Shown here: in pieces, positions 1 to 64,000 of the stretch
How the letters are laid out: each line of letters starts with the position of its first letter
How positions within the stretch are numbered: the first letter of the stretch is position 1
Origin: Heliomicrobium sp.
GTDB lineage: Bacteria; Acidobacteriota; Blastocatellia; RBC074
Assembly: GCA_021155085.1 (NCBI GenBank)
Contig: JAJNQA010000021.1
Coordinates: 2,875-66,874 of the forward strand
Reading direction: 5' to 3'
Length of the DNA stretch: 64,000 bases
Notes under the pieces: model-generated
What the model was told of the DNA's origin: nothing
Database searches by the model: none
What the model saw: only the letters and a program-made list of their open reading frames with translations
Program-made: the position numbers and the translations under genes

Positions 1-1
1 C

Positions 2-1027
2 AGCCCGGAAGAATTGCAGAAGATGTTTGACGATGACGGGCCGAATTCAATCTTTGTTCGCGAAGGCTATCTGCGCCGCGTCAAGATGGACGCGAAGGTC
101 AATGACGACGGTTGCAATGGCAAATTCGGCGAAGACGACGCGGGCGATGTCATCGCCGGCTACGCACCGGGCATGCCGCCCGAAGTTTTTGAACCGGGTG
201 TTGCGAAAAAGGTTCCCGCCGGAGCGACGCTGATTTTCCAGATTCATTACTCGAAAGTCGCCGGTTCCGTGCAAAAGGATCGTTCGTCCGTCGGGTTGAT
301 TTTCGCCAAAGAGCCGCCGCAAAAACGCATGATCAAACGCGGCATCGAAAATGTCTTTTTCAAAATTCCCGCCGGAGCCACCGCGCACAAGGCGACCGCC
401 TGCTGGCAGCCGAAAGAAGACGTCACCGTTTATTCGATGATGCCGCACATGCACTACCGCGGCGCGGCGATGGAATACAAGGCAACCTATCCCGACGGCA
501 AAACCGAAGTCCTGCTCAACGTGCCGAACTACGATTTCGGCTGGCAGACTAATTACGCGCTGGCCAAACCGAAGCTGATTCCGAAAGGCACGAAGATTCA
601 GGTCACGGCGACCTTCGACAATTCAGCGAAAAACAAAGCCAACCCCGACCCGGCCAAGGATGTGCGCTGGGGCGATCCGACATACGACGAAATGCTGATT
701 GGTTACATTGACTTCATCCCCGAACGCAAAGCCGTTGCGGGGATGGACGCCAAAGCACTGGCCGCCTTCGTCGGGCTGTATGACGCCGGATTGATGAAGA
801 TGAAGGTGGTTCAATCCGGTAACCAGCTTTTCGCTGAAATCGCCGGACAGCCCAGAATCGAACTGTTGCCCGAAGCCGAAAACAAATTCTTCATTCGCGA
901 GATTCAGAATTACGTGACCTTCAGCCGCAACGAAAAAGGCGAAGTCACGGAAGCCACGGTGGAAATGGGCAACCGCCCGATCAAAGCAAAAAAGAAGGTT
1001 GATGCTCCGGCTGGCAGCGGCAATTGA
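2..1027 (+). CDS. PHM/DBH-like copper type II monooxygenase domain protein, paralog 1. It is 5'-truncated by the window edge; the N-terminal part expected to carry the cytochrome c module lies outside the window.
   Basis: The reading frame is open back to base 2. The C-terminal region has MPHMHYRG (HxH CuM motif) and YDEMLIGY (Met ligand), and NYDFGWQTNY, colinear with paralog 2 downstream. Paralog 2 alignment shows the window begins just after the HH CuH position. Confidence 0.6.
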   Translation, partial: SPEELQKMFDDDGPNSIFVREGYLRRVKMDAKVNDDGCNGKFGEDDAGDVIAGYAPGMPPEVFEPGVAKKVPAGATLIFQIHYSKVAGSVQKDRSSVGLIFAKEPPQKRMIKRGIENVFFKIPAGATAHKATACWQPKEDVTVYSMMPHMHYRGAAMEYKATYPDGKTEVLLNVPNYDFGWQTNYALAKPKLIPKGTKIQVTATFDNSAKNKANPDPAKDVRWGDPTYDEMLIGYIDFIPERKAVAGMDAKALAAFVGLYDAGLMKMKVVQSGNQLFAEIAGQPRIELLPEAENKFFIREIQNYVTFSRNEKGEVTEATVEMGNRPIKAKKKVDAPAGSGN

Positions 1028-1213
1028 TCTTACTTTACAAAAGGCGCGAGAAAATCCGTGTAAAAGCGCAGGTTTTCTGCGCCTGGGTTGTATGTTGAAA
1101 TGTGAGTTCGATCCGGGGAATCAAGCAGGAACTGGCAATCAGCCAACGCACCCGTGAATTTCCGCAAGCACATCGCTTGCTCAAACCATAGCAAAGTGTT
1201 CAGAGGTGAATTG

Positions 1214-2476
1214 ATGAAAAAAGCGTCTACCATTTCCGCCGCGATGTTTCTGGCGGCTTTCTGTTTATTCAATCTGCCGGTCACGAACGCCGACAACGAA
1301 CCTAAATCACCGGCCAAAGAGGTTACTTTCAGCAAGGACATCGCGCCGCTCTTTTACAAAAGTTGCAGCGAATGCCATCGCGCGGGTGAAATCGGGCCCT
1401 TTTCAGTGATGAGCTTCAAGGAAGTTCGTCCGTGGGCGAAATCCATCAAGGAGCAGGTTGTCAGCAAGGAGATGCCTCCCTGGCACGCCGATCCAAATCA
1501 CGGTCAATGGATGAATGACCGCCGTTTGTCGCAGGCGGAAATTGACAAAATCATCGCCTGGGTGGATGGCGGCGCGAAAGAAGGCAATCCGAAAGACCTG
1601 CCGCCCGCACCGAAATTCGAGATGGGCTGGAACATCGGCAAACCCGATCAGACCTTTTCCATCCCGGAACAGAGCATTCCGGCGACCGGCGTCGTCGCTT
1701 ATCAATACGTCAAAGTGCCAACCAACTTCAGTGAAGACCGCTGGGTAACGGCGGCGGAAATCCGCTCGACGGGCCGCGAAGCGATGCATCACGTGATCGT
1801 CTTCATTCAGGATCCGAAAAATCCGACACGCACCGACGGCAACTTGCTGGCCGGTTTTGCTCCCGGCGAACAGCCAACCAAGTTTCCAGCCGGATTCGCC
1901 AAAAAGGTTCCGGCGGGAGCGACCCTGATGTTCCAGTTGCATTACACGCCGAACGGCAAGGAACTGAAGGATGTCACAACCATCGGCCTGAAGTACGCAA
2001 AGGAAGAACCCAGGCATCAGGTCCTGACGCGTCCCGTGCTCAACACCGGCTTCAAGATTCCCGCCGGCGCGACCAACCATGAAGTCAAAGCGTTTTACAC
2101 GTTCAGCGAAGACGCGCACATTGCCAGCTTCATGCCGCATATGCACCTGCGCGGCAAGGACTTTGAAATCAAGGCGCACTTTGCTGACGGCACATCGAAG
2201 ATTCTGCTCAGCGTGCCGAAGTACGATTTCAACTGGCAAACGTATTACGTGCCGAAAGAGCCTGTCGCCATTCCGAAAGGAACCAAGATCGAATGCACCG
2301 CGCATTACGACAATTCGGCGGGCAACAAATACAACCCCGACCCGACGAAAGACGTTCGCTGGGGCGATCAAACCTGGGAAGAGATGATGATCGGCTGGCT
2401 CAGCTATTACTATGAAGGAGCGAGCGCGGCCAAGCCGGCAGCGAAACCAGCGGCCGCAAGCAGCAGCGAGAAGTAG
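1214..2476 (+). CDS. Secreted cytochrome c (CxxCH) fused to a PHM/DBH-like copper type II monooxygenase core, paralog 2.
   Basis: ATG at 1214 is preceded by agaggtg and followed by a signal peptide MKKASTISAAMFLAAFCLFNLPVTNA. Heme motif CSECH is present. The CuH-like AMHHVIVF and QLHY motifs, the CuM-like MPHMHLRG (HxH) and the WEEMMIGW Met ligand are all intact. Confidence 0.7.
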   Translation: MKKASTISAAMFLAAFCLFNLPVTNADNEPKSPAKEVTFSKDIAPLFYKSCSECHRAGEIGPFSVMSFKEVRPWAKSIKEQVVSKEMPPWHADPNHGQWMNDRRLSQAEIDKIIAWVDGGAKEGNPKDLPPAPKFEMGWNIGKPDQTFSIPEQSIPATGVVAYQYVKVPTNFSEDRWVTAAEIRSTGREAMHHVIVFIQDPKNPTRTDGNLLAGFAPGEQPTKFPAGFAKKVPAGATLMFQLHYTPNGKELKDVTTIGLKYAKEEPRHQVLTRPVLNTGFKIPAGATNHEVKAFYTFSEDAHIASFMPHMHLRGKDFEIKAHFADGTSKILLSVPKYDFNWQTYYVPKEPVAIPKGTKIECTAHYDNSAGNKYNPDPTKDVRWGDQTWEEMMIGWLSYYYEGASAAKPAAKPAAASSSEK

Positions 2477-2691
2477 GTCAGGCCGCCTGCCTGACAGTAA
2501 AAGCTGAACTCCATTACTCGTAGGCCACGGATTGCTTCCCTAGCGATTCGTGGCCTATTCTGTTGCCGGAGGAAAAAAGCTTTGAGAAATACCAGGTTTG
2601 TTCAAGCCGTCGTCTGGGTCATCGTCATTTTGGTCGTTGCCGGACTTGTCTTGCCGATCATCGCGTCCATGTTCGGCCTTTTCTGAAAATT

Positions 2692-4056
2692 ATGAGAAGC
2701 GTTATGTTCAACCGCCGCCGTACAGCAATCGCCGCGCTGTTTGCCGTTTGCGCCTTCTTTCTTTCCGCTCGCACCGGCAGTTCGCATGATCCAATCACCA
2801 CCAAGGTGATGTTCAACAAGGAAGTCATCCGCATCTTGCAGCGCAATTGCCTGGGCTGCCACGCGCCGAACAAGATCAAAGCCGACATTCCGCTGACGAC
2901 TTACGAAGAAGCCAGGCCCTGGGCCAAAGCCATCAAGGAAGAAGTGCTGGAAAAACGGATGATGCCGTTTCAAGCCGTCAAAGGCTACGGCCGGTTCGAG
3001 CACGATTATGTCCTGCCGCAACGTGAGATTGAATTATTGGTTTCCTGGATCGAAGGCGGCGCGCCGCGCGGCGAAGCGAAAGATTATCCCAAAACCGAAG
3101 TGGCGCAATTGATCAAAGGCGAGACTTGGCCACTCGGCCAGCCGGATTTCATTCTACAGTGGGGCAACGACGCGCAACCCATTTCGAGTCTGAAACTAAA
3201 ACTGGAAAACGAAGCCAAGATCACTGCCGAAGACAATGTCGAAATTCGGTGCTTCGTTCTCCCGACCAAGTTCAAAACCGGCCGCTCGCTCAGCGCGATA
3301 GACTTTCGCCCCGGCGACGGCACGATTGTTCAGAGCGCGACATTCTCGATTTACGATCTTCCGCGCACACGAACGGGCAGAGCAATCGGCGACCCCGTGC
3401 TTCCGTGTGTGGCGGAAGCCAGTTCCAATCCGCTTGGAAGCTGGGTTCCCGGCCAAACCAGCAGTCATTTGCCCTCAAACACCGCGTATTGGCTTCCCGC
3501 CGGAGCAGATATTATTTTGAAAATTCACTACAGCAAGGGCGGAAATATCTCAGCGGACCGAAGTCAGTTGGCACTCTATTTTTCTAAAGAACCAATCAGC
3601 AAACTTGTTCGCTACACGCCGATTACTCCGCCTGAAACGACAATTCTGGCTAATGCGGAAAATCAGCGTGTCCAAACTTCAATGGTATTGAATAATGAGG
3701 CGGAAGCCGTCGCGATTCGTCCTTTGCTCTTCCCTTTCGCCAAATCCCTCGAAGCTACCGCCTATCGTCCGGATGGCTCTGTCGAAGTGTTGATCGTCGC
3801 CAGGCAATACCGCTACGACTGGCAACCAGCCTACCAATTCAGAAAACCGATCCCGCTTCCGAAAGGCACGCGCATTGAAGTGACGGCCTATTTCGACAAC
3901 TCCGACAACAATCGCAACAACCCGAACGATCCGCCGGTGGCGCTGCAATTTGCTGAACCGCTGTGCGAAATCGCGCTAGCGCAGGATGCCCAGCCCAAAG
4001 TCAGTTCCGTTTCCCGGGCCAGCCGCAAAAACCAACGAATCGAACCGCGTCCCTGA
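2692..4056 (+). CDS. Cytochrome c (CxxCH)/PHM-like domain protein, paralog 3, a degenerate copy lacking the Cu-ligand motifs.
   Basis: ATG at 2692 opens a signal peptide MRSVMFNRRRTAIAALFAVCAFFLSA. Heme motif CLGCH is present. The C-terminal domain is colinear with paralog 2, but HMHLRG is replaced by LLFPFAK and EEMMIG by EPLCEIA. Confidence 0.6.
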   Translation: MRSVMFNRRRTAIAALFAVCAFFLSARTGSSHDPITTKVMFNKEVIRILQRNCLGCHAPNKIKADIPLTTYEEARPWAKAIKEEVLEKRMMPFQAVKGYGRFEHDYVLPQREIELLVSWIEGGAPRGEAKDYPKTEVAQLIKGETWPLGQPDFILQWGNDAQPISSLKLKLENEAKITAEDNVEIRCFVLPTKFKTGRSLSAIDFRPGDGTIVQSATFSIYDLPRTRTGRAIGDPVLPCVAEASSNPLGSWVPGQTSSHLPSNTAYWLPAGADIILKIHYSKGGNISADRSQLALYFSKEPISKLVRYTPITPPETTILANAENQRVQTSMVLNNEAEAVAIRPLLFPFAKSLEATAYRPDGSVEVLIVARQYRYDWQPAYQFRKPIPLPKGTRIEVTAYFDNSDNNRNNPNDPPVALQFAEPLCEIALAQDAQPKVSSVSRASRKNQRIEPRP

Positions 4057-4168
4057 ACCAGTCCCTTTCTGGAAAGCAGAACGCGGAGGCCACAAATTCA
4101 TCAGGATCAAATCCGTTGAATCCGTAACATCCGCGTCGTCTGCGCTCTATTTGAGGATCCTGCTATTC

Positions 4169-6724
4169 CTATCGCAGGATCGGCGTGTCGCCGGTCTGAC
4201 CGTGCTGCTGGCTCAGCGTCGTGCCGTCCGTGCTGCGGAGGGCGTACCAGAATCCGGTGGACGAACGCCAGACCGCCACATCGGATTTTCCATCGCCGTC
4301 ATAATCGCTCGGCACCGGGATGTCGAAATACGGCGAGTAGGAAGCGCCCCAGGTCGCATCCAGCAACGAACCGTTCGAGCTGCGGATGCCGTACCACTTG
4401 CTGACATTGCCGCGCCAGATGGTCACGTCGGCTTTGCCGTCGCCGTCATAATCCGCCGGAACCGGCGTGTCGTTGTGCGGATCGTTGGAAGTTCCCCACA
4501 ACACCTGTTGCGTGGCCCCATCCGAGCTGCGTTTGATGTACCAGGCACTGGTGTTACCGCGCCAGACGGCAATGTCCGTCCGTCCGTCGCCGTCGTAATC
4601 CGCCGGAACCGGCGTATCGAAATACGGCGCGTACGAAGCGCCCCAGCTCACTTCCTGCGTGGTGCCGTTGGAGCTGAGCTTGATGTACCAGTTGGTATTC
4701 GATCCGCGCCAGACGGCAATATCCGTCTTGCCGTCGCCGTCGTAATCGCCCGGCACGGGCGTATCGCCAGACACACCCAAAGCTTCCACACGGATCGAGT
4801 TGTCCGAACTGTTAATGATGTACCAGTTGCCATCCAGCGGACGCCAGACTGCAACATCGGTTTTGCCATCGCCGTCGTAATCGCCCGTTGCGGGAACGTC
4901 GTTGTATGGCGCATAAGAAGCGCCCCACAATACTGTTCTCAAGATTCCATCCGAACTGTTGATGATCAGCCATTTGCTTTCATTCCCTCGCCAGACGGCC
5001 AGGTCGGCTTTGCCGTCGCCGTCGAAATCGTTTTTGATCGCGCGGAACTGCGAAACCACCTGCAGGAAGTAGCTCTTTTGCGCGATGCGGAACGACGAAT
5101 CCAGCACGCGGAAGGTGATCGGGAAAAGTCCCGTTTGCGTGGGTGTTCCGCTGATCACACCGGTGCTGGAATTCAGCAGCAGGCCATCCGGCAGCACGCC
5201 GCCAGTAATGCTCCAAATCAGCGGCGCCGTGCCGTTGACCGCCACCAGTGTTGCCGAATACGGAATCCCGATTTTCCCGAACGGCAGCGATTGCGTGGCA
5301 ATCACCAGTTCAGTGGAATCAGCGGTCACCGTTGTGCGCACGATGCGCGTGTTGTTCGATTCGTTCGGATCGTTGATCGAAGAATAGGTTTCGCCGATGT
5401 TGACGATTTCCGATCCCGAAGGCAGGGTTTCATCAACCTTCGCGACGATGACCACGGAGCGCGTGACCAGCAATCCGCTGGTTCCCGCCCAGGTGCAGTC
5501 CACGGTTCCGTTTTCGCCGACATCGGGCACAAAGCAACTGCCACCGCTGCTCGGCGTGGCGGAAACGTAGGTCAGACTCGTGGGCAAACTGTCACGGATG
5601 ACGACGTTGAACGCCGAATCAAACCCCTTGTTTTTGGAAGACAGCGTGTAAGTAATGTTCGTGCCGCGCACGACCGACAGCGCCGGATTCCCGGACATCG
5701 TCAGTTCCAAATCCGCGCCATCCGCCGCCAATGCCCGACAGGCATCCGGCGCAGCGCCGACCGGGATTTCCAGACGGACGCTGGCAGAAACTGCTTTTGA
5801 ATCGAAATTACGCGCGCCGGAAAATGACTGGCTGCGGTTGTTGGCATTCAAAACCGCGCCGACAAAACCACCTTCCCCGGCGGCATCTGAAAGCTCAATT
5901 TCTCCTGTTTGCCCGGATGGAATTGCGGCTTTGCTGTCCGGAAGAAGTTTGGCCAGCGGCGATTGCAACTGGCACGATTCCACCTTGGATTGGAAAGAAA
6001 CTTTGCTGCCGCCGCTATTGGAAACCAGGCCGGAAACCGCTTCGATTGGCGCGCCCTGCTTGGCCAAATTTCCGCCGATGCGATTGACGACCAGAATCGA
6101 ATCATTGCCGTCCGCGGGACTGGCTACCTTATCCAGCGTCAGCACTGCGGGAAGCTGGGCATAACCGGTAGTGCTGCCGTCAAAAACCAGCGCAGCGGAT
6201 TCCGCCGCCTTTTTCGTTCCCTGCAAAGTGCCTTCAAAATTCGCTTTTACAGCGAATGCGTTCAACGCGCCGCCGTGTCCATCCGCTGTTCTGACATCTT
6301 CTGAACCGGTCAGGTAGTTGAAGCCCAACGGTTGCCCGGTCGTTTTATCCACCGCGACGGCCACGGCATATCCGCTGCCTTTCGGATCATAATCCGATGC
6401 GCGGACTTTTACCGTTGCCCCGGCGGTTACGCACAAATAGGTGTCACTGACGCCGCAGCCAGGCTGACGGACGAAGAACAAATGAACCGTGGCCGCTTCT
6501 TTCGGGTTGGTGTTGGTGAGAGTGAGGGTGGTGTCAACGTCTTTTTGGGAGCTATCCGAGTTGTAAAAATTGTAGATCAGCACCGAACCAATTTGTTGTG
6601 TGCCGGGAAGAACCGGCGAGGGATCGGTTTTCTGAACTCGCTGTGCCATTGAACCTGCCAACGGCCAGGCTAATAAGACTGCTGAAAACAAACACAATAA
6701 TCGAACCAGAGTTGAGGATTTCAT
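4169..6724 (-). CDS. Secreted multidomain protein: N-terminal domain of unknown family, a DUF11-like conserved repeat region, and about seven C-terminal FG-GAP/VCBS-type repeats.
   Basis: ATG at 6724 has AGGAAGGAAG just upstream and opens a signal peptide MKSSTLVRLLCLFSAVLLAWPLAGSMA. It ends in DYDGDGKTD(V/I)AVWR...WYI..SSDG repeats with a ~47-aa period. The N-domain (IYNFYNSD...VHLFFV...CGVSDTYLC) is homologous to the 33608..34738 protein. Confidence 0.75.
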   Translation of the reverse strand: MKSSTLVRLLCLFSAVLLAWPLAGSMAQRVQKTDPSPVLPGTQQIGSVLIYNFYNSDSSQKDVDTTLTLTNTNPKEAATVHLFFVRQPGCGVSDTYLCVTAGATVKVRASDYDPKGSGYAVAVAVDKTTGQPLGFNYLTGSEDVRTADGHGGALNAFAVKANFEGTLQGTKKAAESAALVFDGSTTGYAQLPAVLTLDKVASPADGNDSILVVNRIGGNLAKQGAPIEAVSGLVSNSGGSKVSFQSKVESCQLQSPLAKLLPDSKAAIPSGQTGEIELSDAAGEGGFVGAVLNANNRSQSFSGARNFDSKAVSASVRLEIPVGAAPDACRALAADGADLELTMSGNPALSVVRGTNITYTLSSKNKGFDSAFNVVIRDSLPTSLTYVSATPSSGGSCFVPDVGENGTVDCTWAGTSGLLVTRSVVIVAKVDETLPSGSEIVNIGETYSSINDPNESNNTRIVRTTVTADSTELVIATQSLPFGKIGIPYSATLVAVNGTAPLIWSITGGVLPDGLLLNSSTGVISGTPTQTGLFPITFRVLDSSFRIAQKSYFLQVVSQFRAIKNDFDGDGKADLAVWRGNESKWLIINSSDGILRTVLWGASYAPYNDVPATGDYDGDGKTDVAVWRPLDGNWYIINSSDNSIRVEALGVSGDTPVPGDYDGDGKTDIAVWRGSNTNWYIKLSSNGTTQEVSWGASYAPYFDTPVPADYDGDGRTDIAVWRGNTSAWYIKRSSDGATQQVLWGTSNDPHNDTPVPADYDGDGKADVTIWRGNVSKWYGIRSSNGSLLDATWGASYSPYFDIPVPSDYDGDGKSDVAVWRSSTGFWYALRSTDGTTLSQQHGQTGDTPILR

Positions 6725-6938
6725 ACCTAACTTCCTTCCTACAAAAGTTGTGCAGTTTGATTTAGAAAAAGCTCTCAACGCGTCAGCGCTGAAAATTCGC
6801 CTATTGTTGGGACTTGAAACGTATTGGGAGAAAGGGCTGGCCCTTAGTGGCGGGTCTTACAAGTCGGGTTGCACAAGAGAGTTGGAATTAAGATTAAAGT
6901 CGCGGACTTCCATTTTCCGTTTGCCATTATTGATTTGC

Positions 6939-6974
6939 CATATGTCATTGAACGCTTCCCGCCAATGACATATG
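6939..6974. repeat. Perfect 12-bp inverted repeat (catatgtcattg / caatgacatatg) with a 12-bp spacer in an intergenic region.
   Basis: Read directly: the arms lie at 6939-6950 and 6963-6974. Confidence 0.6.
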
Positions 6975-7042
6975 ACAATTGAAAAATAACAACTGGAAAA
7001 TGAAAGAGCCACGACACGGTCAACGCTTTTGAGAAGGAATGC

Positions 7043-8260
7043 TCAGTACCACCGGACTTCGATTTCGTAATTATCCGCACCGCCCGATGAATCGCGAACG
7101 TGAATCACCGCGGTGTAATTGTTTCTGCGAGTGGGTTGTTCGACGATACGGACTTCGCCGCGTCCACGCCGTTTCTCGACGGTGACAGTCACCTCGCGAT
7201 TTGGCAGCGCGCCTGTAAAATCGGCGCGGACACTTTCCGCCGGACGGCCGGAAATCACGCGGTCGCGAACCGTCCGGTCACGGATTTCCAGCACGGTGAC
7301 ATCATCCACCCGCCCGCTCCAGGTCAGGCTCCCTGGACCGCCAATATTTCGATCACGGTCGCGCCCGTACTGATCACGGTCACGATCATAGCGGTCGCGG
7401 TCACGATTAAACCCGCCGCCCGCGCCGGCGTCACTGATCAGCCGCAGACGGAATCGCTGATTGGCTTCGCCGTTGCTGTTGTAAACCTGCATCCGACCGC
7501 CGTCGAACCGCGCGCTTGATGGTGAATCAAGCGACTTGTTACGTTGCGTGGTGAAGTAATATCCGTTATCCGGCCCCGGCTTAATCAGCCATAACTGATT
7601 GACGTCACCGCGATTTTGTCGGGTCAGCACAACTGAATCGCCATTTTCGCCACGCCCTTGAATGGTCATGACATCTCCGGTGCCTGCCAAGCGAACGTAA
7701 TAGAAGCCATTCCCAGCGTCTTCAATATCCCACTGCGAGAGCCGTCCAACGGTGGAATTTTGCACCACAGTCCGCTGGTCGTTCCCGGCGGACAGAAACC
7801 GGTTTGTGGCAACAAGCTGGATTTCATAGCGTCCCGCACGCAACACGCCAGACTGATTCCGGTCATCGTAGCGACGGTCGTCATAACGACGATCGTCGCG
7901 CCGGTCATCGCGCCGATCGTTGAGATTGTCCTCGAACTGCCAGCGCAAATTGTTGACGGTGTTGCGGCGAATATTAATCTGGCCTTCAAACGAGATCGCC
8001 CGCCAGGAGAAACGATCCGTGCTGACTCGCCCCCGTCCACGAATACCGCTTTCGGTTCGGCTGACATAATAGGTTTCAGCCGTCACAATCTGGACTTCGT
8101 AAGTGCGGCGCTCGGCTGCATTAATCTGTGTGACCAATTCGCGCTGAACCAGATCGCGGTCTTCGCGTCGGGCCGCTTGCACCTGGTTATTTTGAGCAAG
8201 CGTCACCCCCGTCAAGCCAATCAGCAGCAAAAGCATCATCAATAAATTTGTCTTTTTCAT
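7043..8260 (-). CDS. Secreted protein with a ricin-B-type beta-trefoil lectin domain and Arg/Asp-rich low-complexity repeats.
   Basis: ATG at 8260 follows an AGGAGG RBS and opens a signal peptide MKKTNLLMMLLLLIGLTGVTLA. QxW-type motifs (NQLWLI, NQRFRL) occur within a beta-trefoil-like region. DDRRDDRRDDRRYDDRRYDDR and RDRDRYDRDRDQYGRDRDR tracts are present. Confidence 0.55.
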   Translation of the reverse strand: MKKTNLLMMLLLLIGLTGVTLAQNNQVQAARREDRDLVQRELVTQINAAERRTYEVQIVTAETYYVSRTESGIRGRGRVSTDRFSWRAISFEGQINIRRNTVNNLRWQFEDNLNDRRDDRRDDRRYDDRRYDDRNQSGVLRAGRYEIQLVATNRFLSAGNDQRTVVQNSTVGRLSQWDIEDAGNGFYYVRLAGTGDVMTIQGRGENGDSVVLTRQNRGDVNQLWLIKPGPDNGYYFTTQRNKSLDSPSSARFDGGRMQVYNSNGEANQRFRLRLISDAGAGGGFNRDRDRYDRDRDQYGRDRDRNIGGPGSLTWSGRVDDVTVLEIRDRTVRDRVISGRPAESVRADFTGALPNREVTVTVEKRRGRGEVRIVEQPTRRNNYTAVIHVRDSSGGADNYEIEVRWY

Positions 8261-8291
8261 CGGTGACCTCCTAAAAAGTTCAATTCGTGGT

Positions 8292-8957
8292 TTATTCAAA
8301 CTGCTTCTTGAATTCGGCAAATTGTTGTTTCAAGTCTGTCAGTCCCTGCCGCAGTATGGCGACCTCTTCTTCCAGCTTTGCGACTCGCTCATTGCTGCCG
8401 CGCGAAGCCGAAGCTGTGGCATCGGCTTTTTCCATGGTCGCCGCAAGTTCCTCCACGTTGATGTCTCCGCCAAGCAGATGGGCGAAGCGCGATTCGCGCG
8501 AACCGGACTGTCGCGGCAGCTTGATGACCAGCGCCTGTTCACGCAAAGACAGGTTCTGCAAAGTCGTTTCAACTTCCGGCAGGTTTTCAAAATTGTGCAA
8601 ATGGGCCGTCCGCGAACGAAGTTCCCCCGGCGTTTGCGGGCCGCGCAATGCCAGCACAGTCATCACAGCCGTCTCGGCTTCATTCAATTCGTAGCCTTTC
8701 GAAAAAAGATGGCCGTATTTCGGCACGCGCGAATCCGAGCCATGAAAGGTGTAGGCCAGTTTCTTCTCGCGCAAACTATCCAGCGCACGCACCACTGTCG
8801 CTTCGTCGTAACTGACCACTGGATCGCGGTGGTTCTTTTGATTGCAGGCATTAACCAGCGCGTTCAACGTCATTGGGTAATAGTCTGGCGTCGCGATCTG
8901 CTTTTCGACCAGCGCGCCAATCACACGCAATTCATAATCATTTAAGATAACTGGCAA
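8292..8957 (-). CDS. YceH/DUF480 (UPF0502) family protein.
   Basis: The N-terminus LNDYELRVIGALVEKQIATPDYYPMTLNALVNACNQK matches the YceH N-terminus, and there is a C-terminal coiled coil. A TTG start at 8957 sits just downstream of an AAGGAGA RBS. Confidence 0.65.
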   Translation of the reverse strand: MPVILNDYELRVIGALVEKQIATPDYYPMTLNALVNACNQKNHRDPVVSYDEATVVRALDSLREKKLAYTFHGSDSRVPKYGHLFSKGYELNEAETAVMTVLALRGPQTPGELRSRTAHLHNFENLPEVETTLQNLSLREQALVIKLPRQSGSRESRFAHLLGGDINVEELAATMEKADATASASRGSNERVAKLEEEVAILRQGLTDLKQQFAEFKKQFE

Positions 8958-8976
8958 AACGAATCTCCTTATCCGC

Positions 8977-9513
8977 TTACAGCGCGCGCCGCTGCCGCCA
9001 GCGGCTCCAAAAAAGGATGGCCATAAACAACGGCACAAAAGTCAGTATTTCGTAATAGCTGACATCAAGCGCCTGTTCCAGAATTTCACCGAACGGCTGG
9101 AAGCCCGGCGCCGGAGTAAACTCGTAATAATTGAACAAGCCGAGCTTGAGCTTCTGTGACGAAAAAGGCCAGAGCAGCGCGGCTCCGCCGAACTCTTTCT
9201 TGGTCAGAAAATCCAGCAAGCCATGAGAGAGCGCGGCGGCAAAATAAATCGCGATTCCCCGCCGGGTGAAATTTCGCGCCAGCAATGCGCCCAGCATTCC
9301 CAGCGGAATCGCGAACAATATCGAATGCGAGATGCCGCCATGCAGGCGCTCGCTATATCCCAGCCCCCAGGCAAAAAACAGGTCAAAGTCCGGCGAGATG
9401 GCCAGCATCGCGCCCACCAGTAACGGCCACCAGTCAGCTCGCCACGAAAAAGCTTCACGCGAGGCAACAATGATGCTCGCGCCTGTCAAACCGTGAGCTA
9501 TCGGCAAAGGCAT
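8977..9513 (-). CDS. Membrane-bound metal-dependent hydrolase (YdjM/DUF457-like).
   Basis: Multi-TM protein with conserved His clusters (HGLTGASI, HGGISHS, LSHGLLDF). Confidence 0.55.
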   Translation of the reverse strand: MPLPIAHGLTGASIIVASREAFSWRADWWPLLVGAMLAISPDFDLFFAWGLGYSERLHGGISHSILFAIPLGMLGALLARNFTRRGIAIYFAAALSHGLLDFLTKKEFGGAALLWPFSSQKLKLGLFNYYEFTPAPGFQPFGEILEQALDVSYYEILTFVPLFMAILFWSRWRQRRAL

Positions 9514-9537
9514 AAAATCATTTTCAAAGTTCTGATT

Positions 9538-10509
9538 TCAAATTCCACCGGCATAAATCGCGTCCTCGATTCGTGCAACCTCACGGCCAATCGCTCCGCC
9601 GACTTTTGGCTCGCGATTCTCAATGACCGCGCAAGTGAAATCTTCTATCAGTGGCAGGTGAATATTCGCGTGCGGCGGAAGATGTTCCGTTCGATCGCCC
9701 GCCGCAGTTTTGATACGCAGTTCGCCTTGATTCAGCAAGGGAAGATGAAGCGAACCTTCGCTGCCGAAAATGTCCAGCGTATCCTGCGATTCAAACGAAG
9801 CATGCGTGACGGTCAACACAGCTTGCAGCTTGCTTTCAAACTCGAAGCTCGCAACACAAGTATCTTCGACTTCCCGCTCGAATAGCGCGCTGCCAACCAG
9901 GCTTGTGATGCGTTTGATTGAGCCAAACAAATTCATCAGGACCTCAATCCGATGACAGCCGAAGTCCATCATCGGCCCGCCGCCCGCTTTGGCTTTTTCC
10001 ACCAGCCAGTGCCTGTCTTCACCTGACTGCGGGTTGAAGCGTTCAAACGCGTTGATCTGCGCCAGCACCGGCTTGCCAATTTCGCCCGCCGCGATGATTT
10101 GCCTGGCGCGAAGCAGCACCGGATAAAAATGCCTGTAATAAGCGATGCCCAGTTTGACGCCGTTCGCCTGGCAAACGGAAATCATCCGGTCGCATTCTGC
10201 CGGGTTCATCGCCATCGGCTTTTCGCACAACACGTGTTTTCCGGCTTCGGCGGCGGCGATGGTTTGTTGCGCGTGCAGATAAACCGGCGTCGAAATGTAA
10301 ACCGCGTCAATTTCCGCGTCGGCGATCAACTCCCGCCAGTCGCGATGCCAGCGCCGAGCGCCAAATTCACGAGCGAAGCTTTCAGCCAAGTCCGTGCGCG
10401 AACGGTTGACCGCAACCAATTCGCAGCTTTCCAAATCGCGCAGCGCCGGAGCGACTCGCTTTCGAGAAATGTCGCCACAACCAATCAAGCCCCATCGAAC
10501 CTTGTTCAT
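9538..10509 (-). CDS. Gfo/Idh/MocA family NAD(P)-dependent oxidoreductase.
   Basis: N-terminal Rossmann segment VRWGLIGCGDISRKRVAPAL and a EKPMA motif. Lies 2 bp downstream of efp on the same strand. Confidence 0.8.
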   Translation of the reverse strand: MNKVRWGLIGCGDISRKRVAPALRDLESCELVAVNRSRTDLAESFAREFGARRWHRDWRELIADAEIDAVYISTPVYLHAQQTIAAAEAGKHVLCEKPMAMNPAECDRMISVCQANGVKLGIAYYRHFYPVLLRARQIIAAGEIGKPVLAQINAFERFNPQSGEDRHWLVEKAKAGGGPMMDFGCHRIEVLMNLFGSIKRITSLVGSALFEREVEDTCVASFEFESKLQAVLTVTHASFESQDTLDIFGSEGSLHLPLLNQGELRIKTAAGDRTEHLPPHANIHLPLIEDFTCAVIENREPKVGGAIGREVARIEDAIYAGGI

Positions 10510-10511
10510 AG

Positions 10512-11090
10512 CTACTCTTTCGCGCGGCTGACGAATTCGCCGGTTTGGGTGTTGATGCGAATGACTTCGCCTTCCTTGATAAAGAGTGGCACCCGCACTT
10601 GCAACCCGGTTTCGAGCGTCGCCATCTTGGTCGTCCCGCCCGAAGCCGAATCGCCGCGAACCCCCGGTTCGGCGTCTGTCACCGCCAGATCAACATGCGA
10701 CGGCAGTTGCAATGAAATCGGCTCGCCATTGTATTTTCGAACCTGCAACGACACGCCATCTTTCAAATAGAGCCGTTCGTCACCGAGTTGTTCTTCGGTC
10801 AGGGCGAACTGTTCATAGGAAGCATCGTCCATAAAGTGATAACCGTCGCCATCCGAATACATAAACGAAGCGGGCGTCAGTTCGACATCCGGCTCTTCGA
10901 ATTTCTCGCTGGTCTTGAACGATTTTTCCAGCACGGCATCGGTCAATAAATGCCGCAACCTCGTCCGCACCATTGTCGAAGCGCCGCGTGCGCTCGGACT
11001 GGCGAAAGTCACTTCGACCACGGTGTACGGCTGTCCTTCGACAGCGATCACCATTTTCCGCTTCAACTCATTTGCTCCAATTAGTGCCAT
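10512..11090 (-). CDS. efp: Elongation factor P.
   Basis: Colinear with EF-P at 192 aa: KMVIAVEGQPYTVVE..., KMATLETGLQVRVPLFIKEGEVIRINTQTGEFVSRA. The loop that normally carries the modified Lys reads SPSARGAST. Confidence 0.9.
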   Translation of the reverse strand: MALIGANELKRKMVIAVEGQPYTVVEVTFASPSARGASTMVRTRLRHLLTDAVLEKSFKTSEKFEEPDVELTPASFMYSDGDGYHFMDDASYEQFALTEEQLGDERLYLKDGVSLQVRKYNGEPISLQLPSHVDLAVTDAEPGVRGDSASGGTTKMATLETGLQVRVPLFIKEGEVIRINTQTGEFVSRAKE

Positions 11091-11232
11091 TTGGTTTCCC
11101 TTTAGAAGATTTCGGCGGGCGCAAAATCAAGGCTTGCTTGTTGCGCTTTGCCGGAAGTAAGAAAAGAAGTGAGAGAAGATATGATAATCTCGGCCTTCGG
11201 TAAACAGCTTCAATTCTCCGAATCAAACGCGA

Positions 11233-12402
11233 ATGAAAAAAGATGTGATCGTAATTGGCGGAGGCGCGGCAGGCCTGTTTTGCGCGCTGACCGCAGGCAA
11301 GCGCGGACGCGCCGTGCTGGTGATCGAACACGCTGAAAAGATTGGCAAAAAGATATTGATCAGCGGCGGCGGGCGCTGCAATTTCACCAATCTGCACACC
11401 GCGCCGGAAAATTTCATCTGCCGCAATCCCAACTTTCACAAATCCGCGCTGGCCCGATTCACCCCGTTTGATTTCATCGAACTGGTCCGAAAGCACAAGA
11501 TCGCCTATCACGAAAAGAAGCTCGGCCAATTGTTTTGCGACGACAGCTCCCAACAAATTGTGCGATTGCTGCTGGAAGAATGCCGCCGCGCGCGCGCCGA
11601 GATTCGCGTCAACTGTAAAATTCAGTCGGTCGAGAAAACCAGCCAGACGTTCGTCGTCGAAACCAATCAAGGACGATTTGAAAGCGAATCGTTGGTCGTC
11701 GCCACCGGCGGACTTTCGATTCCCCAAATGGGCGCAACCGATTTCGGCCACCGGCTGGCGCGGCAATTCGGGTTAAAAATAGTGCAACCGAAACCCGCAC
11801 TCGTGCCCTTCACGCTGGCGGAAAATGATCGCAGGGTTTTCAGCCCAATCAGTGGAATTTCCGTTGACGCCGTGGTCAGCCTGCGAGATCAGCAATTTCG
11901 CGAAAACCTGCTGGTCACGCATCAGGGCTTGAGCGGTCCCGCCATCCTGCAAATTTCTTCTTACTGGAATTCCGGCGAAGCGATTGAGATTGATCTGCTG
12001 CCCGATGGCAGCGCTGAGGAGTTGCTGGGCAGCGAACGAGACAGCTTGAAGGAATTGAAAACTCTGCTCGGCCAGCACTGGCCGCAGCGTTTCGCCCAGG
12101 CCTGGACGCAAATCCAGGCTGGATCGAAACCGCTCCGGCAGTATTCCAACAAGGAATTATTCGCCATTGCCGAGAGCATTCATCGCTGGCGAATCACGCC
12201 CAATGGCACTGAGGGATTCCGCAAAGCCGAAGTCACGGCGGGCGGTGTGGACACGGATGAGCTGTCATCAAAAACAATGGAATCCCGCCGCGTACCTGGT
12301 TTGCACTTCATCGGCGAAGTCGTGGATGTAACCGGCTGGCTCGGCGGATACAACTTCCAATGGGCCTGGGCGTCGGGTCACGCCGCAGGCCAAAACGTCT
12401 AA
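11233..12402 (+). CDS. HI0933/YhiN/BaiN-family NAD(P)/FAD-dependent oxidoreductase.
   Basis: Contains VIVIGGGAAGLFCA...LVIE...ILISGGGRCNFTN. Confidence 0.8.
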   Translation: MKKDVIVIGGGAAGLFCALTAGKRGRAVLVIEHAEKIGKKILISGGGRCNFTNLHTAPENFICRNPNFHKSALARFTPFDFIELVRKHKIAYHEKKLGQLFCDDSSQQIVRLLLEECRRARAEIRVNCKIQSVEKTSQTFVVETNQGRFESESLVVATGGLSIPQMGATDFGHRLARQFGLKIVQPKPALVPFTLAENDRRVFSPISGISVDAVVSLRDQQFRENLLVTHQGLSGPAILQISSYWNSGEAIEIDLLPDGSAEELLGSERDSLKELKTLLGQHWPQRFAQAWTQIQAGSKPLRQYSNKELFAIAESIHRWRITPNGTEGFRKAEVTAGGVDTDELSSKTMESRRVPGLHFIGEVVDVTGWLGGYNFQWAWASGHAAGQNV

Positions 12403-12408
12403 ATGATT

Positions 12409-15400
12409 TCAATTTCTCTTGGACATGATCGGCACGTCGCCGCTCTGTCCGTGAACCTTCGACATTTCGACATTGTCCCGGCTGCGCTTGATGGTCCAGA
12501 CGCCGGTCGACGGCTGCCAGAGGGCCGGATCGGCCTTGCCATCTCCGTCGTAATCGGCGACCGCCGGCACATCCCCTTGCGCCGCAGCCCCCAGTGATAC
12601 AGTCCGTGTCACGGCGCTGCTGCTTTCCACGATGTACCAATTCCCTTCCAACGCACGCCACACGGCGATGTCCGTCCGGTTATCCCCATCGTAATCGCCC
12701 GGCACCGGAACATCCGTGCCAACGCCCCATTCGGTGCTGATCGTCAGGGAGTCCGAACTCCGCCGGATATACCAGAACCCCGTACTTCGACGGAACACAG
12801 CCACGTCCGTCTTCCCGTCGCCGTCGTAATCCCCCGGCACGGGAACGTCGCCCAGCGGCGCAAATCCCCAGGTCCTCGCATCTATCCCGCCATCCGAACT
12901 GCGAACGATGTACCAGGCGCCTGCCGAACCGCGCCAGACCGCGACATCGGTTTTGCCATCGCCGTCGTAATCGCCCGGCACCGGCACATCCGTCCCCAGC
13001 CCCCAGAAATGGCTTTTCACCTGGCCGTCGCTGCTTTGTTTGATGAACCAGTAGCCCGCATACTCGCCGCCACGACGGAAGACGGCCAGGTCGGTCTTCC
13101 CATCGCCATCGTAATCGCCCGATACCGTGACATCGTTGTAGGGCGCATAACTTGCTCCCCACGGCGTAGCCTCCACCTTCCCATCGCCGCTGTTGGCGAC
13201 CAGCCAGTTGCCGTCGCTTCCGCGCCAGACCGACAGGTCGCTCTTGCCGTCGCCGTCGAAGTCGCTGAAGACCGTCAACGACGACGCGAAACCCGCGCCG
13301 ATCAGCACCGTGTACATCCGGTTGCCCGAACAAGCTCCCTGCGTTGCCGTGACGGTAAAGGTGTAGCTGCCCACCGCCGTCGGATAACCGAAGAGCAGCC
13401 CATTGGCGCCAAACAAGGTGACCCCCGGCGGCACGCTGCCGCTCGTGATTGTGTAGCTGTAGAGACCGGCTGGCGAAGCCGTGGCGGCGGCGTTGTATAA
13501 CTGCCCGACGTTTCCGTTGGGCAGGCTGGCCGGCAACGTGATGGTCGGGCAGCCGCCACCGCTGATGACCACGGTGTAATCGCGAAAGCCCGTGCAACCG
13601 CCGAAGCCGGTCGCCGTAATGCGGAAGTTGAACGTGCCGCCCGCGGTCGGCGTCCCACTTAAGACCCCCGTCGAAGAATTCAAATTCAACCCGGCCGGCA
13701 AACTGCCGATGGTCACGGCGTAGGTGTATCCACCTCCGGAGGGCGAGGCGGAAATCGTCTGGGTGTATGCCGTGCCCGTTGTCCCGTTCGGCAAACTGGC
13801 CGGCGACAGAGCCACCGTCGGACAGGTGATCGCCAGGGTGTAGCTTTGCGTCGCGTTGCAACCGCCAGCCGTCTGCGCCTTGATCGTGAAGGTGAAGGAG
13901 CCGACGGTGGACGGCAATCCGCTGATCACGCCGGTTGCCGGATTCAACGTGATCCCGCTCGGCAGGCTTCCCGAAATCAGCGAGAAGGTGTGGCTGCCAG
14001 CCGGCGAGACGCTGATCGTCTGGCTGTAGGCCACGCCCGCCTGACCGCCGGGAAGCGGCGAAGTCGGGCTGAGCGTAATTGTCGAGCAGGTGATGGCTAC
14101 CGTGTAAGTACGTGAACCGGAGCAACTGCCCCCCCCGCTGGTTGCTGCCGTGATCGTGAAGTTGAAAGAACCTGTGGTGGTCGGCGTGCCGGTGATCGCG
14201 CCGGTCGAGGCGTTGAGCGTCAAACCCGCCGGCAATGCGCCGCTGCTCACCGCGTAGCTGTAGGTCCCGGCGGGCGAGCCGGCCACCGTCTGACTGTAAC
14301 TGGCGCCGACCGATCCGCCCGGCAGGCTCGACGGATCAACCGTGATGGTCGGGCAACTCACTATCAGCACATAATCCTGGAACCCGGTGCAACCGCCAAA
14401 GCCTGTCGTTGTGATGCGGAAATTGAATGTCCCGCTTTGCGTTGGCGCGCCGCTGAATGCGCCGTTCGAGTTGAGTGTCAAGCCCGCCGGCAGCAGTCCA
14501 CTTGTCACCGCGAAGCTGTAATTGCCGCCCGCCGGGCTCGCGCTGATGGTTTGCGAATATGCCGTGTTGATCGTTACGCCCGGCAAACTCGCCGGGCTGA
14601 GCGTGATCGTCGGACAGACCACGTTGATGACCAGCGTGGCAGTGGTTGTCGCCCCGCAATTGTCAGTCGCGGTGATCGTCACGGTGTAACTGCCGATGAG
14701 CGCCGCGCTGAGCACCGTCACCGCTCCCGTCGCCGCGTTGAGTGAGACGGTCAGCCCGCCGTTGTTGGGCGAAACGCCTTGCAGCATCAGCGGATTGACC
14801 GTCCCGTTGTCGCTCGGCCCGGCTGCCGGATTGATGCTCGGCGTCGTCCCGGCGATGACGGTTTGCGGGTTGTAGCCGAGCATTGGGGGCGTATTCGGCG
14901 TGACTGTCACCGTCAGCGTGCCGGTGCCGGTGGCGTTTTGATTGTCGGTCACCACCAGATTGAAGGTCGCGCTGGTCGCCGCGCAGGTGGTAGCGATGTT
15001 CGCCGTCACCGCGCCGGACGGCGTGATCGTCACGCCGCTAACCGTCACGCCATTGCCGCTGGCGGTCGTCGGATTGCCGTTGATCGTGATGCCCAGCGTA
15101 TTGACCGGCTGATCCGGGTCAACCGCCGTGGCGATGGTGAAGCTGGCCGCATTGCTCCCCGCTTTGACCGTCAGCGTGTCGCTGCTGATGGTTGGCGGCG
15201 TATTGGTTGCCAACGTCGCCGTCGCTGTGTTGCCCGTCCCGCCGTTGGTTGATGTGACGTTGCCGCTGATGTTGACGAACGGCCCTTGCGCGTTCGGCGT
15301 GACATTGACCGAGACGGTGCAAGTGCCGCCCGTGCCCACCGTGCCGCCGGTCAGCATGATCCCTGTGTCGCCCGCAGTCAGCGCGCCGCCTCCGCCATCT

Positions 15401-18400
15401 TGGAGCGTGCCGCCGCAAGTGTTGGTCGTCGTCAGCGGCGTGGCCACCACCAGATTCGGCGAATTCGGGAAGTTGTCGGTGAAGCCGGCGACCGTCAGCG
15501 CGACGGTGTTGGCCGCCGGATTGGTGATCGTGAAGGTCAGCGTCGAGGTCTGGCCAACCGGCACGCTGGCCGGACTGAATGCCTTGCTGATCGAAGGCGG
15601 CGCGACCACCGTGTGCGGTTCGGTGTCAGTGCCGCCATTGAAGTTCGTATCGCCCGCGTAAGTCGCCGTCAACGTGCGTGCGCCCGGCGTGGTCAGCGTA
15701 ATGACGCAGGATCCCCCCGCGACCGTGCCGGTGCAGGTTTCCGCGCCGCCGCTGGCCGTCACGACCACGTTGCCGGTCGCAGTGCCTACGCCTGGCGGTA
15801 CTGCCAGGACCGTGAAGACGACCGTCAGGTTCTGTCCGACAAAGGATGAATCCGGATTGTCCGAAACAATCGTCGTCACCGTGTCGGCTTGGTTGGCAGT
15901 ATGCGGCGCTCCCGCCGAGGTGCTGCCGTTGTAGCTCGTGTCGCCCTGATAGGTGGCCGTCAGCGTGCGATTGCCGACCGCCGTCAGCGCCAATGTACAA
16001 GAACCTGCCGCGACCGTTCCGGTACAGGTTTCCGTCCCGCCGCTGACCGTCACCACGACGTTGCCGGTCGGCGTGCCAGAACCAGGCGCAGCCGCCGCGA
16101 CCGTGAAGTTGACCGTGATGGCCTGGCCGAAGACCGACGGATCGGGATTATCCGAGGTGATGGTCGTCGTCGTGTCCGCTTTGTTGACCTGATGCCCCGC
16201 GCCCGTGGAAGCCGGGCTGGCGTTGTAGTTCGCATCGCCCTGATAAGTCGCCGTCAGCGTCCGCACGCCCGGCGTAAACAGGGCGATGACGCACTGCCCC
16301 GCCGTCACCGTTCCGGTGCAGGAATTGACGCCATCCGAAACCAGGACATTGCCGGTCGGAGTTCCAGCACCTGGCGAAGTCACCGAAACCGTATACGTGA
16401 CCGTCACATTCTGCCCGACCACCGACGGATCCGGCGCATCGGAGAAGATCGCCGCTGTCGTGTCCGCCTTGTTGACCGTGTGCGACACGCCCGCCGAGGT
16501 GCTGCCGTTGAAGTTCGCATCGCCGCTGTAGGTCGCCGTCAGCGTCTTCGCGCCGGCTGTGGTCGAGGTCAGTATGCAACTGGCCGCTGGCAAGGTAATC
16601 GTGCAGGTTCCGCCCGTGCCATCGCTGACCGTCACTGTTCCGGTCGGCGTGCCCGTTCCCGGAGGCGTCACCGCGACATTGGCCGCCACGTTGTAGGCTT
16701 GTCCCGTCACCGACGGATCGGGCGTATACGACGTGATCGTCGTCGTCGTGTTCGCCAACGTGACCTGATGCGCTTCGGTATCGGAACTGCCATTGTAATT
16801 GGCGTCTCCCGCATAGGTCGCCGTCAAGGTTCTATTTCCAATATTGGTCAGGGTGAGCGTGCAAGTCCCCGCCGCAATCGTGCCGGTGCAGGTTTCCGCG
16901 CCGCCGCTGATCGTCACCACGACATTGCCGGTTGGCGTCCCACCGCCCGGCGCGATTGCCGTGACGGAGAAATTGACCGTGACAGCTTGCCCGACAATGG
17001 AGGGGTCCGGATTGTCGGAGCTGATGGTCGTCGTCGTATTGGCCGCGTTGACCTGATGCGCTTCGGTGTCCGAACTGCCGTTGAAATCGGCATTGCCCGC
17101 GTAGGTCGCCGTCAGAGTTCGCGCGCCTGCCGAAGTCAGCGTGATCGTGCAAGTCCCCGCCGCAACCGTGCCGGTGCAGGTTTCCGCCCCGCCGCTGATC
17201 GTCACCACGACGTTGCCGGTTGGCGTCCCAGCGCCCGGCGCAATGGACAGGGTAGTGAAATTAACCGTCACGCTCTGGCCCACGACCGATGGATCGGGAT
17301 TGGCGGAGGTGATAGTCGTCGTCGTATTGGCGGCGTTGACCTGATGCGCTTCGGTGTCCGAACTGCCGTTGAAGTTCGCATCGCCCGCGTAAGTCGCCGT
17401 CAATGTCCGCGCGCCAGCCGAGGTCAGCGTCAGCGTGCAAGTCCCCGCCGCCACCGTGCCGACGCAGGTTTCCGCGCCGCCGCTGATCGTCACCACGACA
17501 TTGCCGGTGGGCGTTCCCGCGCCGGGCGAGTTCGCCGTCACGGTGTAGTTGACCGTCACGCTCTGGCCCACGACTGAAGGGGCGGGATTGTCCGAAGTAA
17601 TGGTTGTCGTCGTATTGGCGGCGTTGACCTGATGCGCTTCGGTGTCCGAACTGCCGTTGAAGTTCGCATCGCCCGCGTAAGTCGCCGTCAAGGTTCGCGC
17701 GCCTGCCGAGGTAAGCGTCAGCGTGCAAGTCCCCGCCGCCACCGTGCCGACGCAGGTTTCACTGCCGCCGCTGACCGTCACCACGACGTTTCCGGTCGGC
17801 GTGCCCGTGCCCGGCGCGTTCACCGTCACGCTGTAATTGACCGTCACGCTTTGCCCGACGACCGACGGGTCGGGATTGTCGGAGGTGATCGTCGTCGTCG
17901 TGTTGGCCAGTGTGACCTGATGGGCTTCGGTGTCGGAACTGCCGTTGTAATTGGCATCGCCCGCATAGGTCGCCGTCAAGGTTCTGTTTCCGATGCCGGT
18001 CAGCGTGAGCGTGCAAGACCCCGCCGCGACCATGCCGGTGCAGGTTTCCGCGCCGCCGCTGATCGTTACCACGACGTTTCCCGTGGGAGTGCCGCCACCC
18101 GGTGCCGCTCCGACGACCGAGAAATTGACTGCGACAGCTTGCCCGACAATGGATGGATCCGGATTGTCGGAAGTGATGGTTGTTGTCGTGTTGGCGGTGT
18201 TGACCTGATGCGCTTCGGTGTCGGAACTGCCGTTGAAGTTCGTGGTCTGCGCGTAAGTCGCCGTCAGTGTTCTGGCGCCTGCCGCGTTGAGTGACAGGGT
18301 GCAAGTCCCCGCCGCCACCGTTCCGGTGCAGGTTTCCGCGCCGCCGCTGACCGTTACCACGACGTTGCCGGTCGGCGTGCCGCTGCCGGGGGAATTGGTC

Positions 18401-20271
18401 GTGACCGTGAAGTTGACCGTCACGCTTTGTCCGGTCACCGACGGATCGGGATTGTCGGAAGTGATGGTCGTCGTCGTATTGGCCCGGCTGACGACACTGG
18501 TGTAAGCCCTGGAGCCGGTGCAGCCGTTGCTGGTGTCGGTCGCCGTGATGGTGAAGTTGAAGGTGTTGACGGCGTTGGTCGTGCCGGTCAGCGCGCCGCC
18601 GCTCGACAGCGACAACCCGCCGGGCAGCGCGCCTGTGGTCACCGCGAAGGTGTACGGCCCGGTGCCGCCCGAAGCGCTGATCGTGGCGCTGTAGGATTCG
18701 CCGAAGACCGCATTGGAAAGCGACGTAGGATTGACCGTGATCGTCGGGCACGAGACCGTGCCGCTGATCGTGAAGTTGAAAGGATTTTCATCCGCGTCGT
18801 TGTTGTCGAAAGTCAGCGTGCCGCTAGGCGTGCCGCCCGCCGCCGCCGTCATCGTGATTTGAAAAGTCGTCGTGCCGCCGCTGCCGGCCACCGTAGCGCT
18901 GCCGAAATTGGCAGCGATGCTGAAACCAGTTGGCACGCTCAAGTTTGCCAGCGTCAGATTGGCGTTGCCGCTGTTGGTCACGGTAAAGGTCTTGGTGACG
19001 GGCGTGCCGACCGTGGTCGAACCGAAGCTGAAGGAACCGCCATCAGCGATGTTCCCTGCAAGAGTTTCAGACACGGCGATCTCAGGGCTGGCAGCGGTGT
19101 TCAGGGCGCTGGCATCAATATGGCGGATGATGGGCATCGTGCTCCCTCCTACGGCAACCACTTTGGCTGAACTTCCGCTGCCGTTGGCCACAACATCGCT
19201 TATGTTCTGGTTGGTTGTGCCTGAATCGTGGGCAGCCGACCAGGTGGCTCCATCGGTGGAGGAAATAATAGCTCCGTTTGTCCCGACTGCTACGAAAACC
19301 CCGTTGACAAAGGTCATTCTGGTTAAGCCCTGGGAGGCCAAACCTGTTGAAGATTGGGTCCAGGTAACGGCATCGGTTGACCAGACCGCTATGCCGGCAT
19401 TGTTACTGACTGCAACATAACGTCCATTGCCGTAGGCAACGGCGCGAAAGCCCGTTGAAACAGGCGAGGTCTGTTTCGTCCAAGTGTTCCCGTCCGGTGA
19501 TGTGATGATACCGCCGCTGCCGCCTACCGCCACCCATTTGCTGGTACTCGGCTCATAAATAATTGAAAAAAGCGAGCTCGTGAGCACCCCGGTGAGGGTC
19601 TGAATAGACCAGGTGCTAGCATCGGTGGATTTTACCAACTGGCCCCCGGTGTTAACGGTTCCAATGACTTTCGTCCCATCTGTTGCAAAGTTGTTGACAG
19701 TCCCGCTTGTGAGTCCCGAATTGGTTGGGGTCCAGGAGGTGCCGTTGGAAGAGGTGTAAATAGTGGCGTTTGGGAGGTTTACATTAGTGGCGGCCACCCA
19801 TTTGTTGAGGAATGGAATCCAGGTAATGTCGAACACACTTACCACAGTAGCGGCGGACATTTTGCCGTCGTATGTCCAGTTGACACCGTCGGTGGAAGAA
19901 ATAACATTCAGTTCTCCGCCGCTTGCCACAAATTTGGTTCCGTTGTGCGCAACCGTAAAGAATGTATTATTGGCATCTTGTGGTGTTACGCCCGCTGGCA
20001 CGATGGCGGTTGACCAGGTTGGCGCCATCGCCACAGTCAGTGCTCCAGGGGAAGGCAAGGCGGCCAACGGTTGAGTGTATGTACCCAGCGTATGTTTGAT
20101 CCTGGAAACGCCAGTGTCCATTGGACGGGTGACCAACTTTTGAAAAAAGTTGCCGCCTCCAGCCTTGCCCGTCACCAAAACCCGCCCAGCCAGAACTGAA
20201 AGCGTGCCGGCGACGAATAACAAGACCATCGAAAGAAACGTAATACGCGTGAAGCGCGAGGGTGTTCGCAT
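12409..20271 (-). CDS. Giant secreted surface/adhesin-like protein (~2620 aa). Domains in order: BNR-like propeller repeats, 10 tandem Ig-like repeats, 6-7 putative-Ig (He_PIG-like) repeats, and C-terminal FG-GAP/VCBS repeats.
   Basis: ATG at 20271 follows GGGAGA and opens signal/TM ITFLSMVLLFVAGTLSVLA. SxDGxTW-like motifs occur N-terminally. There are ten ~96-aa repeats of the form ANTTTTITSDNPDPSVVGQSVTVNF...AETCTGTVAAGTCTLTL...RTLTATYAGDANFNGSSDTEAHQV. Further repeats follow of the form CPTITLSPASLP...TGFGGCTG. The C-terminus carries DYDGDGKTD...AVWR repeats. Confidence 0.8.
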   Translation of the reverse strand: MRTPSRFTRITFLSMVLLFVAGTLSVLAGRVLVTGKAGGGNFFQKLVTRPMDTGVSRIKHTLGTYTQPLAALPSPGALTVAMAPTWSTAIVPAGVTPQDANNTFFTVAHNGTKFVASGGELNVISSTDGVNWTYDGKMSAATVVSVFDITWIPFLNKWVAATNVNLPNATIYTSSNGTSWTPTNSGLTSGTVNNFATDGTKVIGTVNTGGQLVKSTDASTWSIQTLTGVLTSSLFSIIYEPSTSKWVAVGGSGGIITSPDGNTWTKQTSPVSTGFRAVAYGNGRYVAVSNNAGIAVWSTDAVTWTQSSTGLASQGLTRMTFVNGVFVAVGTNGAIISSTDGATWSAAHDSGTTNQNISDVVANGSGSSAKVVAVGGSTMPIIRHIDASALNTAASPEIAVSETLAGNIADGGSFSFGSTTVGTPVTKTFTVTNSGNANLTLANLSVPTGFSIAANFGSATVAGSGGTTTFQITMTAAAGGTPSGTLTFDNNDADENPFNFTISGTVSCPTITVNPTSLSNAVFGESYSATISASGGTGPYTFAVTTGALPGGLSLSSGGALTGTTNAVNTFNFTITATDTSNGCTGSRAYTSVVSRANTTTTITSDNPDPSVTGQSVTVNFTVTTNSPGSGTPTGNVVVTVSGGAETCTGTVAAGTCTLSLNAAGARTLTATYAQTTNFNGSSDTEAHQVNTANTTTTITSDNPDPSIVGQAVAVNFSVVGAAPGGGTPTGNVVVTISGGAETCTGMVAAGSCTLTLTGIGNRTLTATYAGDANYNGSSDTEAHQVTLANTTTTITSDNPDPSVVGQSVTVNYSVTVNAPGTGTPTGNVVVTVSGGSETCVGTVAAGTCTLTLTSAGARTLTATYAGDANFNGSSDTEAHQVNAANTTTTITSDNPAPSVVGQSVTVNYTVTANSPGAGTPTGNVVVTISGGAETCVGTVAAGTCTLTLTSAGARTLTATYAGDANFNGSSDTEAHQVNAANTTTTITSANPDPSVVGQSVTVNFTTLSIAPGAGTPTGNVVVTISGGAETCTGTVAAGTCTITLTSAGARTLTATYAGNADFNGSSDTEAHQVNAANTTTTISSDNPDPSIVGQAVTVNFSVTAIAPGGGTPTGNVVVTISGGAETCTGTIAAGTCTLTLTNIGNRTLTATYAGDANYNGSSDTEAHQVTLANTTTTITSYTPDPSVTGQAYNVAANVAVTPPGTGTPTGTVTVSDGTGGTCTITLPAASCILTSTTAGAKTLTATYSGDANFNGSTSAGVSHTVNKADTTAAIFSDAPDPSVVGQNVTVTYTVSVTSPGAGTPTGNVLVSDGVNSCTGTVTAGQCVIALFTPGVRTLTATYQGDANYNASPASTGAGHQVNKADTTTTITSDNPDPSVFGQAITVNFTVAAAAPGSGTPTGNVVVTVSGGTETCTGTVAAGSCTLALTAVGNRTLTATYQGDTSYNGSTSAGAPHTANQADTVTTIVSDNPDSSFVGQNLTVVFTVLAVPPGVGTATGNVVVTASGGAETCTGTVAGGSCVITLTTPGARTLTATYAGDTNFNGGTDTEPHTVVAPPSISKAFSPASVPVGQTSTLTFTITNPAANTVALTVAGFTDNFPNSPNLVVATPLTTTNTCGGTLQDGGGGALTAGDTGIMLTGGTVGTGGTCTVSVNVTPNAQGPFVNISGNVTSTNGGTGNTATATLATNTPPTISSDTLTVKAGSNAASFTIATAVDPDQPVNTLGITINGNPTTASGNGVTVSGVTITPSGAVTANIATTCAATSATFNLVVTDNQNATGTGTLTVTVTPNTPPMLGYNPQTVIAGTTPSINPAAGPSDNGTVNPLMLQGVSPNNGGLTVSLNAATGAVTVLSAALIGSYTVTITATDNCGATTTATLVINVVCPTITLSPASLPGVTINTAYSQTISASPAGGNYSFAVTSGLLPAGLTLNSNGAFSGAPTQSGTFNFRITTTGFGGCTGFQDYVLIVSCPTITVDPSSLPGGSVGASYSQTVAGSPAGTYSYAVSSGALPAGLTLNASTGAITGTPTTTGSFNFTITAATSGGGSCSGSRTYTVAITCSTITLSPTSPLPGGQAGVAYSQTISVSPAGSHTFSLISGSLPSGITLNPATGVISGLPSTVGSFTFTIKAQTAGGCNATQSYTLAITCPTVALSPASLPNGTTGTAYTQTISASPSGGGYTYAVTIGSLPAGLNLNSSTGVLSGTPTAGGTFNFRITATGFGGCTGFRDYTVVISGGGCPTITLPASLPNGNVGQLYNAAATASPAGLYSYTITSGSVPPGVTLFGANGLLFGYPTAVGSYTFTVTATQGACSGNRMYTVLIGAGFASSLTVFSDFDGDGKSDLSVWRGSDGNWLVANSGDGKVEATPWGASYAPYNDVTVSGDYDGDGKTDLAVFRRGGEYAGYWFIKQSSDGQVKSHFWGLGTDVPVPGDYDGDGKTDVAVWRGSAGAWYIVRSSDGGIDARTWGFAPLGDVPVPGDYDGDGKTDVAVFRRSTGFWYIRRSSDSLTISTEWGVGTDVPVPGDYDGDNRTDIAVWRALEGNWYIVESSSAVTRTVSLGAAAQGDVPAVADYDGDGKADPALWQPSTGVWTIKRSRDNVEMSKVHGQSGDVPIMSKRN
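15740..18620 (-). repeat. Ten near-identical ~288-bp tandem coding repeats (Ig-like domain units) inside the giant gene. Boundaries are approximate.
   Basis: The protein periodicity and the recurring antisense pseudo-ORFs at ~285-bp spacing (e.g. 16844, 17141, 17993, 18287) show a DNA-level tandem array. Confidence 0.7.
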
Positions 20272-20586
20272 GGTATCTCCCGTTGAAAGCCACAACCCTG
20301 GGACGCTTCGCCGTCAATGATGAAGCTCCGCAAGAACTGAGATTTTTGTTTTATTTGCGGGGATGCGGAAGTTGCAACGCGCTCAATCGAATTCCCCGTC
20401 CTCAAGCACGAAAAAATTGATTCGGATTTGCCCGGTAATTACCAACCTGCGCCGATGTGACTTCGCCCAGCAACCATTGCAAGGTGAATAATGCGCGACA
20501 AGGCAATATTCGTTGCCTGCACATACTCATCAATATGTTTGGGTTCGTCAATGTCCGGCGGCCCTTTGGACACAGCCAGCACTGAT

Positions 20587-21366
20587 TTAGCGCGGCAATC
20601 CCCAAAGATCGCGGAATCGTTCAAATTCCGCCCGTGGCAACTGCACGATTAGCGGCTTCTTTTGAGGATCAAGCCAGGATAAAAGCGCTTCGATCCTGGC
20701 CGATTCCATGGCCGTGCAACCGGCAGTGCCCTTCCCCGCTCCCTGCCAGATATGCAGGAAGATACAGGAACCGCAACCAGCCTGCGGCGGATTGGCATTG
20801 TGATCCACCACAACGCCCCAACGATATAACTCATCGTCGCGGCGCATTTGCTCCGAACTTTTCCAATCGGGCTGGGCAACGCTGCCGCGTTCCAGAACGC
20901 GGTTGTAGTTCAGAGACTGCGAATCGTCCACGCATTCCAATGTTTTCGTGGCCTGTACGTAAGGTAGTTTCACCTTCGCCGCCTGCTCGCGCGACGCGTA
21001 GCCGAAGGCCGAACTCAAGCTGAAAATCCCCGCCGGCGAACGCCCATCGCCTTCTTTTTTGATCGGGTCCGAGGCGTTGGCCAATCCGGCAGGATCGCCG
21101 TGCAACCCCCTTCCCCAAGCCAGGCCATTGCGCCCGACGACAACCGGGACTTTTTCGCCAACCGGACGCCAAGCCTGACCGGCGGCTCTTTCATAACGCA
21201 GCAGTTGGCCGTCAACCGCGTTCCAGTCCTTCGTGGTGACGACGAGAAGTTGACGCGACTGCGCCAGAACCTTTGCCTGCGCCTCGGTTTGTTCTTCCAA
21301 CCACATCGAGCCATGAACCAGGCTGATGAATAAAATGCCACCCAGTAACCATTCCGTTGTGCGCAT
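20587..21366 (-). CDS. L,D-transpeptidase (YkuD/ErfK) domain protein, atypical.
   Basis: ATG at 21366 opens signal/TM MRTTEWLLGGILFISLV. YkuD-like features include GRSPAGIFSL and FLHIW...GTAGCTAM (the H...S/T-x-G-C catalytic signature). Confidence 0.5.
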   Translation of the reverse strand: MRTTEWLLGGILFISLVHGSMWLEEQTEAQAKVLAQSRQLLVVTTKDWNAVDGQLLRYERAAGQAWRPVGEKVPVVVGRNGLAWGRGLHGDPAGLANASDPIKKEGDGRSPAGIFSLSSAFGYASREQAAKVKLPYVQATKTLECVDDSQSLNYNRVLERGSVAQPDWKSSEQMRRDDELYRWGVVVDHNANPPQAGCGSCIFLHIWQGAGKGTAGCTAMESARIEALLSWLDPQKKPLIVQLPRAEFERFRDLWGLPR

Positions 21367-21540
21367 TATGAAGGTTTCCTTTCGCTCAAATAGAAGCAAA
21401 ATCGCCAGTTTCAGGGTCTTGACGGAACCGGGGAGATGTGGGAGCATACTCGCTCGTTTCGGGGCAGATCATCAAGCCCCATTGTGATTTTAGCCTGAAT
21501 ATATCGCGAAAAATCACTCTTTCATCTCGAATTTTCAGAA

Positions 21541-21615
<75 letters not shown>

Positions 21616-21657
21616 ATCCCTTCTTCCAAAAACTACTATTATCTTCATTGGGCTAGG

Positions 21658-21693
21658 CGCAATGCCTTAACAGGCATTCCAAATATCTTTTTC
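21658..21693 (+). terminator. Putative rho-independent terminator after tRNA-Cys.
   Basis: Hairpin AATGCCT-taac-AGGCATT followed by tatcttttt. Confidence 0.4.
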
Positions 21694-22061
21694 AGATGCC
21701 TGCCAGTTTCGACTGCTGGCATCGCAGTGACTGTGTGAAGCTGCAGGCAGGCCGCCAAATATTACTTGAAGCTGATTCTTGGGGATGAATTTCGACGATC
21801 TGGCGCTGAGAATAAAGGTCTTGAGGGTTTCACTGTATCAGTCACACCCGAACGGATCTCTGAATAAAAATATGGCGGCCAACAAGCAAGCAACCCACCC
21901 CTGAGAACTTGCCGTGACCGCCATTTCAGGAGGTTCACCCGTGCTGCTTAAAACGCCTGACTACGAAAAAAGTTGCGTGGAGGCCCATTAAATAAGGCTG
22001 ATCAGAAAGGTAACCGAGGAGACAGATAATCCCTCGAGGTGGTTACAGCTTGTAGAAAACT

Positions 22062-22784
22062 TCAGCTTTTGGCCTGCTCAAGATAAGTGCGCAGGCGATC
22101 CGGGACATTTGTGACGATTCCGTCCACGCCCATGGATGTCATTCGCGCAAACTGCCTTTCGTCATCTGCAGTCCAGATATAAAGCTTCTTGCCGCTGGCC
22201 CTGGTTCGGCGGGCAAGATAGCCAAAGCAAAGTTCAACCTGCAGGCAAAGCGTTTGGTAATTGATGTGCCGCAGCGCAATCCAAGGGAAAGCTTCGCGAA
22301 ATCGCACCGCTGGATTGAGCGTCTGATGACCCAGAATCAAGCCGAGTTCGATGTCACGGATTTCTTCGCCGAGCCGCCTCATCAGATCAATATCGAAGGA
22401 AGCGAGCATCACTTCGTCCTGACAATGCCGCGTGCGAATCGTTCGCAGGATTCCAGCAGCCGCGCGCGGATCCTTGATTTCCAGATAAAGCCGGACTTTT
22501 CCCTGCGTCAGATCAAGCGTTTCTTCCAGTGTCGGTATGCGCTCGCCTTTGCCCGCGTCGGCTTGTTTGATTTCTGCCAGCGTCCGTTGATTCACGCGGC
22601 CCTTCAGATTGGTTGTGTGATCGAGCGTGAAATCATGAATGACGACGACTTGTTGATCGCTACTGGCATGCAGATCAAGTTCGATCATTTGCGCTCCCTG
22701 CCGGATGGCAAGCTCGAAGGCGCGCAGCGTGTTTTCGGGTTCGTAAGCCGAAGCGCCACGATGGGCGATGATGAGTGGCGTCAT
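22062..22784 (-). CDS. Glycerophosphodiester phosphodiesterase (GDPD family).
   Basis: Contains LIIAHRGASAYEPENTLRAFELAIRQGAQMIELDLHASSDQQVVVIHD. Confidence 0.75.
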   Translation of the reverse strand: MTPLIIAHRGASAYEPENTLRAFELAIRQGAQMIELDLHASSDQQVVVIHDFTLDHTTNLKGRVNQRTLAEIKQADAGKGERIPTLEETLDLTQGKVRLYLEIKDPRAAAGILRTIRTRHCQDEVMLASFDIDLMRRLGEEIRDIELGLILGHQTLNPAVRFREAFPWIALRHINYQTLCLQVELCFGYLARRTRASGKKLYIWTADDERQFARMTSMGVDGIVTNVPDRLRTYLEQAKS

Positions 22785-22831
22785 TGTTGTGTGACAGATG
22801 GCAGATTTTGTGACTGTGGCAATTGGCACAT

Positions 22832-25093
22832 TTACTTCACCTGAAACTCGCGCGCACCCAGAATCAGCGCGGCCACGCCGCTCACCACCTGCTCGCGATT
22901 CCGCTGCGCGGTGCGTTCGTCATACTTCGCCGGCATCATCTTGGCGCGTTGCTGGTCAAGCACGCGTGCGAGATTCTCTCGGGTGTCTTTCGAGACGTCG
23001 CTGTGAATCAGGACCGCCAGCAATTCCTCAAGCAAACGCCCTGGAGACTTCATGGCGTCTGCGGCGACGAATCTGGAGACGTCCACGCGCGTACCGTTCA
23101 GCCGGTTACCGATCAGCGCCACAGCGAAGTTCATTCGTTCGAGTAACGTCGCGCTGCTCAACCAGCGCGAGGAATCTTCGGAATAGCCGGTCGGCGGCTG
23201 GCACAGGTAAAGCGCGCCCCCCATTCGCGAAATGGCTTGAATGATCGGTTGCGCGCCATCCGTGGATGCTCCCGTCGCCCGAATGGCCGATGCCGCGAGT
23301 TCAAGCGGCGATTTGATCTTGTTCCGGTAATACTTTGGCGAGTAGAAATCCGGGCTGGTCAGAATTGCACGGACAACCTGGCGGATGTCGCCTTCAGTGC
23401 GCGTGAAAACTTCGGCAACGCGATCCACCAAGCTTTCAGGAGGTTCGTCGGCGACGAAACGCTGGCAGAGCTTGCGGGAAAGGAATTGCGCGGTAGAAGG
23501 ATGCCTGGCCAGCAGATCAAGCACACGCAACCCGTCTTCGATGCCGCCGCCGGGTGCGATGCGTTTGCCGAGCACGAGCTTTTCGCCTTTGTCGTGTGTG
23601 CGTGGACGGAAGACAAAGGACCAGTTCGGCGCTGGCGTAACCGTCCAGCCAGTGAAGCAGCGCGCGACTTCCAGCACATCCTTTTGCGTGTAGCCCCCAT
23701 CAACGCCCAGCGTGTGGAGTTCCATCAGCTCGCGCCCGTAATTTTCGTTCACGCCGGGACGGCGAGGCGGCGGTGAAGTGTCGCCTTCCTTGCGCGGCGG
23801 CATGGGGACTTCGGCCTGGCTCAGGAAATTGTCCAGGTAATAGAGCATCGCCGGACTTTGCGCCGTGGCCGTCAGCAGTTCCTTGAATTTGCCGAGCGCG
23901 TGCGGGCGAATTACGTCGCGTTCGTAGGAAGTCAGCAGCAATCGTACGTTGTCCTTTTGCGCAAAGACATTGAAGTGATTGAACCAGAAATCAACCATCA
24001 CTTCCTGCAACTGCTTTTCGCTGAAAACTGCGCGCAGCAGTTTTGCCTGCTGCAATTCGCGCAGGGGCTGCTGCTGGTCACGTGCCGGAGTTTGAGGGCG
24101 TCGAGCGGTTTGCGTTAGTGGTGTTGGCGTTGGTTTCGCCTTCGGCTGGGTGTCCTGAGTCATGGACGGCGAAGCCTGCATTGTTTCGCTGGCGTTGGCA
24201 ACCTCCGAAGCCGTCATTGGGTCTGGCTTTTTCATCTCGCCGTCAGACTTTTTCGTTTCTTCGTCAGGGACGGGCTTTGGCTGCGCTGTTGGAGTAGGTG
24301 TCGGAGTCGGACGTATCGGAGCAGGCGGTGGCGGCAAGTAAAGCTGGGCGATCTCCGGCGAAGTCATCTGCAAAGTGCTCATGGCCAGTAATGGCCGCGT
24401 TAGCAAATCATCAGACAAGTCTTCGGGATGAAGCTGCGCTTCCAGATATCTTTCAATGCCCATCTCCCGCACGCGCGCAATGTCACCTGGTCGCGGGCCA
24501 AAACCCGCGCGGTTGAGCAAATGCAAAATCTTCTGCTCTTCATCCAGTGACGGAGAATTTGACGAAGCGCGGCGGCTGCGCGAGGTCGGCAGACCTATGT
24601 TTGCCGGTTGTGGAATCAGAAATTCGCCTGCGGACCAGGCCCCACTTGGCAAATTTGGGCTGAGCGGTCGAATTGCTGAAGGTGGCAGTGACGCTGCCGG
24701 AAGCGGCGGCAGGGAGTTAATCACGCCACGCAGCCGTATTTGCTGGTCCGGTTGAAGAAACGGCAGGAACTCTTCGAGCATCGCTCGGCGTTCCCGTTCA
24801 AGTTGACTCCGGAGTTCGTTGAATTGCGGGCTGCCGATCTGTTGCTGCTGCATCCGCTGCGACAGACTCTCAATCCGCGGACGCCCGCGTTTGAGAATGT
24901 CGCTTAAGGCAGTGGCGAGTTCAGGCGAAAGCTGTAACTGCCGAGTTAACTCGGCCACCATCCGTGCTTCGTCGAACAGTGGTTGTTGCGCTGCAAACGG
25001 AATCGTCCAGCCCAGCGCCAGCAGCAACCCTATCGCCAGTAAAACCCAAACCCTGGCGCGAAGTTTGTCGCGAAGATTGTCGAGCTTGCCCAT
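22832..25093 (-). CDS. DUF1800 family protein with an N-terminal TM segment and a Pro/Thr-rich linker.
   Basis: Contains VMVDFWFNHFNVFAQKDN...AMLYYLDNFLS (DUF1800 core), an N-terminal hydrophobic segment, and a PTPTPT linker. Confidence 0.6.
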   Translation of the reverse strand: MGKLDNLRDKLRARVWVLLAIGLLLALGWTIPFAAQQPLFDEARMVAELTRQLQLSPELATALSDILKRGRPRIESLSQRMQQQQIGSPQFNELRSQLERERRAMLEEFLPFLQPDQQIRLRGVINSLPPLPAASLPPSAIRPLSPNLPSGAWSAGEFLIPQPANIGLPTSRSRRASSNSPSLDEEQKILHLLNRAGFGPRPGDIARVREMGIERYLEAQLHPEDLSDDLLTRPLLAMSTLQMTSPEIAQLYLPPPPAPIRPTPTPTPTAQPKPVPDEETKKSDGEMKKPDPMTASEVANASETMQASPSMTQDTQPKAKPTPTPLTQTARRPQTPARDQQQPLRELQQAKLLRAVFSEKQLQEVMVDFWFNHFNVFAQKDNVRLLLTSYERDVIRPHALGKFKELLTATAQSPAMLYYLDNFLSQAEVPMPPRKEGDTSPPPRRPGVNENYGRELMELHTLGVDGGYTQKDVLEVARCFTGWTVTPAPNWSFVFRPRTHDKGEKLVLGKRIAPGGGIEDGLRVLDLLARHPSTAQFLSRKLCQRFVADEPPESLVDRVAEVFTRTEGDIRQVVRAILTSPDFYSPKYYRNKIKSPLELAASAIRATGASTDGAQPIIQAISRMGGALYLCQPPTGYSEDSSRWLSSATLLERMNFAVALIGNRLNGTRVDVSRFVAADAMKSPGRLLEELLAVLIHSDVSKDTRENLARVLDQQRAKMMPAKYDERTAQRNREQVVSGVAALILGAREFQVK

Positions 25094-25207
25094 CTCAATC
25101 TCCCTATGAAAAAGTGACAGTGATGAAGAGGTAGGGACATCTTACCACCAGAAGAGATTGGGCGTTAAGTGAGGGAAGAACAAAGGCCGATGGGACAAAA
25201 TTGTCTA

Positions 25208-26035
25208 TTAGAACCGCAGTGAGTGGTCCGTCAAATACTTCCAGCCCGCATCGCCGATCAAGTCCATTGATGACAATCCGTCCTGAGAAGTTCCCGGATA
25301 AACGTAGATGCCATCGCGTTCAATCACACGGGGGTCGAGCGCGCTGATGCCTTGCAGCAACTGCTTGAAAGTGGCGGCGCGCCAGTATTCGCTTTCGTTC
25401 AGGCTATTAATTGACTGCCGAAATGGCTGAACGAGTTGCGCATAAGTGGGGCGGAACTGGTAATCGCCCACATCATCAGCGACCGCCTCTTCGCGGTTAT
25501 CAATCAGCATCAGCATCGTGACGATCAGATATTCTTTCTGGTCGGAAAAGCGGTGCAGGCGATCAACCTCGGTGCTCAATTCGACATCTTCCGTCGCCAT
25601 CGAAGCTTCGATCTCGTTACGCCACTGGTTGAAGTTGCTGATGGCGGTGTTGGCATTTCCCTGAAAATCCCAAAAACCATATTCCCAGGCGTACTGGTTT
25701 TCGATCAGCAGCGAAGCGACTGATTTGATGAAACGTCGCTTTTCCTGCGCCGAATCAGTTTCGTCTTCGGCCTCAACCAGCCGCGCCAGCTGGGCGCGCA
25801 AATCGTCACCACCGAAAACCTGTATGACGAGTTGAATCCCGAAAAAAACCGCGTGATCCTCTTCGCGTCCGCGTCCTGCCAGGAATGAGCGGCGGCTGCC
25901 ATCAATCCGGCCTTGTTCATTCCCGCGCCAGGCCATGTAGATGCCGCCGGCAAAAACCGCAGCCAGAATCAGCATCACTATCCAATAAATGCCTACGCCA
26001 ATGAGAAGAGCAAATGTGTAGTTAAACACCATCAT
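25208..26035 (-). CDS. Hypothetical membrane-anchored protein.
   Basis: N-terminal TM helix IGVGIYWIVMLILAAVFAGGIY followed by an acidic soluble domain. No family recognised. Confidence 0.4.
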   Translation of the reverse strand: MMVFNYTFALLIGVGIYWIVMLILAAVFAGGIYMAWRGNEQGRIDGSRRSFLAGRGREEDHAVFFGIQLVIQVFGGDDLRAQLARLVEAEDETDSAQEKRRFIKSVASLLIENQYAWEYGFWDFQGNANTAISNFNQWRNEIEASMATEDVELSTEVDRLHRFSDQKEYLIVTMLMLIDNREEAVADDVGDYQFRPTYAQLVQPFRQSINSLNESEYWRAATFKQLLQGISALDPRVIERDGIYVYPGTSQDGLSSMDLIGDAGWKYLTDHSLRF

Positions 26036-26082
26036 TTTCAGATTCGAAGTTTTAGAGTTGAAGTTTCAGATTGCGGATTCGC

Positions 26083-27489
26083 TTATCCACCGAACCAGCC
26101 GCCGCCGCTGCGTCCATAGGAACCGGAACGTCCAGAGCGCGTTCCGGTCACGCGGCCATCGCTTCCCATGCGCACGCTGGTGCGCCCGAAACCGCTTGGC
26201 TTGGTTCTTCCGACACCGGTTGCTCCGGGGGATGTACCGACCCGAGAAGCGCTGAAAACCGTCGGACGTGATTGGGGTTGGTAACTGGGCGGCTGGAACG
26301 TCGGCCGCGAATTAATCGGCGGTGGCGGAAGGCTGCGCCCGCCGCCATATCCATAAACATAGCTTGGGCGGCTGTAATAATAGTGGTCGTAAAACCACCA
26401 ATGTGAAAACGGCGAGCCACCATAGTAATAATGCCGCACCACTGTTGATGAGGTATTGGTGGGCGAAGTCCCGGTCGCACCGCTGGTCGCTGTCAAAGGT
26501 TGATCGTAAGGTTTGAACTCGGACAACGGCAGCATGCGGACGTTAATGCCGTTTTTCTGCCATTCGACGAAATCTTCGTTGATATCGTCGAGTTCCTGCT
26601 TCTGCGTCTGGTCTTTGGTCAGGTAAATGACTTGCTGAATACCACGTTGTTTCAATTGATCAGCGGGAGGTAATTTGGCCAGATAACGATTGTCGAACTG
26701 CGTGTCCTGGTCGGCATAAGCCGCCAGACGATTCCCATCAAGCAACATCAATGCCGGCGAATTCTCCTTCAGCTTTGAGCGCTTCTCTTCTATTTCGTGA
26801 GCGTAATAGACCATCGCCCCCAGGGTTTCGTGCGCTCGCACCACGCCAAGCGGATGCGGATAATTGTCGAAGACAGGCACCAGAACCGCAGTATCCGCCA
26901 TGACTGCGCCAACGGCGATGGAAGCCGGTCCTGGCAAATCCGAAATGATCAATGTCTGATTGGCGTTGGCAGACGACGCGATCAATGTGCGCAACCCTTC
27001 GGCCCGGCTGTAAACATCAATCATCTCGTTCGTCCGTAGCGGTTTAATCTGGCTCCCGAGCGACGTTTGCGAAAGTGACTGTATCAGCGTCGGCACAAAG
27101 AACGGTTGCCAGCGAGAATCGCGCGGTTGGTAAATGGAGATTAGATAGTTTGGGTCATAGGCGCTCCAGGTTTTGCCCGCACTATCCGTTGCAGTCAGCC
27201 CTGCCGGAAAGACAAGCGATTTTTCGGTCGAGCCGACGTTCCATTCCTTGCGCTGCAATTCGAGCGAGTCAAGAGAGACTTCGGGCTCGTCATCCCCTGA
27301 CAGCTTGTAGACCGTCAATCCAGCCATGCCAAGCGCCGCCGTCCACATCAATCCCTTGCCAAGTTTGCGACGCGAAAGATGATTCGTAAACCATCCAGCG
27401 GGAGAATTATTCTGCGATGAATTTTTCATTAATGATCCTGCTTGGGCGGGCTCTTTCTTCCAGTATTTATTCGTGCGTTTCCTGGCCAT
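26083..27489 (-). CDS. Hypothetical exported protein with a possible Tat-type signal, an aromatic-rich segment and a Gly/Ser/Arg-rich C-terminal tail. An alternative start lies at 27429.
   Basis: SRRKLGKGLMWTAALGMAGL resembles a twin-arginine signal. The C-terminus reads HYYYGGSPFSHWWFYDHYYYSRPSYVYGYGGG...GRSGSYGRSGGGWFGG. Confidence 0.45.
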   Translation of the reverse strand: MARKRTNKYWKKEPAQAGSLMKNSSQNNSPAGWFTNHLSRRKLGKGLMWTAALGMAGLTVYKLSGDDEPEVSLDSLELQRKEWNVGSTEKSLVFPAGLTATDSAGKTWSAYDPNYLISIYQPRDSRWQPFFVPTLIQSLSQTSLGSQIKPLRTNEMIDVYSRAEGLRTLIASSANANQTLIISDLPGPASIAVGAVMADTAVLVPVFDNYPHPLGVVRAHETLGAMVYYAHEIEEKRSKLKENSPALMLLDGNRLAAYADQDTQFDNRYLAKLPPADQLKQRGIQQVIYLTKDQTQKQELDDINEDFVEWQKNGINVRMLPLSEFKPYDQPLTATSGATGTSPTNTSSTVVRHYYYGGSPFSHWWFYDHYYYSRPSYVYGYGGGRSLPPPPINSRPTFQPPSYQPQSRPTVFSASRVGTSPGATGVGRTKPSGFGRTSVRMGSDGRVTGTRSGRSGSYGRSGGGWFGG

Positions 27490-27509
27490 AATTTAAGCGA
27501 ATCTTTATA

Positions 27510-28955
27510 CTATTGACTGGTCACCGGTTCCAGAATGAAGTCATCCACGGTGAACACTTCTCCAGCCAGCGAGCGAAACCCGAAAGTGCCATAGAGAAAC
27601 TTTCCCTTTGTACTTCTTCCGTCCTCCCAAAACCCCAAGTCATCCTTCTGCCCGCTTATATTGGAAGTAATCCAATGTTGAATCTTGTGTCCGGTCACTT
27701 CCAGCGTAATCGTGTAGGAAGCCTCCTGATTCAATTCCGTCAAAATCGGGATGGGAGTGCCAACTTCTATAGGCTCCCTGCCATCTTCAACCAGATAAGT
27801 GTAAAAACGTTTCGGACCGTCCGGATGCGTGGAGTTCGGCCCCGCTAGGTGAAACAGGTAATAGTTGCGGCCTTCCTTATCGGCGCGTACTGCCCACGTC
27901 GCCCCTTTGCCATCATCCAGCCAGATAGTGAAGTTGATCTGCAGAATATCCCGGTACGTTTTATCTTTCAGCAATCCAAGCTGCGCCCCTTTCACCCGCA
28001 ACCGCTTGTTCCGCGCATCGCCCACCAATTCCCAGCTCGCTGGGAAACTCCATTGCGACAGCGTGCTGAAGAAATCCGTCCACCCCGCCGAAGTCACAAC
28101 CGGATCAAGTTTGACTGTAATCGTTCGCGGCCCTGGTGCCAGTATCTCTCTCCGCGACCAGGGCTGAAATCCCAATAGTTCAACCCCAATTGTTCGCTCG
28201 ACAGCGCGATCCAGTTCGTAATCTATTCTGACGGTTCCGTCATCCCTGATTTTCCCCTGCATCGCGCCATCAATCAGAACAGTCGCGCCAACTGGCCCTT
28301 GAACAGTCAACTTGGCAACTCGAGCCAGAGAGATTCGCCAATTGGCAATAGAAGTACCTGCTTCCAATCCCTTCAAGCTGTCCGTGTAATCGTTGTATTC
28401 AGGATGGCGAATCAGAAGTGAGTGGTCCCCTGGCTTCAAATCATTGATGCTAGCCATCCCGGTCTGGTCCGCTGTTGTCCTGGGCTGATCGTCAATAAAG
28501 ACCTCCGCTTTTGCCGGCAATCCACTCAACACAAGCGTAGCAAACTTCGGAGTCAATTTCAGCCGGATGATTTCACTTGTCTTTAGCGCCCTGGCTTTGC
28601 CCGAAGCATTTAGATAGCCAGGGAAACTCGCCTCGACCAGATAGGTTTTCCCCCGTGGCAACTGGATTTCAGCCTGGCCGTCTTTGTCCGCACTGAAATC
28701 TTCTATGATGCGCCCGGCGATGTCTTTGACCACGATCCGGCCATTGATCACAGGATCAAGAACGATAGCCAATACGCTTTTCGATGGCTGAGCGGGAATT
28801 GATTTAAAGACGACCCGCTCTGTCGAAGAACGCTCGCGCGGCTTTTCGACAGTATACTGACGCTGTGCAAATGCAACTTGTGATGGAAGGAAAAGCCAGA
28901 TGAAGGCCAAAGAGAAAATTGGACGAAACGGAATTGAGTGCTTGAGAGTGATCAT
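27510..28955 (-). CDS. Secreted protein with PEGA-like beta-sandwich repeats and a C-terminal DUF1080/concanavalin-like domain (tentative).
   Basis: Signal peptide IFSLAFIWLFLPSQVAFA. The C-terminus GTFGFRSLAGEVFTVDDFILE resembles the DUF1080 terminal motif. Confidence 0.45.
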   Translation of the reverse strand: MITLKHSIPFRPIFSLAFIWLFLPSQVAFAQRQYTVEKPRERSSTERVVFKSIPAQPSKSVLAIVLDPVINGRIVVKDIAGRIIEDFSADKDGQAEIQLPRGKTYLVEASFPGYLNASGKARALKTSEIIRLKLTPKFATLVLSGLPAKAEVFIDDQPRTTADQTGMASINDLKPGDHSLLIRHPEYNDYTDSLKGLEAGTSIANWRISLARVAKLTVQGPVGATVLIDGAMQGKIRDDGTVRIDYELDRAVERTIGVELLGFQPWSRREILAPGPRTITVKLDPVVTSAGWTDFFSTLSQWSFPASWELVGDARNKRLRVKGAQLGLLKDKTYRDILQINFTIWLDDGKGATWAVRADKEGRNYYLFHLAGPNSTHPDGPKRFYTYLVEDGREPIEVGTPIPILTELNQEASYTITLEVTGHKIQHWITSNISGQKDDLGFWEDGRSTKGKFLYGTFGFRSLAGEVFTVDDFILEPVTSQ

Positions 28956-28982
28956 CTTTGAAAACGCCAAAGTGTGATGAGA

Positions 28983-30887
<1,905 letters not shown>

Positions 30888-30955
30888 ATAATCCGGTTGC
30901 TGGTGACCGCCTGCAGATCAAGCGTGTTTCTAAATCCGCAAGCGATCAGCAGCAA

Positions 30956-31732
30956 TCATTTCGTCGGCCGTTTGAAGTTCAACACACAATCCTGATCACG
31001 CAAACTGACCGTCAGCGTAAAATTTCCAATGCGCAGTCGGTCCCCATCACTTAACTCTGCCAAACTCACCCGCTCTTCATTCAAATGGGTACCATTAGCG
31101 CTATCGAGATCGCAGACAAAATATTTCCCGCCATGCCGCTCAATCGCCACATGATTCCTGGAGATATTATCCCCATCAAGCACAACTTGGTTGTCAGTTC
31201 GGCGGCCGATCGTTATCCGTTCTTCGCCAAACGGTTGTGTAACACCTTCTTCCAGCCCCTTGATGACAATATGCGGATTCAACTCAATCACAGGTGGCAA
31301 ATGATGAGGCATCGTCTCACGACTTTTTAGTCCCCCGGTTCCCACCGAGGATGTGAGATGAACAAACAGGATGTTATGGCCGATGCGAAGCTGATCGCCA
31401 TCTTGTAACTGCGCCTGCTGTACGCGCTGACCATTGATGAATGTCCCGTTGCGGCTGAAATCGTGCAGGAGATAAACGACCCCGAGGCGAACAATTTCGC
31501 AGTGTAATCTGGACACCGTTTCCCCATCCAACACGACATCACAATTTTCTCCACGGCCTAATGAGGTGTGATGTTTGGTCAAAAATAGGTCGGTCCGCCC
31601 AGCACACAAACCACCAACAAAGCTTAAACAAAGCTTGCTAGCAGGAGAACTGGTTGTTGATCGCCCTCTGTCCAGTCTGATGGAAAAAGCAGATTCAAAC
31701 TGACGGGTAAAATCGTGTTCCTGGCCGATCAC
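30956..31732 (-). CDS. Protein containing two FHA domains.
   Basis: Two FHA cores are present: GRGENCDVVL...VSRLHCEI...NGTFING and IGRRTDNQVVL...ISRNHVAI...NGTHLN. Lies immediately upstream of the kinase. Confidence 0.8.
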   Translation of the reverse strand: MIGQEHDFTRQFESAFSIRLDRGRSTTSSPASKLCLSFVGGLCAGRTDLFLTKHHTSLGRGENCDVVLDGETVSRLHCEIVRLGVVYLLHDFSRNGTFINGQRVQQAQLQDGDQLRIGHNILFVHLTSSVGTGGLKSRETMPHHLPPVIELNPHIVIKGLEEGVTQPFGEERITIGRRTDNQVVLDGDNISRNHVAIERHGGKYFVCDLDSANGTHLNEERVSLAELSDGDRLRIGNFTLTVSLRDQDCVLNFKRPTK

Positions 31733-32309
31733 GGTTGATTCAATCTCCCTGAATCATATCAATCTTCAGGATTAAGCAGCATTACCCAACTATATAAATG
31801 TTGGATTGCCGCAAGTGTCTTTTAAATTTTATTGCTAAATGCGTCGAGGCAACCACTATTTGAAACCACTCAAACAAGCGCCTAGCAAAAGAGAAGGTAG
31901 CTTAGCACGACGTTATTGCTTTGGCTAGCCAACTGACTTACGACCAGCGTGGAAGAATCAGGGTGGGCGATTGCTGTTGGCGGAATAAATCTGCTAGAAA
32001 AAAATTCTGATGCTAGCGGATTTTGTGGTTAGCGTTTGATGCCCAGAAATGGTTGGGATGGATGAGTCTGATGTTCTGAGCTCTTGGGTGATGAAGCCAA
32101 CAGAGCCGGTCCCCATCTCGACATTCCGTGGACAGCAGCATATCTATCTGTTCTTTGACAGTGAAGAGGACTACAAGGCGTGCGTGGCGGACCTGAGCAA
32201 ATACCCGGCGTTTCTGCTCAAACAGTACCAGCAAAACCCGGAACTATTCCCGCAAGCGTTTGCCGCCAGTTTCGATTGCTGCAGTTCAGGCAAACAGAAG
32301 GACCTTGTG

Positions 32310-32909
32310 CTACGGTGCATCCGGCACAAGCAGGGTGGAGAGGTCTTTACGCTGCGCCCATCCTTCGTCCTTCCCTACTTGATCTGATGCACCGAAGAAG
32401 TAGAAAAGGCTCTCTACTTGCGCCAGTGTGACGTGCCGTTTAAGGCGCTCGCCGATGTTCTCGGGCGCGACGCAATGTACTGGAATCGTGCCTGGATGGC
32501 CTTCGGCCGTCCGAATCTGGGCGACATGACTGTCAAAGTTGCTGGGCGAATGCCCGGACACCTGGTCGCCGATGAAAAGATCTCCTAGCTCGACAAAGCC
32601 GGACTCTGTGTCCCGGCGACTGTCGGCGATGGCTGCCTGCTGGGGATTCGCCTGGCGGGTGGAGCGGCCGAAATGGTCGAAAAACTCTGTGCCCAATGCG
32701 AAGCGTTCCTTCCGACCTATGATTGTCAGGGGCGGCGCGCACCTCGAACGCGGTGAATTTGGCTGCTCCATGTGAGGGACCGGAATCTGTACGCGATGCG
32801 CTACCGCAACGACACAAAGCACGCGCGATCGGCAGACTGGGCAACGGCTAGGCAGTGGAACTTTCATCCTTACGGGAAAAGATTGCGAAAACTTGACAGG
32901 ATCAAGCAA
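32310..32909 (-). pseudogene. Possible degenerate MBL-fold (GloB-like) remnant. Very tentative.
   Basis: LFIGDQVSGH...TIPVHCVAPE weakly parallels the GloB C-terminal LFxGDTLFSGG...TLVxxAHE. The N-terminal His motifs are absent (TEFFDHFG). It overlaps a 112-aa ORF on the + strand (32049..32387). Confidence 0.2.
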
Positions 32910-32959
32910 ATTCTCGCCTTTTGCAAAATAATAGCCAAGCGTGACAAGAAGTCAGGGCC

Positions 32960-32976
32960 TGTCAATAATATTGACA
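32960..32976. promoter_or_regulatory. Perfect palindrome TGTCAATA-A-TATTGACA, a candidate operator.
   Basis: Read directly. It sits in an AT-rich intergenic region containing several TTGACA-like hexamers. Confidence 0.4.
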
Positions 32977-33141
32977 GCAAGATTTACCTTTAGATTATGT
33001 CGCAATGCGTGAGTACAACGTTTTTTTCATAGTGACTGCTCTTGCAGCAGTTCCAGTATTCAAAAAGTGCGTCTTTAATACCGTTTATAGTTTATAAAAA
33101 ATATTTGCCTGGCTTTAGTCTGGCCTTCTGCCAGTAGCTCC

Positions 33142-33181
33142 ATAAATCAACACAAAATCAGATAAATCAACACAAAATCAG
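33142..33181. repeat. Tandem direct repeat (2 x ~19 bp, ataaatcaacacaaaatcag).
   Basis: Read directly, within the AT-rich region upstream of the 33608 gene. Confidence 0.6.
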
Positions 33182-33607
33182 AATGATAAGGCTTAGACTA
33201 ATGAAATGCTGGTTGACTCCCCCTATAAACGCGGCTACAATCTGAGCGCGTTGGCAGCGAACCTCAATCCTTCTCTCGTGAAGTGACCCTTTCGCAGTCA
33301 CGCCTCTGTCCCTGATAATTAGCTTTCAAAAGTGGTCAAGTCAATAATCCTGAAGCTCCTTTATGCATTTGCCGGGGACAGTGGTAGTGCGTGAACTTAT
33401 TATAAAGAGCATCCCCGTTGAAGTTCTCACTGGGTAACAGGAATAATTAACTTTCGAATTCACTTGAATTTCAATTCTGTTGGCTGGTCGTGCCTTAACC
33501 CCGAATGGCTGGATTCAGGCAGGAAATATAGGGTCATGAACGTTATTATACTTTCACCCTGATCAAGCTTGTTTCTGGGCTAATGCCGCTATTAAGAGGA
33601 GAACAGG

Positions 33608-34738
33608 ATGCGAGCCTCACGTCGCCGTCTATTGTTCGGGTTTTCATATACCATCGTTTCTGCTTTACTATTTTTTGTCCTAACGCTTGATGCCAATGCG
33701 CAGGGAATCGCTGGCTTGCCTGGTAGTGCGAGTGACGCGGCTTTGGGTCGGGGAGTTAGCGACAACAAGCTTGGCAGTGTGCTTTTCTTCAACTACTACG
33801 TCAGTGATGCATTGAGTTCACAGGTCAATACTCGTATCAATATTACGAATGCACATGCAACACAAGATATTGTTGTGCATGTATTTTTTGTTGACAGTAG
33901 TACATGCAATATTGCCGATGCATTCATCTGTCTGACTGGCAATCAAACGACTACATTCCTCGCCTCGGATCTTGATCCGAATGTGGCTGGTTATTTGGTC
34001 GTGATCGCAGTTGATTCTCAAGGTCGCCCGGTCAGTTTCAACTATCTGGCTGGAGACGAGTTGGTAGTAACGCCAACAGGGCATAGGTTTGGCTTAGCTG
34101 CCATGGCTGCGGCACGCCGCGATGGCAATTTCGCCTCGCCAGCTAATTCTGATGGCACCACCGCCACAATGTTTTTTAACGGCACACAATACGATTTTCT
34201 GCCATACGCAATGGTGCTCGATAGTTTTCCGAGCCAGGTATCTGGAGTAGGTGCGCCATTAGCTGACACAAGATTATATGCTTATTCTCCGCTTCCTGAT
34301 CTAGCCACTGGTGGTAGTGCATTTAGTGGCACCTTATTCTTTCTCGTTCACAACGATACTGAGAATACCTTTTCAGGACAGCTTCCATTAAATTGCTATC
34401 TGGCTTCTGACAAACAACGAATTACATCTGTTCGTACCTCACCCCCGATAAACACAATTATTCCCAGCGGACGCACTGGTTGGGCCAGTTTTTACGCCAA
34501 CGGAAGTCAGAGGGTAGTTTGCAATACATCTGGCGCGACTGTGACGCTCGCCAACGTGCCTCTGATGGGCGCAACAGCAACAAAAGTCGGATCGTTTACA
34601 GGCGGACAAAATCTGCGGATTGCGACAACGTTCAATGCGCAGGGGTTGTCGGGTTATTCAATCACAGTTCCGCTCATTCCGCCGTCTTGTGGCTCAAGCG
34701 TTGATTACCCAACTAACGGGAGCACATTGTGTCCTTAA
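33608..34738 (+). CDS. Secreted protein of unknown family. Its N-terminal domain is paralogous to the N-domain of the FG-GAP protein at 4169..6724.
   Basis: RBS AAGAGGAG. Signal/TM LLFGFSYTIVSALLFFVLTLDANA. The block GSVLFFNYYVSD...VHVFFVDSSTCNIADAFICLTGNQTT...GYLVVIAVDSQGRPVSFNYLAGDE aligns with GSVLIYNFYNSD...VHLFFVRQPGCGVSDTYLCVTAGATV...GYAVAVAVDKTTGQPLGFNYLTGSE. GC is lower than the surroundings. Confidence 0.6.
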   Translation: MRASRRRLLFGFSYTIVSALLFFVLTLDANAQGIAGLPGSASDAALGRGVSDNKLGSVLFFNYYVSDALSSQVNTRINITNAHATQDIVVHVFFVDSSTCNIADAFICLTGNQTTTFLASDLDPNVAGYLVVIAVDSQGRPVSFNYLAGDELVVTPTGHRFGLAAMAAARRDGNFASPANSDGTTATMFFNGTQYDFLPYAMVLDSFPSQVSGVGAPLADTRLYAYSPLPDLATGGSAFSGTLFFLVHNDTENTFSGQLPLNCYLASDKQRITSVRTSPPINTIIPSGRTGWASFYANGSQRVVCNTSGATVTLANVPLMGATATKVGSFTGGQNLRIATTFNAQGLSGYSITVPLIPPSCGSSVDYPTNGSTLCP

Positions 34739-34836
34739 TTTGACAAATGTGGAAGGCTGCATCACCTCACACAATTCCTCATACACGAGCCACTGCAAAT
34801 ATGGCTAAAGTTGCCAACAGCAGTTGCTCATTCAAG

Positions 34837-34876
34837 GGCACAATCAAATTGTTGTGATTGTGCCACTACCTTTTTG
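34837..34876 (+). terminator. Rho-independent terminator.
   Basis: Stem GGCACAATCA / TGATTGTGCC with 8-nt loop, followed by ACTACCTTTTTGCC. Confidence 0.6.
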
Positions 34877-35266
34877 CCTTCCTCTCCCATCCTCAAGCGT
34901 CCTGATCTACAATTCAATCAGAAAGCGGAAATTTTATGAAACTTGACGTGGCTAAGAGCGTGGAACTGTCGGAGTTCTTTTTAAAAGGCAAACTGTGTAC
35001 CGCCACCTAATTGCGTTCATACGCTCATAAATGTTTAAGCACTTACTTCGATGGTTGAGATTGTTTTTATCAACTCGAAGAGATGGACTGTTTTGGTGAA
35101 TATAATAAAAACGGATCCCCTTCAATCCTTTACGATTGTCCCACAGATCGTCTCAGTAGCGAGTTAACCTAGTTCACCCTCACTTGAGCGTCACCAATTA
35201 TTTAATGGCGTACACGGAACTCTACTCACACAAAGCGAACTCAATTCAGCGAGAGCAATACAATTT

Positions 35267-36490
35267 ATGGCAGAGTTTACTTGCAGACTGGGAACCCCCG
35301 CAGGCGAGATTGTGACACGTACCGTTGAAGGTCTGTCCGAGCAAGAACTACGTCTGCGCCTCTCCCAGGAAGGTTATCGAATTTTCTCAGTCGAAACTGC
35401 TGGCGCGATTGCCGGCATGCGAATTCGGAGCGGCAAACAACGTTCTGTTAAGATCAAACTTGACGACTTTCTTCTCTTCAATCAGCAGTTGGCGGCGCTC
35501 TTCCATGCTGGATTGCCGGTCCTACAATCCATTCAGATGTTGCGTCAGCGCTCACCGAATGCGAAACTGCGATCTATTCTGGCCGATGTAGAAGCGCGAA
35601 TTAAATCCGGCAGCGCACTTTCAGAGGCTTTCGCGGCGCAAGGCGAAACCTTTCCGAAGATTTATACCGCCTCGATCCTTGCGGGTGAACGTTCCGGCAA
35701 TCTCGACGAAGTGTTGCGCCGATATGTTGAATTCACAAAATCAATTGCGCAACTCCGGCGAAAGATCCGCGGTGCTCTTACCTATCCGGTTATGCTGCTT
35801 TGTGCAGCGGTAGTGTTGATCATTGTGTTGACGACTTTCGTCATTCCGCAGTTCTCGTCACTTTATGAAAATATGGGCGCTGATTTGCCAAAGATTACAG
35901 TTTTTGTCGTCGGTTTTTCATCGGCAGTACGCGAAAACATCTTCTGGCTTGCACCAGCATTAGTCGGTTTTATCGCCGCAATTATTTCTTGGCGTCGGAC
36001 TGAGAATGGACGACGCACGATGGATCGCTGGATACTAAAGGTTCCGATCATTGGCGAATTGATCAGGCAGATGACGACAGCGCAATTTTCCCGCAGCATG
36101 GCAACGTTGTTGGCAGGTGGCATTACCGTAGTCGAGTCATTCCAAATTGCTCTTGCTTCCGTAGCGAACAGGGAGTTGCTGCGTTCGACCGAACCGGCGC
36201 TCCCCAAAGTCCGTGAGGGCAAGCCATTCACTGAAAGTCTGGCGGAAGCTGGATGGGTTCCTGAATTGGCAACTGATATGATTGGTGTAGGCGAACGCTC
36301 TGGGTCGCTGCGAGAGATGCTGGATGAAGTATCTGGCTTTTACGACGCGGAGACTGAAGTCAAACTTGGCCAGTTGACCAGTTTGATTGAGCCAGCCATC
36401 CTGTTTTTAATGGCTGGAGTTGTAATCACGATTCTTCTGGCAATTTACCTGCCGCTATTGCAAATGGTCAGCAAGGCAGGAGCAGCATAA
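35267..36490 (+). CDS. gspF: Type II secretion system F / type IV pilus PilC-family inner-membrane platform protein.
   Basis: GspF/PilC-like over 407 aa with two T2SSF repeats and three TM segments (e.g. LTYPVMLLCAAVVLIIVLTTFVIPQF). Confidence 0.85.
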   Translation: MAEFTCRLGTPAGEIVTRTVEGLSEQELRLRLSQEGYRIFSVETAGAIAGMRIRSGKQRSVKIKLDDFLLFNQQLAALFHAGLPVLQSIQMLRQRSPNAKLRSILADVEARIKSGSALSEAFAAQGETFPKIYTASILAGERSGNLDEVLRRYVEFTKSIAQLRRKIRGALTYPVMLLCAAVVLIIVLTTFVIPQFSSLYENMGADLPKITVFVVGFSSAVRENIFWLAPALVGFIAAIISWRRTENGRRTMDRWILKVPIIGELIRQMTTAQFSRSMATLLAGGITVVESFQIALASVANRELLRSTEPALPKVREGKPFTESLAEAGWVPELATDMIGVGERSGSLREMLDEVSGFYDAETEVKLGQLTSLIEPAILFLMAGVVITILLAIYLPLLQMVSKAGAA

Positions 36491-36518
36491 TTTCAGATCT
36501 AAGATTTCAAATTAAAAA

Positions 36519-38162
36519 ATGGCAACTGCAGCAGACCAAATCAATTCACTCTCTTCAACACCGGGGCAGGCGTCGGAACGCGAAATAGCAGAACGTGTTG
36601 CCCGGCGCTACAGGCTTAACTTTATCCCTCTCGAAAGTCATCCAGTTGATTACAATCTTGTGCAGTCACTGCCAGTGGACCTGATGCTGCGGAACAAATT
36701 CGTTCCGCTTCGCCGCGAAAACGGTCATATGGTCATCGCCATGGCGGATCCGTCGGATCTGATGCTGCTTGACGAGTTGAAAGCGCAGCTTCGGATTCCG
36801 CTTAAAGTCGAAGTCGCCACTGCAAGCGCGATCGAAGCCGTGTTGCGCAAAGGCGATGCTTCCCAGCGCGTGCTGCAGGAAGCAACTGAAGGCTTCCGCG
36901 CAGCGTTGGTCAAGGAAACAGAAAATGGTGAAGAGGTTCTTGATCTTGACCGCTTGTCTGGTGACAGCGAGATGTCGCCAATCATCAAGCTGGTGGATAC
37001 GATTGTCTTCACCGCTCTGGAAAAACGCGCCTCCGATATTCATATGGAGACTCGTGATTCAGACATGGTTGTGCGCTATCGAATCGATGGCGCACTTTAT
37101 GAAGCTGGCGACCCGATTGACATACGCCATCACCAAACGATCATCTCTCGTATCAAGGTCATGTCGGAACTAGACATCGCTGAGCGGCGCGTCCCGCAGG
37201 ACGGGCGTTTCCGCATGCGGATCAGAGGGCGCAATGTGGATTTTCGCGTTTCGATCATCCCAACTGCGCACGGCGAAGATGCGGTCATTCGTATTCTCGA
37301 CAAGGAACAGATTAATGAATCGTTCAAAGACTTGCGCCTGGAGGTTGTCGGCTTTGATCCGGTCCTGCTCGCGAAATTCCGCCGCTTTATTCTGGAGCCC
37401 TATGGAATGGTGCTGGTAACTGGTCCAACCGGTTCAGGTAAAACGACGACCCTTTATGCAGCGCTCAACGAAATTCGCAACGACGAGGACAAGATCATCA
37501 CAATTGAAGACCCGGTCGAATACCAACTTCGTGGTGTTGCACAGATCGCAGTCAATGAGAAAAAAGGACTGACTTTCGCGCGCGGCTTGCGCTCAATTCT
37601 GCGCCACGATCCAGACAAGATCATGGTCGGCGAAATCCGCGACAATGAGACCGCGCAAATTGCCATCAACTCGGCGCTCACGGGTCACTTGGTTTTCACG
37701 ACCGTCCACGCCAACAATGTGATTGACGTGATCGGGCGATTCATCAATATGGGTGTCGAACCCTACAATTTCGTCTCCGCGCTGAACTGCGTGCTGGCGC
37801 AGCGTCTGGTTCGCGTTATCTGCCCGCGTTGTCGTGAAAAATACCAGCCGACGGATGCCGATTTGATTGAAGCGGGTCTGACGCCATCAAAATTCAAAGA
37901 CCGAATTTATTACAAGAGCGTCGGCTGCGAAGCGTGCAACCATACGGGTTATCGCGGCCGGACCGCAATCCATGAACTACTGGATATGTCCGACACCATC
38001 CGGGAACTGATTATTGCGCGAAAACCAGGCTCTGAAGTCCGCCGTACCGCGATTCAGGAAGGCTTGGGCAGTTTGCGCGCATCTGCTTTACGGCTGGTAT
38101 TTGAAGGTCAAACAACGTTACACGAAATCAACCGGGTGACCTTCGTCGAAGAGATGCAGTAG
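36519..38162 (+). CDS. gspE: Type II secretion/type IV pilus assembly ATPase (GspE/PilB family).
   Basis: Walker A GPTGSGKTTT is present. A tetracysteine motif CPRC...CEAC is present. The N1 domain has FVPL...MADP. Confidence 0.9.
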   Translation: MATAADQINSLSSTPGQASEREIAERVARRYRLNFIPLESHPVDYNLVQSLPVDLMLRNKFVPLRRENGHMVIAMADPSDLMLLDELKAQLRIPLKVEVATASAIEAVLRKGDASQRVLQEATEGFRAALVKETENGEEVLDLDRLSGDSEMSPIIKLVDTIVFTALEKRASDIHMETRDSDMVVRYRIDGALYEAGDPIDIRHHQTIISRIKVMSELDIAERRVPQDGRFRMRIRGRNVDFRVSIIPTAHGEDAVIRILDKEQINESFKDLRLEVVGFDPVLLAKFRRFILEPYGMVLVTGPTGSGKTTTLYAALNEIRNDEDKIITIEDPVEYQLRGVAQIAVNEKKGLTFARGLRSILRHDPDKIMVGEIRDNETAQIAINSALTGHLVFTTVHANNVIDVIGRFINMGVEPYNFVSALNCVLAQRLVRVICPRCREKYQPTDADLIEAGLTPSKFKDRIYYKSVGCEACNHTGYRGRTAIHELLDMSDTIRELIIARKPGSEVRRTAIQEGLGSLRASALRLVFEGQTTLHEINRVTFVEEMQ

Positions 38163-38434
38163 ATGAATTTGGAACGCTTCCGGCCCCTGAGCGTTGAAAG
38201 CGCTAGTTGCGTTCGACCTGAATCCGTACCGCAACAGTGAATGTCAGCCCGTTTCACCGGAATCCGCCCCATTTTTTTTGAAGGTTTGCAGGCACCCGAG
38301 TCGTTCCACCATTTTTTGTATTTTGGCGTTTCGCCAGGAGTATTTTGTAAATGACAAGGACAAGGTTCGCCTAACCCTGTCCTGCTTTGAGATAGAGCTT
38401 GTCGAAGTTCAACACCAATAAAGAGAAGGTCACC

Positions 38435-41400
38435 ATGAACACAAACATCACGATTCGCAGATTTCTCGCCTTGTTCCTGACACTGTGTCTAATCTTGCCG
38501 GGAACTGCTCTGGCCGGCGGCGGTAAGGGCAAAAAGAATTTCAACGAGGGGAAAAAATACGAAAACGCACAGCAATGGGACATGGCCGCACAAGCTTACG
38601 CGTTGGCAGTTTCGGCTGAGCCGGACAATCCGGAATATCGGCTTCATTACATGCGCGCGTTGCAGCAGGCGTCGTTGATGTACGTCAAACGTGGCGATGC
38701 GCTCGCCGAACAAAATGATTATCCGGGCGCTTACACCGCCTACCGTTCGGCGTTTAATTATGATCAGGGCAACGAAGTTGCGCGAATCAAGATGGAGCGG
38801 ATGCTCGACCAGCAAAAGGCATTGGCCAACGGGCTGGAGCCAGTCGCTTATACGAATTCCGGCAATGTCAAACCGACCAGCGATCTGCAAATTTCGACCA
38901 AGCCGCGCAATCGTGACCTTCTGCAAAACGTTGAATTCAAAGACGCAAGCTTCAAATCGGTCGTCAAAAATCTCGGCAAACAATTGGGGCTGAACGTACT
39001 GTTCGATGATCAGGTCAAAGACGACAAAGTCACCGTGGATATGAATGATGTGACTTTGGCCAAGGCGATGGACAATATCCTGTTCATGAAGAAATACACT
39101 TTCGAGCAGATGGATCGCCGCACCATCATCGTGTATCAGGACAATCCAACCAACAAGCCGCGCTTCGAAAAACTGATGGTCAAGGCCTTCTATTTGGGCA
39201 ACATCAATGCCACACAGGCGCGCGGCGTCATCACATTGGCGCTCGGCGCGGCCCGGCAAGTTCAGCCACTGGATCAGGCTGCCGGCGGCCCAGGCGGCGG
39301 TGCGGGTGGCAGCGGTGGCGGCAATATCATTCTGGTCAAAGCCACACCGCAGGAATTGCAGGTCGTCCAGCAAATCCTGGAGATGGTTGACAAGAACAAG
39401 AATGAAGTTGTGCTCGACGTGGATATTTATGAAGTCTCGCACGACAGCATGCTGAAAATTGGCAATCAGATCGCGACTTCCCCGGTGCAAGTGGATGCGC
39501 TTGAGTACGTGGATAAAGAAACCGGCAAGCCATACTATCGGCAAACGCCGACGTCCTCGCTGGGAAATTTTGGTGGATTGGGACAGGCAAACGCTTTGGC
39601 GGGAACCGTCAATCTTCTTGGTGGCGCAGGCAGCTTTCTGGGAATGGGCGCGTTGATTGGCTTGCCGCCGACGACGTTGTCGCTGCTGCAATCAAAGGGC
39701 AATTCGAAGCTGTTGAATAAGACTCAAATTCACGTCCTCGATGGCCAATCAAACACCACCAAGGTCGGCAAAAGCGTGCCGGTACGTCTTGGCACCCAGT
39801 ATGGTTTTAACGGTGGTTTTGGTGGTGGCTCCCAACTTGGGGGAGGTCTTAATGGCGCAGTCAACGGCGCAGTGAATGGAGCTCTTGGCAACCAGTTCGG
39901 TGGATTTGGTGGATTGGGCAGCGGTATTGACTCGATTCAATATCGTGACGTCGGCCTCGTCATCGAAGCGACGCCTACCATCACTAACGAAGGTTACGTC
40001 GAAGTAAAGATGAAATTCGAGACTTCGGACGTCGCGGCTTCAGGCAGCACGAGCGAATTAACGCCGACCTTTACACAACGATCCATGCAAACCGTCGCAC
40101 GCATCAAAGATGGTGTGACATCCGTGGTTGCGGGAGTTAACCAACAGAACAAAGGCGATTCACGCGCGACCATTCCAATCATCGGGATGGTCCCAATTCT
40201 CGGACGCCTGTTCACGACTCCCAATCAGACATCCGCCCAGACCGATTTGATTATTACTGTCACGCCGCACATCGTCCGGTCTGCGGGGATTACACAAAAG
40301 GATTACCTGGCGGTCTACACCGGCGGCAACAGTACTGCCGGTGGCAGCTTGCCGCCGAGCGTGGAAGACGTCGTATACCGCGCGCAGCAGGAAGAAGAAC
40401 AGGAACGCCGGTTGATCGCGATGAATTCGCCGACGCCGCAAAGCATCCCATTGACTGCTGACAGCCAACCGGCAACCACGCAATTGGCAGGCAATCAACA
40501 ATCACAATTGGAGCAGCCAAGACAGCCGGCTGTGCAACCGGTCAACAACACGAATACCGGCGCGCCTGCGGTTCGTACTTTCGGTAACAATAATCTGGCG
40601 CCGATTTCCACTTCGAGCACATTATCGTCAGGGGCTCCGGTCGTTCAGCAAACGCCCCAGCAATTTGAGCAGAGCAATCCCACCGAGATTCCGCCAACAG
40701 AAATTGCGCTGGCAGGCAACAAAGAAGGCCCGATGAAAGATGGGGAGATGAGAGAAGGCGAGGTGATCAAGCCCGAAAATCCGGTCCCGATCGCAACGGT
40801 ATCCTTTGGACAGGATAGTGAAGAACGCCAGAAAAAGATGACTCTGATCCGGCAGCAATATGCAGATGAGCAGAAAAGGCTGGAACAGGAAGCCAAAGCC
40901 AACGCAAAATCAAAACGGGTGGAGTCAGCCCCCGCGCCGATGCCTGAAGGGATGACCGGACCAAAAACCAAAGTTCCACTGGCTGTTCCTGCCATGGGGG
41001 CTGCCCGAGGCAATGTGGGCTTCACGCTCTCGGCGCCAAATCGTCAGCAGGTTGGCAAGACTTTCAGCGTCTCGGTCGAAACAAACGGCCAGGGTCAGAT
41101 ATTTGGTGCAAGTATTGCCCTTCGTTTCGACGAATCCAAGCTGAAAATTAAATCCGTCCGAGGCGGAGAACTCTTCGGCGAACACCCGGAGTTGAGCCAC
41201 AGCATTGAAAAAGGTATCTTGAAGGCGTCCATCAAGAACCAGCAGAAATCGGGGGTTTCGGCCAGCGGGCGGGTGTTTGTGATCGAATTTTCCGCGATTT
41301 CCGAAGGCTCAACTGAAATCGGATTCAACAATGCTGACACGAAGGTCAATATATCCAGTACAACAGTCGTTGGAGCCAACGGACGGGCGGCGCAAGTCGT

Positions 41401-41443
41401 CATCAGCCGTGACGCTGTCGCAAGTTCAACCAATGAAAGATAA
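38435..41443 (+). CDS. gspD: Secretin (GspD/PilQ family) with an N-terminal TPR-like region and a C-terminal Gln/Pro-rich linker plus cohesin-like beta-sandwich domain.
   Basis: ATG at 38435 follows GAGAAGG and opens a signal peptide. The secretin core has VLDGQSNTTKVGKSVPV, IEATPTITNEGYVEVKMKFETSDV and IPIIGMVPILGRLFTTPNQTSAQTDLIITVTPHIV. After ~300 aa of low complexity, the C-terminus VGFTLSAPNRQQVGKTFSVSVETNGQGQIFGASIALRFDESKLKIKSVRGGELFG...GRVFVIEFSAISEGSTEIGF looks cohesin-like. Confidence 0.85.
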   Translation: MNTNITIRRFLALFLTLCLILPGTALAGGGKGKKNFNEGKKYENAQQWDMAAQAYALAVSAEPDNPEYRLHYMRALQQASLMYVKRGDALAEQNDYPGAYTAYRSAFNYDQGNEVARIKMERMLDQQKALANGLEPVAYTNSGNVKPTSDLQISTKPRNRDLLQNVEFKDASFKSVVKNLGKQLGLNVLFDDQVKDDKVTVDMNDVTLAKAMDNILFMKKYTFEQMDRRTIIVYQDNPTNKPRFEKLMVKAFYLGNINATQARGVITLALGAARQVQPLDQAAGGPGGGAGGSGGGNIILVKATPQELQVVQQILEMVDKNKNEVVLDVDIYEVSHDSMLKIGNQIATSPVQVDALEYVDKETGKPYYRQTPTSSLGNFGGLGQANALAGTVNLLGGAGSFLGMGALIGLPPTTLSLLQSKGNSKLLNKTQIHVLDGQSNTTKVGKSVPVRLGTQYGFNGGFGGGSQLGGGLNGAVNGAVNGALGNQFGGFGGLGSGIDSIQYRDVGLVIEATPTITNEGYVEVKMKFETSDVAASGSTSELTPTFTQRSMQTVARIKDGVTSVVAGVNQQNKGDSRATIPIIGMVPILGRLFTTPNQTSAQTDLIITVTPHIVRSAGITQKDYLAVYTGGNSTAGGSLPPSVEDVVYRAQQEEEQERRLIAMNSPTPQSIPLTADSQPATTQLAGNQQSQLEQPRQPAVQPVNNTNTGAPAVRTFGNNNLAPISTSSTLSSGAPVVQQTPQQFEQSNPTEIPPTEIALAGNKEGPMKDGEMREGEVIKPENPVPIATVSFGQDSEERQKKMTLIRQQYADEQKRLEQEAKANAKSKRVESAPAPMPEGMTGPKTKVPLAVPAMGAARGNVGFTLSAPNRQQVGKTFSVSVETNGQGQIFGASIALRFDESKLKIKSVRGGELFGEHPELSHSIEKGILKASIKNQQKSGVSASGRVFVIEFSAISEGSTEIGFNNADTKVNISSTTVVGANGRAAQVVISRDAVASSTNER

Positions 41444-41984
41444 GAAAAATCATCGGTTCATGCTCAACAATCGGTGGCTGGCAAATGCTGGCCACCGATT
41501 GTTGAATGGCAGCAAACCAGATCGCGAATCCGGTTTTACGCTGCTTGAATTGATCATTACATTGACGGTCATCGCCATTCTGGCGGCGGGCACGGTTCCG
41601 GTCGTTCACAATATGATTCGGCGCCAGAAAGAACTGGAACTACGCCGCAACCTTCGTGAGATTCGTCAGGCAATTGATGCCTACCAGGCCAGTTGCGTCA
41701 AGGGAGAGGCCGGATTCGACAAGGAAACCGATGACTGTTATCCGCCGAGTTTGGAGGCCATGGTCAAAGGCTTCAACCCGCCTGGCAAGGTCAACGAAAC
41801 CAAGCGTTTTCTGCGCCGCGTTCCGCTTGATCCCTTCACCCAAAACACGCAATGGGGCATGCGTTCGATGGAAGACGATCCATATTCGACAGGTGGCGGA
41901 CCGGGTGGCAAAAACGGCATTTTTGACGTTTACACCACTGCTCAGGGAAAAGCGCTTGATGGTTCGGACTACAGCAAATGGTAA
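41433..41984 (+). CDS. GspG-like pseudopilin/pilin 1 (prepilin N-terminal domain) with an unusually long leader.
   Basis: Contains ...RESGFTLLELIITLTVIAILAAG (G|FTLLE with Glu at +5) and the GspG-like EIRQAIDAY. About 36 aa precede the predicted cleavage site if the ATG at 41433 is used. Overlaps the secretin stop by 11 nt. Confidence 0.6.
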   Translation: MKDKKNHRFMLNNRWLANAGHRLLNGSKPDRESGFTLLELIITLTVIAILAAGTVPVVHNMIRRQKELELRRNLREIRQAIDAYQASCVKGEAGFDKETDDCYPPSLEAMVKGFNPPGKVNETKRFLRRVPLDPFTQNTQWGMRSMEDDPYSTGGGPGGKNGIFDVYTTAQGKALDGSDYSKW

Positions 41985-42529
41985 AGAAAGCCGGAAAAAT
42001 AGCAGTAAAGAGTGATGTGCAATCGAGATTGACAGCCAGATCACGGTTTGTCGAATCAGGGTTCACTTTGCTTGAACTAATCATCACCTTGACGATTCTT
42101 TCCATCTTGTCATTCGGAACCATTCCCATCGCCCGTAATGTCATCAGACACGAAAAGGAGTTGGAGTTAAAACGCACATTACGGGAAATGCGCAAGGCGA
42201 TTGATATGTATCACCGGGACTGCGCAGACCGAGGACTAATCGGCACTCTGGACCGCAAAATCAATGATGGCTGCTATCCGTTGACGTTGGAAGTCCTGGT
42301 TGAAGGCATTCCCAAGGCAGCGCCAGGAGGAATCAGCGCTTCCGGCGAAATGCTTCGCTATCTGAGACGGATTCCAAAAGATCCCATCACCGGGCGGGAC
42401 GACTGGAAATTTCGCTCGGTGCAGGACGAACCGGATTCAGAATCCTGGGGCGGAGAGAACGTCTACAATGTTTACAGTAACTCCCAGCAGATGGCGCTCG
42501 ACGGAAAGACCTACTACAAAGATTGGTAA
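41978..42529 (+). CDS. GspG-like pseudopilin/pilin 2, with a long leader.
   Basis: Contains ...FVESGFTLLELIITLTILSIL and LREMRKAIDMY. About 26 aa precede the predicted cleavage site. Confidence 0.6.
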   Translation: MVKKAGKIAVKSDVQSRLTARSRFVESGFTLLELIITLTILSILSFGTIPIARNVIRHEKELELKRTLREMRKAIDMYHRDCADRGLIGTLDRKINDGCYPLTLEVLVEGIPKAAPGGISASGEMLRYLRRIPKDPITGRDDWKFRSVQDEPDSESWGGENVYNVYSNSQQMALDGKTYYKDW

Positions 42530-42531
42530 TT

Positions 42532-42975
42532 ATGAAGTCAAAGTCTCAAAAATCTTTTTTCAGTTCTGACGCTTCGCACGAAGGGTTTCGAGCGCGGGTT
42601 CAACGCGGCTTCACATTCATGGAGTTGCTAATTGTGATGGTTATCATCGCAATTTTGGCTGCGGTGGCGATTCCGAAATATCTGGCCCATCTTCGCCGCG
42701 CAAAAGAGGTGGTGTTACGGCAGGACTTGTGGGCGATGCGCCGCGCGATTGACTTTTACTCAACAGATAAGGAGCAGCCTCCGTCTGGTCTTGAAGAGTT
42801 GGTCAGTGCAGGTTATTTGCGCGAGCTTCCGAAAGACCCAATGTGCCCTGACGACTGTCAATGGGTGACTGTCCCCGCCCAGACAGATAGTCTCAGCGCT
42901 GCTGGCGGCATCGGCGATGTGAAAAGCAGCGCACCAGGCAATGACTCAAACGGAGTTCCCTATTCAGAGTATTAA
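42532..42975 (+). CDS. GspG-like major pseudopilin/pilin 3.
   Basis: Contains ...RARVQRGFTFMELLIVMVIIAILAAVAIPKY and LRQDLWAMRRAIDFY. About 25 aa precede the predicted cleavage site. Confidence 0.65.
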   Translation: MKSKSQKSFFSSDASHEGFRARVQRGFTFMELLIVMVIIAILAAVAIPKYLAHLRRAKEVVLRQDLWAMRRAIDFYSTDKEQPPSGLEELVSAGYLRELPKDPMCPDDCQWVTVPAQTDSLSAAGGIGDVKSSAPGNDSNGVPYSEY

Positions 42976-43017
42976 GGCTCGTCATTGTTTTCCCTGGTTA
43001 TCAAGGGATCGTTATTT

Positions 43018-43971
43018 ATGAAACAACTTCCTATCTTATCCGGCCTCTGGAATTATCTGACTGCGCCCGATCTTCCCCGCACCGCACTGGCTATCAGCGA
43101 AACTCACCTGTCCATTGTCTCGCTACGACGCAGCAAAGGCGAGTTTGAGCCGCGCAACCTGGGCGTGCTGCGCTTGCCGGAAGGTTTAGTGCGCTCAAGC
43201 TTCACAGACACAAATATCTCAGATGAATCATCCCTGATGGAGCATCTGACCAGAACGGCAGCTCAGGCAGGACTCAGTCGTCCACGAAATTTAAGTGTTG
43301 CCCTGCCTTCAGGAAGTGCTCGCAGTCAGGTCATCTCGCTCGACACCATGCCCAATTCGCGCAGTGAAGTGGCAGAGTTGATCGAATGGAAGATCGAGCG
43401 CAGTTTCGGCCAGAAATTCAGCGACTTGCGGGCTAGTTACACCCGGCTGAGCGATTTTAACGGCCGGCCGCATTGGCTGGTGACCGCTGTTCATTCGCGA
43501 GTGCTGGGACAATACGAACGCATTTTCAAGGAATTAAGCTGGTCAGTCGGAATGATCGCGCCCCAGAATCTGGGAGAAGCGCAGTGGTTAATGCGGCAGA
43601 AGCTTGAAGACGATCAGGTCATCGTTAGTTTGAACGAACGCGGTTTCGATACAGTCATTGTACGTGGCACGGAACCGATTCTGGTGCGCGAAGTGGAATG
43701 CCCTCCGGAAGAACGCGAGGATGAATTTTACCGTCTTCTTATCTTCTACCGGGATCGTTTGTTGCCCGAAAATGCGCCGATCACACTCAATCGCGTGCTG
43801 ACGTTGGGAACACCCGCTGACCAGCGGCGTTTCCGCGAAGTGTTGGTGTCCGCACTGGAAAATCATGCGGTTGCACTGGACCCGCAGCAAATCGGTCTGA
43901 AAATCGAGCCCAACGCGCCATTCAACCATTTTGCCGCCTCAAGCGGATTGGCAACGATGGCGTGGGGTTAA
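43018..43971 (+). CDS. Putative PilM/GspL-like cytoplasmic assembly component (tentative).
   Basis: 317-aa soluble protein encoded directly after the pseudopilins. It has no signal peptide and only weak actin-like/PilM-like features, so the call rests mainly on position. Confidence 0.35.
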   Translation: MKQLPILSGLWNYLTAPDLPRTALAISETHLSIVSLRRSKGEFEPRNLGVLRLPEGLVRSSFTDTNISDESSLMEHLTRTAAQAGLSRPRNLSVALPSGSARSQVISLDTMPNSRSEVAELIEWKIERSFGQKFSDLRASYTRLSDFNGRPHWLVTAVHSRVLGQYERIFKELSWSVGMIAPQNLGEAQWLMRQKLEDDQVIVSLNERGFDTVIVRGTEPILVREVECPPEEREDEFYRLLIFYRDRLLPENAPITLNRVLTLGTPADQRRFREVLVSALENHAVALDPQQIGLKIEPNAPFNHFAASSGLATMAWG

Positions 43972-44205
43972 TCGGACAAAACTCGACGATTTTCCATCTC
44001 CTCACGTACCCAAGCTGTTACCCACTATTCGGTTTTCTGGGCAGAGATACGGTATACTCCACTGCCCTTCGTAACAGGCTTGGGCTGTATGTTGTCCCGG
44101 ATCGCAAAGCTTCACCACAAATTCATCATATCCAAAGACTGAAAGGAAGATATTTTCGGATGGCTGTCAGGCTCAGAGCTTGACGGTACAATCGGAAGGA
44201 TGATT

Positions 44206-44952
44206 ATGGATTCACGCACGAAACATTATTCTCTGACAAAATTTTCAATCACAGCGATTTCACTCTTCGCAATATTACTCCTTGCTGCATGCGGCAAGGA
44301 GTCGGTGGTTTCGGACAATTCCGGTCAGAACGCCGCCAGCAATTCGTCACCGGCTTCGGCCAATCCTGGCGCATCACCGCAAGCAGTTTCAACTCCGGGC
44401 GCATCGCCAGCGACTGCCCAAACAACTCCTGTGGGTCCGGTGGGACAGACCACGCCAAATTCTCCATTTGAAGCCCAACCTGGCGAAAAGAAACAAATGA
44501 TGGGAAATATTCCTGTCACGGTCGGGCCGGCGAAGCCAGCCTTGACGCCTGCGCCTGATCCATTTCCGCCGCGCCCAGCACCCGCCGTGACGACTCAAAA
44601 TGGCAAGGTTGTGCAGCAATGGCAAGCTCCAGCGGAAGCTGCCGGTCTTACCAGCCCGGTTAAAAATCGCCCGGATGCCGCAGCTCTTGGACGAGAATTC
44701 TACATGCAAAAATGTGTTGACTGTCACGGCAAGGAAGGCAAAGGCAATGGATACATGTCAGCTCAAACCAAACGTGACGGGAAACCACTCCCTCCAACCA
44801 ATCTGGCAAGTCAGATGGTGCAGGCCAATACGGACGGCGAACTGTTCTGGAAAATCACCAATGGCAAATCGCCTATGCCTGCGCACCGTGTCCGATTTGA
44901 AGACGAGCAACGCTGGTATATTGTCGCCTACCTGCGCACATTCAAACCGTAA
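44206..44952 (+). CDS. Lipoprotein with a C-terminal class I cytochrome c domain.
   Basis: Lipobox LLAAC, a Pro/Ala-rich linker, the heme motif CVDCH and a distal Met (GKSPMPAH). GGAAGG sits 6 nt upstream of the ATG at 44206. Confidence 0.65.
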   Translation: MDSRTKHYSLTKFSITAISLFAILLLAACGKESVVSDNSGQNAASNSSPASANPGASPQAVSTPGASPATAQTTPVGPVGQTTPNSPFEAQPGEKKQMMGNIPVTVGPAKPALTPAPDPFPPRPAPAVTTQNGKVVQQWQAPAEAAGLTSPVKNRPDAAALGREFYMQKCVDCHGKEGKGNGYMSAQTKRDGKPLPPTNLASQMVQANTDGELFWKITNGKSPMPAHRVRFEDEQRWYIVAYLRTFKP

Positions 44953-45169
44953 CGATTTCCAGATAGAGTTAAAATTGTAAGAAAGGCAAAGGAAACTTAT
45001 GGTTAGAGCAGAAACCCGACAGGTCTTTTTCAATTCCACGGAATCTAAATCGGGTATCAGCGCGTAGATTACGTCAAAGACCGCTGACGAAAAAGCTGAT
45101 TCATGACCTTGAACGCACTCTATTCAGCACGTTTTTTTGAGGGAAAATTATTGGAGCTTTAGCTTTTGT

Positions 45170-45934
45170 ATGACGTGGGAAGAAGTGAAAGAACTTGGAC
45201 CTTTTTATGTGCTGGGAGCGCTTGATGCGGAAACAGCGCTGAAGGTTGAAGATTTTCTACGTCACGCAACAAAAGACCAGCAGAACGAAGTGACCGAATG
45301 GCGCGAGGTCGCAGCCTTGTTGCCAATGAGTTTGCCACAAACCGCGGCTCCGCCTTTTCTCAAAGAACGCTTGCTCGTCCGGATCGCCGGGGAGGGAGCG
45401 GCCCCCTATTCAATTCAGTCGGGTTCTTCTGCCAAAGTATTACGATTCCAGCCCCAGCCGCGCGAGCCGAAACAAACGTCTCATTGGCTGGCGATGGCAG
45501 CGGCAATCTTGCTGGCATTCACCACCACTTTTCTAGCCTGGAAAAACTCCCAGCTTTCCACTCAGCTCAACCTGGCAGAGGGACAAGTCAGGGAATTCCT
45601 CTCCTCTGACACACAAATCATCTCGCTCTCCGGCGTTGAAGCGCCTGAAGCAAATGCAAAGGTGATTTGGAATAAAAAAAGCCAGAAGTGGAAAGTCTAC
45701 GTTTTCAATCTGCCTCTCCAGTCGAACGATAAAGATTATCAGCTCTGGTACGTGACCAAAGACGCCAAGATCAATGCCAAGGTTTTCAGCCCCAACGCAC
45801 AGGGCAACGCCGAATTGGATCTATCCCTCCCCCCTGAAGCTCTTCAGGGGCTTGCCGCTACCGCCGTCACCCTTGAACCCAAAGGCGGATCATCACAACC
45901 CACGGGTAAATTCTACCTTGCGGCGGAAATTTGA
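45170..45934 (+). CDS. Anti-sigma factor (RskA-like), with no adjacent sigma factor gene.
   Basis: N-terminus MTWEEVKELGPFYVLGALDAETALKVEDFL, a central TM segment WLAMAAAILLAFTTTFLAW, and an extracytoplasmic C-terminal domain. Confidence 0.5.
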   Translation: MTWEEVKELGPFYVLGALDAETALKVEDFLRHATKDQQNEVTEWREVAALLPMSLPQTAAPPFLKERLLVRIAGEGAAPYSIQSGSSAKVLRFQPQPREPKQTSHWLAMAAAILLAFTTTFLAWKNSQLSTQLNLAEGQVREFLSSDTQIISLSGVEAPEANAKVIWNKKSQKWKVYVFNLPLQSNDKDYQLWYVTKDAKINAKVFSPNAQGNAELDLSLPPEALQGLAATAVTLEPKGGSSQPTGKFYLAAEI

Positions 45935-46113
45935 GGCTGCGTTCGGCTCCTGTGGCGTTTGAAAAACCTTCATTTTGCAGTAGACTGCGGCACGTCAAAC
46001 TCAAATCCAAAATCTTAAAAGCTTGAATCAACGGATGAAAAGCGCCTGCAAGTGGCCCAGTAGTCACTGAAGACAGAGCGAACTCTTCTCATCCGCAAGG
46101 TGCAATTAATTCT

Positions 46114-47157
46114 ATGATCAAAACTTTGGAATGGACTGCGGAAGGCGTGGTGATGATTGACCAGCGTCTTCTGCCGACGGAAGAAGTTTATCCGGTCTTC
46201 CGCAATTACGAGGAAGTCGCCTGGGCAATCAAAGAAATGGTGGTGCGCGGCGCTCCTGCTATTGGAGTTGCGGCGGCCATGGGAGTTGCGCTCGGCGCTC
46301 GCGATGCGCAGACAGATGATCCCGGTCATTTTGATCAGGCATTTAATCAAATTTGCCAGGTGCTCGGCGCAACCCGCCCCACCGCCGTCAATCTGTTCTG
46401 GGCCATCGAGCGGATGCGTGCTCTATACACGAAGCTGAAAAGCCAGAATGCCTCGCTCCAAGAAATTCGCGCGCAACTGATCGCTGAGGCCCAACGGATG
46501 CACGACGAAGACATCGCAGCCAATCGCGCGATGGGACGTTTCGGCGCGGAGTTGGTTCCTGATGGCGCAACCGTGCTGACACACTGTAATGCAGGCGCTC
46601 TGGCCACAGCCGGTTATGGAACTGCCCTGGGGGTCATTCGCGCCGCAGTCGAAGCCGGCAAGAAAATTGCCGTCTACGCCGACGAAACCCGCCCGTTTTT
46701 ACAAGGCGCACGACTGACCGCCTGGGAACTTCATAAGGACGACATCCCGGTGACATTGATCACAGACAACATGGCCGGCCACTTTATGAAAGGCCGCAAA
46801 ATTGATTGCGTCATTGTCGGCGCGGATCGCATTGCCGCCAACGGCGATGTGGCGAACAAAATCGGCACCTATTCCGTCGCGGTGCTGGCCAAGGAAAACA
46901 ACATTCCCTTTTACGTCGCCGCCCCGATTTCGACACTGGACTTGAGTCTGGAATCAGGCGAGTTGATTCCGATTGAAGAACGCACTGAACTGGAAGTGAC
47001 CCACGTCAAGGGTGCGCAGTTGGCCCCAACAGGAATCAAAGTTGCCAACCCGGCCTTTGACGTGACGCCGAACCGCTATGTTGCGGCAATCATCACCGAG
47101 CGGGGCATTGCCCGCCCACCGTACCAGGAAAGTCTGCGGCGGCTGGCAAGCGATTGA
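46114..47157 (+). CDS. mtnA: S-methyl-5-thioribose-1-phosphate isomerase (eIF-2B alpha/beta/delta family).
   Basis: Start [21 protein letters not shown]... and [10 protein letters not shown], colinear with MtnA over 347 aa. Confidence 0.85.
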
Positions 47158-47295
47158 TTCTGAAACTGCATTATCACGGCCGGATCAACAGAGTTTGACC
47201 GAATAGAAAGAATGAAAGATTGCCTGCGATTGTCCCTGCAAACCCAGGTCAATCCTGTTGGTCCGGTCGAAACATCTTTTCACGTGGGAGCATCT

Positions 47296-48135
47296 ATGCC
47301 TTCAAACAACTCGGCGACGCGGGTTGGAGTATACGTTGACGTCGCCAATATCAATCGTAACGGCGGCTACGGCATGGGGTATGAAGTTTTGCGAGAATTC
47401 GCCTGCCGCGATAAAGCCGAAGCCATGCGTCTGAACGCCTATGTCAGTTACGATGCCGAAAAAGCCCGCCGCGATTCGTATTACTTCCATCGCACCAACA
47501 GCTTCTATTCGGTGCTTCGCGATTTTGGATATAAAGTTATTCAGAAAGAGGTCAAGTGGTTTACCGACGAAGACGGCAACCGCGTCGCCAAAGCCAACGC
47601 CGATCTGGATCTGGCGGTGGACGCCCTGCTGCAATCGGAAAAACTGGACCGCGTCTTGCTGGTCACCGGTGATGGAGATTTCGTGCAGGTTGTCCGTGCG
47701 CTGCAAAACAAAGGTTGCCGTGTCGAGGTTGTGGCATTCAAAAACGTTTCACACGAATTGCGCCGCGAAGCGGACATGTTTATGTCCGGTCACTTGATTC
47801 CCCATTTGCTGCCGATTGACCGCGGCCTGGAGGAAAACATCTGGGGTGAAATTGATCATCGCGTGCGCGGCATTTGCTACTACCATAAGAATGACTTCGG
47901 CTTTATGCGCTTCCTCAAACGCATTGATCCAAACCTGTGGCTAACCGACGCCAAACATCCCGATTCGCCATACGGCACGGCCTGGTTCCACGATACCAGT
48001 CTGCCATTGGGTTCCAACGGCTCCATCAGCCACGAATTGCCCAGCCGCCGATACATCTTCGAATTCAAACTGATTAAAGCCGATCAGGACAAGGGGCTGC
48101 GCGCCGTGGACATTCAAATCCTGGCGGAGTTGTAG
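47296..48135 (+). CDS. NYN/LabA-like domain protein with a C-terminal cold-shock-like (OB fold) domain.
   Basis: NYN core has VGVYVDVANI...LVTGDGDF...VEVVAF. C-terminal GICYYHKNDFGFMRF...TAWFHDTSL resembles the CSD RNP1/RNP2 motifs. Confidence 0.6.
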   Translation: MPSNNSATRVGVYVDVANINRNGGYGMGYEVLREFACRDKAEAMRLNAYVSYDAEKARRDSYYFHRTNSFYSVLRDFGYKVIQKEVKWFTDEDGNRVAKANADLDLAVDALLQSEKLDRVLLVTGDGDFVQVVRALQNKGCRVEVVAFKNVSHELRREADMFMSGHLIPHLLPIDRGLEENIWGEIDHRVRGICYYHKNDFGFMRFLKRIDPNLWLTDAKHPDSPYGTAWFHDTSLPLGSNGSISHELPSRRYIFEFKLIKADQDKGLRAVDIQILAEL

Positions 48136-48188
48136 CAAGTAATCGCAGTGGTGACCGGAAGATTGTTTCGGGATTGATCAACTCTCTG

Positions 48189-48216
48189 TTCACGAAACAG
48201 ACAGACACTGTATAAT
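48189..48216 (+). promoter_or_regulatory. Candidate sigma70-like promoter (TTCACG, 16-bp spacer, TATAAT) upstream of the SBBP gene.
   Basis: Read directly. It lies ~115 bp upstream of the ATG at 48330. Confidence 0.3.
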
Positions 48217-48329
48217 CCCCGCCGATGCGGTTGTCGCGAGTTCAGAACGAACTTTAGCCCCTTCATCAATCACCCCCGCGCCGCAACGGTGATTCAGTGC
48301 CCCAGTCGAATGAAACAATCAGGTTGATC

Positions 48330-51287
48330 ATGACTAAGCAATTCCCTATGCACGCACGGGCCGGAACTTCAGCCTTGTTGATCGGCTTACTAACCTGGCT
48401 GGGTGTTTTCGGTGTGCTGATGCAATCATCTTGGCGATCAGTTCAGCCGGCGTCCGGCGCCCAACCCAAGCTCCCAATTCCAACAGTTCAGTTACAGGTG
48501 AAAGAAGCGCTAAACAAGTTGCCGCTCAGCTTTGAAGCGAATCGCGGGCAAACAGACAAGACAGTTCAATATATTTCGCGCGGGACGAACTACACGGTCT
48601 ATTTGTCTTCAGCGGAGGCCCGGTTCGAATTGCCTGGCCCCCCCAACAGACACACGGCGTTCAACCTGCAACTGGCCGGAGCCTGCTTCAACGGGCCGAT
48701 TGAAGGCTTGGATCCCTTGCCCGCCCGCAGCAATTACTTCATTGGCAACAATCCGGATGAATGGCAGACCGATGTCCCAAGCTTTGCCCGCGTGCGGCAA
48801 CAAAATGTCTACCCCGGCATTGACGTCATTTTTTACGGCAACCGGCAACAGCTTGAATATGATTTCGTTGTCGCGCCGCATGCCAATCCGCAACAGATCA
48901 AACTGGCGTTCAAGGGCGCGCCCCGAATCGAACTGGATGGCAAGGGTGATTTACTGATTAATGCCGGCATCTCGGATCAGGCGTCTGATCGGCAAATGCT
49001 GATGCACAAGCCGGTGATTTATCAGGAAACCAATGGGCAGAGACAGGTGGTTGAAGGCGGCTTTACGATTGATGAATCGCAAACAGTTGGTTTTGAACTG
49101 GGTGATTATGACGCCAGTCTGCCGCTGGTGATTGATCCGGTTGTTGATTATGCGACCTATGCGGGCGGCAGCGGGACCGACATCGGTTACAGCATCGCGG
49201 TTGACCAACAGGGTTACGTCTATATCACCGGTCAAACCTCCTCGCTGAATTTTCCGACCAAAAGCGCCTTTGCCACCACGCTCAATGGCGCGAACGATGC
49301 GTTTGTGATGAAGCTCAGCCAGAATGGATCGAGCGTCATCTTTTCGACTTTCATCGGCGGGCGCAATCCAGGGGACAAAGGTTCGGCGATCACCGTGGAC
49401 AAAGCCGGCAACATCTACTTCGCGGGTGAAACGAATTCGCTCAACTTTCCGACCGCCAACGCTGCATTTCCAACCTTTCGCGGCAACATTGACGCCTTCA
49501 TCGCCAAATTCAATATTGATGGCAACGTACTGATCTATTCGACCTACTTTGGCGGAACTTTTTTCGATGGAGCTTATGACATCGCACTCGACCGATTCGA
49601 CAATGCCTATGTCACGGGCCGCACTTCATCAATTAACCTGCCAATGAAAAATGCGCTGCAACCCGCACTGAACGGCCAGCAAGATGCGTTCGTGACGAAA
49701 TTCGATCCTGACGGCGCGCTGCTTTATTCCACCTACCTTGGAGGCGGGCTTTCACCGGGCGCGAGCCGTGATGACGAGGCTGGCTACAGCATCGCCGTTG
49801 ATTCGCAGCAGAATGTTTATGTCACCGGCTTCACTTCCTCATCCAGTTTTCCCACGGTCAATGCGTTCCAAAACACTTTCGGCGGCGTCGAGGATGCTTT
49901 TTTGACCAAGATCAATGCGGCGGGATCGGCATTGATCTATTCGACGTTTCTGGGTGGAGACCGCGCTGAAGAAGCAAGCGCGATTGCGGTGGATGCGCTC
50001 GGCAATGCGTATGTCACCGGCTACACCTTCTCGATTGATTTCCCGATTACGGCGACCGCGCTGCAAAGGCTCTACGGCGGCAATGTGGATGCCTTCGTCA
50101 CGAAGTTCAACGCCACAGGCTCGGCGCTGCTCTATTCCACTTTTCTAGGCGGCAATGGGGCGGAAAACACCGGGCTGGTGTCAGACAATCTGCCGGTCGG
50201 CGGCATAGTGGTTGACAATCTGGGGTACGCTTATGTGACGGGAAAAACCGAATCGGCGAACTTTCCCGTCGTGCGGGCGCTGCAACCTTCCCTGCGCGGC
50301 GATGGCGATGCGTTTATCGCGAAGATTGATCCGGCCGGAACGGAACTGGTCTATTCCACCTATCTGGGAAGCAGTTTCACCGGCAACAATGGCTTCGATG
50401 AACGCGGCTTGGACCTGACACTGGACAAGGCGGGAAGTATTTATGTTACCGGCCAGGTGTTGAAAGACGATTTTTCAACCGTCGCGCCGATGCAGATGAA
50501 TTTCGGCGGCGGGCTGAGTGACGCTTTCGTGACGAAAATTTCATCGCCGGACATTGTCACCATCGCCGCGGTTTCCGCCGCCAGCTTCGTGGGCGCGTCG
50601 CTGGCCCCCGAAGAAATCACCGCCGTTTTCGGCACGAATCTGGCCAGCGGAGCCGAGCTTGCCCAAACGGTACCGCTGCCCACTTCCCTGCTCGGCGCCA
50701 GCGTCAAAGTCAAAGACAGCGCCGGCGTGGAACGTCCGGCCGGGCTGTTTTTTGTCTCGCCCGGCCAGATCAATTTTCAAATCCCTTCCGGCACCGCCCT
50801 GGGCAAAGCGACAATCACCGCGACCAACGCCCAAGCTGTTTCGATGAGCACATCGGTTTTGATCGAAAAAACCGCGCCGGGCTTGTTTGCCGCCAACGCC
50901 AACGGCCAGGGCGTTGCCGCGGCGGTATTGGTTCGGGTCAAGCCCGACAGTTCACAAATCTTCGAGCCGGTCATCCAACTCAATAATCAAAACCAATTCG
51001 TTCCCGCCCCGATTGATTTCGGCCCCGACCTGGGAAATGCCAGCGACCAACTCTTTCTGATTCTGTTCGGCACAGGCTGGCGAGGCCGCAGCGTGCTGGA
51101 CAAAGTCCGGGCGCAGATCGCCGACATCCCGGTCCCCGTGCTTTACGCCGGAGCACAAGGAGATTTCATCGGCGAGGACCAAATCAATCTGCAATTGCCG
51201 CGCGCTTTGGCCGGACGCGGCGAGGTAAACATCTCAATTACCGTGGATGGACAAATCGTCAATCTGGTGACAGTGGCGTTTCGGTAG
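48330..51287 (+). CDS. Secreted SBBP beta-propeller repeat protein with an Acidobacteria-type TIGR03437 C-terminal domain.
   Basis: Signal/[19 protein letters not shown]. There are at least eight repeats of the form GGxxxDxGxxIAVDxxGNxYVTGxTxSxNFP...DAFVTK. The C-terminal ~250 aa ([24 protein letters not shown]...[23 protein letters not shown]) matches the Solibacter-type terminal domain. Confidence 0.75.
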
Positions 51288-51297
51288 TCACGCCCTT

Positions 51298-51331
51298 CCC
51301 CGGCGTTGATCTGGCCCCGGCGTTGATCTGG
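51298..51331. repeat. Perfect tandem 17-bp direct repeat (ccccggcgttgatctgg x2) in a convergent intergenic region.
   Basis: Read directly. Confidence 0.7.
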
Positions 51332-51365
51332 ACGCAGGGGTATTTCGCTCCAACCAGTCTTGAAT

Positions 51366-54002
51366 TCACCAACCGACCTGCAGGCTAAACTTGAAAGTCC
51401 GCCCTTCATTCAGCGTGTTCGTGATCGCACCGAAGTTTGGATTGGCCAGTTCAAACCCCGGCTCAGCGAATTGCGGCGTGTTGAACAGATTGTTGGATTC
51501 GGCGCGGAATGACAGCCGCAGATCCTGTTTGAACGCCCATGACCGCGAGAGCTGTGCGTTGACATTGCGAATCGGCCCTTTGCGAAACACGTTGCGGCCA
51601 AGCGAACCGCGTTCAGCCAGCCCCACAATCTCATCTGGCCGCATGAAACGAAACGCACTTCGGAGCAGCAACTGACGAGAAGTGTCCGGGTCGGCAATCG
51701 TCCGCCCAAGAATCGAAGGATCAAGCAGGATCGGGCGGTCGCCGCCGTTGCCATCCACATTGCCGAACCCCGGCCCGTCAGAGCCCGTGGAAAGGTTGAA
51801 CGGGATTCCGGTTTTGACCAGCGCCACTGCGGAAACACTCCAGCCGCTGGCGACAGCGGAAACCCAGCGATTGAATTTCGGCGCTCGAATCGCATAACTG
51901 GTTCTGAGCAGAAAAGCGTGCGTCTGGTCGAAATCGCTGAGCCCTTTCATATCGCGCTGAGTTTCGTACTCAGTTTGACTGCGCGACTTGCGCGAGTCGT
52001 TTTCGTTGGCGGTGTTGGTGTAACTCGCGCCCAGGTCAATCGCCTTGCTAAACCAGTATGAAGCATCCACCGTCAGCCCTCGCCAGTTCGGCAGCACGAA
52101 CGAAACACGCGCCGCATCGAAATAGCCCTGAGAACCGTTCACCGTCAGCCGGTAATCGGCAATGTCCTGATTCGCGCGGCGTTCATTGACCGTCGCGGTC
52201 GTGATCTTTGACACATCGGCCACCGGATGCGCACGGTTCAGATACCACAGCACCAGCAGTTTGTGAGACCGGCTGCCGACATAGCCGAACTGCAACCGCG
52301 CGGCCTTGTTCCAGTCCGGCTCCCAACTCAGATTGTATTGGTGCGAATACGGCGTCGCCAGTTCAGGATCGAGCGCGTATACCGTCGGTTTGCCGATCCT
52401 GCCTTCAAAGGGATTGAACAGGCTTTGCGGCGCAACCACAACGACTTTGTTGTTCAGCGGCGGACTGAATCGAATCTGCTGAAAACTGACGAAGAAGATT
52501 TCGCCAAAATGCGTTCCAGACCCGCCGCGAATCACGCCCAGGCGACTAGGCAGGCGATACGCGAAACCGAATGCCGGCCCCAGATTGTTCCAGTCGCTGT
52601 CATAGGGAATCCGGTTGAGGCCATTCACCTCCACAGGCTTTGTCACAGGCTGCCAGCGCAACCCATATTGCAGATTCAATTGCGGCGAAAGCTGCCATTT
52701 GTCGCCCGCATACAATTGCGCTTCCCACATCCGAAAACCGCGATGAATGTCACCCACCGAACCGATGTATTGCGATGGTTTCCCCAACCGGAAATTCGTT
52801 ACCGCATCAGTTCCGAAATCATTGCTGAACGAAAAAAAACCACGATGCACATCCGTTTCGCTGCCGTTGATTTGACGGCGGACAAGCCCCCCGCCGGCGG
52901 CCCAGGTGTGTTTGCCATCCGCGCGTTGCCATTGCGCTCCGGCACGGATCTGATTTTGTGCGCGATCAATCGGAATGGTTCCGTCCGGGCCAAGACTGGT
53001 CAGTCCGGAGGGCGAAACAAAAGGCCCGACGGCATTCTCTTCCGGTTGCAGCAGTGAACTCAGCCGGTCGTAACTGAGCACGATATTCGTCAAGGTTTTC
53101 GTGCTCCAGATATGCGTCCAGGCTATCCGCGCCAGATGCGATTTGGTGTCCGTATCGGGGTTCTGCCCGGCGACAAGCTGAAAAGCGTCCACGTTTTGAT
53201 TCGTGAACTGATACTGCAACGCCAGTGTGTCGCGGCGGCCCAGGGTGTGATCCAGACGCAAACCAACCTGGTGATTGTTGATCGCTTGCGGAGCGTTGGT
53301 ATTCAACGCGCGCGCATTAATGTCCGTGCGGTTGGGCAGTTCTTTTGGATACGCATTCAGAAATTTCACCACCAGCGCGCGCGTCGCCGGATCGTCCGTG
53401 AGCGGCGTGCGTTCGTCCGGTCTGGGAACCAGCACATTGCCATTGACCGACCCGCGAATCTTTTGCTGAGCGGCTTCAACGAAAAGCTTCGTGCGCGCGC
53501 CGAGTCCAAACCCGGCATTGAAGCCATAATCGTTTTCGCGCGCCGGTTTGACCGCGCCGACCTGAAAGAACGACCGCGCGGTGAAAACGCTGTTGAGATG
53601 GCTTTCGTAAAGCTGGCCATGAAACCCTGCGCGCAGCGGCGCTGGCAGGGAAACTGCCGGACGCGGCGCGTTGCCGAACTCCGAGCCGAAATAATTGCTG
53701 GCTGGATTGAACTCACGAATGATTGTGGCCGTCGTTCCCAACCGGACATTCAGTTCCTTGAGCGCGCCATTGTCCACCAGATTGAATTGGACGTTTTCAT
53801 TGCGCCGGCTTTCGCCGGACGCCGAATCCGTCTTGCCCAGCATGTTCAACTCGACGCGTTTGCTGGAATCCGCTGGTTTTGATTCTTCGGCACTCTGCTT
53901 TTCCGGCTGGGAAGGTTTGCCGGTCTGTTGCGCCAAACAAGTGGCCAGCCCCACGATGAGGCAGACAAACGTTTGGCAAAAGGACGTATTCAATCGCGCC
54001 AT
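51366..54002 (-). CDS. Outer-membrane TonB-dependent receptor-like beta-barrel protein (tentative).
   Basis: ATG at 54002 follows GAGAGGGAAA and opens a signal peptide ending ...GLATCLAQQ. The 878-aa product has alternating beta-strand-like composition and a C-terminal aromatic end (FSLQVGW). Confidence 0.5.
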
Positions 54003-54182
54003 TTTCCCTCTCAATTGATTTGTTGCAGGCGAGTCGCTTGTGAATCAAGCGGGCGCACTATAACAAACTTGCCGACGCTATGTGAAAGACGCCTTGCTTG
54101 ACAGTCAGCAGAGCGTTGATTACCTTCGCGACGCCACGCAAAGTTGTCAAACATTCACGCGATCAACAATCGGCAAAACCGC

Positions 54183-55775
54183 ATGCAACCGATCCAATCC
54201 TTCGTTGACATAAAGTCTGAACACTATCGGGCGAATCATGCCGCGAATTTTCAGAACATCCTGCGACTGCAAAAAGCATTAATGGAATCCACGCTCGGCG
54301 GCGGCGAACAGTACGTCAAACGCCACATCGCGCGCGGCAAACTCCTTCCACGAGAACGCATAGAAATGCTGCTGGACGAAGGTTCGTACTTTCTGGAAAT
54401 CGCGCCGCTTGCCGGCGTGGCGATGGAAAACGAATTCGTCGGTGCGGGCGTTGTCGGCGGCGTGGGGCTGGTTTCCGGCCGGCAATGCTTCATCATCGCC
54501 AACGAAGCCACCGTCAAAGGCGGTGCGGTCAGTGAAATCGGCGCGCGCAAAAACGCCCGGCTGGCTGAAGTCGTGGCGACCAATCATCTGCCTTCGATTT
54601 CACTGGTCGAATCCGCCGGTGCTGATTTGCCTGTGCAACATAAAATTTTCGTCCCAGGCGGCGCGGGCTTTAAGGAAATCACGCGGCGGTCGAAGAACCG
54701 CATCCCCAGCATTTCGGTCGTGTTCGGCAATTCAACGGCGGGCGGCGCGTATCTGCCGGGAATGTCCGATTACGTCGTGATGGTCAAGAAACAAGCGCAG
54801 GTCTTTCTCGGCGGACCGCCGCTGGTCAAAATGGCGACAGGCGAAATCGTGGACGAAGAGAGTTTGGGCGGCGCGGAAATGCACTCGAAGATTTCCGGTC
54901 TTTCCGATTATCTGGCCGAAAACGAACTCGACGGATTGCGCATTGCCCGCGAAATTGTCTCGCATTTGCAGCCAAGTATTGAGCCGCAACGCGCAGCCAC
55001 GGAAGCACCGCTCTATCCCGCCGACGAATTGCTGGGCATCACTTCTGCCGATGTGCGCGTCCCCTTCGATGTCAAAGAAGTCATCGCCCGCATCGTGGAT
55101 GGCTCCCGCTTCGAAGAGTTCAAGTCACGCTACGGCGCGACGCTCATCACCGGCTGGGCACGCATTCACGGCTTTCTGGTGGGCATTCTGGGCAACAACG
55201 GCGTGCTGCTTTCCGAATCCGCTGGCAAGGGCGCGCAATTCATCCAGCTTTGCAATCAGCAAAACATCCCGCTCATCTTCCTGCAAAACATCACGGGCTT
55301 TATGGTCGGGCGAAGTTACGAAGAGCAAGGCATCATCCGCAATGGCGCGAAGCTGATCAATGCCGTGTCCAATTCCACCGTCCCGGCCATCACGGTAATG
55401 ATCGGCAGCAGTTACGGCGCGGGCAATTACGCGATGTGCGGACGGTCTTATGATCCGCGATTCGTTTTCACCTGGCCGAATCATCGCATTGCCGTGATGG
55501 GCGGCCAGCAACTGGCCGGCGTGATGGACATCATCAAACGCGATGCCGCCGCGCGATCAGGCCAGCCGATTGACGAAGCCAAACAGGCGATGGCCAAACA
55601 AATGCTGGAAGCGCAGATTGAAAAAGAATCCGATCCGTACTTCGCGACGGCGCGGCTGTGGGATGACGGCATCATTGACCCCCGCGACACCAGAACCGTG
55701 CTGGCGATTGCGCTGATGGCTGCGCATCAAAAACCGTTCGCGGGAACGATGGAATGGGGAGTATTTCGGCATTGA
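54183..55775 (+). CDS. Methylcrotonyl-CoA carboxylase carboxyltransferase (beta) subunit.
   Basis: Colinear with the MCCase beta/LiuB N-terminus (MQPIQSFVD...[23 protein letters not shown]) and with the acyl-CoA carboxyltransferase core. Confidence 0.8.
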
Positions 55776-55849
55776 TGATCCGCCAGAAATGATCGGGCAA
55801 TCTTGTCAGAGATTTGCGGCCAGGGAGCAGGGACCGGAAAAGAGGCTTT

Positions 55850-56227
55850 ATGGAAATAAAAAGCTATCGGGATTTGAAAGTTTGGCAAAAAGCGATGGAG
55901 TTGGTGTTGATGTGCTACAAGCTGACGGAGAAACTACCGAAATCGGAAACGTACGGATTGAGCAGCAAGATTCAAAACACAGCTTCCAGCATTCCGGCAT
56001 ATATTGCTGATGGTCACAGCCGTGAAACAACGGGCGAGTTTCTCAACCGGCTGTCATCGGTTTTGGGTTTTGTGGCAGCGCTTGAAACACATTTGCTGGC
56101 AACTGAAATGTTGTCGTTCCTGCCCATGAAGGACATTCAGCCGACGCTCGATAAATGCGCCGAAGTTGGCAAAATGACCAATGGCTTGATGAAAAGCCTA
56201 AGAAGCGGCGGGCGCCCTAACCCCTGA
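55850..56227 (+). CDS. Four-helix-bundle protein (TIGR02436 / 23S rRNA intervening-sequence protein family), copy 1.
   Basis: Contains [19 protein letters not shown]...IPAYIADGHSR. RBS AAAGAGG. Paralogous to 60958..61323. Confidence 0.75.
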   Translation: MEIKSYRDLKVWQKAMELVLMCYKLTEKLPKSETYGLSSKIQNTASSIPAYIADGHSRETTGEFLNRLSSVLGFVAALETHLLATEMLSFLPMKDIQPTLDKCAEVGKMTNGLMKSLRSGGRPNP

Positions 56228-56265
56228 TCTCAAGCCGCTATTCCCTGACACTTCAAACAAACGGC

Positions 56266-58242
56266 ATGAAACCTTTTCGCAAAATCCTGGTCGCCAATCG
56301 CGGTGAAATCGCGTCACGCGTGCTGCGCACTTGCCGAACAATGGGCATCGCCACGGTCGCGGTTTATTCCGACGCTGATGTCAACTTGCCGCACGTTCGC
56401 TTCGCCGACGAAGCCGTTCATCTGGGCGCTGCGCCCGCTAAAGATTCCTATCTGAATATCGCCAGAATGATTGAAGCCGCCAAACAAACCGGCGCGGAAG
56501 CGATTCATCCCGGCTACGGTTTTCTATCGGAGAATCCCGAATTTGCCGAAGCCTGCGCGGCGGCGGGAATCGTGTTCATCGGTCCGCAGCCGGAAGCGAT
56601 TCGCAAGATGGGATTGAAAAGCCCGGCGCGGAAATTGGCGGCGGCGGCAGGCGCGCCGGTGGTTCCGGGTTACGACGGTGAAAATCAAGATGACGAAACA
56701 CTGCGCGCTGAAATTCTGAAAATCGGCTTCCCTGTTTTGATCAAGGCTTCGGCGGGTGGCGGCGGCAAGGGAATGCGCGTGGTGCGCACGGAAGCCGAAA
56801 TCGCCGACGCCATCGAAAGCGCCCGCCGCGAAGCCGAAAAGGCTTTCGGCAATGGCGCGTTGCTGCTGGAAAAATTCATTGAAGGCGCGCGCCACATCGA
56901 AATCCAGATTCTCGGCGACCAGCACGGCAACCTGGTTCATCTGTTCGAGCGCGATTGCTCGCTGCAACGGCGGCATCAGAAAGTGATTGAAGAAAGCCCT
57001 TCGCCCGCCATCCTTCCGGAAATGCGCGCACGAATGGGCGAAGCGGCGGTCAACATCGGACAGGCAATTGGTTACACCAGCGCGGGCACCATTGAATTCA
57101 TTCTGGCTCCGGGCGGCGAGTTCTATTTCATCGAAGCCAACACGCGATTGCAGGTCGAACATCCCGTAACCGAAATGGTCACCGGATGGGATCTGGTCAA
57201 GCTGCAAATTCAGATTGCCGAAGGCCGTCCCCTGCCTTTAACGCAGAAAGAGTTGAAAGCCACCGGCCACGCCATCGAAGCGCGGCTCTATGCGGAAGAT
57301 CCAAACAACAGTTTCCTGCCCGTCACCGGACGGATTCACCACTGGCGGCTGCCCGCGGGAATTGATGGCGTGCGCGTGGATTCGGGCGTCGAGGCCGGAA
57401 TGGAAGTTGGCATCTATTACGACCCGATGCTGGCCAAACTGATTGCGCACGCTGAAGACCGCGAAACAGCCATTCGCCAATTGTGCTATGCGCTCCGACA
57501 GACTTCGATCCAGGGGGTTCAAACCAACCGCGGCTTTTTGATTCGGCTGCTGCAACACGATACTTTTCAACGGGGCAAGGCGGACATCAGCTTCATCCCG
57601 GAACATTTGGATGAACTCGTGGATGGGGCAAATCCGCGGCTTGAACAGGCTTCAGTCATTGCGGCAGCCTTGTATCTACAACAAAACCAGCAAATGGCGG
57701 ATTCCCTGCTGGCGCGGATTCCGCCGAATTATCGCAATAATCCGTATCGCGCGCCTTCGATGAAGCTGTTGATCGGACAGCAGGAGACAGAGGTTTCTTG
57801 CCGCCATCTTGCGGAGGGCAAGTTTGAGATTGCGGCGCTGGGAGCGATTGCCGTGGCAGAGGTTTTATCCTGTGAACGCGACCGCCTGCGGCTGGCGATT
57901 GACGGCATTCAGCGGGAATTTTGCGTCACGGAAGTGAATGACCGGCTTTTTATTGATTCCTCGCTTGGGGCAAGTGTCATCACGCGACTGCCCCGGCATC
58001 CGATCCCTTCGACGGCGGGTCAGGAAGGCGCGGCGAGTTCGCCCATACCCGGCGTGGTGCTGAAAATTCTGGTCAGCGAAGGCCAGCCCGTCGCCGCCGG
58101 TGAAGCGCTGCTGATTTTGGAAGCGATGAAAATGGAGCAGACCATTCGCGCCACTTCCGACGGCATAGTCGAAGCAATCAAAGTCACACCGGGGCAGGTG
58201 GTTTCCCCCGGCGATGTGCTGGTTCAGGTGCGGACGGTGTAA
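56266..58242 (+). CDS. Methylcrotonyl-CoA carboxylase biotin-carboxylase/BCCP (alpha) subunit.
   Basis: Biotin carboxylase N-terminus KILVANRGEIA. ATP-grasp domain. C-terminal biotinyl domain with EAMKMEQ. Confidence 0.85.
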   Translation: MKPFRKILVANRGEIASRVLRTCRTMGIATVAVYSDADVNLPHVRFADEAVHLGAAPAKDSYLNIARMIEAAKQTGAEAIHPGYGFLSENPEFAEACAAAGIVFIGPQPEAIRKMGLKSPARKLAAAAGAPVVPGYDGENQDDETLRAEILKIGFPVLIKASAGGGGKGMRVVRTEAEIADAIESARREAEKAFGNGALLLEKFIEGARHIEIQILGDQHGNLVHLFERDCSLQRRHQKVIEESPSPAILPEMRARMGEAAVNIGQAIGYTSAGTIEFILAPGGEFYFIEANTRLQVEHPVTEMVTGWDLVKLQIQIAEGRPLPLTQKELKATGHAIEARLYAEDPNNSFLPVTGRIHHWRLPAGIDGVRVDSGVEAGMEVGIYYDPMLAKLIAHAEDRETAIRQLCYALRQTSIQGVQTNRGFLIRLLQHDTFQRGKADISFIPEHLDELVDGANPRLEQASVIAAALYLQQNQQMADSLLARIPPNYRNNPYRAPSMKLLIGQQETEVSCRHLAEGKFEIAALGAIAVAEVLSCERDRLRLAIDGIQREFCVTEVNDRLFIDSSLGASVITRLPRHPIPSTAGQEGAASSPIPGVVLKILVSEGQPVAAGEALLILEAMKMEQTIRATSDGIVEAIKVTPGQVVSPGDVLVQVRTV

Positions 58243-58395
58243 CCGGGAACCGGCACGACTCAAATCGAAGGCACCAGCCGTTTCGTGGCTACACCGAAAA
58301 TGATATTGTTTGCCACGCCAGCGAATGACTGGCTTCCCTTCTCAACAAGTCTTCAAACAATATTTCATTGAGCACCAACACGGAGGCAAAAAACC

Positions 58396-59571
58396 ATGTC
58401 ACAGGCAACCAGGCAGGCTTTGGACATTCCGACTTTTCCTTATTTCACCGAAGAACATGGCATGTTGCGCGAAACTGTCAAACAGTTCAGCGAACGCGAA
58501 ATCGCGCCGTACGCCGAAGAATGGGATGAAGCAGGCATCTTCCCGCGCGAGTTGTTCAAGAAAGCCGGCGACCTGGGCCTGTTCGGCATTCGCACCGATC
58601 CGCGCTGGGGCGGCAACGGCCTGGACTGGTGGGCGACGGCGGCTTATCTGGAAGGTTTGTCCTACGCCAACAACGGCGGCGTGGTGATGGCGCTGATGGT
58701 GCAATCGGACATGACCTTGCCAGTGCTGGAAGAATTGGGAACCGATGAACAGCGCGAACTATTTCTGAAACCTGCCGTCGCCGGAGACTTCATCGCCGCG
58801 CTGGGCGTCAGCGAACCCGGCGGCGGTTCGGATGTGGCGAACCTCAAAACCCGCGCGGTAGTTGACGGCGAGGATTTCGTCATCTCCGGCCAGAAGCTTT
58901 GGATCACCAACGGCACGCGCTCGGACTTCATTCTGCTGGCTGTTCGCACCGGCGAAGAAGGTTACAAAGGCATTTCCTTCGTCGTTTTCCCGACCTCCAC
59001 GCCCGGCTTCAGCATCGGCAAAAAGCTGAAAAAAGTCGGCAACCTGTCATCAGACACGGCGGAACTGTTTTTCGACAATTGCCGCATTCCGCGCCGTTAC
59101 CTGCTGGGCGAATTGAACAAGGGTTTTTATTACGTGATGCAGAACTTTCAGGGCGAACGGTTGGTGGCGGCGCTGGGCGCGGTTTACAAGATGGAACGCG
59201 CCATCGAATACGCCGTCGCTTATGGCAAGGAACGCAAAGCCTTCGGCCAGCCCATCGGTTCGTTTCAGGTCTGGCGGCACAAATTCGCCGAGCATCTGGC
59301 CAGCGTCGAAGCCGCAAAATGGCTTTGTTATCGCGCGCTGGATTTGATCAACCGGGGCGAACCCGCCGTCAAGGAAATCACGATGGCCAAGCTGTTCTGC
59401 TGCGATCTGGATCAAAAAGTGATGTACGACTGCATGCAGATTATGGGCGGATTCGCCTACACCACGGAATATCCGATTGGCCGCGCCTGGCGTGACGCGA
59501 GATTGAACACCATCGGCGGCGGCGCTTCGGAAATCATGAAAGAGATCATCGCCAAACAGTGCAAACTATAA
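58396..59571 (+). CDS. Acyl-CoA dehydrogenase (isovaleryl-CoA dehydrogenase-like).
   Basis: ACAD N, middle and C-terminal domains are present, including the catalytic-base region near [22 protein letters not shown]. Confidence 0.8.
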
Positions 59572-59750
59572 GTGCAGCAGCCAACAGGTGCCGGGACCAA
59601 TCGGGAACGAGAACCGCTACGCCATCGCTGTCTTGAAGCATTTGGCGCGTTGTGCAATGGGTAGTTTTCCAGTTGTGATTGCTCCTCCGACCCACGCGAA
59701 GGCCCAATGAAATTTGCCAGCGGCGCTGGCCATCACAGGAGTTTTGATAA

Positions 59751-60293
59751 ATGACTTTCTGCCTTACCTTCATCCTTCTGATCATTTCCGCCTTTTTTCA
59801 ATCCCCAAAGACTGCACAACCCAACGAACTTCCGCCAGAATGGTTTGGTGATTGGTCGGGAACACTGATCATTCCATCTGCCAAAGTCAGACAGGAAGTT
59901 CCAATGGAACTGCATATCCACCCCATCAAAGGCGAACAAGTGTATCAATGGCAGATCGTCTACGGTTCGGGCGACAAAAAGAACGTGCGCAATTACAAAC
60001 TACTGCCTCAATCAGACAAACCCGGCACTTTTGTTCTGGATGAAGTAAACGGCATTTTGCTGGACTGCCGCCTGATGGGAAACGTGATGTTCAGCCAGTT
60101 CAAAGTCGGCGACGTGTTGCTGACAACACGCGAAGAATTGCGCGACGGAAAATTATTCTCGGAAATCATCACGTCCAGGTTCAGTTCGCCGCGTATTACC
60201 GGCGACAAGGGCAAAGAAACCGAAGTTCTCTCGTATCCGCTGCAATCCATTCAATACGCCACGTTAACCAAACAGAACCCCGCCGCCAAATGA
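59751..60293 (+). CDS. Hypothetical secreted protein.
   Basis: Signal peptide [22 protein letters not shown]. No family recognised. Confidence 0.4.
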
Positions 60294-60304
60294 AGGAGTG
60301 CGTT

Positions 60305-60883
60305 ATGCATCCACAATTCGAAGAACCAATGAGTTGGTTTCCCATTCCCGCCGAAGATCAATTGCCTGAAAGCCTGCAGGGCTTGTTCAAAAAGGCCCGA
60401 GAGAAAGTCGGCTTCGTGCCGAACGTCTTTCGCGTCTACAGCTTTCGGCCAGAACGCTTCAGCGCGTGGTTTGCGCATTACAAACAACTTCACGAGCCAA
60501 CCGAAAACCTGAGCGCCGCCGAGCGCGAAATGATCGCCGTCGCCGTTTCGATGGCCAACGGCTGTTTGTATTGTCTGGTCGCGCACGGCGCAGCGCTGCG
60601 GCAAACGCTGGGCGATCCGATCCAGGCCGACCGCATTACGCTTGATTACAAACGCGCGGGCCTGGACGCCAAAATGGAAGCCGTGCTGGATTTCGCCGTG
60701 CTGCTGACCGAATCGCCGGTCAATGCATCGCCCGTGGACATCGCGCATCTGCAAAGCTTCGGCCTGACGCTGGAAGAAGTCTGGGACGTGATCGAAATCG
60801 CCGCGATGTACAACTTCACGAATCGCATGGCTTCGGCGACGGGGATGATCCCGAACCGCGAATACCACGCTTTGGCAAGATAG
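60305..60883 (+). CDS. Carboxymuconolactone decarboxylase/AhpD-like (peroxidase-related) family protein.
   Basis: AAGGAG sits 6 nt upstream of the ATG. The CxxCxxxH-type motif [15 protein letters not shown] is present. Confidence 0.7.
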
Positions 60884-60885
60884 GT

Positions 60886-60915
60886 GGTAGGTTATAGGTG
60901 ACAGGTTGCAGGTGG
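60886..60915. repeat. Left arm of an imperfect inverted repeat flanking four-helix-bundle gene copy 2.
   Basis: taggttataggtgacaggttgcagg matches the reverse complement of 61352..61381 (taggttgtaggtgacaggttgtagg) at 23 of 25 positions. Confidence 0.65.
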
Positions 60916-60957
60916 TGGGATTGAAAAACTCAGCAACAATTCAGCTAGGAGGAAACT

Positions 60958-61323
60958 ATGAAAATTCAGAGTTACCGTGATCTGTTGGTTTGGCAGAAAG
61001 CGATGGAACTGGTCGTTGAATGCTATAAGTTCGTCAGCAGCCTGCCCAAAAATGAAACTTATGGTTTGATCAGCCAAGTGCAACGCGCAGCCGTATCAAT
61101 CCCTGCCAACATCGCCGAAGGACAAGGACGTGATCATTTAGGTGATTACCTTCGTCATCTTTCCATTGCCAATGGATCGTTAAAAGAATTGGAGACGCAC
61201 TTGCTCCTGATTGGGCGGCTGGGCTACCGCCCGGAACAAGACGCCGAACCGATGCTTGTGCAGTGCGCCGAAGTCGGCAAAATGCTGTCCGGCCTTTCAA
61301 AAAGTCTGAGAGGCAACCGGTAA
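60958..61323 (+). CDS. Four-helix-bundle protein (TIGR02436 family), copy 2.
   Basis: Contains [19 protein letters not shown]...[20 protein letters not shown]. Flanked by the 25-bp inverted repeat. Confidence 0.75.
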
Positions 61324-61351
61324 ATAAAGCATTCGTTATCTGCAGCCACTT

Positions 61352-61381
61352 CCTACAACCTGTCACCTACAACCTACAACC
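61352..61381. repeat. Right arm of the inverted repeat flanking four-helix-bundle gene copy 2.
   Basis: cctacaacctgtcacctacaacctacaacc, the reverse complement of the left arm. It also contains cctacaacc direct repeats. Confidence 0.65.
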
Positions 61382-61391
61382 TGGAGAACGC

Positions 61392-63131
61392 ATGGCAATC
61401 AAAAACGAGTTGGCGCACTGGGAAGCCGAGGACTTCGGCATTCAACTGATTGATCTGACCGTCGGCGATTTGCTGGATCAACGCGCCAGCGAAATCCCGG
61501 ACAAGGAGGCATTGGTCTACAACTATCCTGAATTCGGGTTGGAACTGCGGCTAACTTACGCCGAGTACTGCAATGCGGTCAATCAACTGGCGAAGGGCTT
61601 GATGGCGCTCGGCATTGAAAAAGGCGATCACGTCGCGGTTTGGGCGACAAACCTGCCGGAATGGATTTTCCTGGAAATGGCGCTGGCCAAAATCGGCGGC
61701 GTGCTGGTGACGGTCAACACCAACTACCGCGCGGCGGAAATCGAATACGTGCTGCGGCAGGGTGACATCAAGGCGCTGTTTTTGATCGAAGAGTTTCGCG
61801 GCAATTCATATCTGGAATCCGTTTACGCCGCCGCGCCGGAGTTGAAAGACATGAGCGATTCCATCAGCCACGAATTACAAAGCGAGAAACTCCCTCGGCT
61901 GAAGCGGGTCGTCTTGATTGGCTCCAAAGCGCTGGATGCTCCGAAGCCGGGCGTGATGCTTTATTCGCAGGTCCTGGCATTGGCTGACAGCGTCTCCAGC
62001 GAAGAGTTGCAAGCCAGACAGGCCAGCGTTAGTCCGCAGGATGTGGCGCAAATTCAATTCACCAGCGGCACGACGGGGTTTCCAAAAGGCGTTATGCTGA
62101 CGCATCACAGCCTGATCAACCAATCGCACGTGGCAGCGGCGCGCGGCGATTTGCGCGCCACCGAACGTTATGTGACGGCAATGCCTTTCTTCCATATCGC
62201 GGGCAGCCTGGGCGGAATCATCTATGCCACTTTTCTGGGTTGCACGCTGGTTCCGCTGATTGCCTTCGATCCGGTCAAGCATCTGGAACTGTTCGACAAG
62301 GAAAAAGGCTCGTTCACCTTCGCCGTCCCAACGATGCTGGTGGCCATGCTCAATCATCCGCGCTTTGGCGAATTTGACCTTTCGGCAGTCCGTTCAATCT
62401 TCACCGGCGCAACGCCCGTTCCGGTCGTGGTGATGGAACAAATCAAGGAACGAATTGGCGCGGATTGTTCGATTGTTTTCGGAATGACGGAAACCTGCGG
62501 CGCGGTGACGCAATCGTTTTACACCGACAGCTTCGAACTGAAAGCCGCCACCGTCGGACTGCCCATTCCGCACACTGCGATCAAGATTGTGAATCCGGCG
62601 ACCGGCGAAACCTGCAACTGCGGGGAATCGGGCGAACTGTGGACGAAGGGTTTCTCGAACATGGCGGGCTACTACAAAATGCCTGACAAGACGGCGGAAA
62701 CACTGGATGAAGACGGCTGGCTGCATTCGGGTGACCTAGCCGTGATGCGCCCGGATGGCTACATCAACATCGTCGGGCGCGTTAAGGACATGATCATTCG
62801 CGGCGGCGAAAATATTTATCCGGCGGAAATCGAAGCTTTCCTGATGCGCCATCCGAAAATCGCCGAAGCGCAAATCATCGGCATCCCTGATTCGTTTATG
62901 GGCGAAGAGGTCTGCGCAATGATCCGGTTGAAACCCGGCCTGGAGGCAACCGAAGACGAACTCCGCGAACACTGCCAGGCAAACATCAGCCGCCACAAAG
63001 TGCCGAAGCATTTCCGATTTGTCGAATCGTTTCCGTTGACGGCCAGCGGCAAAGTCCAGAAGTTCGTTCTGCGCGAACAGTTGATCAAGGAAATGGGCCT
63101 GGAGAACGTGGCGGGGATGAAGACGGCTTGA
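61392..63131 (+). CDS. AMP-dependent acyl-CoA synthetase/ligase.
   Basis: AMP-binding motif [11 protein letters not shown] and TGDLA...DGY...GRVKD are present. GGAGAA lies upstream of the ATG at 61392. Confidence 0.8.
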
Positions 63132-63216
63132 GATCAACGCGACAGCTCTTCAAGCTTCCATCCCCGGTTTCGGATATCTCCCCTGCTGTCAACCAACAAC
63201 ATTGACTGGAGCGTTT

Positions 63217-63912
63217 TTACGCCTTCTGCGACGCGGAAGCTTTGCGATCCGCCATCGCCGACCGCAGCAACGTGATTGCGGTGTATACGACTACCACTAC
63301 CACCAACCAGCGGACGTATTTCAGATCCATCTCCTTGACGATGTAGGCCGCAATCAGCACCGCAGGAATACCACCCAGCGCCAGTCCCAGCGCGGCTTTC
63401 AGATTGAAACTGCCTTTCTGGATGAACTGCGTGCTGCCGACCGGCATCAGAAAGGCGCAGGACCCCATCATGATTGGAAAGGCGGCTTTCGGATTCATGC
63501 CGAGCAGACTGATCATAATCAGGCAAGGGCCGTACAATCCGATGCCCAGCGACATTAGCGCGCCCAGTGTGAAATTGCCGATAATGCCAATCAACAGTTT
63601 GATGCCATGCAATCCCATGTCCGTGCCACCAGAGGCGCTTTTGTTGAACAGCGTCATCAGCGTCAATCCGGCAGCAACCAGCAGCGCGATTCCCATACCG
63701 ATCTGAATTGTGCGGCGTGGCAATCGCGAAACAACACCTGCGCCCAGCCACATTCCCAGCACGGACGCGGCAATTAACGCGATCAACGTCGTCATCTCGA
63801 CTTCGACGATGGCGATGTAGATGAACGCCTGTGTGATCGTGGGCAACGTATGACCGACGTTGAGCGTGCCAGGCAGCCATTCATCTTTTACCAGCTTCCA
63901 GAACTTGTACAT
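63217..63912 (-). CDS. TauE/SafE-family sulfite/anion exporter (membrane).
   Basis: Polytopic membrane protein with Gly-rich TM helices (GMGIALLVAAGLTLMTL, LGALMSLGIGLYGP). Confidence 0.65.
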   Translation of the reverse strand: MYKFWKLVKDEWLPGTLNVGHTLPTITQAFIYIAIVEVEMTTLIALIAASVLGMWLGAGVVSRLPRRTIQIGMGIALLVAAGLTLMTLFNKSASGGTDMGLHGIKLLIGIIGNFTLGALMSLGIGLYGPCLIMISLLGMNPKAAFPIMMGSCAFLMPVGSTQFIQKGSFNLKAALGLALGGIPAVLIAAYIVKEMDLKYVRWLVVVVVVYTAITLLRSAMADRKASASQKA

Positions 63913-64000
63913 CGAAGTCGTGGTCGCGAACGAACCGATCCCCAGCGTGTCGAAGAAATTGGCGATGAAACCAATTGCGGTGTGTAGCGCTCCGGGAGCA

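Follow-up and report, generated by a model that had tools for sequence, protein, structure and literature searches.

Positions 2-4056 of the window (the whole stretch of DNA analysed, 64,000 nt) hold three plus-strand paralogs from the genome of a soil bacterium of the Blastocatellia (Acidobacteriota). Each codes for a protein with a signal peptide, in which a one-heme cytochrome c module precedes a copper monooxygenase core of the PHM/DBH type with two domains. They belong to a four-gene array, whose members we call copies 0 to 3. Our preferred reading, to which we give a probability of about 0.6, is that copies 0-2 are periplasmic O2-dependent hydroxylases that receive electrons from their own heme and are assisted by copy 3, an accessory protein; function, substrate and chemistry are inferred here. 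We show the domain composition, the fold, the conservation and loss of ligands, the synteny and the purifying selection.

An earlier, sequence-only reading had described a tandem triplet of cytochrome c/PHM-like fusions. This held within the window, but the array itself has four genes, and the window begins inside the second. The related arrays that we fetched have two to six members each. The overlapping contig L001, which is 100% identical to the window across 4751 nt and reaches 2763 nt further upstream, carries copy 0, a 556-aa paralog with CSECH, VHHII, HMH and DEMM. It also carries the complete copy 1 (L001 2135..3790, 551 aa), whose start lies 629 nt upstream of the window. Copy 1 had rightly been called partial; at full length it has a signal peptide, CAECH and VHHIL, and the claim that each of the three copies pairs a heme module with a copper core held for it as well.

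The window's three genes are true paralogs and not chance matches, since copy 1 shares 48% identity with copy 2 and 32% with copy 3, and the ortholog sets of copies 2 and 3 match each other in a profile-profile comparison with an E of 4e-66 over 363 columns. The WQ motif, which contains the position of PHM Gln272, is invariant across all four paralogs, and a C-terminal DUF3471 domain is present in copies 0 and 1 and absent from copies 2 and 3. Intergenic gaps of 186 and 227 nt among the window's genes are compatible with co-transcription as well as with separate transcription. There is no conservation of the flanking genes, and nothing in the window or in close relatives gave a hint of the substrate. 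The features are listed in Table 1.

Table 1. Features of the three paralogs in window coordinates.
Feature	Position	Strand	Basis or remark
Copy 1, 3' part (341 aa of 551)	2..1027	+	5' end cut by window; core from just past the HH strand, then DUF3471
Copy 1 HMH, CuM histidine pair (~ PHM H242/H244)	446..454	+	alignment; motif occurs once
Copy 1 DEM, holds CuM methionine (~ PHM M314)	686..694	+	alignment; motif occurs once
Copy 1 C-terminal DUF3471 domain (PF11954)	728..961	+	33.8 bits vs cut-off 29.3
Copy 2, 420 aa; signal peptide, one-heme cytochrome c module, complete PHM/DBH-type dicopper core	1214..2476	+	Pfam, structure model, ligand alignment
Copy 2 CSECH, c-type heme attachment motif (C51, C54, H55)	1364..1378	+	invariant in ortholog set and ~145 paralogs
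Copy 2 M87 in EMPPWHAD, probable sixth (axial) heme ligand	1472..1474	+	invariant; axial role inferred from 'MP' motif of class I cytochromes c
Copy 2 H192-H193, two CuH ligands (PHM H107/H108)	1787..1792	+	hhalign, invariance
Copy 2 H243 in FQLHYT, third CuH ligand (PHM H172)	1940..1942	+	hhalign, invariance
Copy 2 H309-M-H311, two CuM ligands (PHM H242/H244)	2138..2146	+	hhalign, invariance
Copy 2 M391 in WEEMM, CuM methionine (PHM M314)	2384..2386	+	hhalign, invariance
Copy 3, 450 aa; signal peptide, one-heme cytochrome c module, PHM-fold domain pair without five of six copper ligands	2704..4056	+	start agrees with database protein P0121 (100% identical)
Copy 3 H28 in G-S-S/H-D-P, predicted first residue of mature protein	2785..2787	+	invariant; cleavage site inferred
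Copy 3 CLGCH, heme attachment motif retained	2848..2862	+	motif occurs once
Copy 3 M86, aligned axial Met	2959..2961	+	alignment
Copy 3 C183, invariant	3250..3252	+	with C235 aligns to PHM C81-C126 disulfide
Copy 3 V209-Q210, where CuH His-His pair would be	3328..3333	+	alignment
Copy 3 C235	3406..3408	+	aligned partner of C183
Copy 3 L341-L-F343 in near-invariant RPLLFPF, where CuM HxH would be	3724..3732	+	alignment
Copy 3 C421, invariant unpaired Cys on strand bearing CuM methionine in active paralogs	3964..3966	+	alignment

Assignment to the PHM/DBH superfamily is supported by profiles and by predicted structures. Pfam PF03712 (Cu2_monoox_C, curated cut-off 23 bits) is exceeded only narrowly by copy 0 (25.7 bits), copy 1 (25.2-26.5) and copy 2 (23.2); PF01082, the Pfam model of the N-terminal domain, did not match the window's proteins even at E<=1. 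The model of copy 2 reaches a pLDDT of 80-95 across its PHM-like part, and every one of its top 31 Foldseek matches is a PHM or a DBH structure (E values of about 1e-11 to 1e-12). PHM is also the best match of the copy 3 model (E 2e-11, TM 0.66). PNGase F, placed in the same SCOP-level 'PHM/PNGase F' fold group, scores far lower and lacks copper ligands as well as heme; the proteins encoded in the window clearly lie on the PHM/DBH side. C-terminal domains falling outside the PHM/DBH superfamily would have refuted the sequence-only reading, and this was not the case.

When 40 copy-2 orthologs were aligned to the sequence of 1sdw_A with hhalign, H192/H193, H243, H309/H311 and M391 fell on PHM H107/H108, H172, H242/H244 and M314, respectively. 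These ligands are invariant in the ortholog set, and the ligand set, CxxCH and the Met are found in essentially all of ~145 paralogous ORFs from 80 loci. Copies 0, 1 and 2 keep all six copper ligands, three His at CuH and two His plus a Met at CuM. It had been claimed that copy 2 retains all canonical ligand motifs, and this held, each quoted motif being present once. Copper and heme loading are inferred, and Cu-site geometry could not be measured on the predicted model. Of the array's members, copy 2 shows the strongest conservation (dN/dS 0.06, 99% identity between sister strains), and it has at least 8000 homologs.

The heme module lies N-terminal to the CuH domain. CxxCH occurs in 119 of 120 copy-2-type and in all 120 copy-3-type homologs, and two members of the family, P0241 and P0245, score above the cut-off of PF13442. 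In the window's own proteins, the cytochrome c models of Pfam remain below cut-off (21.9 vs 27), and the heme region has low confidence in the models of both copy 2 and copy 3.

Among known systems, PHM (the PAM catalytic core; 1phm, 1sdw) shares the six copper ligands aligned in copies 0-2 and the Gln272 of the WQ motif, and copy 3 C183/C235 aligns with the C81-C126 disulfide of PHM. On the other hand, our proteins carry a cytochrome c module in front and belong to the bacterial periplasm rather than the secretory granule, and the copy 2 core has no disulfides and is missed by PF01082. One might propose that the catalytic copies are bacterial peptidylglycine alpha-hydroxylating enzymes that act on peptide C-termini as PHM does. 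PHM being the best structural match speaks for this. So does DUF3471, a domain that co-occurs with S12 peptidases and beta-lactamase-fold proteins, so that copies 0 and 1 might have peptides as ligands. However, the proteins are a mere 15-17% identical to PHM, neither the array nor its flanks contain a gene for a PAL-like lyase, and the PHM contacts to the glycine carboxylate and backbone have given way to other residues (R240 to Met, with Met, Leu or Phe across the paralogs; N316 to Ile; Y318 to Trp). Since the peptide-carboxylate residues of PHM are not conserved, the substrate should not be a glycine-extended peptide, and we regard a PHM-type peptide enzyme as very unlikely.

Dopamine beta-hydroxylase, tyramine beta-monooxygenase and MOXD1 (4zel) likewise place an extra module ahead of the CuH domain, followed by the CuM domain. 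Their module is a DOMON, whose relatives bind heme in other proteins, whereas ours is a covalent c-type cytochrome; our proteins also lack a dimerisation domain, and their reductant is presumably a respiratory carrier rather than ascorbate. In the hydroxylase reading that we favour, respiratory carriers of the periplasm would supply electrons one at a time to the covalent heme, which would hand them to CuH, the putative point of electron entry, in place of the ascorbate of animals. CuM would bind O2 and activate it for the hydroxylation of a C-H bond. That there are several diverged paralogs, and that two of them carry DUF3471, suggests several related substrates. A built-in heme replacing ascorbate had already been put forward in the sequence-only reading; we find it reasonable, but it remains an inference, as does the direction of electron flow, and the heme-CuH distance was not measured. 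Cytochrome c-fused copper nitrite reductases are known, and cellobiose dehydrogenase feeds LPMOs. In these systems, as would be the case here, a mononuclear heme domain gives single electrons to a copper centre unable to use a two-electron donor directly; their copper folds (cupredoxin, LPMO) and chemistry are nevertheless unrelated, and the electron path in our family is inferred.

Electrons could also flow in the reverse direction. The copper core would then oxidise a substrate, in the manner of an oxidase or a dehydrogenase, and the respiratory chain would receive the electrons by way of the heme, which would make these proteins energy-conserving oxidoreductases and not hydroxylases. Quinohemoprotein dehydrogenases provide a precedent, and a fused cytochrome c accepts electrons in many periplasmic dehydrogenases. 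Moreover, at 7 of 77 loci a family member has a PQQ dehydrogenase gene as its neighbour, which speaks for an oxidative setting in the periplasm. Against this possibility, the full CuH (His3) and CuM (His2Met) set is strictly kept. In every characterised member this set serves O2 activation with two external electrons per turnover, the chemistry of PHM and DBH, and to our knowledge no protein of the PHM/DBH fold works as a dehydrogenase. We therefore consider reverse flow unlikely.

Copy 3 differs from its neighbours. It had been claimed to have lost its copper ligands while keeping the heme, and this held, except that the third CuH histidine is still present in this strain (H275, in KIHYSK); most close orthologs have Arg there. 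The Met-motif region reads PLCEIA, with Ala or Ile at the position of the Met. In a subgroup of the family with VHCA, one CuH His is kept with a Cys beside it, and the third His is kept too.

The loss of five of six copper ligands might indicate a decaying, functionless duplicate, a pseudogene in the making, and copy 3 is indeed the fastest-evolving member of the array (83% identity between sister strains vs 99% for copy 2). However, its frame is intact, its dN/dS against the sister strain is 0.21, its predicted fold is preserved and it has at least 1389 homologs. Among 42 orthologs that are 55-83% identical, about 95 columns do not vary, the heme motif and RPLLFPF among them. Its orthologs span Blastocatellia and Terriglobia; at 24 loci the gene lies directly downstream of a copy-2 ortholog on the same strand (median gap 85 nt), always in this position, and the copper-less gene is the last in every array examined. 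Decay is all but excluded by these data: copy 3 represents a conserved, copper-ligand-less ortholog family under purifying selection that retains heme and fold.

The label 'heme-only pseudo-enzyme', given to copy 3 by the sequence-only reading, held only in part, for a protein without its copper ligands that nevertheless belongs to a conserved family. It is probably too simple because of the purifying selection, the invariant N-terminal His and the lone Cys, although the role of copy 3 is inferred. We read copy 3 as a non-catalytic partner that may relay electrons to or from the catalytic copies, dock on them or carry a new metal or thiol site built from that His and Cys. The SOD1-like domain of CCS, which lacks the catalytic copper site and docks on SOD1, offers an analogy, being likewise a paralog-derived domain that lost its copper site and kept its fold. 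The fold of copy 3 is nevertheless unrelated to that of CCS, its heme is retained, and there is no demonstration that it interacts with the catalytic copies or transfers copper.

A rival reading gives the new metal or thiol site the leading part. It would replace the lost sites, and copy 3 would either supply its catalytic neighbours with copper, as a chaperone or insertase, or catalyse a reaction itself. The His is found in 119 of 120 copy-3-type homologs and in all 21 copper-less ORFs, but in none of 120 copy-2-type proteins. It opens the motif H[ED]P[IV]TT, which directly follows a -3/-1 small-residue signal-peptidase site and is shared by distant Terriglobia versions. At the mature N-terminus, this His would bind metal through its amino group and imidazole, giving a histidine-brace-like site, possibly with the lone Cys as a further ligand. 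C421 is invariant and the sole Cys without a partner, and both the VHCA subgroup and the CCS analogy are compatible with such a role. On the other hand, the cleavage site is only predicted, the N-terminal segment has a pLDDT below 50, which leaves its placement relative to C421 or the heme undetermined, the His might just as well serve as a ligand of the heme, and no known copper-chaperone family matches copy 3. We cannot rule out a new site and keep it as a possibility beside the accessory role that we prefer.

Clustered at 50% identity, the wider family amounts to ~14,000 clusters at E<=1e-10, and its members often have a periplasmic-type redoxin domain fused in front. No paper describing cytochrome c/PHM-type fusion proteins was found in the literature searched, in line with the earlier claim that this is not a characterised system, and no experimental data of any kind exist for the family. 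A copper core of the type that makes neuropeptides and noradrenaline in animals occurs here in bacterial, heme-fused form, in a very large family that has apparently never been studied.

Three long ORFs lie on the forward strand within window positions 1-4056, and the sequence-only reading had described them as a triplet of cytochrome c/PHM-like fusions (PHM, peptidylglycine alpha-hydroxylating monooxygenase). This held in part: the window does contain three such ORFs, but the Logan contig L001, identical to the window across the entire 4751-nt overlap and adding 2763 nt upstream, reveals a further 556-aa paralog, copy 0, with CSECH, VHHII, HMH and DEMM motifs. The same contig provides the complete copy 1 (551 aa), with its signal peptide, CAECH and VHHIL, and a single 76.7-kb NCBI contig carries all four proteins. 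The array is a quartet rather than a triplet. Copies 1-3 are clear paralogs, copy 1 being 48% identical to copy 2 and 32% to copy 3, and the copy-2 and copy-3 ortholog profiles aligning with an E-value of 4e-66. In close relatives, NCBI names these proteins only "cytochrome c", "hypothetical protein" or "DUF3471 domain-containing protein". A promoter and terminator scan of window positions 1-4400 found no more sites than shuffled controls and was uninformative; therefore, the operon structure rests on synteny only.

Features of the array and its surroundings (window coordinates)
Feature	Position	Strand	Description
Copy 1, 3' part	2..1027	+	ORF open at window 5' end
Copy 2	1214..2476	+	ORF, 420 aa
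Copy 3	2704..4056	+	ORF, 450 aa; start as in 100% identical database protein P0121
Secreted-type repeat protein	4169-6778	-	869 aa; DUF11, He_PIG, FG-GAP repeats; recurring DYDGDGKxD...VWR unit
RicinB-lectin-domain protein	7043-8320	-	425 aa; highly charged low-complexity runs, e.g. DRRDDRRDDRRYDDRRYDDR, DRDRYDRDRDQYGRDRDR
Secreted-type repeat protein	12409-20295	-	2628 aa; ten Big_3_5, six He_PIG, FG-GAP repeats
Antisense ORF opposite copy 2	1403-2371	-	322 aa
Antisense ORF opposite FG-GAP gene	3986-5800	+	604 aa

Profile searches alone gave modest support for a catalytic core of the PHM/dopamine beta-hydroxylase (DBH) type. The Pfam C-terminal domain PF03712 (gathering score 23 bits) matched copy 0 (25.7 bits), copy 1 (25.2-26.5) and copy 2 (23.2), all marginally, and did not match copy 3. 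The N-terminal domain PF01082 (Cu2_monooxygen) gave no match in copies 1-3 even at E<=1; at E<=0.1, copy 0 and the full-length copy 1 gave none either. The NCBIfam search returned no family. Likewise, PDB searches by sequence alone, whether with copy 2 or with the profile of its orthologs, did not find PHM; they gave only insignificant matches to a mono-heme cytochrome c (4rlr) and the heme domain of hydrazine synthase alpha. The question was settled by structure prediction and fold search. In the copy 2 model, predicted with pLDDT 80-95 in its beta-rich part, the top 31 Foldseek matches were all PHM or DBH, and the copy 3 model gave the same fold result (E 2e-11, TM 0.66). Fold comparison shows the two-domain beta-sandwich of the catalytic core, its N-domain being recognised by fold search and hhalign only.

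We mapped the copper ligands by aligning, with hhalign, the sequence of 1sdw_A, a PDB chain that differs from the rat PHM core at only a few N-terminal residues, against a profile of 40 copy-2 orthologs. At CuH, H192/H193 and H243 of copy 2 correspond to H107/H108 and H172 of PHM; at CuM, H309/H311 and M391 correspond to H242/H244 and M314. The six ligands do not vary among copy-2 orthologs, nor do the CxxCH heme motif and a Met-Pro that lies downstream of it; essentially all of ~145 paralogous ORFs from 80 loci have them too. In the PHM/DBH family (copper type II, ascorbate-dependent monooxygenases), two copper sites ~11 A apart across a cleft hydroxylate a C-H bond with O2 and two external electrons from ascorbate; for copies 0-2, two bound coppers and O2-dependent, two-electron C-H hydroxylation are inferred from fold and sequence alignment alone.

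The residues with which PHM holds the carboxylate and backbone of peptidyl-glycine are not conserved: R240, N316 and Y318 become M307, I393 and W395 in copy 2, and across copper-competent paralogs the R240 column holds M, L, F, H and others, never R. The window proteins may therefore work like PHM and DBH, as fold and ligand conservation suggest, but they are not peptide-amidating orthologs, because all three residues are replaced by Met, Ile and Trp. True peptide amidation by the catalytic copies, the rival that these replacements bear upon, is very unlikely.

Up to this point the sequence-only reading stands well. The motifs it had quoted each occur once and where it had placed them, and the HH, HxH and Met that it had proposed as copy 2 ligands all align on PHM ligands, to which a third His is now added. 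Its placement of the proteins in the PHM/DBH superfamily is upheld by PF03712 (copies 0-2), Foldseek and hhalign, with PF01082 silent.

Each protein carries one CxxCH after a hydrophobic signal sequence, the attachment motif of an exported, class I-like mono-heme cytochrome c, and the motif is present in 239/240 homologs. The cytochrome c profile PF13442 falls short of its cut-off (27 bits) in copies 0-2 (21.6-23.1) and reaches only 12.7 in copy 3; it passes in two other family members, the database proteins P0241 (37.1) and P0245 (34.1). The invariant Met-Pro lies ~32 residues after CxxCH, and its Met is the putative distal axial ligand of the heme, whose attachment is likewise inferred.

Copy 3 retains its heme motif (CLGCH) and the aligned Met. 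At the His-His of CuH, V/Q or Q/S is found according to the aligner used; at CuM, LLF (inside RPLLFPF) takes the place of HxH and Ala/Ile that of Met. Neither the CuH nor the CuM ligand set is complete in copy 3, and of CuH only the third His, H275, is kept, a position that is His in the window strain and Arg in most close orthologs. The earlier claim that this copy had kept its heme site and lost its copper ligands is upheld, except for H275 in this strain. Separately, in a subgroup of copper-less orthologs (loci L008, L012-L014, L017, L066, L068 and L074) V-H-C-A replaces His-His and the third CuH His is kept, leaving at the former electron-transfer copper site a His/Cys/His set that the window copy 3 does not have.

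Copy 3 is not decaying. We found at least 1389 homologs of copy 3 and ~95 invariant columns among 42 orthologs that are 55-83% identical. Against the sister strain, dN/dS is 0.21 for copy 3, compared with 0.03, 0.14 and 0.06 for copies 0, 1 and 2, respectively. These are MAFFT-based whole-gene values, used along with a nucleotide identity profile; ungapped segment-wise values for copy 3 residues 151-250 are invalid because an indel shifts the register. At 24 loci, from Blastocatellia plus a few Terriglobia and other Acidobacteriota, the copper-less gene lies directly downstream of the copy-2 ortholog on the same strand, with a median gap of 85 nt, and is always last. Considering its many homologs, its invariant columns, its dN/dS and this constant position, we rejected the possibility that copy 3 is a pseudogene, and the related view of it as a functionless relic is all but excluded.

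Copy 3 also has features of its own. H-[ED]-P-[IV]-T-T comes straight after the hydrophobic signal sequence, whose positions -3 and -1 hold small residues, in 119 of 120 copy-3 homologs; the motif is found in 21/21 copper-less ORFs fetched and in 0/120 copy-2-type proteins. Given this placement, the mature protein is predicted to begin with that His, the cleavage itself being inferred. An invariant, unpaired cysteine, C421, sits three residues ahead of the CuM Met position, on the strand that bears this Met in active copies; C183 and C235, both invariant, align with the C81-C126 disulfide of PHM. Histidine-brace copper proteins (LPMO, CopC or PmoB type) bind Cu through the amino group and side chain of a mature N-terminal His, together with a second His. 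For copy 3, such a site would rest on the invariant His at the predicted signal-peptidase +1 position alone, and we found no fold or profile similarity to those families.

Over 12.8 kb, the window aligns with the sister-strain contig (L082) at ~99% identity, with the exception of a ~900-nt patch at window ~3000-3900 (copy 3 aa ~100-400), where identity is only 73-80% and synonymous divergence is high. Whole-gene dS is 0.49 for copy 3 and 0.05 for copy 2, and the heme module and last 50 residues of copy 3 are nearly identical between the two strains. The patch has the look of an allele of the ex-catalytic domain acquired through recombination. Two smaller patches also diverge within this alignment: identity is 92.7% at window 1-300, the insertion region of copy 1, and 86-88% at 12001-12600, in the giant Ig-like/FG-GAP gene.

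The analysis shows which domains are present, how they fold, that both copper sites and the heme motif are strictly conserved, and that the genes keep their synteny and evolve under purifying selection. The reading that we favour, with a probability of roughly 0.6, is that the array encodes periplasmic, heme-fed, O2-dependent hydroxylases with copy 3 as an accessory. The proteins would be exported and then matured as c-type cytochromes. The heme would take single electrons from periplasmic carriers and reduce CuH in place of ascorbate, which most bacteria do not make. CuM would then activate O2 and hydroxylate a substrate other than peptidyl-glycine, which may differ between paralogs. Electron flow in the reverse direction, with the proteins serving as oxidases or dehydrogenases, seems unlikely to us. 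Copy 3 probably works together with the catalytic copies; its role may be that of a redox or docking partner or of a copper-handling protein. For the latter, CCS and SOD1 offer an analogy, with the N-terminal His and the lone Cys as the putative copper-handling residues.

The family extends well beyond this array. Searching 1.84 billion representative proteins with a profile gave 20,808 hits at E<=1e-3, 13,893 at E<=1e-10 and 4,803 at E<=1e-30, the ~14,000 at E<=1e-10 being sequence clusters at 50% identity. Scanning one genome per species yielded at least 599 loci, mostly from Blastocatellia, Bryobacterales, Terriglobia, Vicinamibacterales and Planctomycetaceae. In Blastocatellia the genes typically form arrays of two to six paralogs with the copper-less gene last, and more distant homologs are usually single genes. 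Many members are ~200 residues longer at the N-terminus, and 8 of the 10 longer members scanned carry an AhpC-TSA/Redoxin domain directly before the cytochrome c-PHM-like module, which accounts for "thiol-disulfide isomerase" and similar names in databases. Further additions in some members are ankyrin, esterase, EF-hand, BlaR1-type M56, DUF1080, GDSL or CBM48 domains. Family sequences sit in databases under generic names, and the literature searched, including a 2025 review of PHM-type chemistry, holds no description of bacterial cytochrome c-PHM-like proteins. As far as that search goes, the sequence-only reading was right that this is not a characterised system: a familiar catalytic core is combined with a new module, the putative built-in electron donor, and is accompanied by a conserved family of copper-less partners that had not been described.

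Across 20 array loci, nothing in the flanks is conserved beyond the paralogs. Downstream of the array in the window come convergent genes encoding an FG-GAP/DUF11 protein and a RicinB-lectin protein; secondary blastn matches show DNA-level similarity between the FG-GAP parts of the two repeat proteins. Upstream of the array, L082 carries genes for a VIT-domain protein, an exosortase and a 173-aa protein, and the related contig L002 has an exosortase and a 170-aa gene. These lie on the array strand (L082 568-4549; L002 1-1501) and encode an 886-aa VIT-domain protein (L082), an EpsH-family exosortase and an unannotated protein of ~170 aa. The exosortase and the 170-aa gene were considered as conserved partners and rejected, being upstream in the closest relatives only. 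No array protein has a PEP-CTERM-like tail, which makes an exosortase link doubtful. ORFs equivalent to the antisense ORF opposite copy 2 occur opposite paralogs at 20/20 array loci, and the antisense ORFs are likely shadow ORFs of a conserved coding strand rather than genes.

In the wider family, a Tat-exported Amidohydro_2 protein recurs as a neighbour at 11 loci, of which 4 are arrays, and PQQ dehydrogenases do so at 7, VOC/glyoxalase-fold proteins at 6 and DUF2911 proteins at 5. None has a homolog in the window, and they are therefore leads only. The Amidohydro_2 protein (PF04909, ~505 aa, with a Tat signal) adjoins family members in L012, L013, L014, L016, L027, L045, L053, L055, L056, L059 and L069, in many cases as the gene just downstream. 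Such neighbours could hint at periplasmic small-molecule oxidation, and perhaps at the substrate class of the family.

PHM and DBH are textbook animal enzymes whose mechanism is still debated on two points: long-range electron transfer between the two uncoupled coppers, and what part the reductant plays. If the exact six-ligand site is indeed joined to a covalently bound heme, electron delivery to CuH could be triggered and followed optically, and having the fold in bacterial form would allow its expression to be attempted in bacterial hosts. The conserved copper-less partner would offer a clean case for learning what a "dead" metalloenzyme paralog does. A bolder reading, which we regard as no more than possible, is that of an undescribed, self-sufficient class of periplasmic heme-c/dicopper monooxygenases with a dedicated, obligatory copper-less paralog whose new site, made of the mature N-terminal His and the lone Cys, would make it a copper insertase or redox gate for the catalytic copies; if true, PHM-type enzymes would have a new kind of accessory protein, and abundant soil bacteria would be using the unit to hydroxylate non-peptide organic matter. 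The family is concentrated in Acidobacteriota and Planctomycetota, major and poorly understood phyla of soil and water, and with up to five or six adjacent paralogs in some genomes it may represent an unrecognised route of oxidative attack on organic matter.

Follow-up and report, generated by a model that had tools for sequence, protein, structure and literature searches.

An unannotated extracellular module family of Blastocatellia and its one member encoded beside a reduced cluster of type II secretion/type IV pilus-like genes

We describe here an extracellular domain family that is large (1692 representative clusters at 50% identity) and unannotated. One of its members is strictly linked, throughout the clade, to a reduced type II secretion/type IV pilus-like operon. 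That member is the product of gene X (33608..34738, + strand; ORF listing), a secreted protein of 376 aa with a single copy of the family module, encoded in the 64,000-nucleotide window (the whole stretch of DNA analysed). All named or located family members come from Blastocatellia/Acidobacteriota assemblies, and the module, for which a confident structural model was obtained, marks a varied set of surface proteins. Our preferred reading, which we hold tentatively and with somewhat less than even confidence, is that X, expressed separately and probably strongly, is a partner that the adjacent machine exports, and that the module serves outside the cell as a portable unit for binding or anchoring. 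Blastocatellia are reported to be abundant in soils and wastewater systems and are seldom cultured; a search of the literature on their secretion systems returned nothing relevant.

The shared module and the X protein

A sequence-only reading of the window had aligned the first ~130 residues after the signal peptide of X with the N-terminus of a distant FG-GAP protein. BLASTP confirmed that the two proteins are homologous: the alignment of X residues 53–291 with residues 61–292 of the FG-GAP protein is significant (E = 1e-26, 34% identity across 255 columns). The motifs listed in that reading are also real and form the most conserved portion of the family: GSVLFYNYY, NTRINITN, VHLFFVD, C..AD.F.CLT, SD.DP..GY, and FN.L.GDE. 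The proposed length did not hold, however; according to the family HMM the shared domain comprises ~310 residues, spanning the entire mature X (33764..34690, + strand, about aa 53–361) and roughly residues 22–342 of the FG-GAP protein. The latter (4169..6778, − strand; ORF listing and Pfam) is an 869-aa protein consisting of a signal peptide, the module, DUF11, He_PIG, and FG-GAP repeats, and its N-terminal module (5753..6715, − strand), found by both BLASTP and an HMM match, is the second copy in the window.

The domain had not been recognised from its sequence, and it is indeed unannotated: neither Pfam nor NCBIfam has an entry for it, and a profile search found no counterpart among PDB sequences. 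The sole Pfam match of X is to Phage_ASH (E = 0.1, 13.5 bits against a cut-off of 26), NCBIfam returned zero families, and the profile of alignment A1 found nothing better among 177,635 PDB sequences than a spurious match to ClpP (E = 0.11). More than 120 full-length homologues of X (59–99% identity) were retrieved, none of which is named and none of which has a precomputed Pfam domain across the module.

The predicted Sec signal peptide of X, read from the sequence, is MRASRRRLLFGFSYTIVSALLFFVLTLDANA (33608..33700, + strand), with cleavage between its ANA end and a Q. It opens with the family leader motif M-R-x-S-R/H-R/K, and residues 8–26 form a helix in the AlphaFold model. Four cysteines (C100, C108, C263, and C361) are conserved, as read from the invariant alignment columns, which suggests disulfide bonds in the mature protein of ~37 kDa. 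Whereas paralogues stop at PPxC, X orthologues continue into a tail of their own with one additional cysteine (GSSVDYPTNGSTLCP; 34691..34735, + strand; alignment A2). Sequence reading and Pfam show neither a lipobox nor a membrane anchor nor a pilin-type N-terminus in X, and no Cys follows the signal peptide. Type IV pilins and type II pseudopilins are recognised by a class III signal peptide with the N-terminal methylation motif (G|FxxxE) and by a hydrophobic alpha1 helix; we rejected X as one of them because its leader is of the Sec type and Pfam N_methyl, present in the three downstream pilin genes, is absent from it. It was likewise rejected as a cohesin–dockerin partner of the secretin, as neither Dockerin_1 nor Cohesin was matched in X by Pfam.

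Predicted fold of X

The AlphaFold2 model of X is all-beta and confident (pLDDT 91.6, pTM 0.88). In this model, the module is composed of an N-terminal beta-sandwich (about aa 55–170) and a C-terminal half with a TM1070/ASRT-like sandwich. Foldseek matched residues 170–376 of the model to TM1070 (PDB 1nc7; ASRT/ASRAH superfamily, DUF1362) with a probability of 1.00 and a target-normalised TM of 0.61–0.65, a likeness at the fold level only (rmsd 4.3–5.0 Å, E-values 0.003–0.03, identity 8–11%) that covers less than half of the module, with ~150 alignment columns for a 117-residue target. X has no Pfam match to ASRT/ASRAH at E ≤ 1, and its N-terminal sandwich has no fold match, so that the resemblance to a known fold is confined to the C-terminal half. 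ASRT/ASRAH domains are eight-stranded sandwiches made from two four-strand repeats, with a conserved Trp opening strand 1 and a conserved Asn closing strand 2 as their signature, and the extracellular ASRAH domains are predicted to be sugar-binding (PMC2739507).

The best whole-protein Foldseek match of X is 4h3w (BDI_1231; E = 7e-4), on which we found no literature, with a TM of 0.16–0.18; X had no structural match to a known pilin or S-layer protein in this search. Type V (FimA/Mfa) pilins of Bacteroidota are defined by a lipobox Cys (lipoprotein signal) and two transthyretin-like domains; X was rejected as one of them, given the poor TM-score against 4h3w and the missing lipobox Cys.

Gene X, its transcription signals, and the adjacent secretion cluster

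Directly downstream of X, on the + strand, lie genes encoding a GspF/PilC-type platform protein (35267..36490; Pfam T2SSF, E = 9e-52), a GspE/PilB-type ATPase (36519..38162; T2SSE, E = 5e-130, plus MshEN), a secretin (38399..41443; Secretin, E = 2e-29), three prepilin-type (pseudo)pilins (41331–41984, 41978–42529, and 42523–42975; N_methyl in all three), and a PilM/GspL-like protein (42985..43971; weak matches, PilM_2 E = 0.007 and TIGR01175 E = 0.058). The first (pseudo)pilin gene probably starts downstream of 41331, and the best NCBIfam matches of all three are GspG-like but under the curated cut-offs. The secretin has N-terminal TPR/STN/Secretin_N domains and a C-terminal cohesin (Pfam Cohesin, E = 4e-9, aa 876–978); orthologous secretins have Cohesin matches as well, mostly weak or faint. 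No recognisable GspC, GspK, GspL, GspM, or pilotin gene was found in the cluster by Pfam and NCBIfam.

The proximity of X to this cluster, pointed out in the sequence-only reading, is a conserved feature of its orthologues: gspF lies directly 3′ in all 37 X-orthologue loci with downstream DNA, followed by gspE and then the secretin gene wherever the locus extends that far. X orthologues share 57–99% identity and occur at one locus per genome assembly among the best 80 loci; the 3.3-Mb contig of MAG STL-ACI6 gave paralogues only. The same survey of gspF/gspE/secretin neighbourhoods gave the opposite result for paralogues, none of whose 47 loci has secretion genes within 6 kb; the association is therefore a property of X orthologues, not of the family. 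Gene order is also conserved past X and the machine genes. An upstream FHA gene is syntenic in 30 loci and a kinase gene in 28, and a cytochrome c gene further downstream is syntenic in L001–L004, as is the PilM/GspL-like gene. Adjacency alone is thus weak evidence of a functional link.

X has transcription signals of its own. A near-consensus promoter, TTGACT-N17-TACAAT (33213..33241, + strand; 10/12 matches in a promoter scan), retains its hexamers and spacing across 25 orthologous upstream regions (alignment A4). It lies within an upstream/leader region (33198..33607, + strand) with conserved blocks at 33198–33320 and 33405–33520 (blastn and alignment A4) and 70–82% blastn identity to many orthologous loci, and a conserved Shine–Dalgarno sequence, GAGAGGAGAA, precedes the ATG. 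The own terminator noted earlier is present at 34837–34864: a 10-bp stem followed by a T-run (annotated over 34837..34874, + strand; terminator scan) 99 nt past the stop codon. An equivalent hairpin occurs 75–110 nt after the stop in most orthologous loci, where the stem sequences diverge and complementarity is kept. The gspF gene is preceded by separate conserved blocks of its own, and X and the machine genes form separate transcription units. The conserved leader and the X–gspF spacer gave no Rfam match at E ≤ 5, and we rejected the idea that they contain a riboswitch or another known RNA; RNAalifold placed hardly any pairs in them (−0.65 to −2.25 kcal/mol), and we treat both regions as conserved sequence blocks rather than structured RNA. 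With a near-consensus promoter, a leader, and a terminator to itself, X is probably made in large amounts.

The separate transcription units weaken the reading of X as a partner of the machine, and they are among the observations that fit the first alternative, an unlikely but serious one, in which X leaves the cytoplasm by Sec like many other proteins, stays in the periplasm or is released by another route, and sits in a conserved gene order without any functional connection to the cluster. The reach of synteny to unrelated neighbours (FHA, kinase, and cytochrome c) is in keeping with this, and the paralogue loci, with neither nearby secretion genes nor a conserved partner gene, agree with it. 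Three observations argue the other way. The junction of X with gspF has zero exceptions in 37 loci, down to 57% identity; in the two loci where the upstream FHA and kinase genes have been replaced (L002 and L037), the breakpoint falls upstream of X rather than between X and gspF, leaving the junction intact; and X is more tightly constrained than either the secretin or the pilins, the mean identity to the window copy being 73% for X, 62% for the secretin, and 54–59% for the pilins (GspE averages 88% across loci).

Architectures of the module family

The module had been described as an N-terminal domain, which the family as a whole contradicts. Among 143 classified representatives, it is at the exact C-terminus of a larger protein in 126, in several copies (two or three modules in one chain) in 12, and standalone in 5; N-terminal placement is exceptional. 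The FG-GAP architecture is rare even among its own relatives: when 120 relatives of the N-terminal region were sorted, 89 proved standalone and 30 had a C-terminal module, and essentially none combines an N-terminal module with a C-terminal extension. Where the module reaches the protein end, the last residue is Cys in 194 of 251 members, as part of a PPxC-COOH ending. Passenger domains include He_PIG, HYR, Big_3_5, DUF11, SdrD_B, dockerin, Kelch, SBBP with DUF7948, LTD with an EEP nuclease/phosphatase domain, P_proprotein, and FG-GAP, and precomputed Pfam accessions add Calx-beta on module-bearing matches. A C-terminal module is borne by Ig-repeat adhesins, beta-propellers, and at least one nuclease; in one distant member (P0257), a dockerin lies directly ahead of it. 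Standalone paralogues occur in tandem gene arrays of two or three. No conserved partner gene (chaperone, usher, sortase-like enzyme, or outer-membrane protein) was found around paralogues, where the sole recurrent "families" are antisense shadow ORFs of module genes. Passengers and positions alike are varied, with the module at the C-terminus, at the N-terminus, repeated, or on its own, which is the pattern of a module for binding or anchoring.

A regular expression for the leader motif matched 51 ORFs in ~1 Mb of loci, all 51 of which contain the module, and the motif is kept even when more than 300 passenger residues precede a C-terminal module. Together with the exact C-terminal placement, the terminal Cys, the diverse passengers (one enzyme included), and the single strictly machine-linked member per genome (among the best 80 loci), this leader could point to a secretion or sorting domain like the type IX C-terminal domain, recognised by the machine or by X so that its carriers are exported or displayed, with X as cargo-less prototype or adaptor. 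We consider this improbable, as the module is far longer than known sorting tags, is also found N-terminally, internally, and in two or three copies per protein, and is common as standalone copies in tandem arrays, and as only about half of the large module proteins keep the leader motif. A transferable secretion domain would moreover be unprecedented: we know of no type II secretion system that uses one.

Such a domain would share with the type IX C-terminal domain of Bacteroidota (Por_Secre_tail) its lineage restriction, its beta-sandwich fold, its place at the extreme C-terminus of varied surface proteins, and passengers such as Ig repeats, propellers, and enzymes. The type IX domain has only ~80–100 residues against ~310, however, belongs to another phylum and another type of machine, and lacks the additional N-terminal, repeated, and standalone forms of the module. 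Type IX membership is judged by a Por_Secre_tail/TIGR04183 match in Bacteroidota with Por/Gld genes; the module, of ~310 residues and from Acidobacteriota, has no such Pfam/NCBIfam match, and it was rejected as a type IX domain.

A broader and comparably doubtful proposal is that the module, the leader (M-R-T-S-R/H-K-L-T-H), and the dedicated machine make up an unrecognised, Blastocatellia-specific protein display system. The usually C-terminal module ending in PPxC-COOH would then be recognised by the machine or by X, so that more than 1000 varied surface proteins would be exported or anchored, and X would be the cargo-less prototype and first gene of the machine. If true, it would be without precedent among type II-type systems in having a transferable and recognisable domain for secretion or anchoring.

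Possible role of X and comparison with known systems

The conservation of X bears on a further alternative as well. X is more conserved than the usual exoproteins, which could equally indicate a role within the machine, as a structural accessory (a periplasmic or outer-membrane-associated secretin partner) that the machine does not export. X heads the conserved block and exceeds the PilM-like protein, in addition to the secretin and pilins, in conservation, no gene in the cluster is recognisable as GspC, GspL/M, or a pilotin, and the unusual C-terminal cohesin of the secretin could dock a partner. We nevertheless rate a structural role as quite improbable, since X lacks a lipobox, a membrane anchor, and a pilin-type N-terminus and is transcribed separately from a strong promoter, and since the module is found on large adhesin-like, evidently extracellular proteins. 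Least probable is a surface lattice or fibre polymerised from standalone members including X, which large proteins would join through their own module copy, much as an S-layer protein and the proteins associated with it have an anchoring module in common: tandem arrays, the expression signals of X, the module at either end of varied proteins, and the precedent of an S-layer protein with dedicated type II secretion genes (VapA and sps; PMC4483657) are in keeping with it, but mature X is small for an S-layer protein and matched no known pilin or S-layer structure in the Foldseek search.

In the preferred reading, X is most likely a cognate partner exported by the minimal type II secretion/type IV pilus-like machine directly downstream, which is made up of GspF, GspE, the cohesin-bearing secretin, three pseudopilins, and the PilM-like protein. 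X would be transcribed from its own promoter through the long conserved leader to its own terminator, would fold in the periplasm, and might then be carried by the machine to the cell surface or the medium. On other proteins, the module may bind or anchor, either to a cell-surface glycan or to itself. The earlier suggestion that X is cargo or a substrate-recognition module is, for the X orthologues, a reasonable hypothesis. Type II secretion substrates are defined by export that requires the secretin and the ATPase and, to our knowledge, carry no sequence signature; the evidence for X is contextual, namely its strict adjacency in 37 of 37 loci.

Comparable arrangements exist elsewhere. In Aeromonas salmonicida, vapA lies beside spsE-L, and the neighbouring type II machine is held to export VapA (PMC4483657); in Pseudomonas fluorescens, psp lies beside the Hxc system and has its own promoter, and its Hxc-dependent secretion was demonstrated (PMC2225411). 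Like these, X is a gene for a Sec-dependent protein with its own promoter that adjoins gspE, gspF, secretin, and pseudopilin genes. Unlike them, it belongs to a large paralogous family and its export is only predicted; it has no sequence similarity to VapA or DING proteins; and the machine beside it is reduced, with three pilins, no recognisable GspC, K, L, or M, and a secretin that bears TPR/STN and cohesin domains.

The organisation of the family also recalls the modules by which paralogous surface proteins are anchored to Gram-positive envelopes, for example SLH domains or, in the Cwp family of Clostridioides difficile, the triple CWB2 module. There, too, many paralogues that differ in their functional domains have a module of ~300 residues at one terminus or the other, and the gene of one prominent member adjoins that of a dedicated secretion factor. 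We found no relationship to them in sequence or fold, however, and binding of an envelope polymer by the X module is only predicted.

If the link between X and the machine is functional, it would provide a concrete substrate–machine pair in a phylum with none known, and possibly a sequence-recognisable handle on type II-type secretion, for which substrate recognition is a long-standing problem. If it is not, the module is one more lineage-specific domain of unknown function, deserving a family entry.

Base composition of the gene X locus

The sequence-only reading had placed X in a lower-GC island. Two AT-rich intergenic regions (GC 0.42) and a low GC3 of X (0.43 against 0.51–0.61 in neighbouring genes) bear out the composition, but the island is not foreign. 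Fragmentary ORFs upstream of X (32049–32993), a possible mobile-element remnant, had no Pfam match. A horizontally acquired island, which would combine atypical composition with a patchy distribution or mobility genes, was rejected, since X is syntenic in every orthologous locus and the GC3 of its orthologues tracks each host genome (0.44–0.85), with a mean only 0.065 below that of the machine genes.

A module shared by X and the FG-GAP protein

The 376-aa secreted protein X is encoded at 33608..34738 (+), and an 869-aa FG-GAP protein at 4169..6778 (-). In BLASTP, residues 53-291 of X aligned with 61-292 of the FG-GAP protein (E=1e-26; 255 columns, 34% identical), and the likeness of the two proteins, which the sequence-only reading had observed, is therefore real and well past chance; the motifs picked out there are the most strongly conserved stretch of the family. 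The interpretation built on that observation is partly supported: the homology stands, whereas a dedicated N-domain and a foreign island do not. With a family HMM, the aligned unit covers approximately 310 residues, that is, the entire X in its mature form and, in the FG-GAP protein, roughly residues 22-342, and these two are the only copies of the module in the window. The remainder of the FG-GAP protein consists of DUF11, He_PIG, and FG-GAP repeats (Pfam). X had no match in Pfam or NCBIfam, and its family profile had none among PDB sequences, in keeping with the earlier failure to recognize the domain.

The AlphaFold2 model of X, built from an 85-sequence alignment (pLDDT 91.6, pTM 0.88), is all-beta with approximately 19 short strands. 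Foldseek found no whole-protein match for this model in the PDB (best E ~7e-4, TM 0.16-0.18); a sub-domain consistently matched TM1070 (1nc7) with a probability of 1.00 and a target-normalised TM of 0.61-0.64. When residues 170-376 were modelled separately (pLDDT 88.7), the TM1070 match fell in the C-terminal half. TM1070 is the Thermotoga orthologue of ASRT, the sensory rhodopsin transducer of Anabaena, and the structure that founded the ASRAH superfamily, eight-stranded sandwiches for which sugar binding is predicted (PMC2739507). The invariant polar residues of the module are S57, S66, N81, H91, D123, and Y195. Together with the ASRT-like half of the model and the conserved cysteines, they would be compatible with extracellular glycan binding.

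A 604-aa arginine-rich orf (3986-5800, +) runs antisense to the FG-GAP gene and resembles a shadow orf, and a 2628-aa protein (12409-20295, -) with 10 Big_3_5 and 6 He_PIG domains carries no module but has a C-terminal FG-GAP region resembling that of the 869-aa protein. Housekeeping genes and further large Ig-repeat proteins without the module make up the rest of the window.

The wider module family

The family profile, searched exhaustively against 1.84 billion representative proteins, matched 1692 clusters at E<=1e-3, of which 736 reached E<=1e-30. The family is thus large; it is also confined to a single lineage, and neither Pfam, NCBIfam, nor the PDB annotates it. Among the matches listed, 143 representatives were classified: the module lies at the exact C-terminus in 126, in proteins of roughly 500-5800 aa, 12 have two or three copies, some of them N-terminal, and five are standalone. 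Relatives of the N-terminal region of the FG-GAP protein (n=120) comprised 89 standalone proteins and 30 with a C-terminal module; essentially none of them placed other domains behind an N-terminal module, so the FG-GAP protein of the window is atypical. The N-domain of some 130 residues first proposed is thus a unit more than twice as long that usually sits at the other end, and a portable extracellular module fits better.

By domain scan, the passengers of the module include He_PIG, HYR, Big_3_5, DUF11, SdrD_B, dockerin, Kelch and SBBP propellers, DUF7948, DUF7933, P_proprotein, FG-GAP_2, and LTD with an endonuclease/exonuclease/phosphatase domain; Calx-beta is known from a precomputed Pfam accession on family matches. 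The module can sit at either end of a protein, be repeated within it, or stand by itself, and its passengers are adhesin-like, propeller, or enzyme domains; a binding or anchoring unit would be expected to be distributed in this way. A window protein (48297-51287, +) with DUF7948, an SBBP propeller, and TIG has the same passenger layout as a protein of locus L063 (3553-6882) whose C-terminus is the module; passengers of a similar kind thus occur with and without it.

Orthologues of X adjoin secretion genes

Domain searches of the genes that follow X on its strand identified a platform protein of the GspF/PilC type, an ATPase of the GspE/PilB type, a 1014-aa secretin (38399-41443; TPR, STN, Secretin_N, and a C-terminal cohesin), three genes with prepilin N-methylation motifs, and a PilM-like protein of weak likeness, and further downstream a cytochrome c and, also on this strand, an anti-sigma factor of the RskA type (both within 44200-45934, +). 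Upstream, on the opposite strand, are a double-FHA protein and a Ser/Thr kinase/FGE-sulfatase fusion (both within 28983-31732, -).

More than 120 full-length homologues of X (59-99% identity) were found, all unnamed or hypothetical, and those with a named organism belong to Blastocatellia or Acidobacteria only. A locus scan with one genome per GTDB species gave 326 relatives. Of the best 80 loci, 35 are orthologue loci, each from a different genome and at 57-88% identity, and 45 are paralogue loci at 36-44%, with a clean break between the two groups. Each locus was searched with the window's own proteins. In all 37 orthologue loci having downstream DNA, gspF directly follows X, with gspE and the secretin next wherever the fetched DNA extends that far; none of 47 paralogue loci has gspF, gspE, or the secretin within 6 kb. 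The suspected association with secretion genes thus holds for the orthologues of X and not for the paralogues, around which no conserved partner gene was found; the sole recurrent "neighbour family" in clustered paralogue loci consisted of orfs antisense to module genes.

Several MAG records (L008, L011, L012, L016, L020, L021, L036, and others) are titled "uncultured Heliomicrobium sp." or "Heliobacteriaceae bacterium". Their X orthologues are 67-87% identical and their gene order is that of Blastocatellia MAGs; these organism labels are probably wrong.

Transcription signals and composition of the X gene

A near-consensus promoter (TTGACT-N17-TACAAT) lies approximately 395 nt upstream of the X start codon (ATG), with sequence and spacing kept across 25 loci. 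The approximately 400 nt 5' of X (33198-33607) are 70-82% identical across many orthologous loci and contain, downstream of the promoter, conserved leader blocks (e.g., CATCCCCGTTGA..TTCTCACTGGGCAACAGGG) and then an invariant Shine-Dalgarno sequence, GAGAGGAGAA. This leader had no match in Rfam and gave no convincing consensus structure. The terminator noted earlier was recovered as a 10-bp hairpin with a T-run 99 nt past the stop codon; most orthologous loci have an equivalent at 75-110 nt, whose stems vary in sequence while complementarity is kept. The X-gspF spacer carries separate conserved blocks. Given its own promoter, terminator, conserved leader, and spacer blocks, X is transcribed as a unit of its own, and these signals would fit the high expression that we infer from them.

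An extra segment of approximately 0.95 kb (32049-32993, GC 0.55) separates the FHA gene from the X promoter. It contains overlapping orf fragments only and had no Pfam match. Because orthologous loci align with the window at 31733-31935 and then again from about 33198, it resembles an insertion, or a gene in decay, peculiar to this genome.

X has a GC of 0.485 and a GC3 of 0.43, compared to 0.55 for GC of the window and 0.51-0.61 for GC3 of its neighbours, which the sequence-only reading took for a low-GC island. Across loci (L001-L041), however, the GC3 of X tracks the host genome (0.44-0.85); in 36 of 37 it is lower than in the neighbouring machine genes gspF, gspE, and secretin (mean -0.065). 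The lower GC3 is a codon-usage trait of the X gene itself, possibly linked to expression, and does not argue for a foreign island.

Possible roles of X and the module

We tentatively favor X as an exported partner of the adjacent machine, because its adjacency is strict and kept across upstream rearrangement, it is strongly conserved, and its transcription signals are separate. In mean identity to the window copy, X (73%) ranks below GspE (88%) and GspF (84%) but above the secretin (62%), the pilins (54-59%), and the PilM-like protein (55%); X is thus more constrained than the exposed parts of the machine. The same layout is documented twice: in Aeromonas salmonicida, vapA adjoins the sps genes for type II secretion (PMC4483657), and in Pseudomonas fluorescens, psp, which has its own promoter and is secreted in an Hxc-dependent manner, adjoins the Hxc system (PMC2225411).

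The main rival, less probable but deserving weight, is that the adjacency reflects only a generally conserved gene order of the clade. The FHA gene is syntenic with the cluster in 30 loci and the kinase fusion gene in 28, and the cytochrome c gene in L001-L004, followed in L002 by the anti-sigma factor; these genes may be regulators or mere conserved gene order. In L002 and L037, both upstream genes are replaced and X still adjoins the secretion genes.

That the module serves a sorting-domain system, in analogy to the C-terminal domain of type IX secretion, seems unlikely, although two hallmarks of the family count in its favor. Cys is the very last residue (PPxC-COOH; PPSC, PPNC, PPTC, etc.) in 194 of the 251 members whose module reaches the protein end (P0121-P0383); the X orthologues instead run approximately 15 residues further, with one more Cys. 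Standalone members and some large proteins have a leader specific to the family, M-R-T-S-R/H-K-L-T-H then ...ALA|ADPG (L005-L086; 33608-33640 in the window). In approximately 1 Mb of loci, 51 orfs fitted a loose regex for this leader, every one of which has the module, in some large proteins more than 300 residues from the leader; the motif is missing in about half of the large proteins. Somewhat less likely still, X could be an accessory of the machine that it adjoins. That standalone members, whose paralogue genes often form tandem arrays of two or three, build a lattice or fibre we regard as the least probable reading.

The kinds of thing that the family resembles are already known: secreted modules with a beta-sandwich fold, and exoproteins whose genes adjoin those of their own type II-type machine. 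The novelty is the combination of a 310-residue module, usually C-terminal and ending in PPxC-COOH, with a matching leader and one operon-locked member per genome, X, next to a reduced operon of secretin, ATPase, and pseudopilins.

In the secretin, the TPR/STN region is N-terminal, and an extension of approximately 390 residues past the secretin domain has the cohesin at its end (E=4e-9); orthologous secretins also have a cohesin on record, mostly as weak or faint matches. P0257, a distant member of the module family, has a dockerin directly before its module, and the secretin cohesin and a dockerin of this type are a possible candidate docking pair.

Follow-up and report, generated by a model that had tools for sequence, protein, structure and literature searches.

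A stripped-down relative of type II secretion and type IV pilus machines encoded by a Blastocatellia operon

Positions 35267-43971 of the 64-kb stretch of DNA analysed here (the window) hold a real seven-gene operon for a pared-down machine related to the type II secretion system (T2SS) and the type IV pilus (T4P), a variant of an already known type rather than a new kind. The gene order on the + strand is GspF/PilC, GspE/PilB, secretin, three GspG-like pseudopilins and a PilM-fold soluble protein (Table 1). All seven genes are present as the preliminary description of this DNA had listed them, the nearest relatives are found in Blastocatellia metagenome-assembled genomes (MAGs), in keeping with its view of a compact T2SS/T4P-like acidobacterial cluster, and we agree that order and content depart from canonical gsp and pil operons. 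On balance we favour a functional, vertically inherited Blastocatellia operon whose product belongs to the type IV filament superfamily, is reduced in its parts and would work like a T2SS; it is most likely a pseudopilus-driven exporter whose peptidase, and possibly other parts, would be supplied in trans.

Results

Operon organisation

On the coordinates of Table 1 the platform and ATPase genes are separated by 28 nt, the secretin gene overlaps that of pseudopilin 1 (pp1) by 11 nt, pp1 overlaps pp2 by 7 nt, and gaps of 2 nt and 42 nt lie between pp2 and pp3 and between pp3 and the PilM-like gene. Homologues and start codons suggest revised starts for the secretin, pp1, pp3 and the PilM-like protein, and these are the starts given in Table 1. 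All core proteins fall below the NCBIfam equivalog cut-offs, T2SS and T4aP alike; the T2SS equivalog is the top-scoring NCBIfam model for all four core families, with GspE only about level with PilB.

Table 1. Genes of the operon and its two neighbours, with revised starts where homologues and start codons suggest them
Feature	Coordinates	Strand	Mechanical ORF start	Evidence or position
Secreted protein, 376 aa	33608-34738			upstream of operon
Inner-membrane platform, GspF/PilC family, 407 aa	35267..36490	+		Pfam T2SSF x2, E=9e-52
Assembly ATPase, GspE/PilB family, 547 aa	36519..38162	+		Pfam T2SSE E=5e-130
Secretin, 1002 aa	38435..41443	+	38399	Pfam Secretin 2e-29
Pseudopilin type A copy 1 (pp1)	41433..41984	+	41331	N_methyl 8e-8
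Pseudopilin type A copy 2 (pp2)	41978..42529	+		N_methyl 4e-6, GspG 1.6e-5
Pseudopilin type B (pp3)	42532..42975	+	42523	N_methyl 4e-8
PilM-fold (actin-like) soluble cytoplasmic scaffold, 317 aa	43018..43971	+	42985	AlphaFold/Foldseek
Monohaem cytochrome c lipoprotein	44200-44952			downstream of operon

Platform, ATPase and secretin

The platform scores 318 bits against NCBIfam GspF (cut-off 424) and 263 bits against PilC, both under the equivalog cut-offs. The ATPase carries the Walker A motif GPTGSGKT and a zinc motif (CxxC...CxxC), and its N-terminus is an MshEN-fold domain in which the c-di-GMP-binding MshEN motif was looked for and not found. It scores 549.8 bits against TIGR02533 GspE (cut-off 630) and 542.7 bits against TIGR02538 PilB (cut-off 676), and its PDB matches reach 430 bits for PilB and 382 bits for GspE; these scores place the protein in the GspE/PilB family without separating PilB from GspE.

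The secretin consists of a signal peptide, a TPR region, N0/STN, Secretin_N and secretin domains, a low-complexity linker and a C-terminal cohesin domain (Pfam Cohesin 4e-9, STN 8e-6, Secretin_N 1.6e-4, TPR_2 1.4e-3). It matches secretin structures in the PDB and scores 146 bits against NCBIfam GspD versus 102 bits against PilQ; Pfam found no AMIN domain in it. The TPR-STN-N-secretin core is retained in Pyrinomonadales, where the cohesin domain is absent.

Pseudopilins and the PilM-like protein

Each of the three pilins has GspG (TIGR01710) as its top or near-top full-family match, with 3.8e-9 over model positions 1-116 of 134 for pp1 and 2e-13 for pp3. The prepilin motif is G|FTLLE in pp1 and pp2 and G|FTFME in pp3. 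The latter, type B, has the GspG/PulG pseudopilus 5wda as its top PDB match (E=6e-9, chain positions 1-95) and is 121-123 aa long past the cleavage-site glycine at every locus checked; it is probably the major subunit. Identity between pp1 and pp2 is 48-49%, and the second copy is missing from 39 of 51 related loci; pp2 is a recent duplicate, and two pseudopilin types are ancestral. The initial reading of three GspG-like pseudopilins was right as to GspG-likeness but not as to three kinds, since type A occurs twice (pp1 and pp2) alongside a single type B (pp3).

By sequence the PilM-like protein gives a weak PilM_2 match (E=0.007), under the Pfam threshold. Its AlphaFold model (pLDDT 88.2) has PilM structures as best Foldseek matches (5eou, E=8e-19; 2ych, TM 0.73; 3jc8 chain M), followed by FtsA, with cyto-GspL lower (1e-9). 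No transmembrane segment was found in the protein, whose maximum KD19 hydropathy is 0.63. In related loci it is always encoded by the last gene of the module, and an alignment of 35 sequences has 65 invariant columns; a C-terminal helix, FxxFAAxxGLAxxxW, is conserved.

Search for missing components

Pfam scans of essentially all long ORFs in the 64-kb window gave no match to Peptidase_A24 (prepilin peptidase), PilN/O/P or GspC/L/M, and found neither a PilT or second T2SSE-family ORF nor any further N_methyl protein that might represent a GspH/I/J/K minor pseudopilin. A motif scan of 10 kb on either side of 13 related loci likewise found no further prepilin-type ORF, and PilN/O/P were not found at the locus in 80 related loci. 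In a search with a profile built on the PilN of this family, the reduced-type 9.5-Mb chromosome and that of Chloracidobacterium thermophilum were not among the best 120 of 167 matches, which is weak evidence. The lack of a peptidase, minor pseudopilins, GspC/L/M and PilN/O/P was thus correctly noted at the outset, as far as the 64-kb window extends. The preliminary description had also named the case that would make this a conventional T4aP or T2SS locus, with the missing parts encoded in the same operon just beyond the stretch described; this is not what was found, because those parts are lacking throughout the window and in the 10 kb on either side in relatives. A prepilin peptidase is often common to several systems and may be recruited from another in the genome (PMC6668835).

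Conservation across Blastocatellia

We compared 80 genome loci, all from Blastocatellia or Pyrinomonadaceae MAGs, together with the cultured Chloracidobacterium thermophilum, which carries the same module. The common unit is self-contained, F-E-secretin-(2 or 3 pseudopilins)-PilM-like, and F, E and secretin are present in 51/51 loci with enough upstream sequence. Relative to the window proteins, identity across the class is 70-96% for the ATPase and 55-94% for the platform; comparison within related Acidobacteria, proposed earlier as a check, shows a module conserved across soil Blastocatellia. Core genes are split in some assemblies (secretin in L004, gspE in L033 and L085, gspF in L052), perhaps through sequencing error or perhaps because the genes are true pseudogenes.

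Both flanking genes exist as first described. A 529-bp gap with a terminator-like hairpin lies between the secreted-protein gene and the operon, and this gene is present at 23 of 27 close and 2 of 11 intermediate loci and at none of the 11 in Pyrinomonadaceae; because the neighbour is lineage-restricted, the module has no conserved adjacent cargo. A fold search with the secreted protein gave no informative match. The cytochrome c gene is present at 45 of 51 loci outside Pyrinomonadaceae and at none of 15 inside, and its company of unrelated housekeeping neighbours (RskA, MtnA, NYN) indicates plain synteny. The flanks are wholly different in Chloracidobacterium and Pyrinomonadales. The link to the cluster that had been implied for the cargo-like protein and the cytochrome c is not supported, both being missing at Pyrinomonadaceae loci, and from this distribution we take them to be neighbours, not components of the module.

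Fuller acidobacterial homologues

Fuller clusters occur in a MAG lineage, a close relative of which is labelled 'Blastocatellia bacterium' at NCBI, and in other acidobacterial lineages. Four of them (L086 to L089) share with the window an orthologous ATPase (60-70% identical), platform (40-51%) and PilM-like protein (25-30%), a TPR-secretin and both pilin types, A and B. L088 and L089 have the order N-O-P-like-pilin-F-E-D-GA-GB-M, of which the part F-E-D-GA-GB-M is shared with the module; L087 is arranged F-E-M-N-O-GA-GB-PilP-like-secretin, its secretin having TPR and cohesin domains. All four differ from the window in encoding additional PilN-like, PilO/GspM-like (T2SSM_b 2e-6) and bitopic PilP/GspC-like proteins, and in L086, L088 and L089 there is in addition a third pilin-like protein of larger size. 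The window and the 80 Blastocatellia loci have none of these extras. Since the fuller versions belong to more distant acidobacterial relatives, the window cluster would be a reduced derivative of a wider family. Its minimal composition, as originally claimed, stands for this cluster and is to be read as a lineage-specific reduction.

Discussion

In the T2SS-like reading that we favour, a prepilin peptidase, assumed to be encoded elsewhere, would cleave the pseudopilins at G|F, and a hexameric GspE-like ATPase would use the GspF platform and the soluble PilM-like scaffold to polymerise a short pseudopilus with type B as its probable major subunit and type A as a minor or priming subunit. The pseudopilus would push folded periplasmic proteins out through the secretin, whose fused TPR domain may stand in for a separate pilotin, and PilN/O/P-type connectors are assumed to have been lost or to be supplied in trans. 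The leaning of the family scores towards T2SS models, the absence of PilT from the window, of AMIN domains from the secretin and of the MshEN c-di-GMP motif from the ATPase, and the precedent of the reduced chlamydial T2SS speak for such an exporter. Against it, every core score stays under the equivalog cut-offs of both systems, the ATPase fits PilB and GspE about equally well, core genes are split in some assemblies, the scaffold is structurally nearer to PilM of T4aP than to cyto-GspL, and GspH-K tip minor pseudopilins and GspC are missing at the locus; known T2SSs require the GspH-K tip complex and GspC to prime the pseudopilus and recruit substrates.

The same parts could instead build a non-retractile pilus that is exposed on the cell surface and serves adhesion or aggregation, with a GspG-like fibre passing through the secretin and no protein secretion. 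This we consider unlikely. Over-produced GspG pseudopilins can make surface fibres, the scaffold has a PilM fold, the ATPase is slightly nearer to PilB than to GspE among PDB structures, and the fuller relatives have unfused PilM/PilN/PilO/PilP-like parts as T4aP machines do. However, both pilin types have GspG-type sequence features as well as a top or near-top GspG match, the type B subunit is small, constant in length and pseudopilin-like, and no PilT, adhesin-like or PilY1-like gene, minor-pilin set or AMIN-domain PilQ was found at the locus.

The genes of a T4aP usually lie scattered among several loci (PMC6668835). The operon might then be one locus of an ordinary dispersed T4aP (pilC-pilB-pilQ-pilins-pilM), with pilN/O/P, pilT, pilD and minor pilins elsewhere, an explanation with which the PilM fold is compatible and under which gene arrangement would be the sole non-canonical aspect. 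It is made distinctly improbable by the PilM-like gene, which has no N/O/P linked to it at any related locus and whose product lies under the PilM_2 threshold, whereas canonical pilM is co-transcribed with pilNOPQ, and by pilins that are GspG-like, not PilA-like. The biochemically studied PilB of C. thermophilum has MshEN c-di-GMP motifs (PMC6957770), and these are lacking in the ATPase of its module, as in that of the window, so that a separate, canonical PilB is apparently present there; the PilN profile search, with its little weight, points the same way. A decaying, no longer functional remnant of a fuller acidobacterial system is highly improbable, for although the locus has lost the PilN/O/P-like genes and third pilin that L088 and L089 have, and split genes occur occasionally, the module is intact class-wide, with a conserved ATPase and platform, a constant pilin B length and many invariant PilM-like columns, which would not be expected during decay.

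Returning to the T2SS-like exporter, we doubt that it is a two-membrane pseudopilus machine truly without transmembrane connectors (PilN/O/P, GspC/L/M) or tip minor pseudopilins, made up of motor, platform, soluble PilM-fold scaffold, two GspG-like subunits and a self-piloting TPR-secretin. In such a machine the C-terminal FxxFAAxxGLAxxxW helix may hold the scaffold at the membrane. If true, it would be the smallest known diderm T2SS-type machine and, set against its fuller acidobacterial relatives, a natural test of which parts such a machine can do without. Should the missing parts be encoded elsewhere, the finding would shrink to an unusual gene arrangement.

What is known of T2SS/T4P biology comes almost wholly from Proteobacteria and a handful of further models. 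The reduced variant described here is shared by a whole class of abundant soil Acidobacteria, and sister lineages carry fuller homologues, so that one has a ready comparative series in which to ask which parts of the alignment and tip complexes are indispensable. This series bears on the relation between GspL-type fusions and the free proteins PilM and PilN, and on how one secretin can come with TPR (pilotin-like) and cohesin modules of its own. The culturable C. thermophilum also has the module and might permit experiments. Denise et al. (2019) left hundreds of 'generic' systems unassigned (PMC6668835).

Comparison with known systems

With the canonical proteobacterial T2SS (Gsp/Pul/Eps/Xcp) the cluster shares an assembly ATPase of the GspE/PilB family that has a zinc motif and no c-di-GMP motifs in its N-terminal domain, a GspF platform, a secretin in which N0 and Secretin_N are present, GspG-like pseudopilins and the lack of a retraction ATPase in the window. 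It differs in having no GspC, GspM or GspH/I/J/K, a free PilM-fold protein in place of the fused, membrane-anchored GspL, a secretin with an N-terminal TPR region, a C-terminal cohesin domain and one detectable Secretin_N domain rather than N1-N3, and the order F-E-D-G-G-M instead of C-to-O. Of the components by which TXSScan and Denise et al. define a T2SS, GspF, GspD and GspG are present with scores below equivalog cut-offs, the ATPase scores about alike as GspE and PilB, GspH/I/J/K were found neither in the window nor within 10 kb of 13 relatives, and the GspC/L/M platform is represented at the locus by the soluble PilM-fold protein only.

T4aP machines (PilBCMNOPQ, PilA, PilT) resemble the cluster in their PilM-fold scaffold, PilB/PilC-family motor and platform, and secretin, and resemble its fuller acidobacterial relatives in having separate PilM, PilN, PilO and PilP-like genes. 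By contrast, the window and the flanks of its relatives lack PilN/O/P, PilT, a minor-pilin set and AMIN domains, the pilins are GspG-like, and the ATPase lacks the c-di-GMP motifs of MshEN-bearing PilBs such as the one studied in Chloracidobacterium. PilM-PilN-PilO-PilP encoded with PilQ were not found in the window or the 80 related loci, the PilM fold apart, nor was PilT/PilU within the 64-kb window, and the cluster has no PilA-type major pilin or AMIN-domain PilQ.

The generic type IV filament class is defined by an ATPase, a platform and a pilin, with or without a secretin (PMC6668835), and the locus has the co-localised ATPase, inner-membrane platform and at least one pilin-like protein that this class calls for; MacSyFinder-type models would label such minimal systems generic (PMC6668835). 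For Chlamydiae it is accepted that a T2SS can be reduced to the point of having neither minor pilins nor GspLM (PMC6668835), and by description the cluster is like this chlamydial system in its minimal ATPase, platform, secretin and pseudopilin without recognisable minor pilins or GspL/M. The window cluster differs in belonging to another phylum and a free-living soil lineage, and in having a PilM-fold protein, a TPR/cohesin secretin and two GspG-like pilin types.

Operon layout

Seven co-directional genes fill positions 35267-43971 on the plus strand, and their order and family assignments confirm the T2SS/T4P-like cluster recognised in the preliminary description (see table). Spacing within the module is tight, with overlaps of 11 nt between the secretin gene and pp1 and 7 nt between pp1 and pp2 (pp1, pp2 and pp3 being the three GspG-like pseudopilin genes in order), and gaps of 2 nt between pp2 and pp3, 28 nt between the platform and ATPase genes and 42 nt between pp3 and the PilM-like gene; the layout fits a single operon. 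The sole larger gap, of 272 nt, separates the ATPase and secretin genes (38162-38435). It holds two hairpin-forming sites that could represent an internal attenuator or processing site, site counts overall being at chance level. A promoter and terminator scan returned sites at the frequency of shuffled controls, and its sole noteworthy site was a hairpin 3' of the gene for the 376-aa secreted protein. The window yielded tRNA-Cys alone when scanned for Rfam families and tRNAs.

Features of the module and its surroundings (window positions)
Feature	Position	Strand	Match or remark
FG-GAP/DUF11 protein, second	4169-6778	-	869 aa
Giant ORF	12409-20295	-	2628 aa; 10 Big_3_5 Ig-like domains, 6 He_PIG domains, FG-GAP repeats
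Ser/Thr kinase fused to FGE-sulfatase domain	28983-30887	-	divergent from cluster
Two-FHA-domain protein	30956-31732	-	divergent from cluster
Interval between FHA and 376-aa genes	31733-33607		~1.9 kb, low G+C (~0.49)
376-aa secreted protein	33608-34738
Hairpin 3' of 376-aa gene	34837-34864
GspF/PilC-family platform	35267-36490	+	Pfam T2SSF twice, E=9e-52
GspE/PilB-family ATPase	36519-38162	+	MshEN-fold N-terminal domain; T2SSE E=5e-130
Hairpin-forming site	38321-38339	+	ATPase-secretin gap
Hairpin-forming site	38383-38357	-	ATPase-secretin gap
Secretin	38399-41443	+	1002 aa from probable start 38435; secretin domain 2e-29, cohesin 4e-9
Three short pilins	probable starts 41433, 41978, 42532	+	prepilin motif G|F-T-L/F-L/M-E in all
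PilM-like protein	42985-43971	+	317 aa from probable start 43018; PilM_2 match sub-threshold
Cytochrome c lipoprotein	44200-44952
RskA-type anti-sigma factor	45137-45934	+	two genes downstream of module; adjacent sigma factor absent

Classification of the components

Each of the four core families scores highest in NCBIfam against its T2SS equivalog, with every score under its curated cut-off. The platform scores 318 bits against GspF and 263 against PilC, the ATPase 549.8 against GspE and 542.7 against PilB, and the secretin 146 against GspD and 102 against PilQ; for all three pilins GspG ranks first or close to first among full-family matches. Compared with solved structures the ATPase is about equally close to PilB (430 bits) and to GspE (382 bits, from a shorter aligned region). 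It carries a Walker A box and a CxxC...CxxC zinc motif, and the RLGxx(L/V/I)2... motifs through which MshEN+ PilBs bind c-di-GMP are absent from it. The secretin comprises, in order, a signal peptide, a TPR region, STN/N0, a single Secretin_N, the secretin domain, a Pro/Gln-rich linker and a C-terminal cohesin.

As we read the alignment, GspG-like features are common to all three pilins, namely a YP..LE.LV segment, the motif (L/V)P.DP...W and, at the C-terminal end, a D-x-x-S/T...DG...Y..W loop. The pp1 and pp2 products are paralogues, 48-49% identical, so that the pilins fall into two types, A (duplicated in the window) and B (pp3). The best PDB match of pilin B is the GspG/PulG pseudopilus 5wda (6e-9), reaching past the N-terminal helix, and its length is constant at 121-123 aa past the cleavage-site glycine in every locus inspected. 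Leaders of the window pilins are possibly 25-34 aa long; long leader peptides were dropped as a family trait, leaders in relatives ranging from 4 to ~39 aa with uncertain start codons.

The PilM-like protein was modelled from a 35-sequence alignment (pLDDT 88.2, pTM 0.87). Foldseek searches of the PDB place PilM first (Pseudomonas aeruginosa 5eou, 8e-19; Thermus 2ych, TM 0.73; the Myxococcus PilM chain of 3jc8), followed by FtsA and, further down at ~1e-9, the cytoplasmic domain of GspL/EpsL. No hydrophobic segment occurs in the protein (KD19 maximum 0.63). The model leaves residues 1-17 disordered, yet they are conserved, with M1, P5, L14 and P17 invariant, and the C-terminus (residues 300-317) forms a helix of nearly invariant sequence, FxxFAAxxGLAxxxW; each of these two ends could serve for docking or as a membrane-binding helix, making up for the absent PilN.

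Distribution and flanking genes

Related loci were gathered through homologues of the PilM-like protein, which defines a family of Blastocatellia MAG proteins, one genome per species being scanned. All 80 loci returned belong to Blastocatellia, Pyrinomonadaceae or unclassified Acidobacteriota MAGs, the 'Heliomicrobium' titles on a few of them being obviously mislabelled. Searching a profile against 1.84 billion cluster representatives gave 1016 related clusters, 60 of them at E≤1e-30, and these led to the module of Chloracidobacterium thermophilum. Platform, ATPase and secretin genes in the same order, then pilin and PilM-like genes, were present at every one of the 51 loci whose sequence extends 9 kb or more upstream; 39 of these carry a pair of pilin genes, A and B, and the other 12 carry three. 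Identity to the window proteins across related loci is 70-96% for the ATPase and 55-94% for the platform. Core genes appear split in some assemblies, affecting the secretin in L004 (520 + 499 aa, 5916-8974), the platform in L052 (3260-4475) and the ATPase in L033 (4460-6077) and in Chloracidobacterium thermophilum CP072632.1 (92 + 468 aa, L085 4506-6139); either frameshift errors or true pseudogenes at strain level may explain this.

At one Pyrinomonadales locus VWA proteins precede the module and an ECF sigma/anti-sigma pair follows it, and its secretin keeps the TPR-STN-N-secretin arrangement and lacks the cohesin. Two small ORFs after its PilM-like gene, suspected of encoding PilN/O, were ruled out: they encode, directly 3' of that gene, an ECF sigma factor and its anti-sigma factor of zf-HC2 type (L073 11014-12212). 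The recurrence of envelope-stress-type regulators beside the module, there and in the window (RskA), may be coincidence. The C. thermophilum chromosome carries the same platform-ATPase-secretin-A-B-PilM-like module with housekeeping genes on either side. On the same strand, 25 nt past its PilM-like gene, is a 589-aa protein with Peptidase_M28, Peptidase_M20 and EVE matches (L085 10964-12733), a candidate exported substrate in that species whose equivalent is absent from the window.

A hinted link of the module to its 'cargo-like' and cytochrome c neighbours found no support. The 376-aa protein is present in 23 of 27 loci with PilM-like identity ≥57%, 2 of 11 at 43-57% and none of 11 Pyrinomonadaceae loci; the cytochrome c is present in 45/51 loci outside Pyrinomonadaceae (all such loci pooled) and 0/15 within it. 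Its co-occurrence with RskA, MtnA and NYN marks the cytochrome c as a case of ordinary synteny, and it was rejected as a nanowire-type or exported partner, being a monohaem class I lipoprotein with housekeeping synteny that is absent from Pyrinomonadaceae loci. Unrelated neighbours include the FHA protein, the Ser/Thr kinase-FGE fusion, the anti-sigma factor, MtnA, the NYN protein, TonB-type barrels and leucine/acyl-CoA catabolism genes. The FHA gene adjoins the module in many related loci, lying immediately upstream of gspF in L048, L050 and L053 (which lack the 376-aa gene), and is missing from those of Pyrinomonadaceae; its proximity could reflect a regulatory role in the machine or synteny alone. 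The interval between the FHA and 376-aa genes contains no convincing ORF, only ORFs of 112 and 199 aa without Pfam match, and no Rfam match. The same gap is only ~0.7 kb in L007, L009 and L013, so the window has ~1.2 kb of extra unexplained sequence. Further upstream, the giant ORF may encode a large surface adhesin, possibly acquired horizontally; G+C is 0.62-0.65 in its region vs 0.50-0.58 in adjacent windows.

Fuller homologues and missing partners

Pfam scans of essentially all long ORFs of the 64-kb window returned no Peptidase_A24, PilN/O/P, GspC/L/M or PilT, and no further N_methyl protein. Four fuller acidobacterial homologues were found. L088 (GCA_053501295.1) and L089 share the order PilN-like, PilO/GspM-like (T2SSM_b 2e-6), bitopic TIG-domain protein, third pilin-like (N_methyl), then platform-ATPase-secretin-A-B-PilM-like. 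The L089 PilN-like protein, labelled 'Blastocatellia bacterium' (N0A16) at NCBI, is 80% identical to that of L088, and we read the C-terminal stretch of the TIG-domain protein as PilP/GspC-HR-like. L087 has the order F-E-PilM-PilN-PilO-A-B-PilP-like-secretin, its secretin again bearing TPR and cohesin, and L086 the order F-E-PilM-PilN-PilO-PilP-like-pilin. Because the ATPases of L086-L089 are 60-70% identical to that of the window and both pilin types are recognisable there, the window cluster derives by reduction from a broader acidobacterial machine, in which an unfused PilM/N/O/P scaffold in the style of a T4aP is combined with GspG-like subunits and a TPR-secretin. The description of the cluster as 'minimal' holds as reduction at this locus, and is to be taken at locus level only. 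Among the best 120 of 167 matches in a profile search with the PilN of this family, none lay on the C. thermophilum chromosome or on the 9.5-Mb chromosome of another carrier (OY969418.1), a result that is suggestive only, the word-index pre-filter limiting sensitivity.

The PilB of C. thermophilum, a biochemical model, is described as an MshEN+ ATPase whose residues 1-146 bind c-di-GMP (PMC6957770). The module ATPase of the same species starts MSLDSTPDL...ARRYRLEFVDL and, like that of the window, lacks the c-di-GMP motif. On this basis, with C. thermophilum PilB compared by its published description, we infer that in these organisms a canonical PilB exists apart from the module, which would be a machine in addition.

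Proposed function and comparison with known systems

At this locus the cluster falls short of a T2SS through its lack of GspC/L/M and GspH-K, and of a T4aP through its lack of PilN/O/P, PilT and a PilA/AMIN-PilQ. On balance we lean towards a T2SS-like reading of the module. Families, folds, gene order and conservation are observations, and the mechanism that we infer would run as follows. The pilins would be processed by a peptidase encoded elsewhere, and the ATPase would sit on GspF and the PilM-fold scaffold and polymerise a short pseudopilus, with type B as its probable major subunit and type A as the minor or priming one. This pseudopilus would drive folded proteins through the secretin, whose fused TPR region may stand in for a pilotin.

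That the same genes instead build a non-retractile surface pilus is possible but unlikely. It is improbable that they form one locus of an ordinary, dispersed T4aP, and a decaying relic is very hard to credit. The cluster is real, conserved and uncharacterised, yet assembled from familiar parts, and literature searches found no published description of it. Denise et al. (2019) counted 884 'generic' TFF systems, and the chlamydial T2SS is without minor pilins and GspL/M, peptidase sharing between systems being possible (PMC6668835). By the definition of Denise et al., the cluster described here is a generic TFF system with T2SS leanings.

Follow-up and report, generated by a model that had tools for sequence, protein, structure and literature searches.

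A GspD-like secretin with a C-terminal cohesin domain, most likely periplasmic, in a compact T2SS-like operon of Blastocatellia

The 64-kb window, the whole stretch of DNA analysed here, comes from an uncultured soil-type acidobacterium of the Blastocatellia. It contains a compact T2SS-like operon in which genes for GspF, GspE, a secretin, three GspG-like pseudopilins and a PilM-like protein follow one another in this order (Table 1). This synteny is kept in ∼58 of 82 related loci. The ATPase and the platform protein score almost as high against PilB and PilC as against their Gsp counterparts. No gene for GspC, GspM, a pilotin, the minor pseudopilins (H–K) or GspAB-type anchors was found in the operon, nor were glycan genes found in the main operon. 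The upstream o376 gene encodes a candidate cargo or accessory protein. As an obligatory partner of the cohesin described below, o376 was rejected, because many operons that keep the cohesin lack it.

The start codon of the secretin gene, ATG at 38435, is preceded by the RBS-like sequence aaagagaagg, and the reading frame is unbroken through 38435–41443. The deduced length of 1002 aa agrees with that of a homologue of 99% identity (P0001, 1002 aa) and with the N-terminal consensus of the family. The ORF coordinates and all peptides cited in an earlier reading of the DNA letters (the sequence-only reading) were recovered. Behind the signal peptide come TPR-like helices, N0- and N1-type domains and the secretin core; an S-domain-like helix and a disordered linker then lead to the C-terminal cohesin. 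Cys18 is not conserved across the family, so the signal peptide is considered to be without a lipobox.

Table 1. Features of the operon and of the TPR–secretin–cohesin gene, in window positions
Feature	Coordinates	Strand	Basis or remark
o376; signal peptide, β-rich, no known family	33608..34738	+	upstream of GspF in 29 related loci
GspF/PilC-type platform protein	35267..36490	+	
GspE/PilB-type ATPase, MshEN domain	36519..38162	+	
Whole gene, TPR–secretin–cohesin protein, 1002 aa	38435..41443	+	stop codon 41441–41443
Signal peptide, residues 1–27; probable signal peptidase I site between ALA and GGG	38435..38515	+	read from sequence and family consensus
TPR-like helical region, residues 36–131, four helices	38540..38827	+	Pfam sub-threshold, TraC-like match, conservation, model pLDDT 80–90
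N0/STN-like domain, residues 164–235	38924..39139	+	STN 25.0 bits, weak GspD N0 match, model secondary structure
Secretin_N (N1/N3-type), residues 248–322; Gly-rich insertion 281–294	39176..39400	+	Pfam 22.3 bits, model
Secretin core, residues 324–615, ends ITVTPHIVR	39404..40279	+	Pfam, equivalog profiles, PDB alignment, fold search
S-domain-like segment, residues 616–664	40280..40426	+	alignment to GspD, conservation, model
Variable low-complexity linker, residues 665–859	40427..41011	+	composition, conservation, model pLDDT mostly <50
Charged helix inside linker, residues 796–824	40820..40906	+	model pLDDT ∼86
Cohesin, residues 860–992, nine main strands, β-sandwich	41012..41410	+	Pfam, family profile, model, Foldseek
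C-terminal tail …RDAVASSTNER	41411..41440	+	kept in most clades, not all
GspG-like pseudopilin 1 (start uncertain: ATG 41433 or 41460)	41460..41984	+	
GspG-like pseudopilin 2	41978..42529	+	
GspG-like pseudopilin 3	42523..42975	+	
PilM/GspL-like protein (weak match)	42985..43971	+	syntenic in 52 loci

The earlier identification of the protein as a secretin held. The Pfam Secretin model (PF00263) matched with 102.7 bits against a threshold of 27.5 (E 2.2e-29), and PDB secretins aligned to the core at E 1e-14. The core comprises an outer and an inner barrel with Gly-rich gate loops, and the best fold matches of the full-length model were PulD (6hcg) and GspD (5zdh). STN (25.0 bits against 28.4) and Secretin_N (22.3 against 28.2) were slightly below threshold in this protein but pass in homologues, and the model of the N-domains shows the expected β-α-β-β-α units. 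Of all secretin models tried, the GspD equivalog TIGR02517 scored highest, at 146.1 bits, a partial match (residues 293–618) that does not reach the cut-off of 351.35; the PilQ equivalog TIGR02515 gave 102.1 bits, also under its cut-off (284.35). According to Pfam, the window secretin has no AMIN domain. The secretin is closer to GspD than to PilQ.

A TPR-like stretch had been noted near the N-terminus. Residues 36–131 are the best-conserved part of the protein (identity ∼0.75 across the family) and were modelled confidently by AlphaFold as four helices (pLDDT 80–90); TPR matches are recorded for many homologues, and residues 16–131 gave a TraC-like profile match. However, the Pfam TPR models stayed below threshold here (TPR_2, 19.1 bits against 27, E 1.3e-3; TPR_14, 16.9 against 23.5). 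We call the region TPR-like rather than TPR. We rejected EEVD-style binding of the conserved tail (…SxxNE[KR]-COOH) to the protein's own TPR as a general mechanism, because a large clade that ends in …QVTIGRD, and is thus tail-less, has both TPR and cohesin.

The resemblance of the C-terminal domain to cohesins, noticed in the sequence-only reading, was borne out by an HMM search: Pfam Cohesin (PF00963) matched residues 864–966 with 37.2 bits against a threshold of 24.1 (E 4.1e-9). A single-sequence search of the PDB with the domain returned noise only; a family profile of the domain retrieved cohesins alone down to E ∼0.6, including 3l8q (9e-8) and 6kg8 (5.6e-4 over positions 6–136). The AlphaFold model of residues 855–1002 (pLDDT 91.5, pTM 0.84) matches the nine-stranded jelly-roll β-sandwich of cohesins, and the best 34 Foldseek matches in the PDB were all solved cohesins, with TM scores of 0.70–0.82. 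The domain is compact, and target-normalised TM scores were best against non-cellulosomal and type I cohesins of 133–143 residues. The best sequence-profile match, to type II ScaB cohesins, covered the N-terminal strands only. Together, these data confirm, far beyond chance, that both the sequence and the fold of the C-terminal module are those of a true cohesin.

Of 120 homologues, 117 carry the cohesin fusion, which was also seen at 79 Acidobacteriota/Blastocatellia MAG loci; NCBI automatically names these proteins "cohesin domain-containing protein". Our search of the literature on secretins together with cohesins or dockerins found no paper describing such a fusion. The same C-terminal cohesin occurs on a paralogous AMIN-TPR-secretin, encoded in a glycan locus among Wzy_C, GT4 and PA14/PKD proteins; AMIN was also found at the related loci L083 and L084. 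A secretin paralogue devoid of the cohesin exists as well. An accidental origin of the architecture is unlikely, given that Blastocatellia keep it throughout and that two secretin paralogues have it. A word-index homologue search with the C-terminal domain alone yielded two fragments, and an exhaustive search of representatives was used instead. Among the best 150 representatives matching the cohesin profile, 29 are secretin fusions. Outside the secretins, the closest kin of this cohesin subtype are scaffoldin-like proteins with several cohesins, which themselves bear Dockerin_1 modules. Relatives of the subtype are found in scaffoldin-like surface or secreted proteins that bear dockerins or a T9SS sorting tail.

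Beyond the barrel, GITQKDY aligns with GITQRKY of GspD, at the start of the S-domain. Only this start aligns to GspD; a conserved acidic helix at residues 643–664 follows. The sequence-only reading had described a Gln/Pro-rich linker of ∼300 residues. There is indeed a long low-complexity linker, but the spacer between barrel and cohesin measures ∼245 residues (617–860), of which ∼200 are disordered linker. The spacer is only moderately rich in Pro and Gln (P 10, A 10, Q 9, E 8 and T 7%) and contains two confident helices: the conserved, S-domain-like helix at 643–664 and a second at 796–824. Within the family, the linker varies in sequence and in length, from 80 to 283 aa, with only 80–95 residues in one clade. 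The cohesin is conserved while the linker varies, the pattern expected of a tether and a functional module. No membrane-crossing element, either amphipathic β or transmembrane, was predicted in the polar, disordered linker.

In solved T2SS secretins, the S-domain lies on the exterior of the barrel in the periplasm, where it binds the pilotin, a periplasmic lipoprotein, at an S-domain:pilotin ratio of 1:1 and with C15 stoichiometry (PMC6532946; PMC6882859). The pilotin-binding S-domain has a C-terminal helix, α12, with an Ala-Phe signature (PMC6532946). When tagged at the C-terminus, the T2S secretins GspD and EpsD gave no detectable signal at the cell surface, but the T4P secretins BfpB and PilQ did, by flow cytometry (PMC4453517). 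The sequence-only reading had placed the cohesin on the extracellular face and had named a periplasmic topology as the finding that would speak against it. The tail starts at the position of the GspD S-domain, so that by homology the periplasm is the probable location. Considering this alignment, the data on T2S C-termini and the lack of a predicted membrane-crossing element, the C-terminal tail and its cohesin most likely reside in the periplasm rather than on the surface.

A dockerin-like partner, also suggested by the sequence-only reading, was not recovered: strict and loose scans of the window and of 1.34 Mb surrounding the 82 related loci found no paired dockerin-like Ca-loop repeats. 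As a positive control, the regular expression detected dockerins in 15 of 144 cohesin relatives. All matches to a dockerin profile built from five sequences were short fragments; they came from Poribacteria, Chloroflexi, Ruminococcus and the like, and none bore an Acidobacteriota name. The partner of the cohesin is not a canonical dockerin encoded next to the operon.

In our proposal, the protein serves a compact T2SS-like machine of the type IV filament superfamily as its outer-membrane secretin and is equipped with tethered periplasmic cohesins that bind a protein partner; we give this reading about an even chance. The secretin would assemble as a 12–15-mer channel, like other secretins, and each C-terminal chain would emerge from the outer wall of the barrel where the S-domain sits, just below the outer membrane and on its periplasmic side. 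On a disordered linker of 80–283 residues, each cohesin could sweep ∼10 nm or more around the channel, resulting in a putative crown of ∼15 tethered protein-docking modules. The cohesins would recruit a particular protein to the secretin and raise its local concentration there. This partner could be cargo that waits for export, a lipoprotein that resembles a pilotin or anchors the envelope, or a component of the platform standing in for the GspC and pilotin functions missing from the operon. That the closest non-secretin relatives of the cohesin are scaffoldin-like and themselves carry Dockerin_1 argues for a docking role. Against periplasmic docking count the lack of a nearby dockerin, the surface-detectable C-termini of BfpB and PilQ, the PilQ-like AMIN domain of one paralogue, and the lower conservation of the putative dockerin sheet. 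In a rough mapping of the sheets made without coordinates, the outward residues of the putative canonical dockerin-binding sheet were less conserved than those of the opposite sheet, which also bears the most conserved polar residues, E882, K906, R946 and E951. Cohesin–dockerin interfaces are lineage-specific, and the conservation of the sheets therefore does not decide on docking. To our knowledge, all characterised cohesins act extracellularly, so a periplasmic cohesin would be unprecedented.

That no dockerin was found in the window or at the 82 loci would also suit a cohesin-fold sandwich that acts as a structural or assembly module and not as a receptor for a specific protein ligand. Such a module might associate with itself into a collar, stand in for a pilotin or a peptidoglycan anchor as a built-in part, or bind glycan and so handle exopolymer passing through the channel. 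The operon's lack of a pilotin, GspC and GspAB-type anchors is consistent with this role, as are the placement of E882, K906, R946 and E951 and the location of one cohesin-bearing paralogue among the Wzy_C, GT4 and PA14/PKD proteins; in cyanobacteria and myxobacteria, moreover, slime secretion requires T2SS secretins (PMC12475490). However, sequence and fold group the domain with dockerin-binding cohesins and not with CBMs, and a long, variable, disordered tether is easier to reconcile with an arm for capture than with a fixed collar. In addition, the main operon lacks glycan genes, and the cohesin-less paralogue presumably still assembles. Overall, we consider a role of this kind rather unlikely.

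Display of the cohesin at the cell surface, where it might anchor secreted proteins, with or without a dockerin tag, or the filament beside the exit channel, appears improbable to us. The characterised cohesins known to us are extracellular, the relatives of this subtype include the scaffoldin-like surface or secreted proteins mentioned above, and a cohesin also occurs on the AMIN-bearing, PilQ-like paralogue. The surface-detectable C-termini of BfpB and PilQ (PMC4453517) are in line with display, and a cryo-EM study of PilQ describes the surface exposure of secretin residues as unresolved (PMC7545093). Nevertheless, the window protein scores higher as GspD than as PilQ and retains an S-domain-like segment, and the C-termini of T2S and T3S secretins, which bind periplasmic pilotins, have not been detected at the surface. 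The polar, disordered linker is devoid of an amphipathic β or transmembrane element, linkers of 80–95 residues are estimated to be too short to round the periplasmic rings and traverse the lumen, and dockerin genes are near none of the 82 loci. That the fusion is an artefact of misassembly, of a frameshift joining two genes or of chance similarity to cohesins is effectively refuted and has a negligible probability: although gene boundaries vary in the family, with relative L083 split into two ORFs (AMIN-TPR and secretin), the frame here is continuous, >100 independent assemblies, produced by several pipelines, show this architecture at this length, and the above-threshold Pfam score is matched by a confident fold assignment.

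Taken further, periplasmic docking by cohesins could be integral to the secretin, ∼15 per channel catching cargo or an assembly factor via a dockerin-like or new tag; or else the tail could reach the surface, and no earlier secretin would then have had a folded C-terminal domain outside the cell with which to retain its own cargo. We regard this bolder proposal as doubtful. If periplasmic docking is true, a T2SS-like machine gains a modular, sequence-addressable recruitment step, and cohesin biology reaches a new compartment; if the tail is surface-exposed, the accepted topology of secretins needs revision. Either outcome would be without precedent, the former for cohesins and the latter for secretins. 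Two long-standing open questions are touched, namely cargo recognition in T2SS-type machines and the targeting and assembly of secretins without a pilotin, and a flexibly tethered, well-understood docking module opens a practical way into each, with the recombinant 15-kDa domain as possible bait for the partner. The class carrying the architecture, Blastocatellia, is large, ecologically abundant and almost uncharacterised.

Compared with known cohesins, both non-cellulosomal (C. perfringens 2jh2/2vo8; Archaeoglobus fulgidus 2xdh) and cellulosomal (types I and II), the domain has the same nine-stranded sandwich of ∼135 residues (TM 0.70–0.82, rmsd 2.1–3.1 Å), yet shares only 10–18% identity with them; here, it is joined to an outer-membrane channel in a diderm and probably lies in the periplasm. 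TPR modules accompany outer-membrane channels elsewhere (PMC10499894), as in the TPR-bearing secretin helpers of TadD–RcpA and the PilF/PilW/Tgl pilotins and in AlgK/AlgE-type TPR–porin exporters; AlgK is cited in PMC12475490. The pairing of a TPR module with an outer-membrane channel is common to all of these, but the TPR-like region described here is fused to the N-terminus of the secretin and is not a lipoprotein.

PilQ, the AMIN-containing secretin of T4aP systems, has the same secretin core, and the cohesin-bearing paralogue has AMIN. However, the chain of PilQ stops directly behind its final barrel strand and adds no further domain, whereas the window protein continues, and the operon lacks genes for PilN/O/P and PilT. 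T2SS likewise have neighbours of the GspE, GspF and GspG types, although the pilotin, GspC and GspH–M genes of those systems are missing from the operon. The T2SS secretins GspD, PulD and EpsD (PDB 5zdh, 6hcg, 6i1y) share the core and, as predicted from the model, rings of N0- and N-type domains, and are the best matches in sequence and fold. By contrast, the window protein scores far under the GspD cut-off and has an added TPR-like domain, and its S-domain is cut to one conserved helix followed by an 80–283-aa linker and a folded cohesin. In the T2SS secretins, the C-terminal extension past the barrel is a periplasmic handle for binding protein, and it is to this handle that we liken the cohesin-bearing tail.

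We found a long single ORF at the site where the sequence-only reading had placed a secretin, and its translation contained all of the peptides cited there. The mechanical start was the TTG at 38399, but the start is confirmed as the ATG at 38435, just after an RBS-like aaagagaagg, because a 99%-identical database protein has the same length of 1002 aa and the N-terminus is conserved in the family. According to Pfam, the product is a secretin (PF00263, E 2.2e-29), with sub-threshold matches to TPR (residues 36-74), STN/N0 (186-235) and Secretin_N (249-322). NCBIfam ranked GspD (146 bits) above PilQ (102), MshL and HofQ, each far under its own cut-off. The protein is a clear secretin and cohesin family member, yet it fails the GspD and PilQ equivalog tests.

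The cohesin anticipated at the C-terminus was recovered by HMM search (PF00963, residues 864-966, E 4.1e-9, 37.2 bits against a cut-off of 24.1). Searched against the PDB as a single sequence, the domain returned noise only. A profile built from the C-terminal domains of 24 diverse family members matched cohesins and essentially nothing else, including ScaB cohesins (9e-8) and a type I cohesin of C. acetobutylicum (profile positions 6-136, 5.6e-4). The AlphaFold model of residues 855-1002 had nine main strands (pLDDT 91.5, pTM 0.84), and 34 of its 34 top Foldseek matches in the PDB were cohesins (TM 0.70-0.82, rmsd 2.1-3.1 Å), headed by the non-cellulosomal cohesins of C. perfringens (2jh2, 2vo8) and Archaeoglobus fulgidus (2xdh). 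Because profile and predicted fold agree, we assign the module to the cohesin family. Strand alternation, used in place of coordinates, would put the best-conserved polar residues (E882, K906, R946 and E951) on the opposite sheet from the canonical dockerin face. Cohesin-dockerin interfaces differ by lineage. A pattern scan found no paired Ca-binding dockerin-like repeats, either in the window or within the 1.34 Mb surrounding 82 related loci; this result is meaningful for gene neighbourhoods, since, of 144 cohesin relatives, 15 were recognised as dockerin-bearing by the same pattern. Searching the protein database with a dockerin profile gave short fragments from Poribacteria, Chloroflexi, Ruminococcus and similar sources, with no Acidobacteriota among the names.

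The same anatomy is conserved in relatives. A database search returned >100 full-length proteins of 43-99% identity, almost all with both PF00263 and PF00963, and the cohesin was present in 117 of 120 homologues. All named full-length relatives are from Acidobacteriota/Blastocatellia MAGs. A scan of species-representative genomes yielded 79 loci, every one from an Acidobacteriota MAG, with no cultured isolate among the best 80. Many MAG records with the Blastocatellia-type operon (loci L004, L009, L012, L013, L016, L017 and others) bear the title 'uncultured Heliomicrobium sp.' or 'Heliobacteriaceae bacterium'. Since both names belong to Bacillota, the submissions seem to have been given a wrong taxonomic label. 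The TPR-like region (~75% identity), the secretin core and the post-barrel segment ...EDVVxRAQxEEEQERRLIA are conserved in the alignment and the cohesin is ~50% identical across the family, while the linker varies in sequence and in length (80 to 283 residues). A conserved C-terminal tail that binds the N-terminal TPR was ruled out as a general rule, since the tail is missing from an entire clade. When 1.84 billion representatives were searched exhaustively with the cohesin profile, 4841 proteins proved to have a cohesin of the same type. Among the best 150 of these, 29 are secretin fusions, each full-length one with a TPR, and the others are mostly multi-cohesin, scaffoldin-like proteins: 15 carry dockerin repeats, such as database protein P0123 (9 cohesins and Dockerin_1), one bears a T9SS tail, and another comes from a haloarchaeon.

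The secretin gene lies in a compact cluster in which we recognised no GspC, GspL or GspM signature and no minor pseudopilins, pilotin or prepilin peptidase. Every component scored slightly higher as T2SS than as T4P. T2SS-like is the most fitting name for the system, which belongs to the type IV filament superfamily and is of uncertain class. In 43 of the 82 related loci, the gene for the PilM-like protein is directly followed by that for the lipoprotein cytochrome c, and this cytochrome could be a cargo of the system. In Shewanella, the T2SS is needed for lipoprotein cytochromes. The signal-peptide protein o376, kept in 29 related loci, matched nothing in Pfam, NCBIfam or the PDB; it is a candidate for a cargo or an accessory part of the system. 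The kinase and double-FHA pair accompanies the operon in ~30 loci, which suggests that the machine is under phospho-regulation. Downstream of the operon, the anti-sigma factor gene is kept in 39 loci, the distant L001 and L002 among them; no sigma-factor gene adjoins it. The DUF1517 block recurs in L002 at 2353-6268, so the conserved neighbourhood may extend past the T2SS genes. Around the 2628-aa protein, GC is 0.63-0.65 against ~0.52 over most of the window; it may therefore be an adhesin-like gene that was acquired.

Features of the secretin, its neighbourhood and its paralogues (nucleotide positions in the window unless marked as residues or loci)
Feature	Position	Remarks
Giant protein, 2628 aa	12409-20295 (-)	10 Big_3_5, 6 He_PIG, FG-GAP repeats
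DUF1517 and two proteins of ~470-540 aa without known family	25208-28970 (-)	upstream of operon
Divergent Ser/Thr kinase-FGE-sulfatase fusion and double-FHA protein	28983-31732 (-)	Yop-YscD_cpl-like (FHA protein)
o376, 376 aa	33608-34738 (+)	beta-rich; immediately upstream of GspF
GspF-type platform protein	35267-36490	compact one-strand cluster
GspE-type ATPase with MshEN domain	36519-38162	compact one-strand cluster
Secretin	38435-41443 (+)	1002 aa
Four confident helices	residues 36-131	full-length model
N0/N-domain-like units, then secretin sheets		full-length model
Helix	residues 643-664	full-length model
Disordered stretch	residues 664-793	full-length model
Charged helix, confident	residues 796-824	full-length model
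Second disordered stretch, then cohesin	residues 827-858	full-length model
Extreme C-terminus	41411-41440	conserved as ...ISRDxVxSxxNE[KR] in most clades, blunt ...QVTIGRD in one large clade
Three GspG-like prepilin-type proteins		G|FTLLE sites; downstream of secretin in cluster
PilM-like protein	42985-43971	weak match; compact one-strand cluster
Lipoprotein cytochrome c	44200-44952 (+)	lipobox LLLAAC, ~120-aa Pro/Ala/Ser/Thr/Gln-rich linker, mono-haem c-type domain (CVDCH)
RskA_C-type anti-sigma factor	45137-45934 (+)	
DUF7948-SBBP-TIG protein, 996 aa	48297-51287	same family as the propeller proteins of type 3 loci
Type 2 paralogue	loci L061-L066, L069-L071, L076	e.g. L070 9479-12472
Type 3 paralogue	loci L037, L043, L046, L054, L055, L057, L058	

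When neighbour genes were tabulated for 82 loci, three types of locus emerged. Type 1 (~58 loci) has the operon complete, like the window, with the kinase-FGE-sulfatase, the double-FHA protein, o376, the lipoprotein cytochrome c and the anti-sigma factor as conserved flanks. Type 2 carries a cohesin-bearing paralogue (AMIN-TPR-Secretin_N-Secretin-Cohesin) without adjoining T2SS genes. Next to it lie genes for a Wzy_C protein, for a glycosyltransferase of family GT4 and for two or three large proteins of the GSDH-PKD-Big_7-PA14 type; the locus may therefore serve to export an exopolymer or a surface protein. Type 3 carries a shorter, cohesin-less paralogue (~770 aa, matching query residues 8-752) beside a two-component system (histidine kinase and response regulator) and beta-propeller (PD40/DUF7948-type) or TonB-type proteins.

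The full-length model (pLDDT 63) matched PulD (6hcg) and GspD (5zdh) best in the PDB, followed by T3SS and T4P secretins and then by cohesins for the tail. The long Gln/Pro-rich linker expected between barrel and cohesin is present, but it spans ~245 residues rather than 300 and is only moderately rich in Pro and Gln. The segment past the last barrel strand (...LIITVTPHIVRSAGITQKDY) aligns with GspD ...IKPTIIRDGMTADGITQRKY, the entry to the S-domain. In T2SS secretins, this C-terminal region is bound by a Lol-sorted lipoprotein pilotin (PMC6532946).

Because a conserved module sits on a variable tether and is present on two paralogous secretins, and because genes for GspC and a pilotin are lacking, we infer that the cohesin would act as a capture or docking arm, concentrating a specific partner at the channel. 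The multimer would bear a crown of ~15 cohesins on flexible tethers leaving from the S-domain position, just under the outer membrane. The partner might be a cargo, a lipoprotein that acts like a pilotin or as an anchor, or a component of the platform. Alternatively, the cohesin may have a structural, self-piloting or glycan-handling role that involves no dockerin. This would be consistent with the cohesin-bearing paralogue in a glycan locus and with the reported requirement of T2SS secretins for slime secretion (PMC12475490).

Surface display of secreted proteins, which the sequence-only reading proposed from a cohesin on the extracellular face, is harder to sustain. C-terminal tags on ETEC GspD, V. 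cholerae EpsD and EPEC EscC gave no surface signal in flow cytometry, whereas those on the T4P secretins BfpB and PilQ were surface-detectable (PMC4453517); a PilQ cryo-EM paper calls the surface exposure of secretin residues unresolved (PMC7545093). The linker is polar and predicted to be disordered, with nothing like a membrane-crossing element, and in one clade it has just 80-95 residues, by our estimate not long enough to pass around the rings in the periplasm and then reach up through the lumen. A PilQ-like AMIN domain on one cohesin-bearing paralogue runs counter to a periplasmic site, and so does the fact that the characterised cohesins are, to our knowledge, all extracellular. On balance, together with the S-domain alignment, the cohesin is probably periplasmic, and exposure at the surface is unlikely. 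That the fusion is an artefact is excluded by its conservation.

The domain combination is already in automated annotation, where NCBI labels the relatives "cohesin domain-containing protein" and JGI "general secretion pathway protein D"; we found no published description of it in the literature searched. It gives tractable access to the targeting of secretins or the recruitment of cargo. All PDB matches of the cohesin profile with E < 0.6 were cellulosomal or other non-secretin proteins, with no solved secretin carrying such a domain among them. If periplasmic, this would be the first such cohesin; if surface-exposed, the protein would be the first such secretin.
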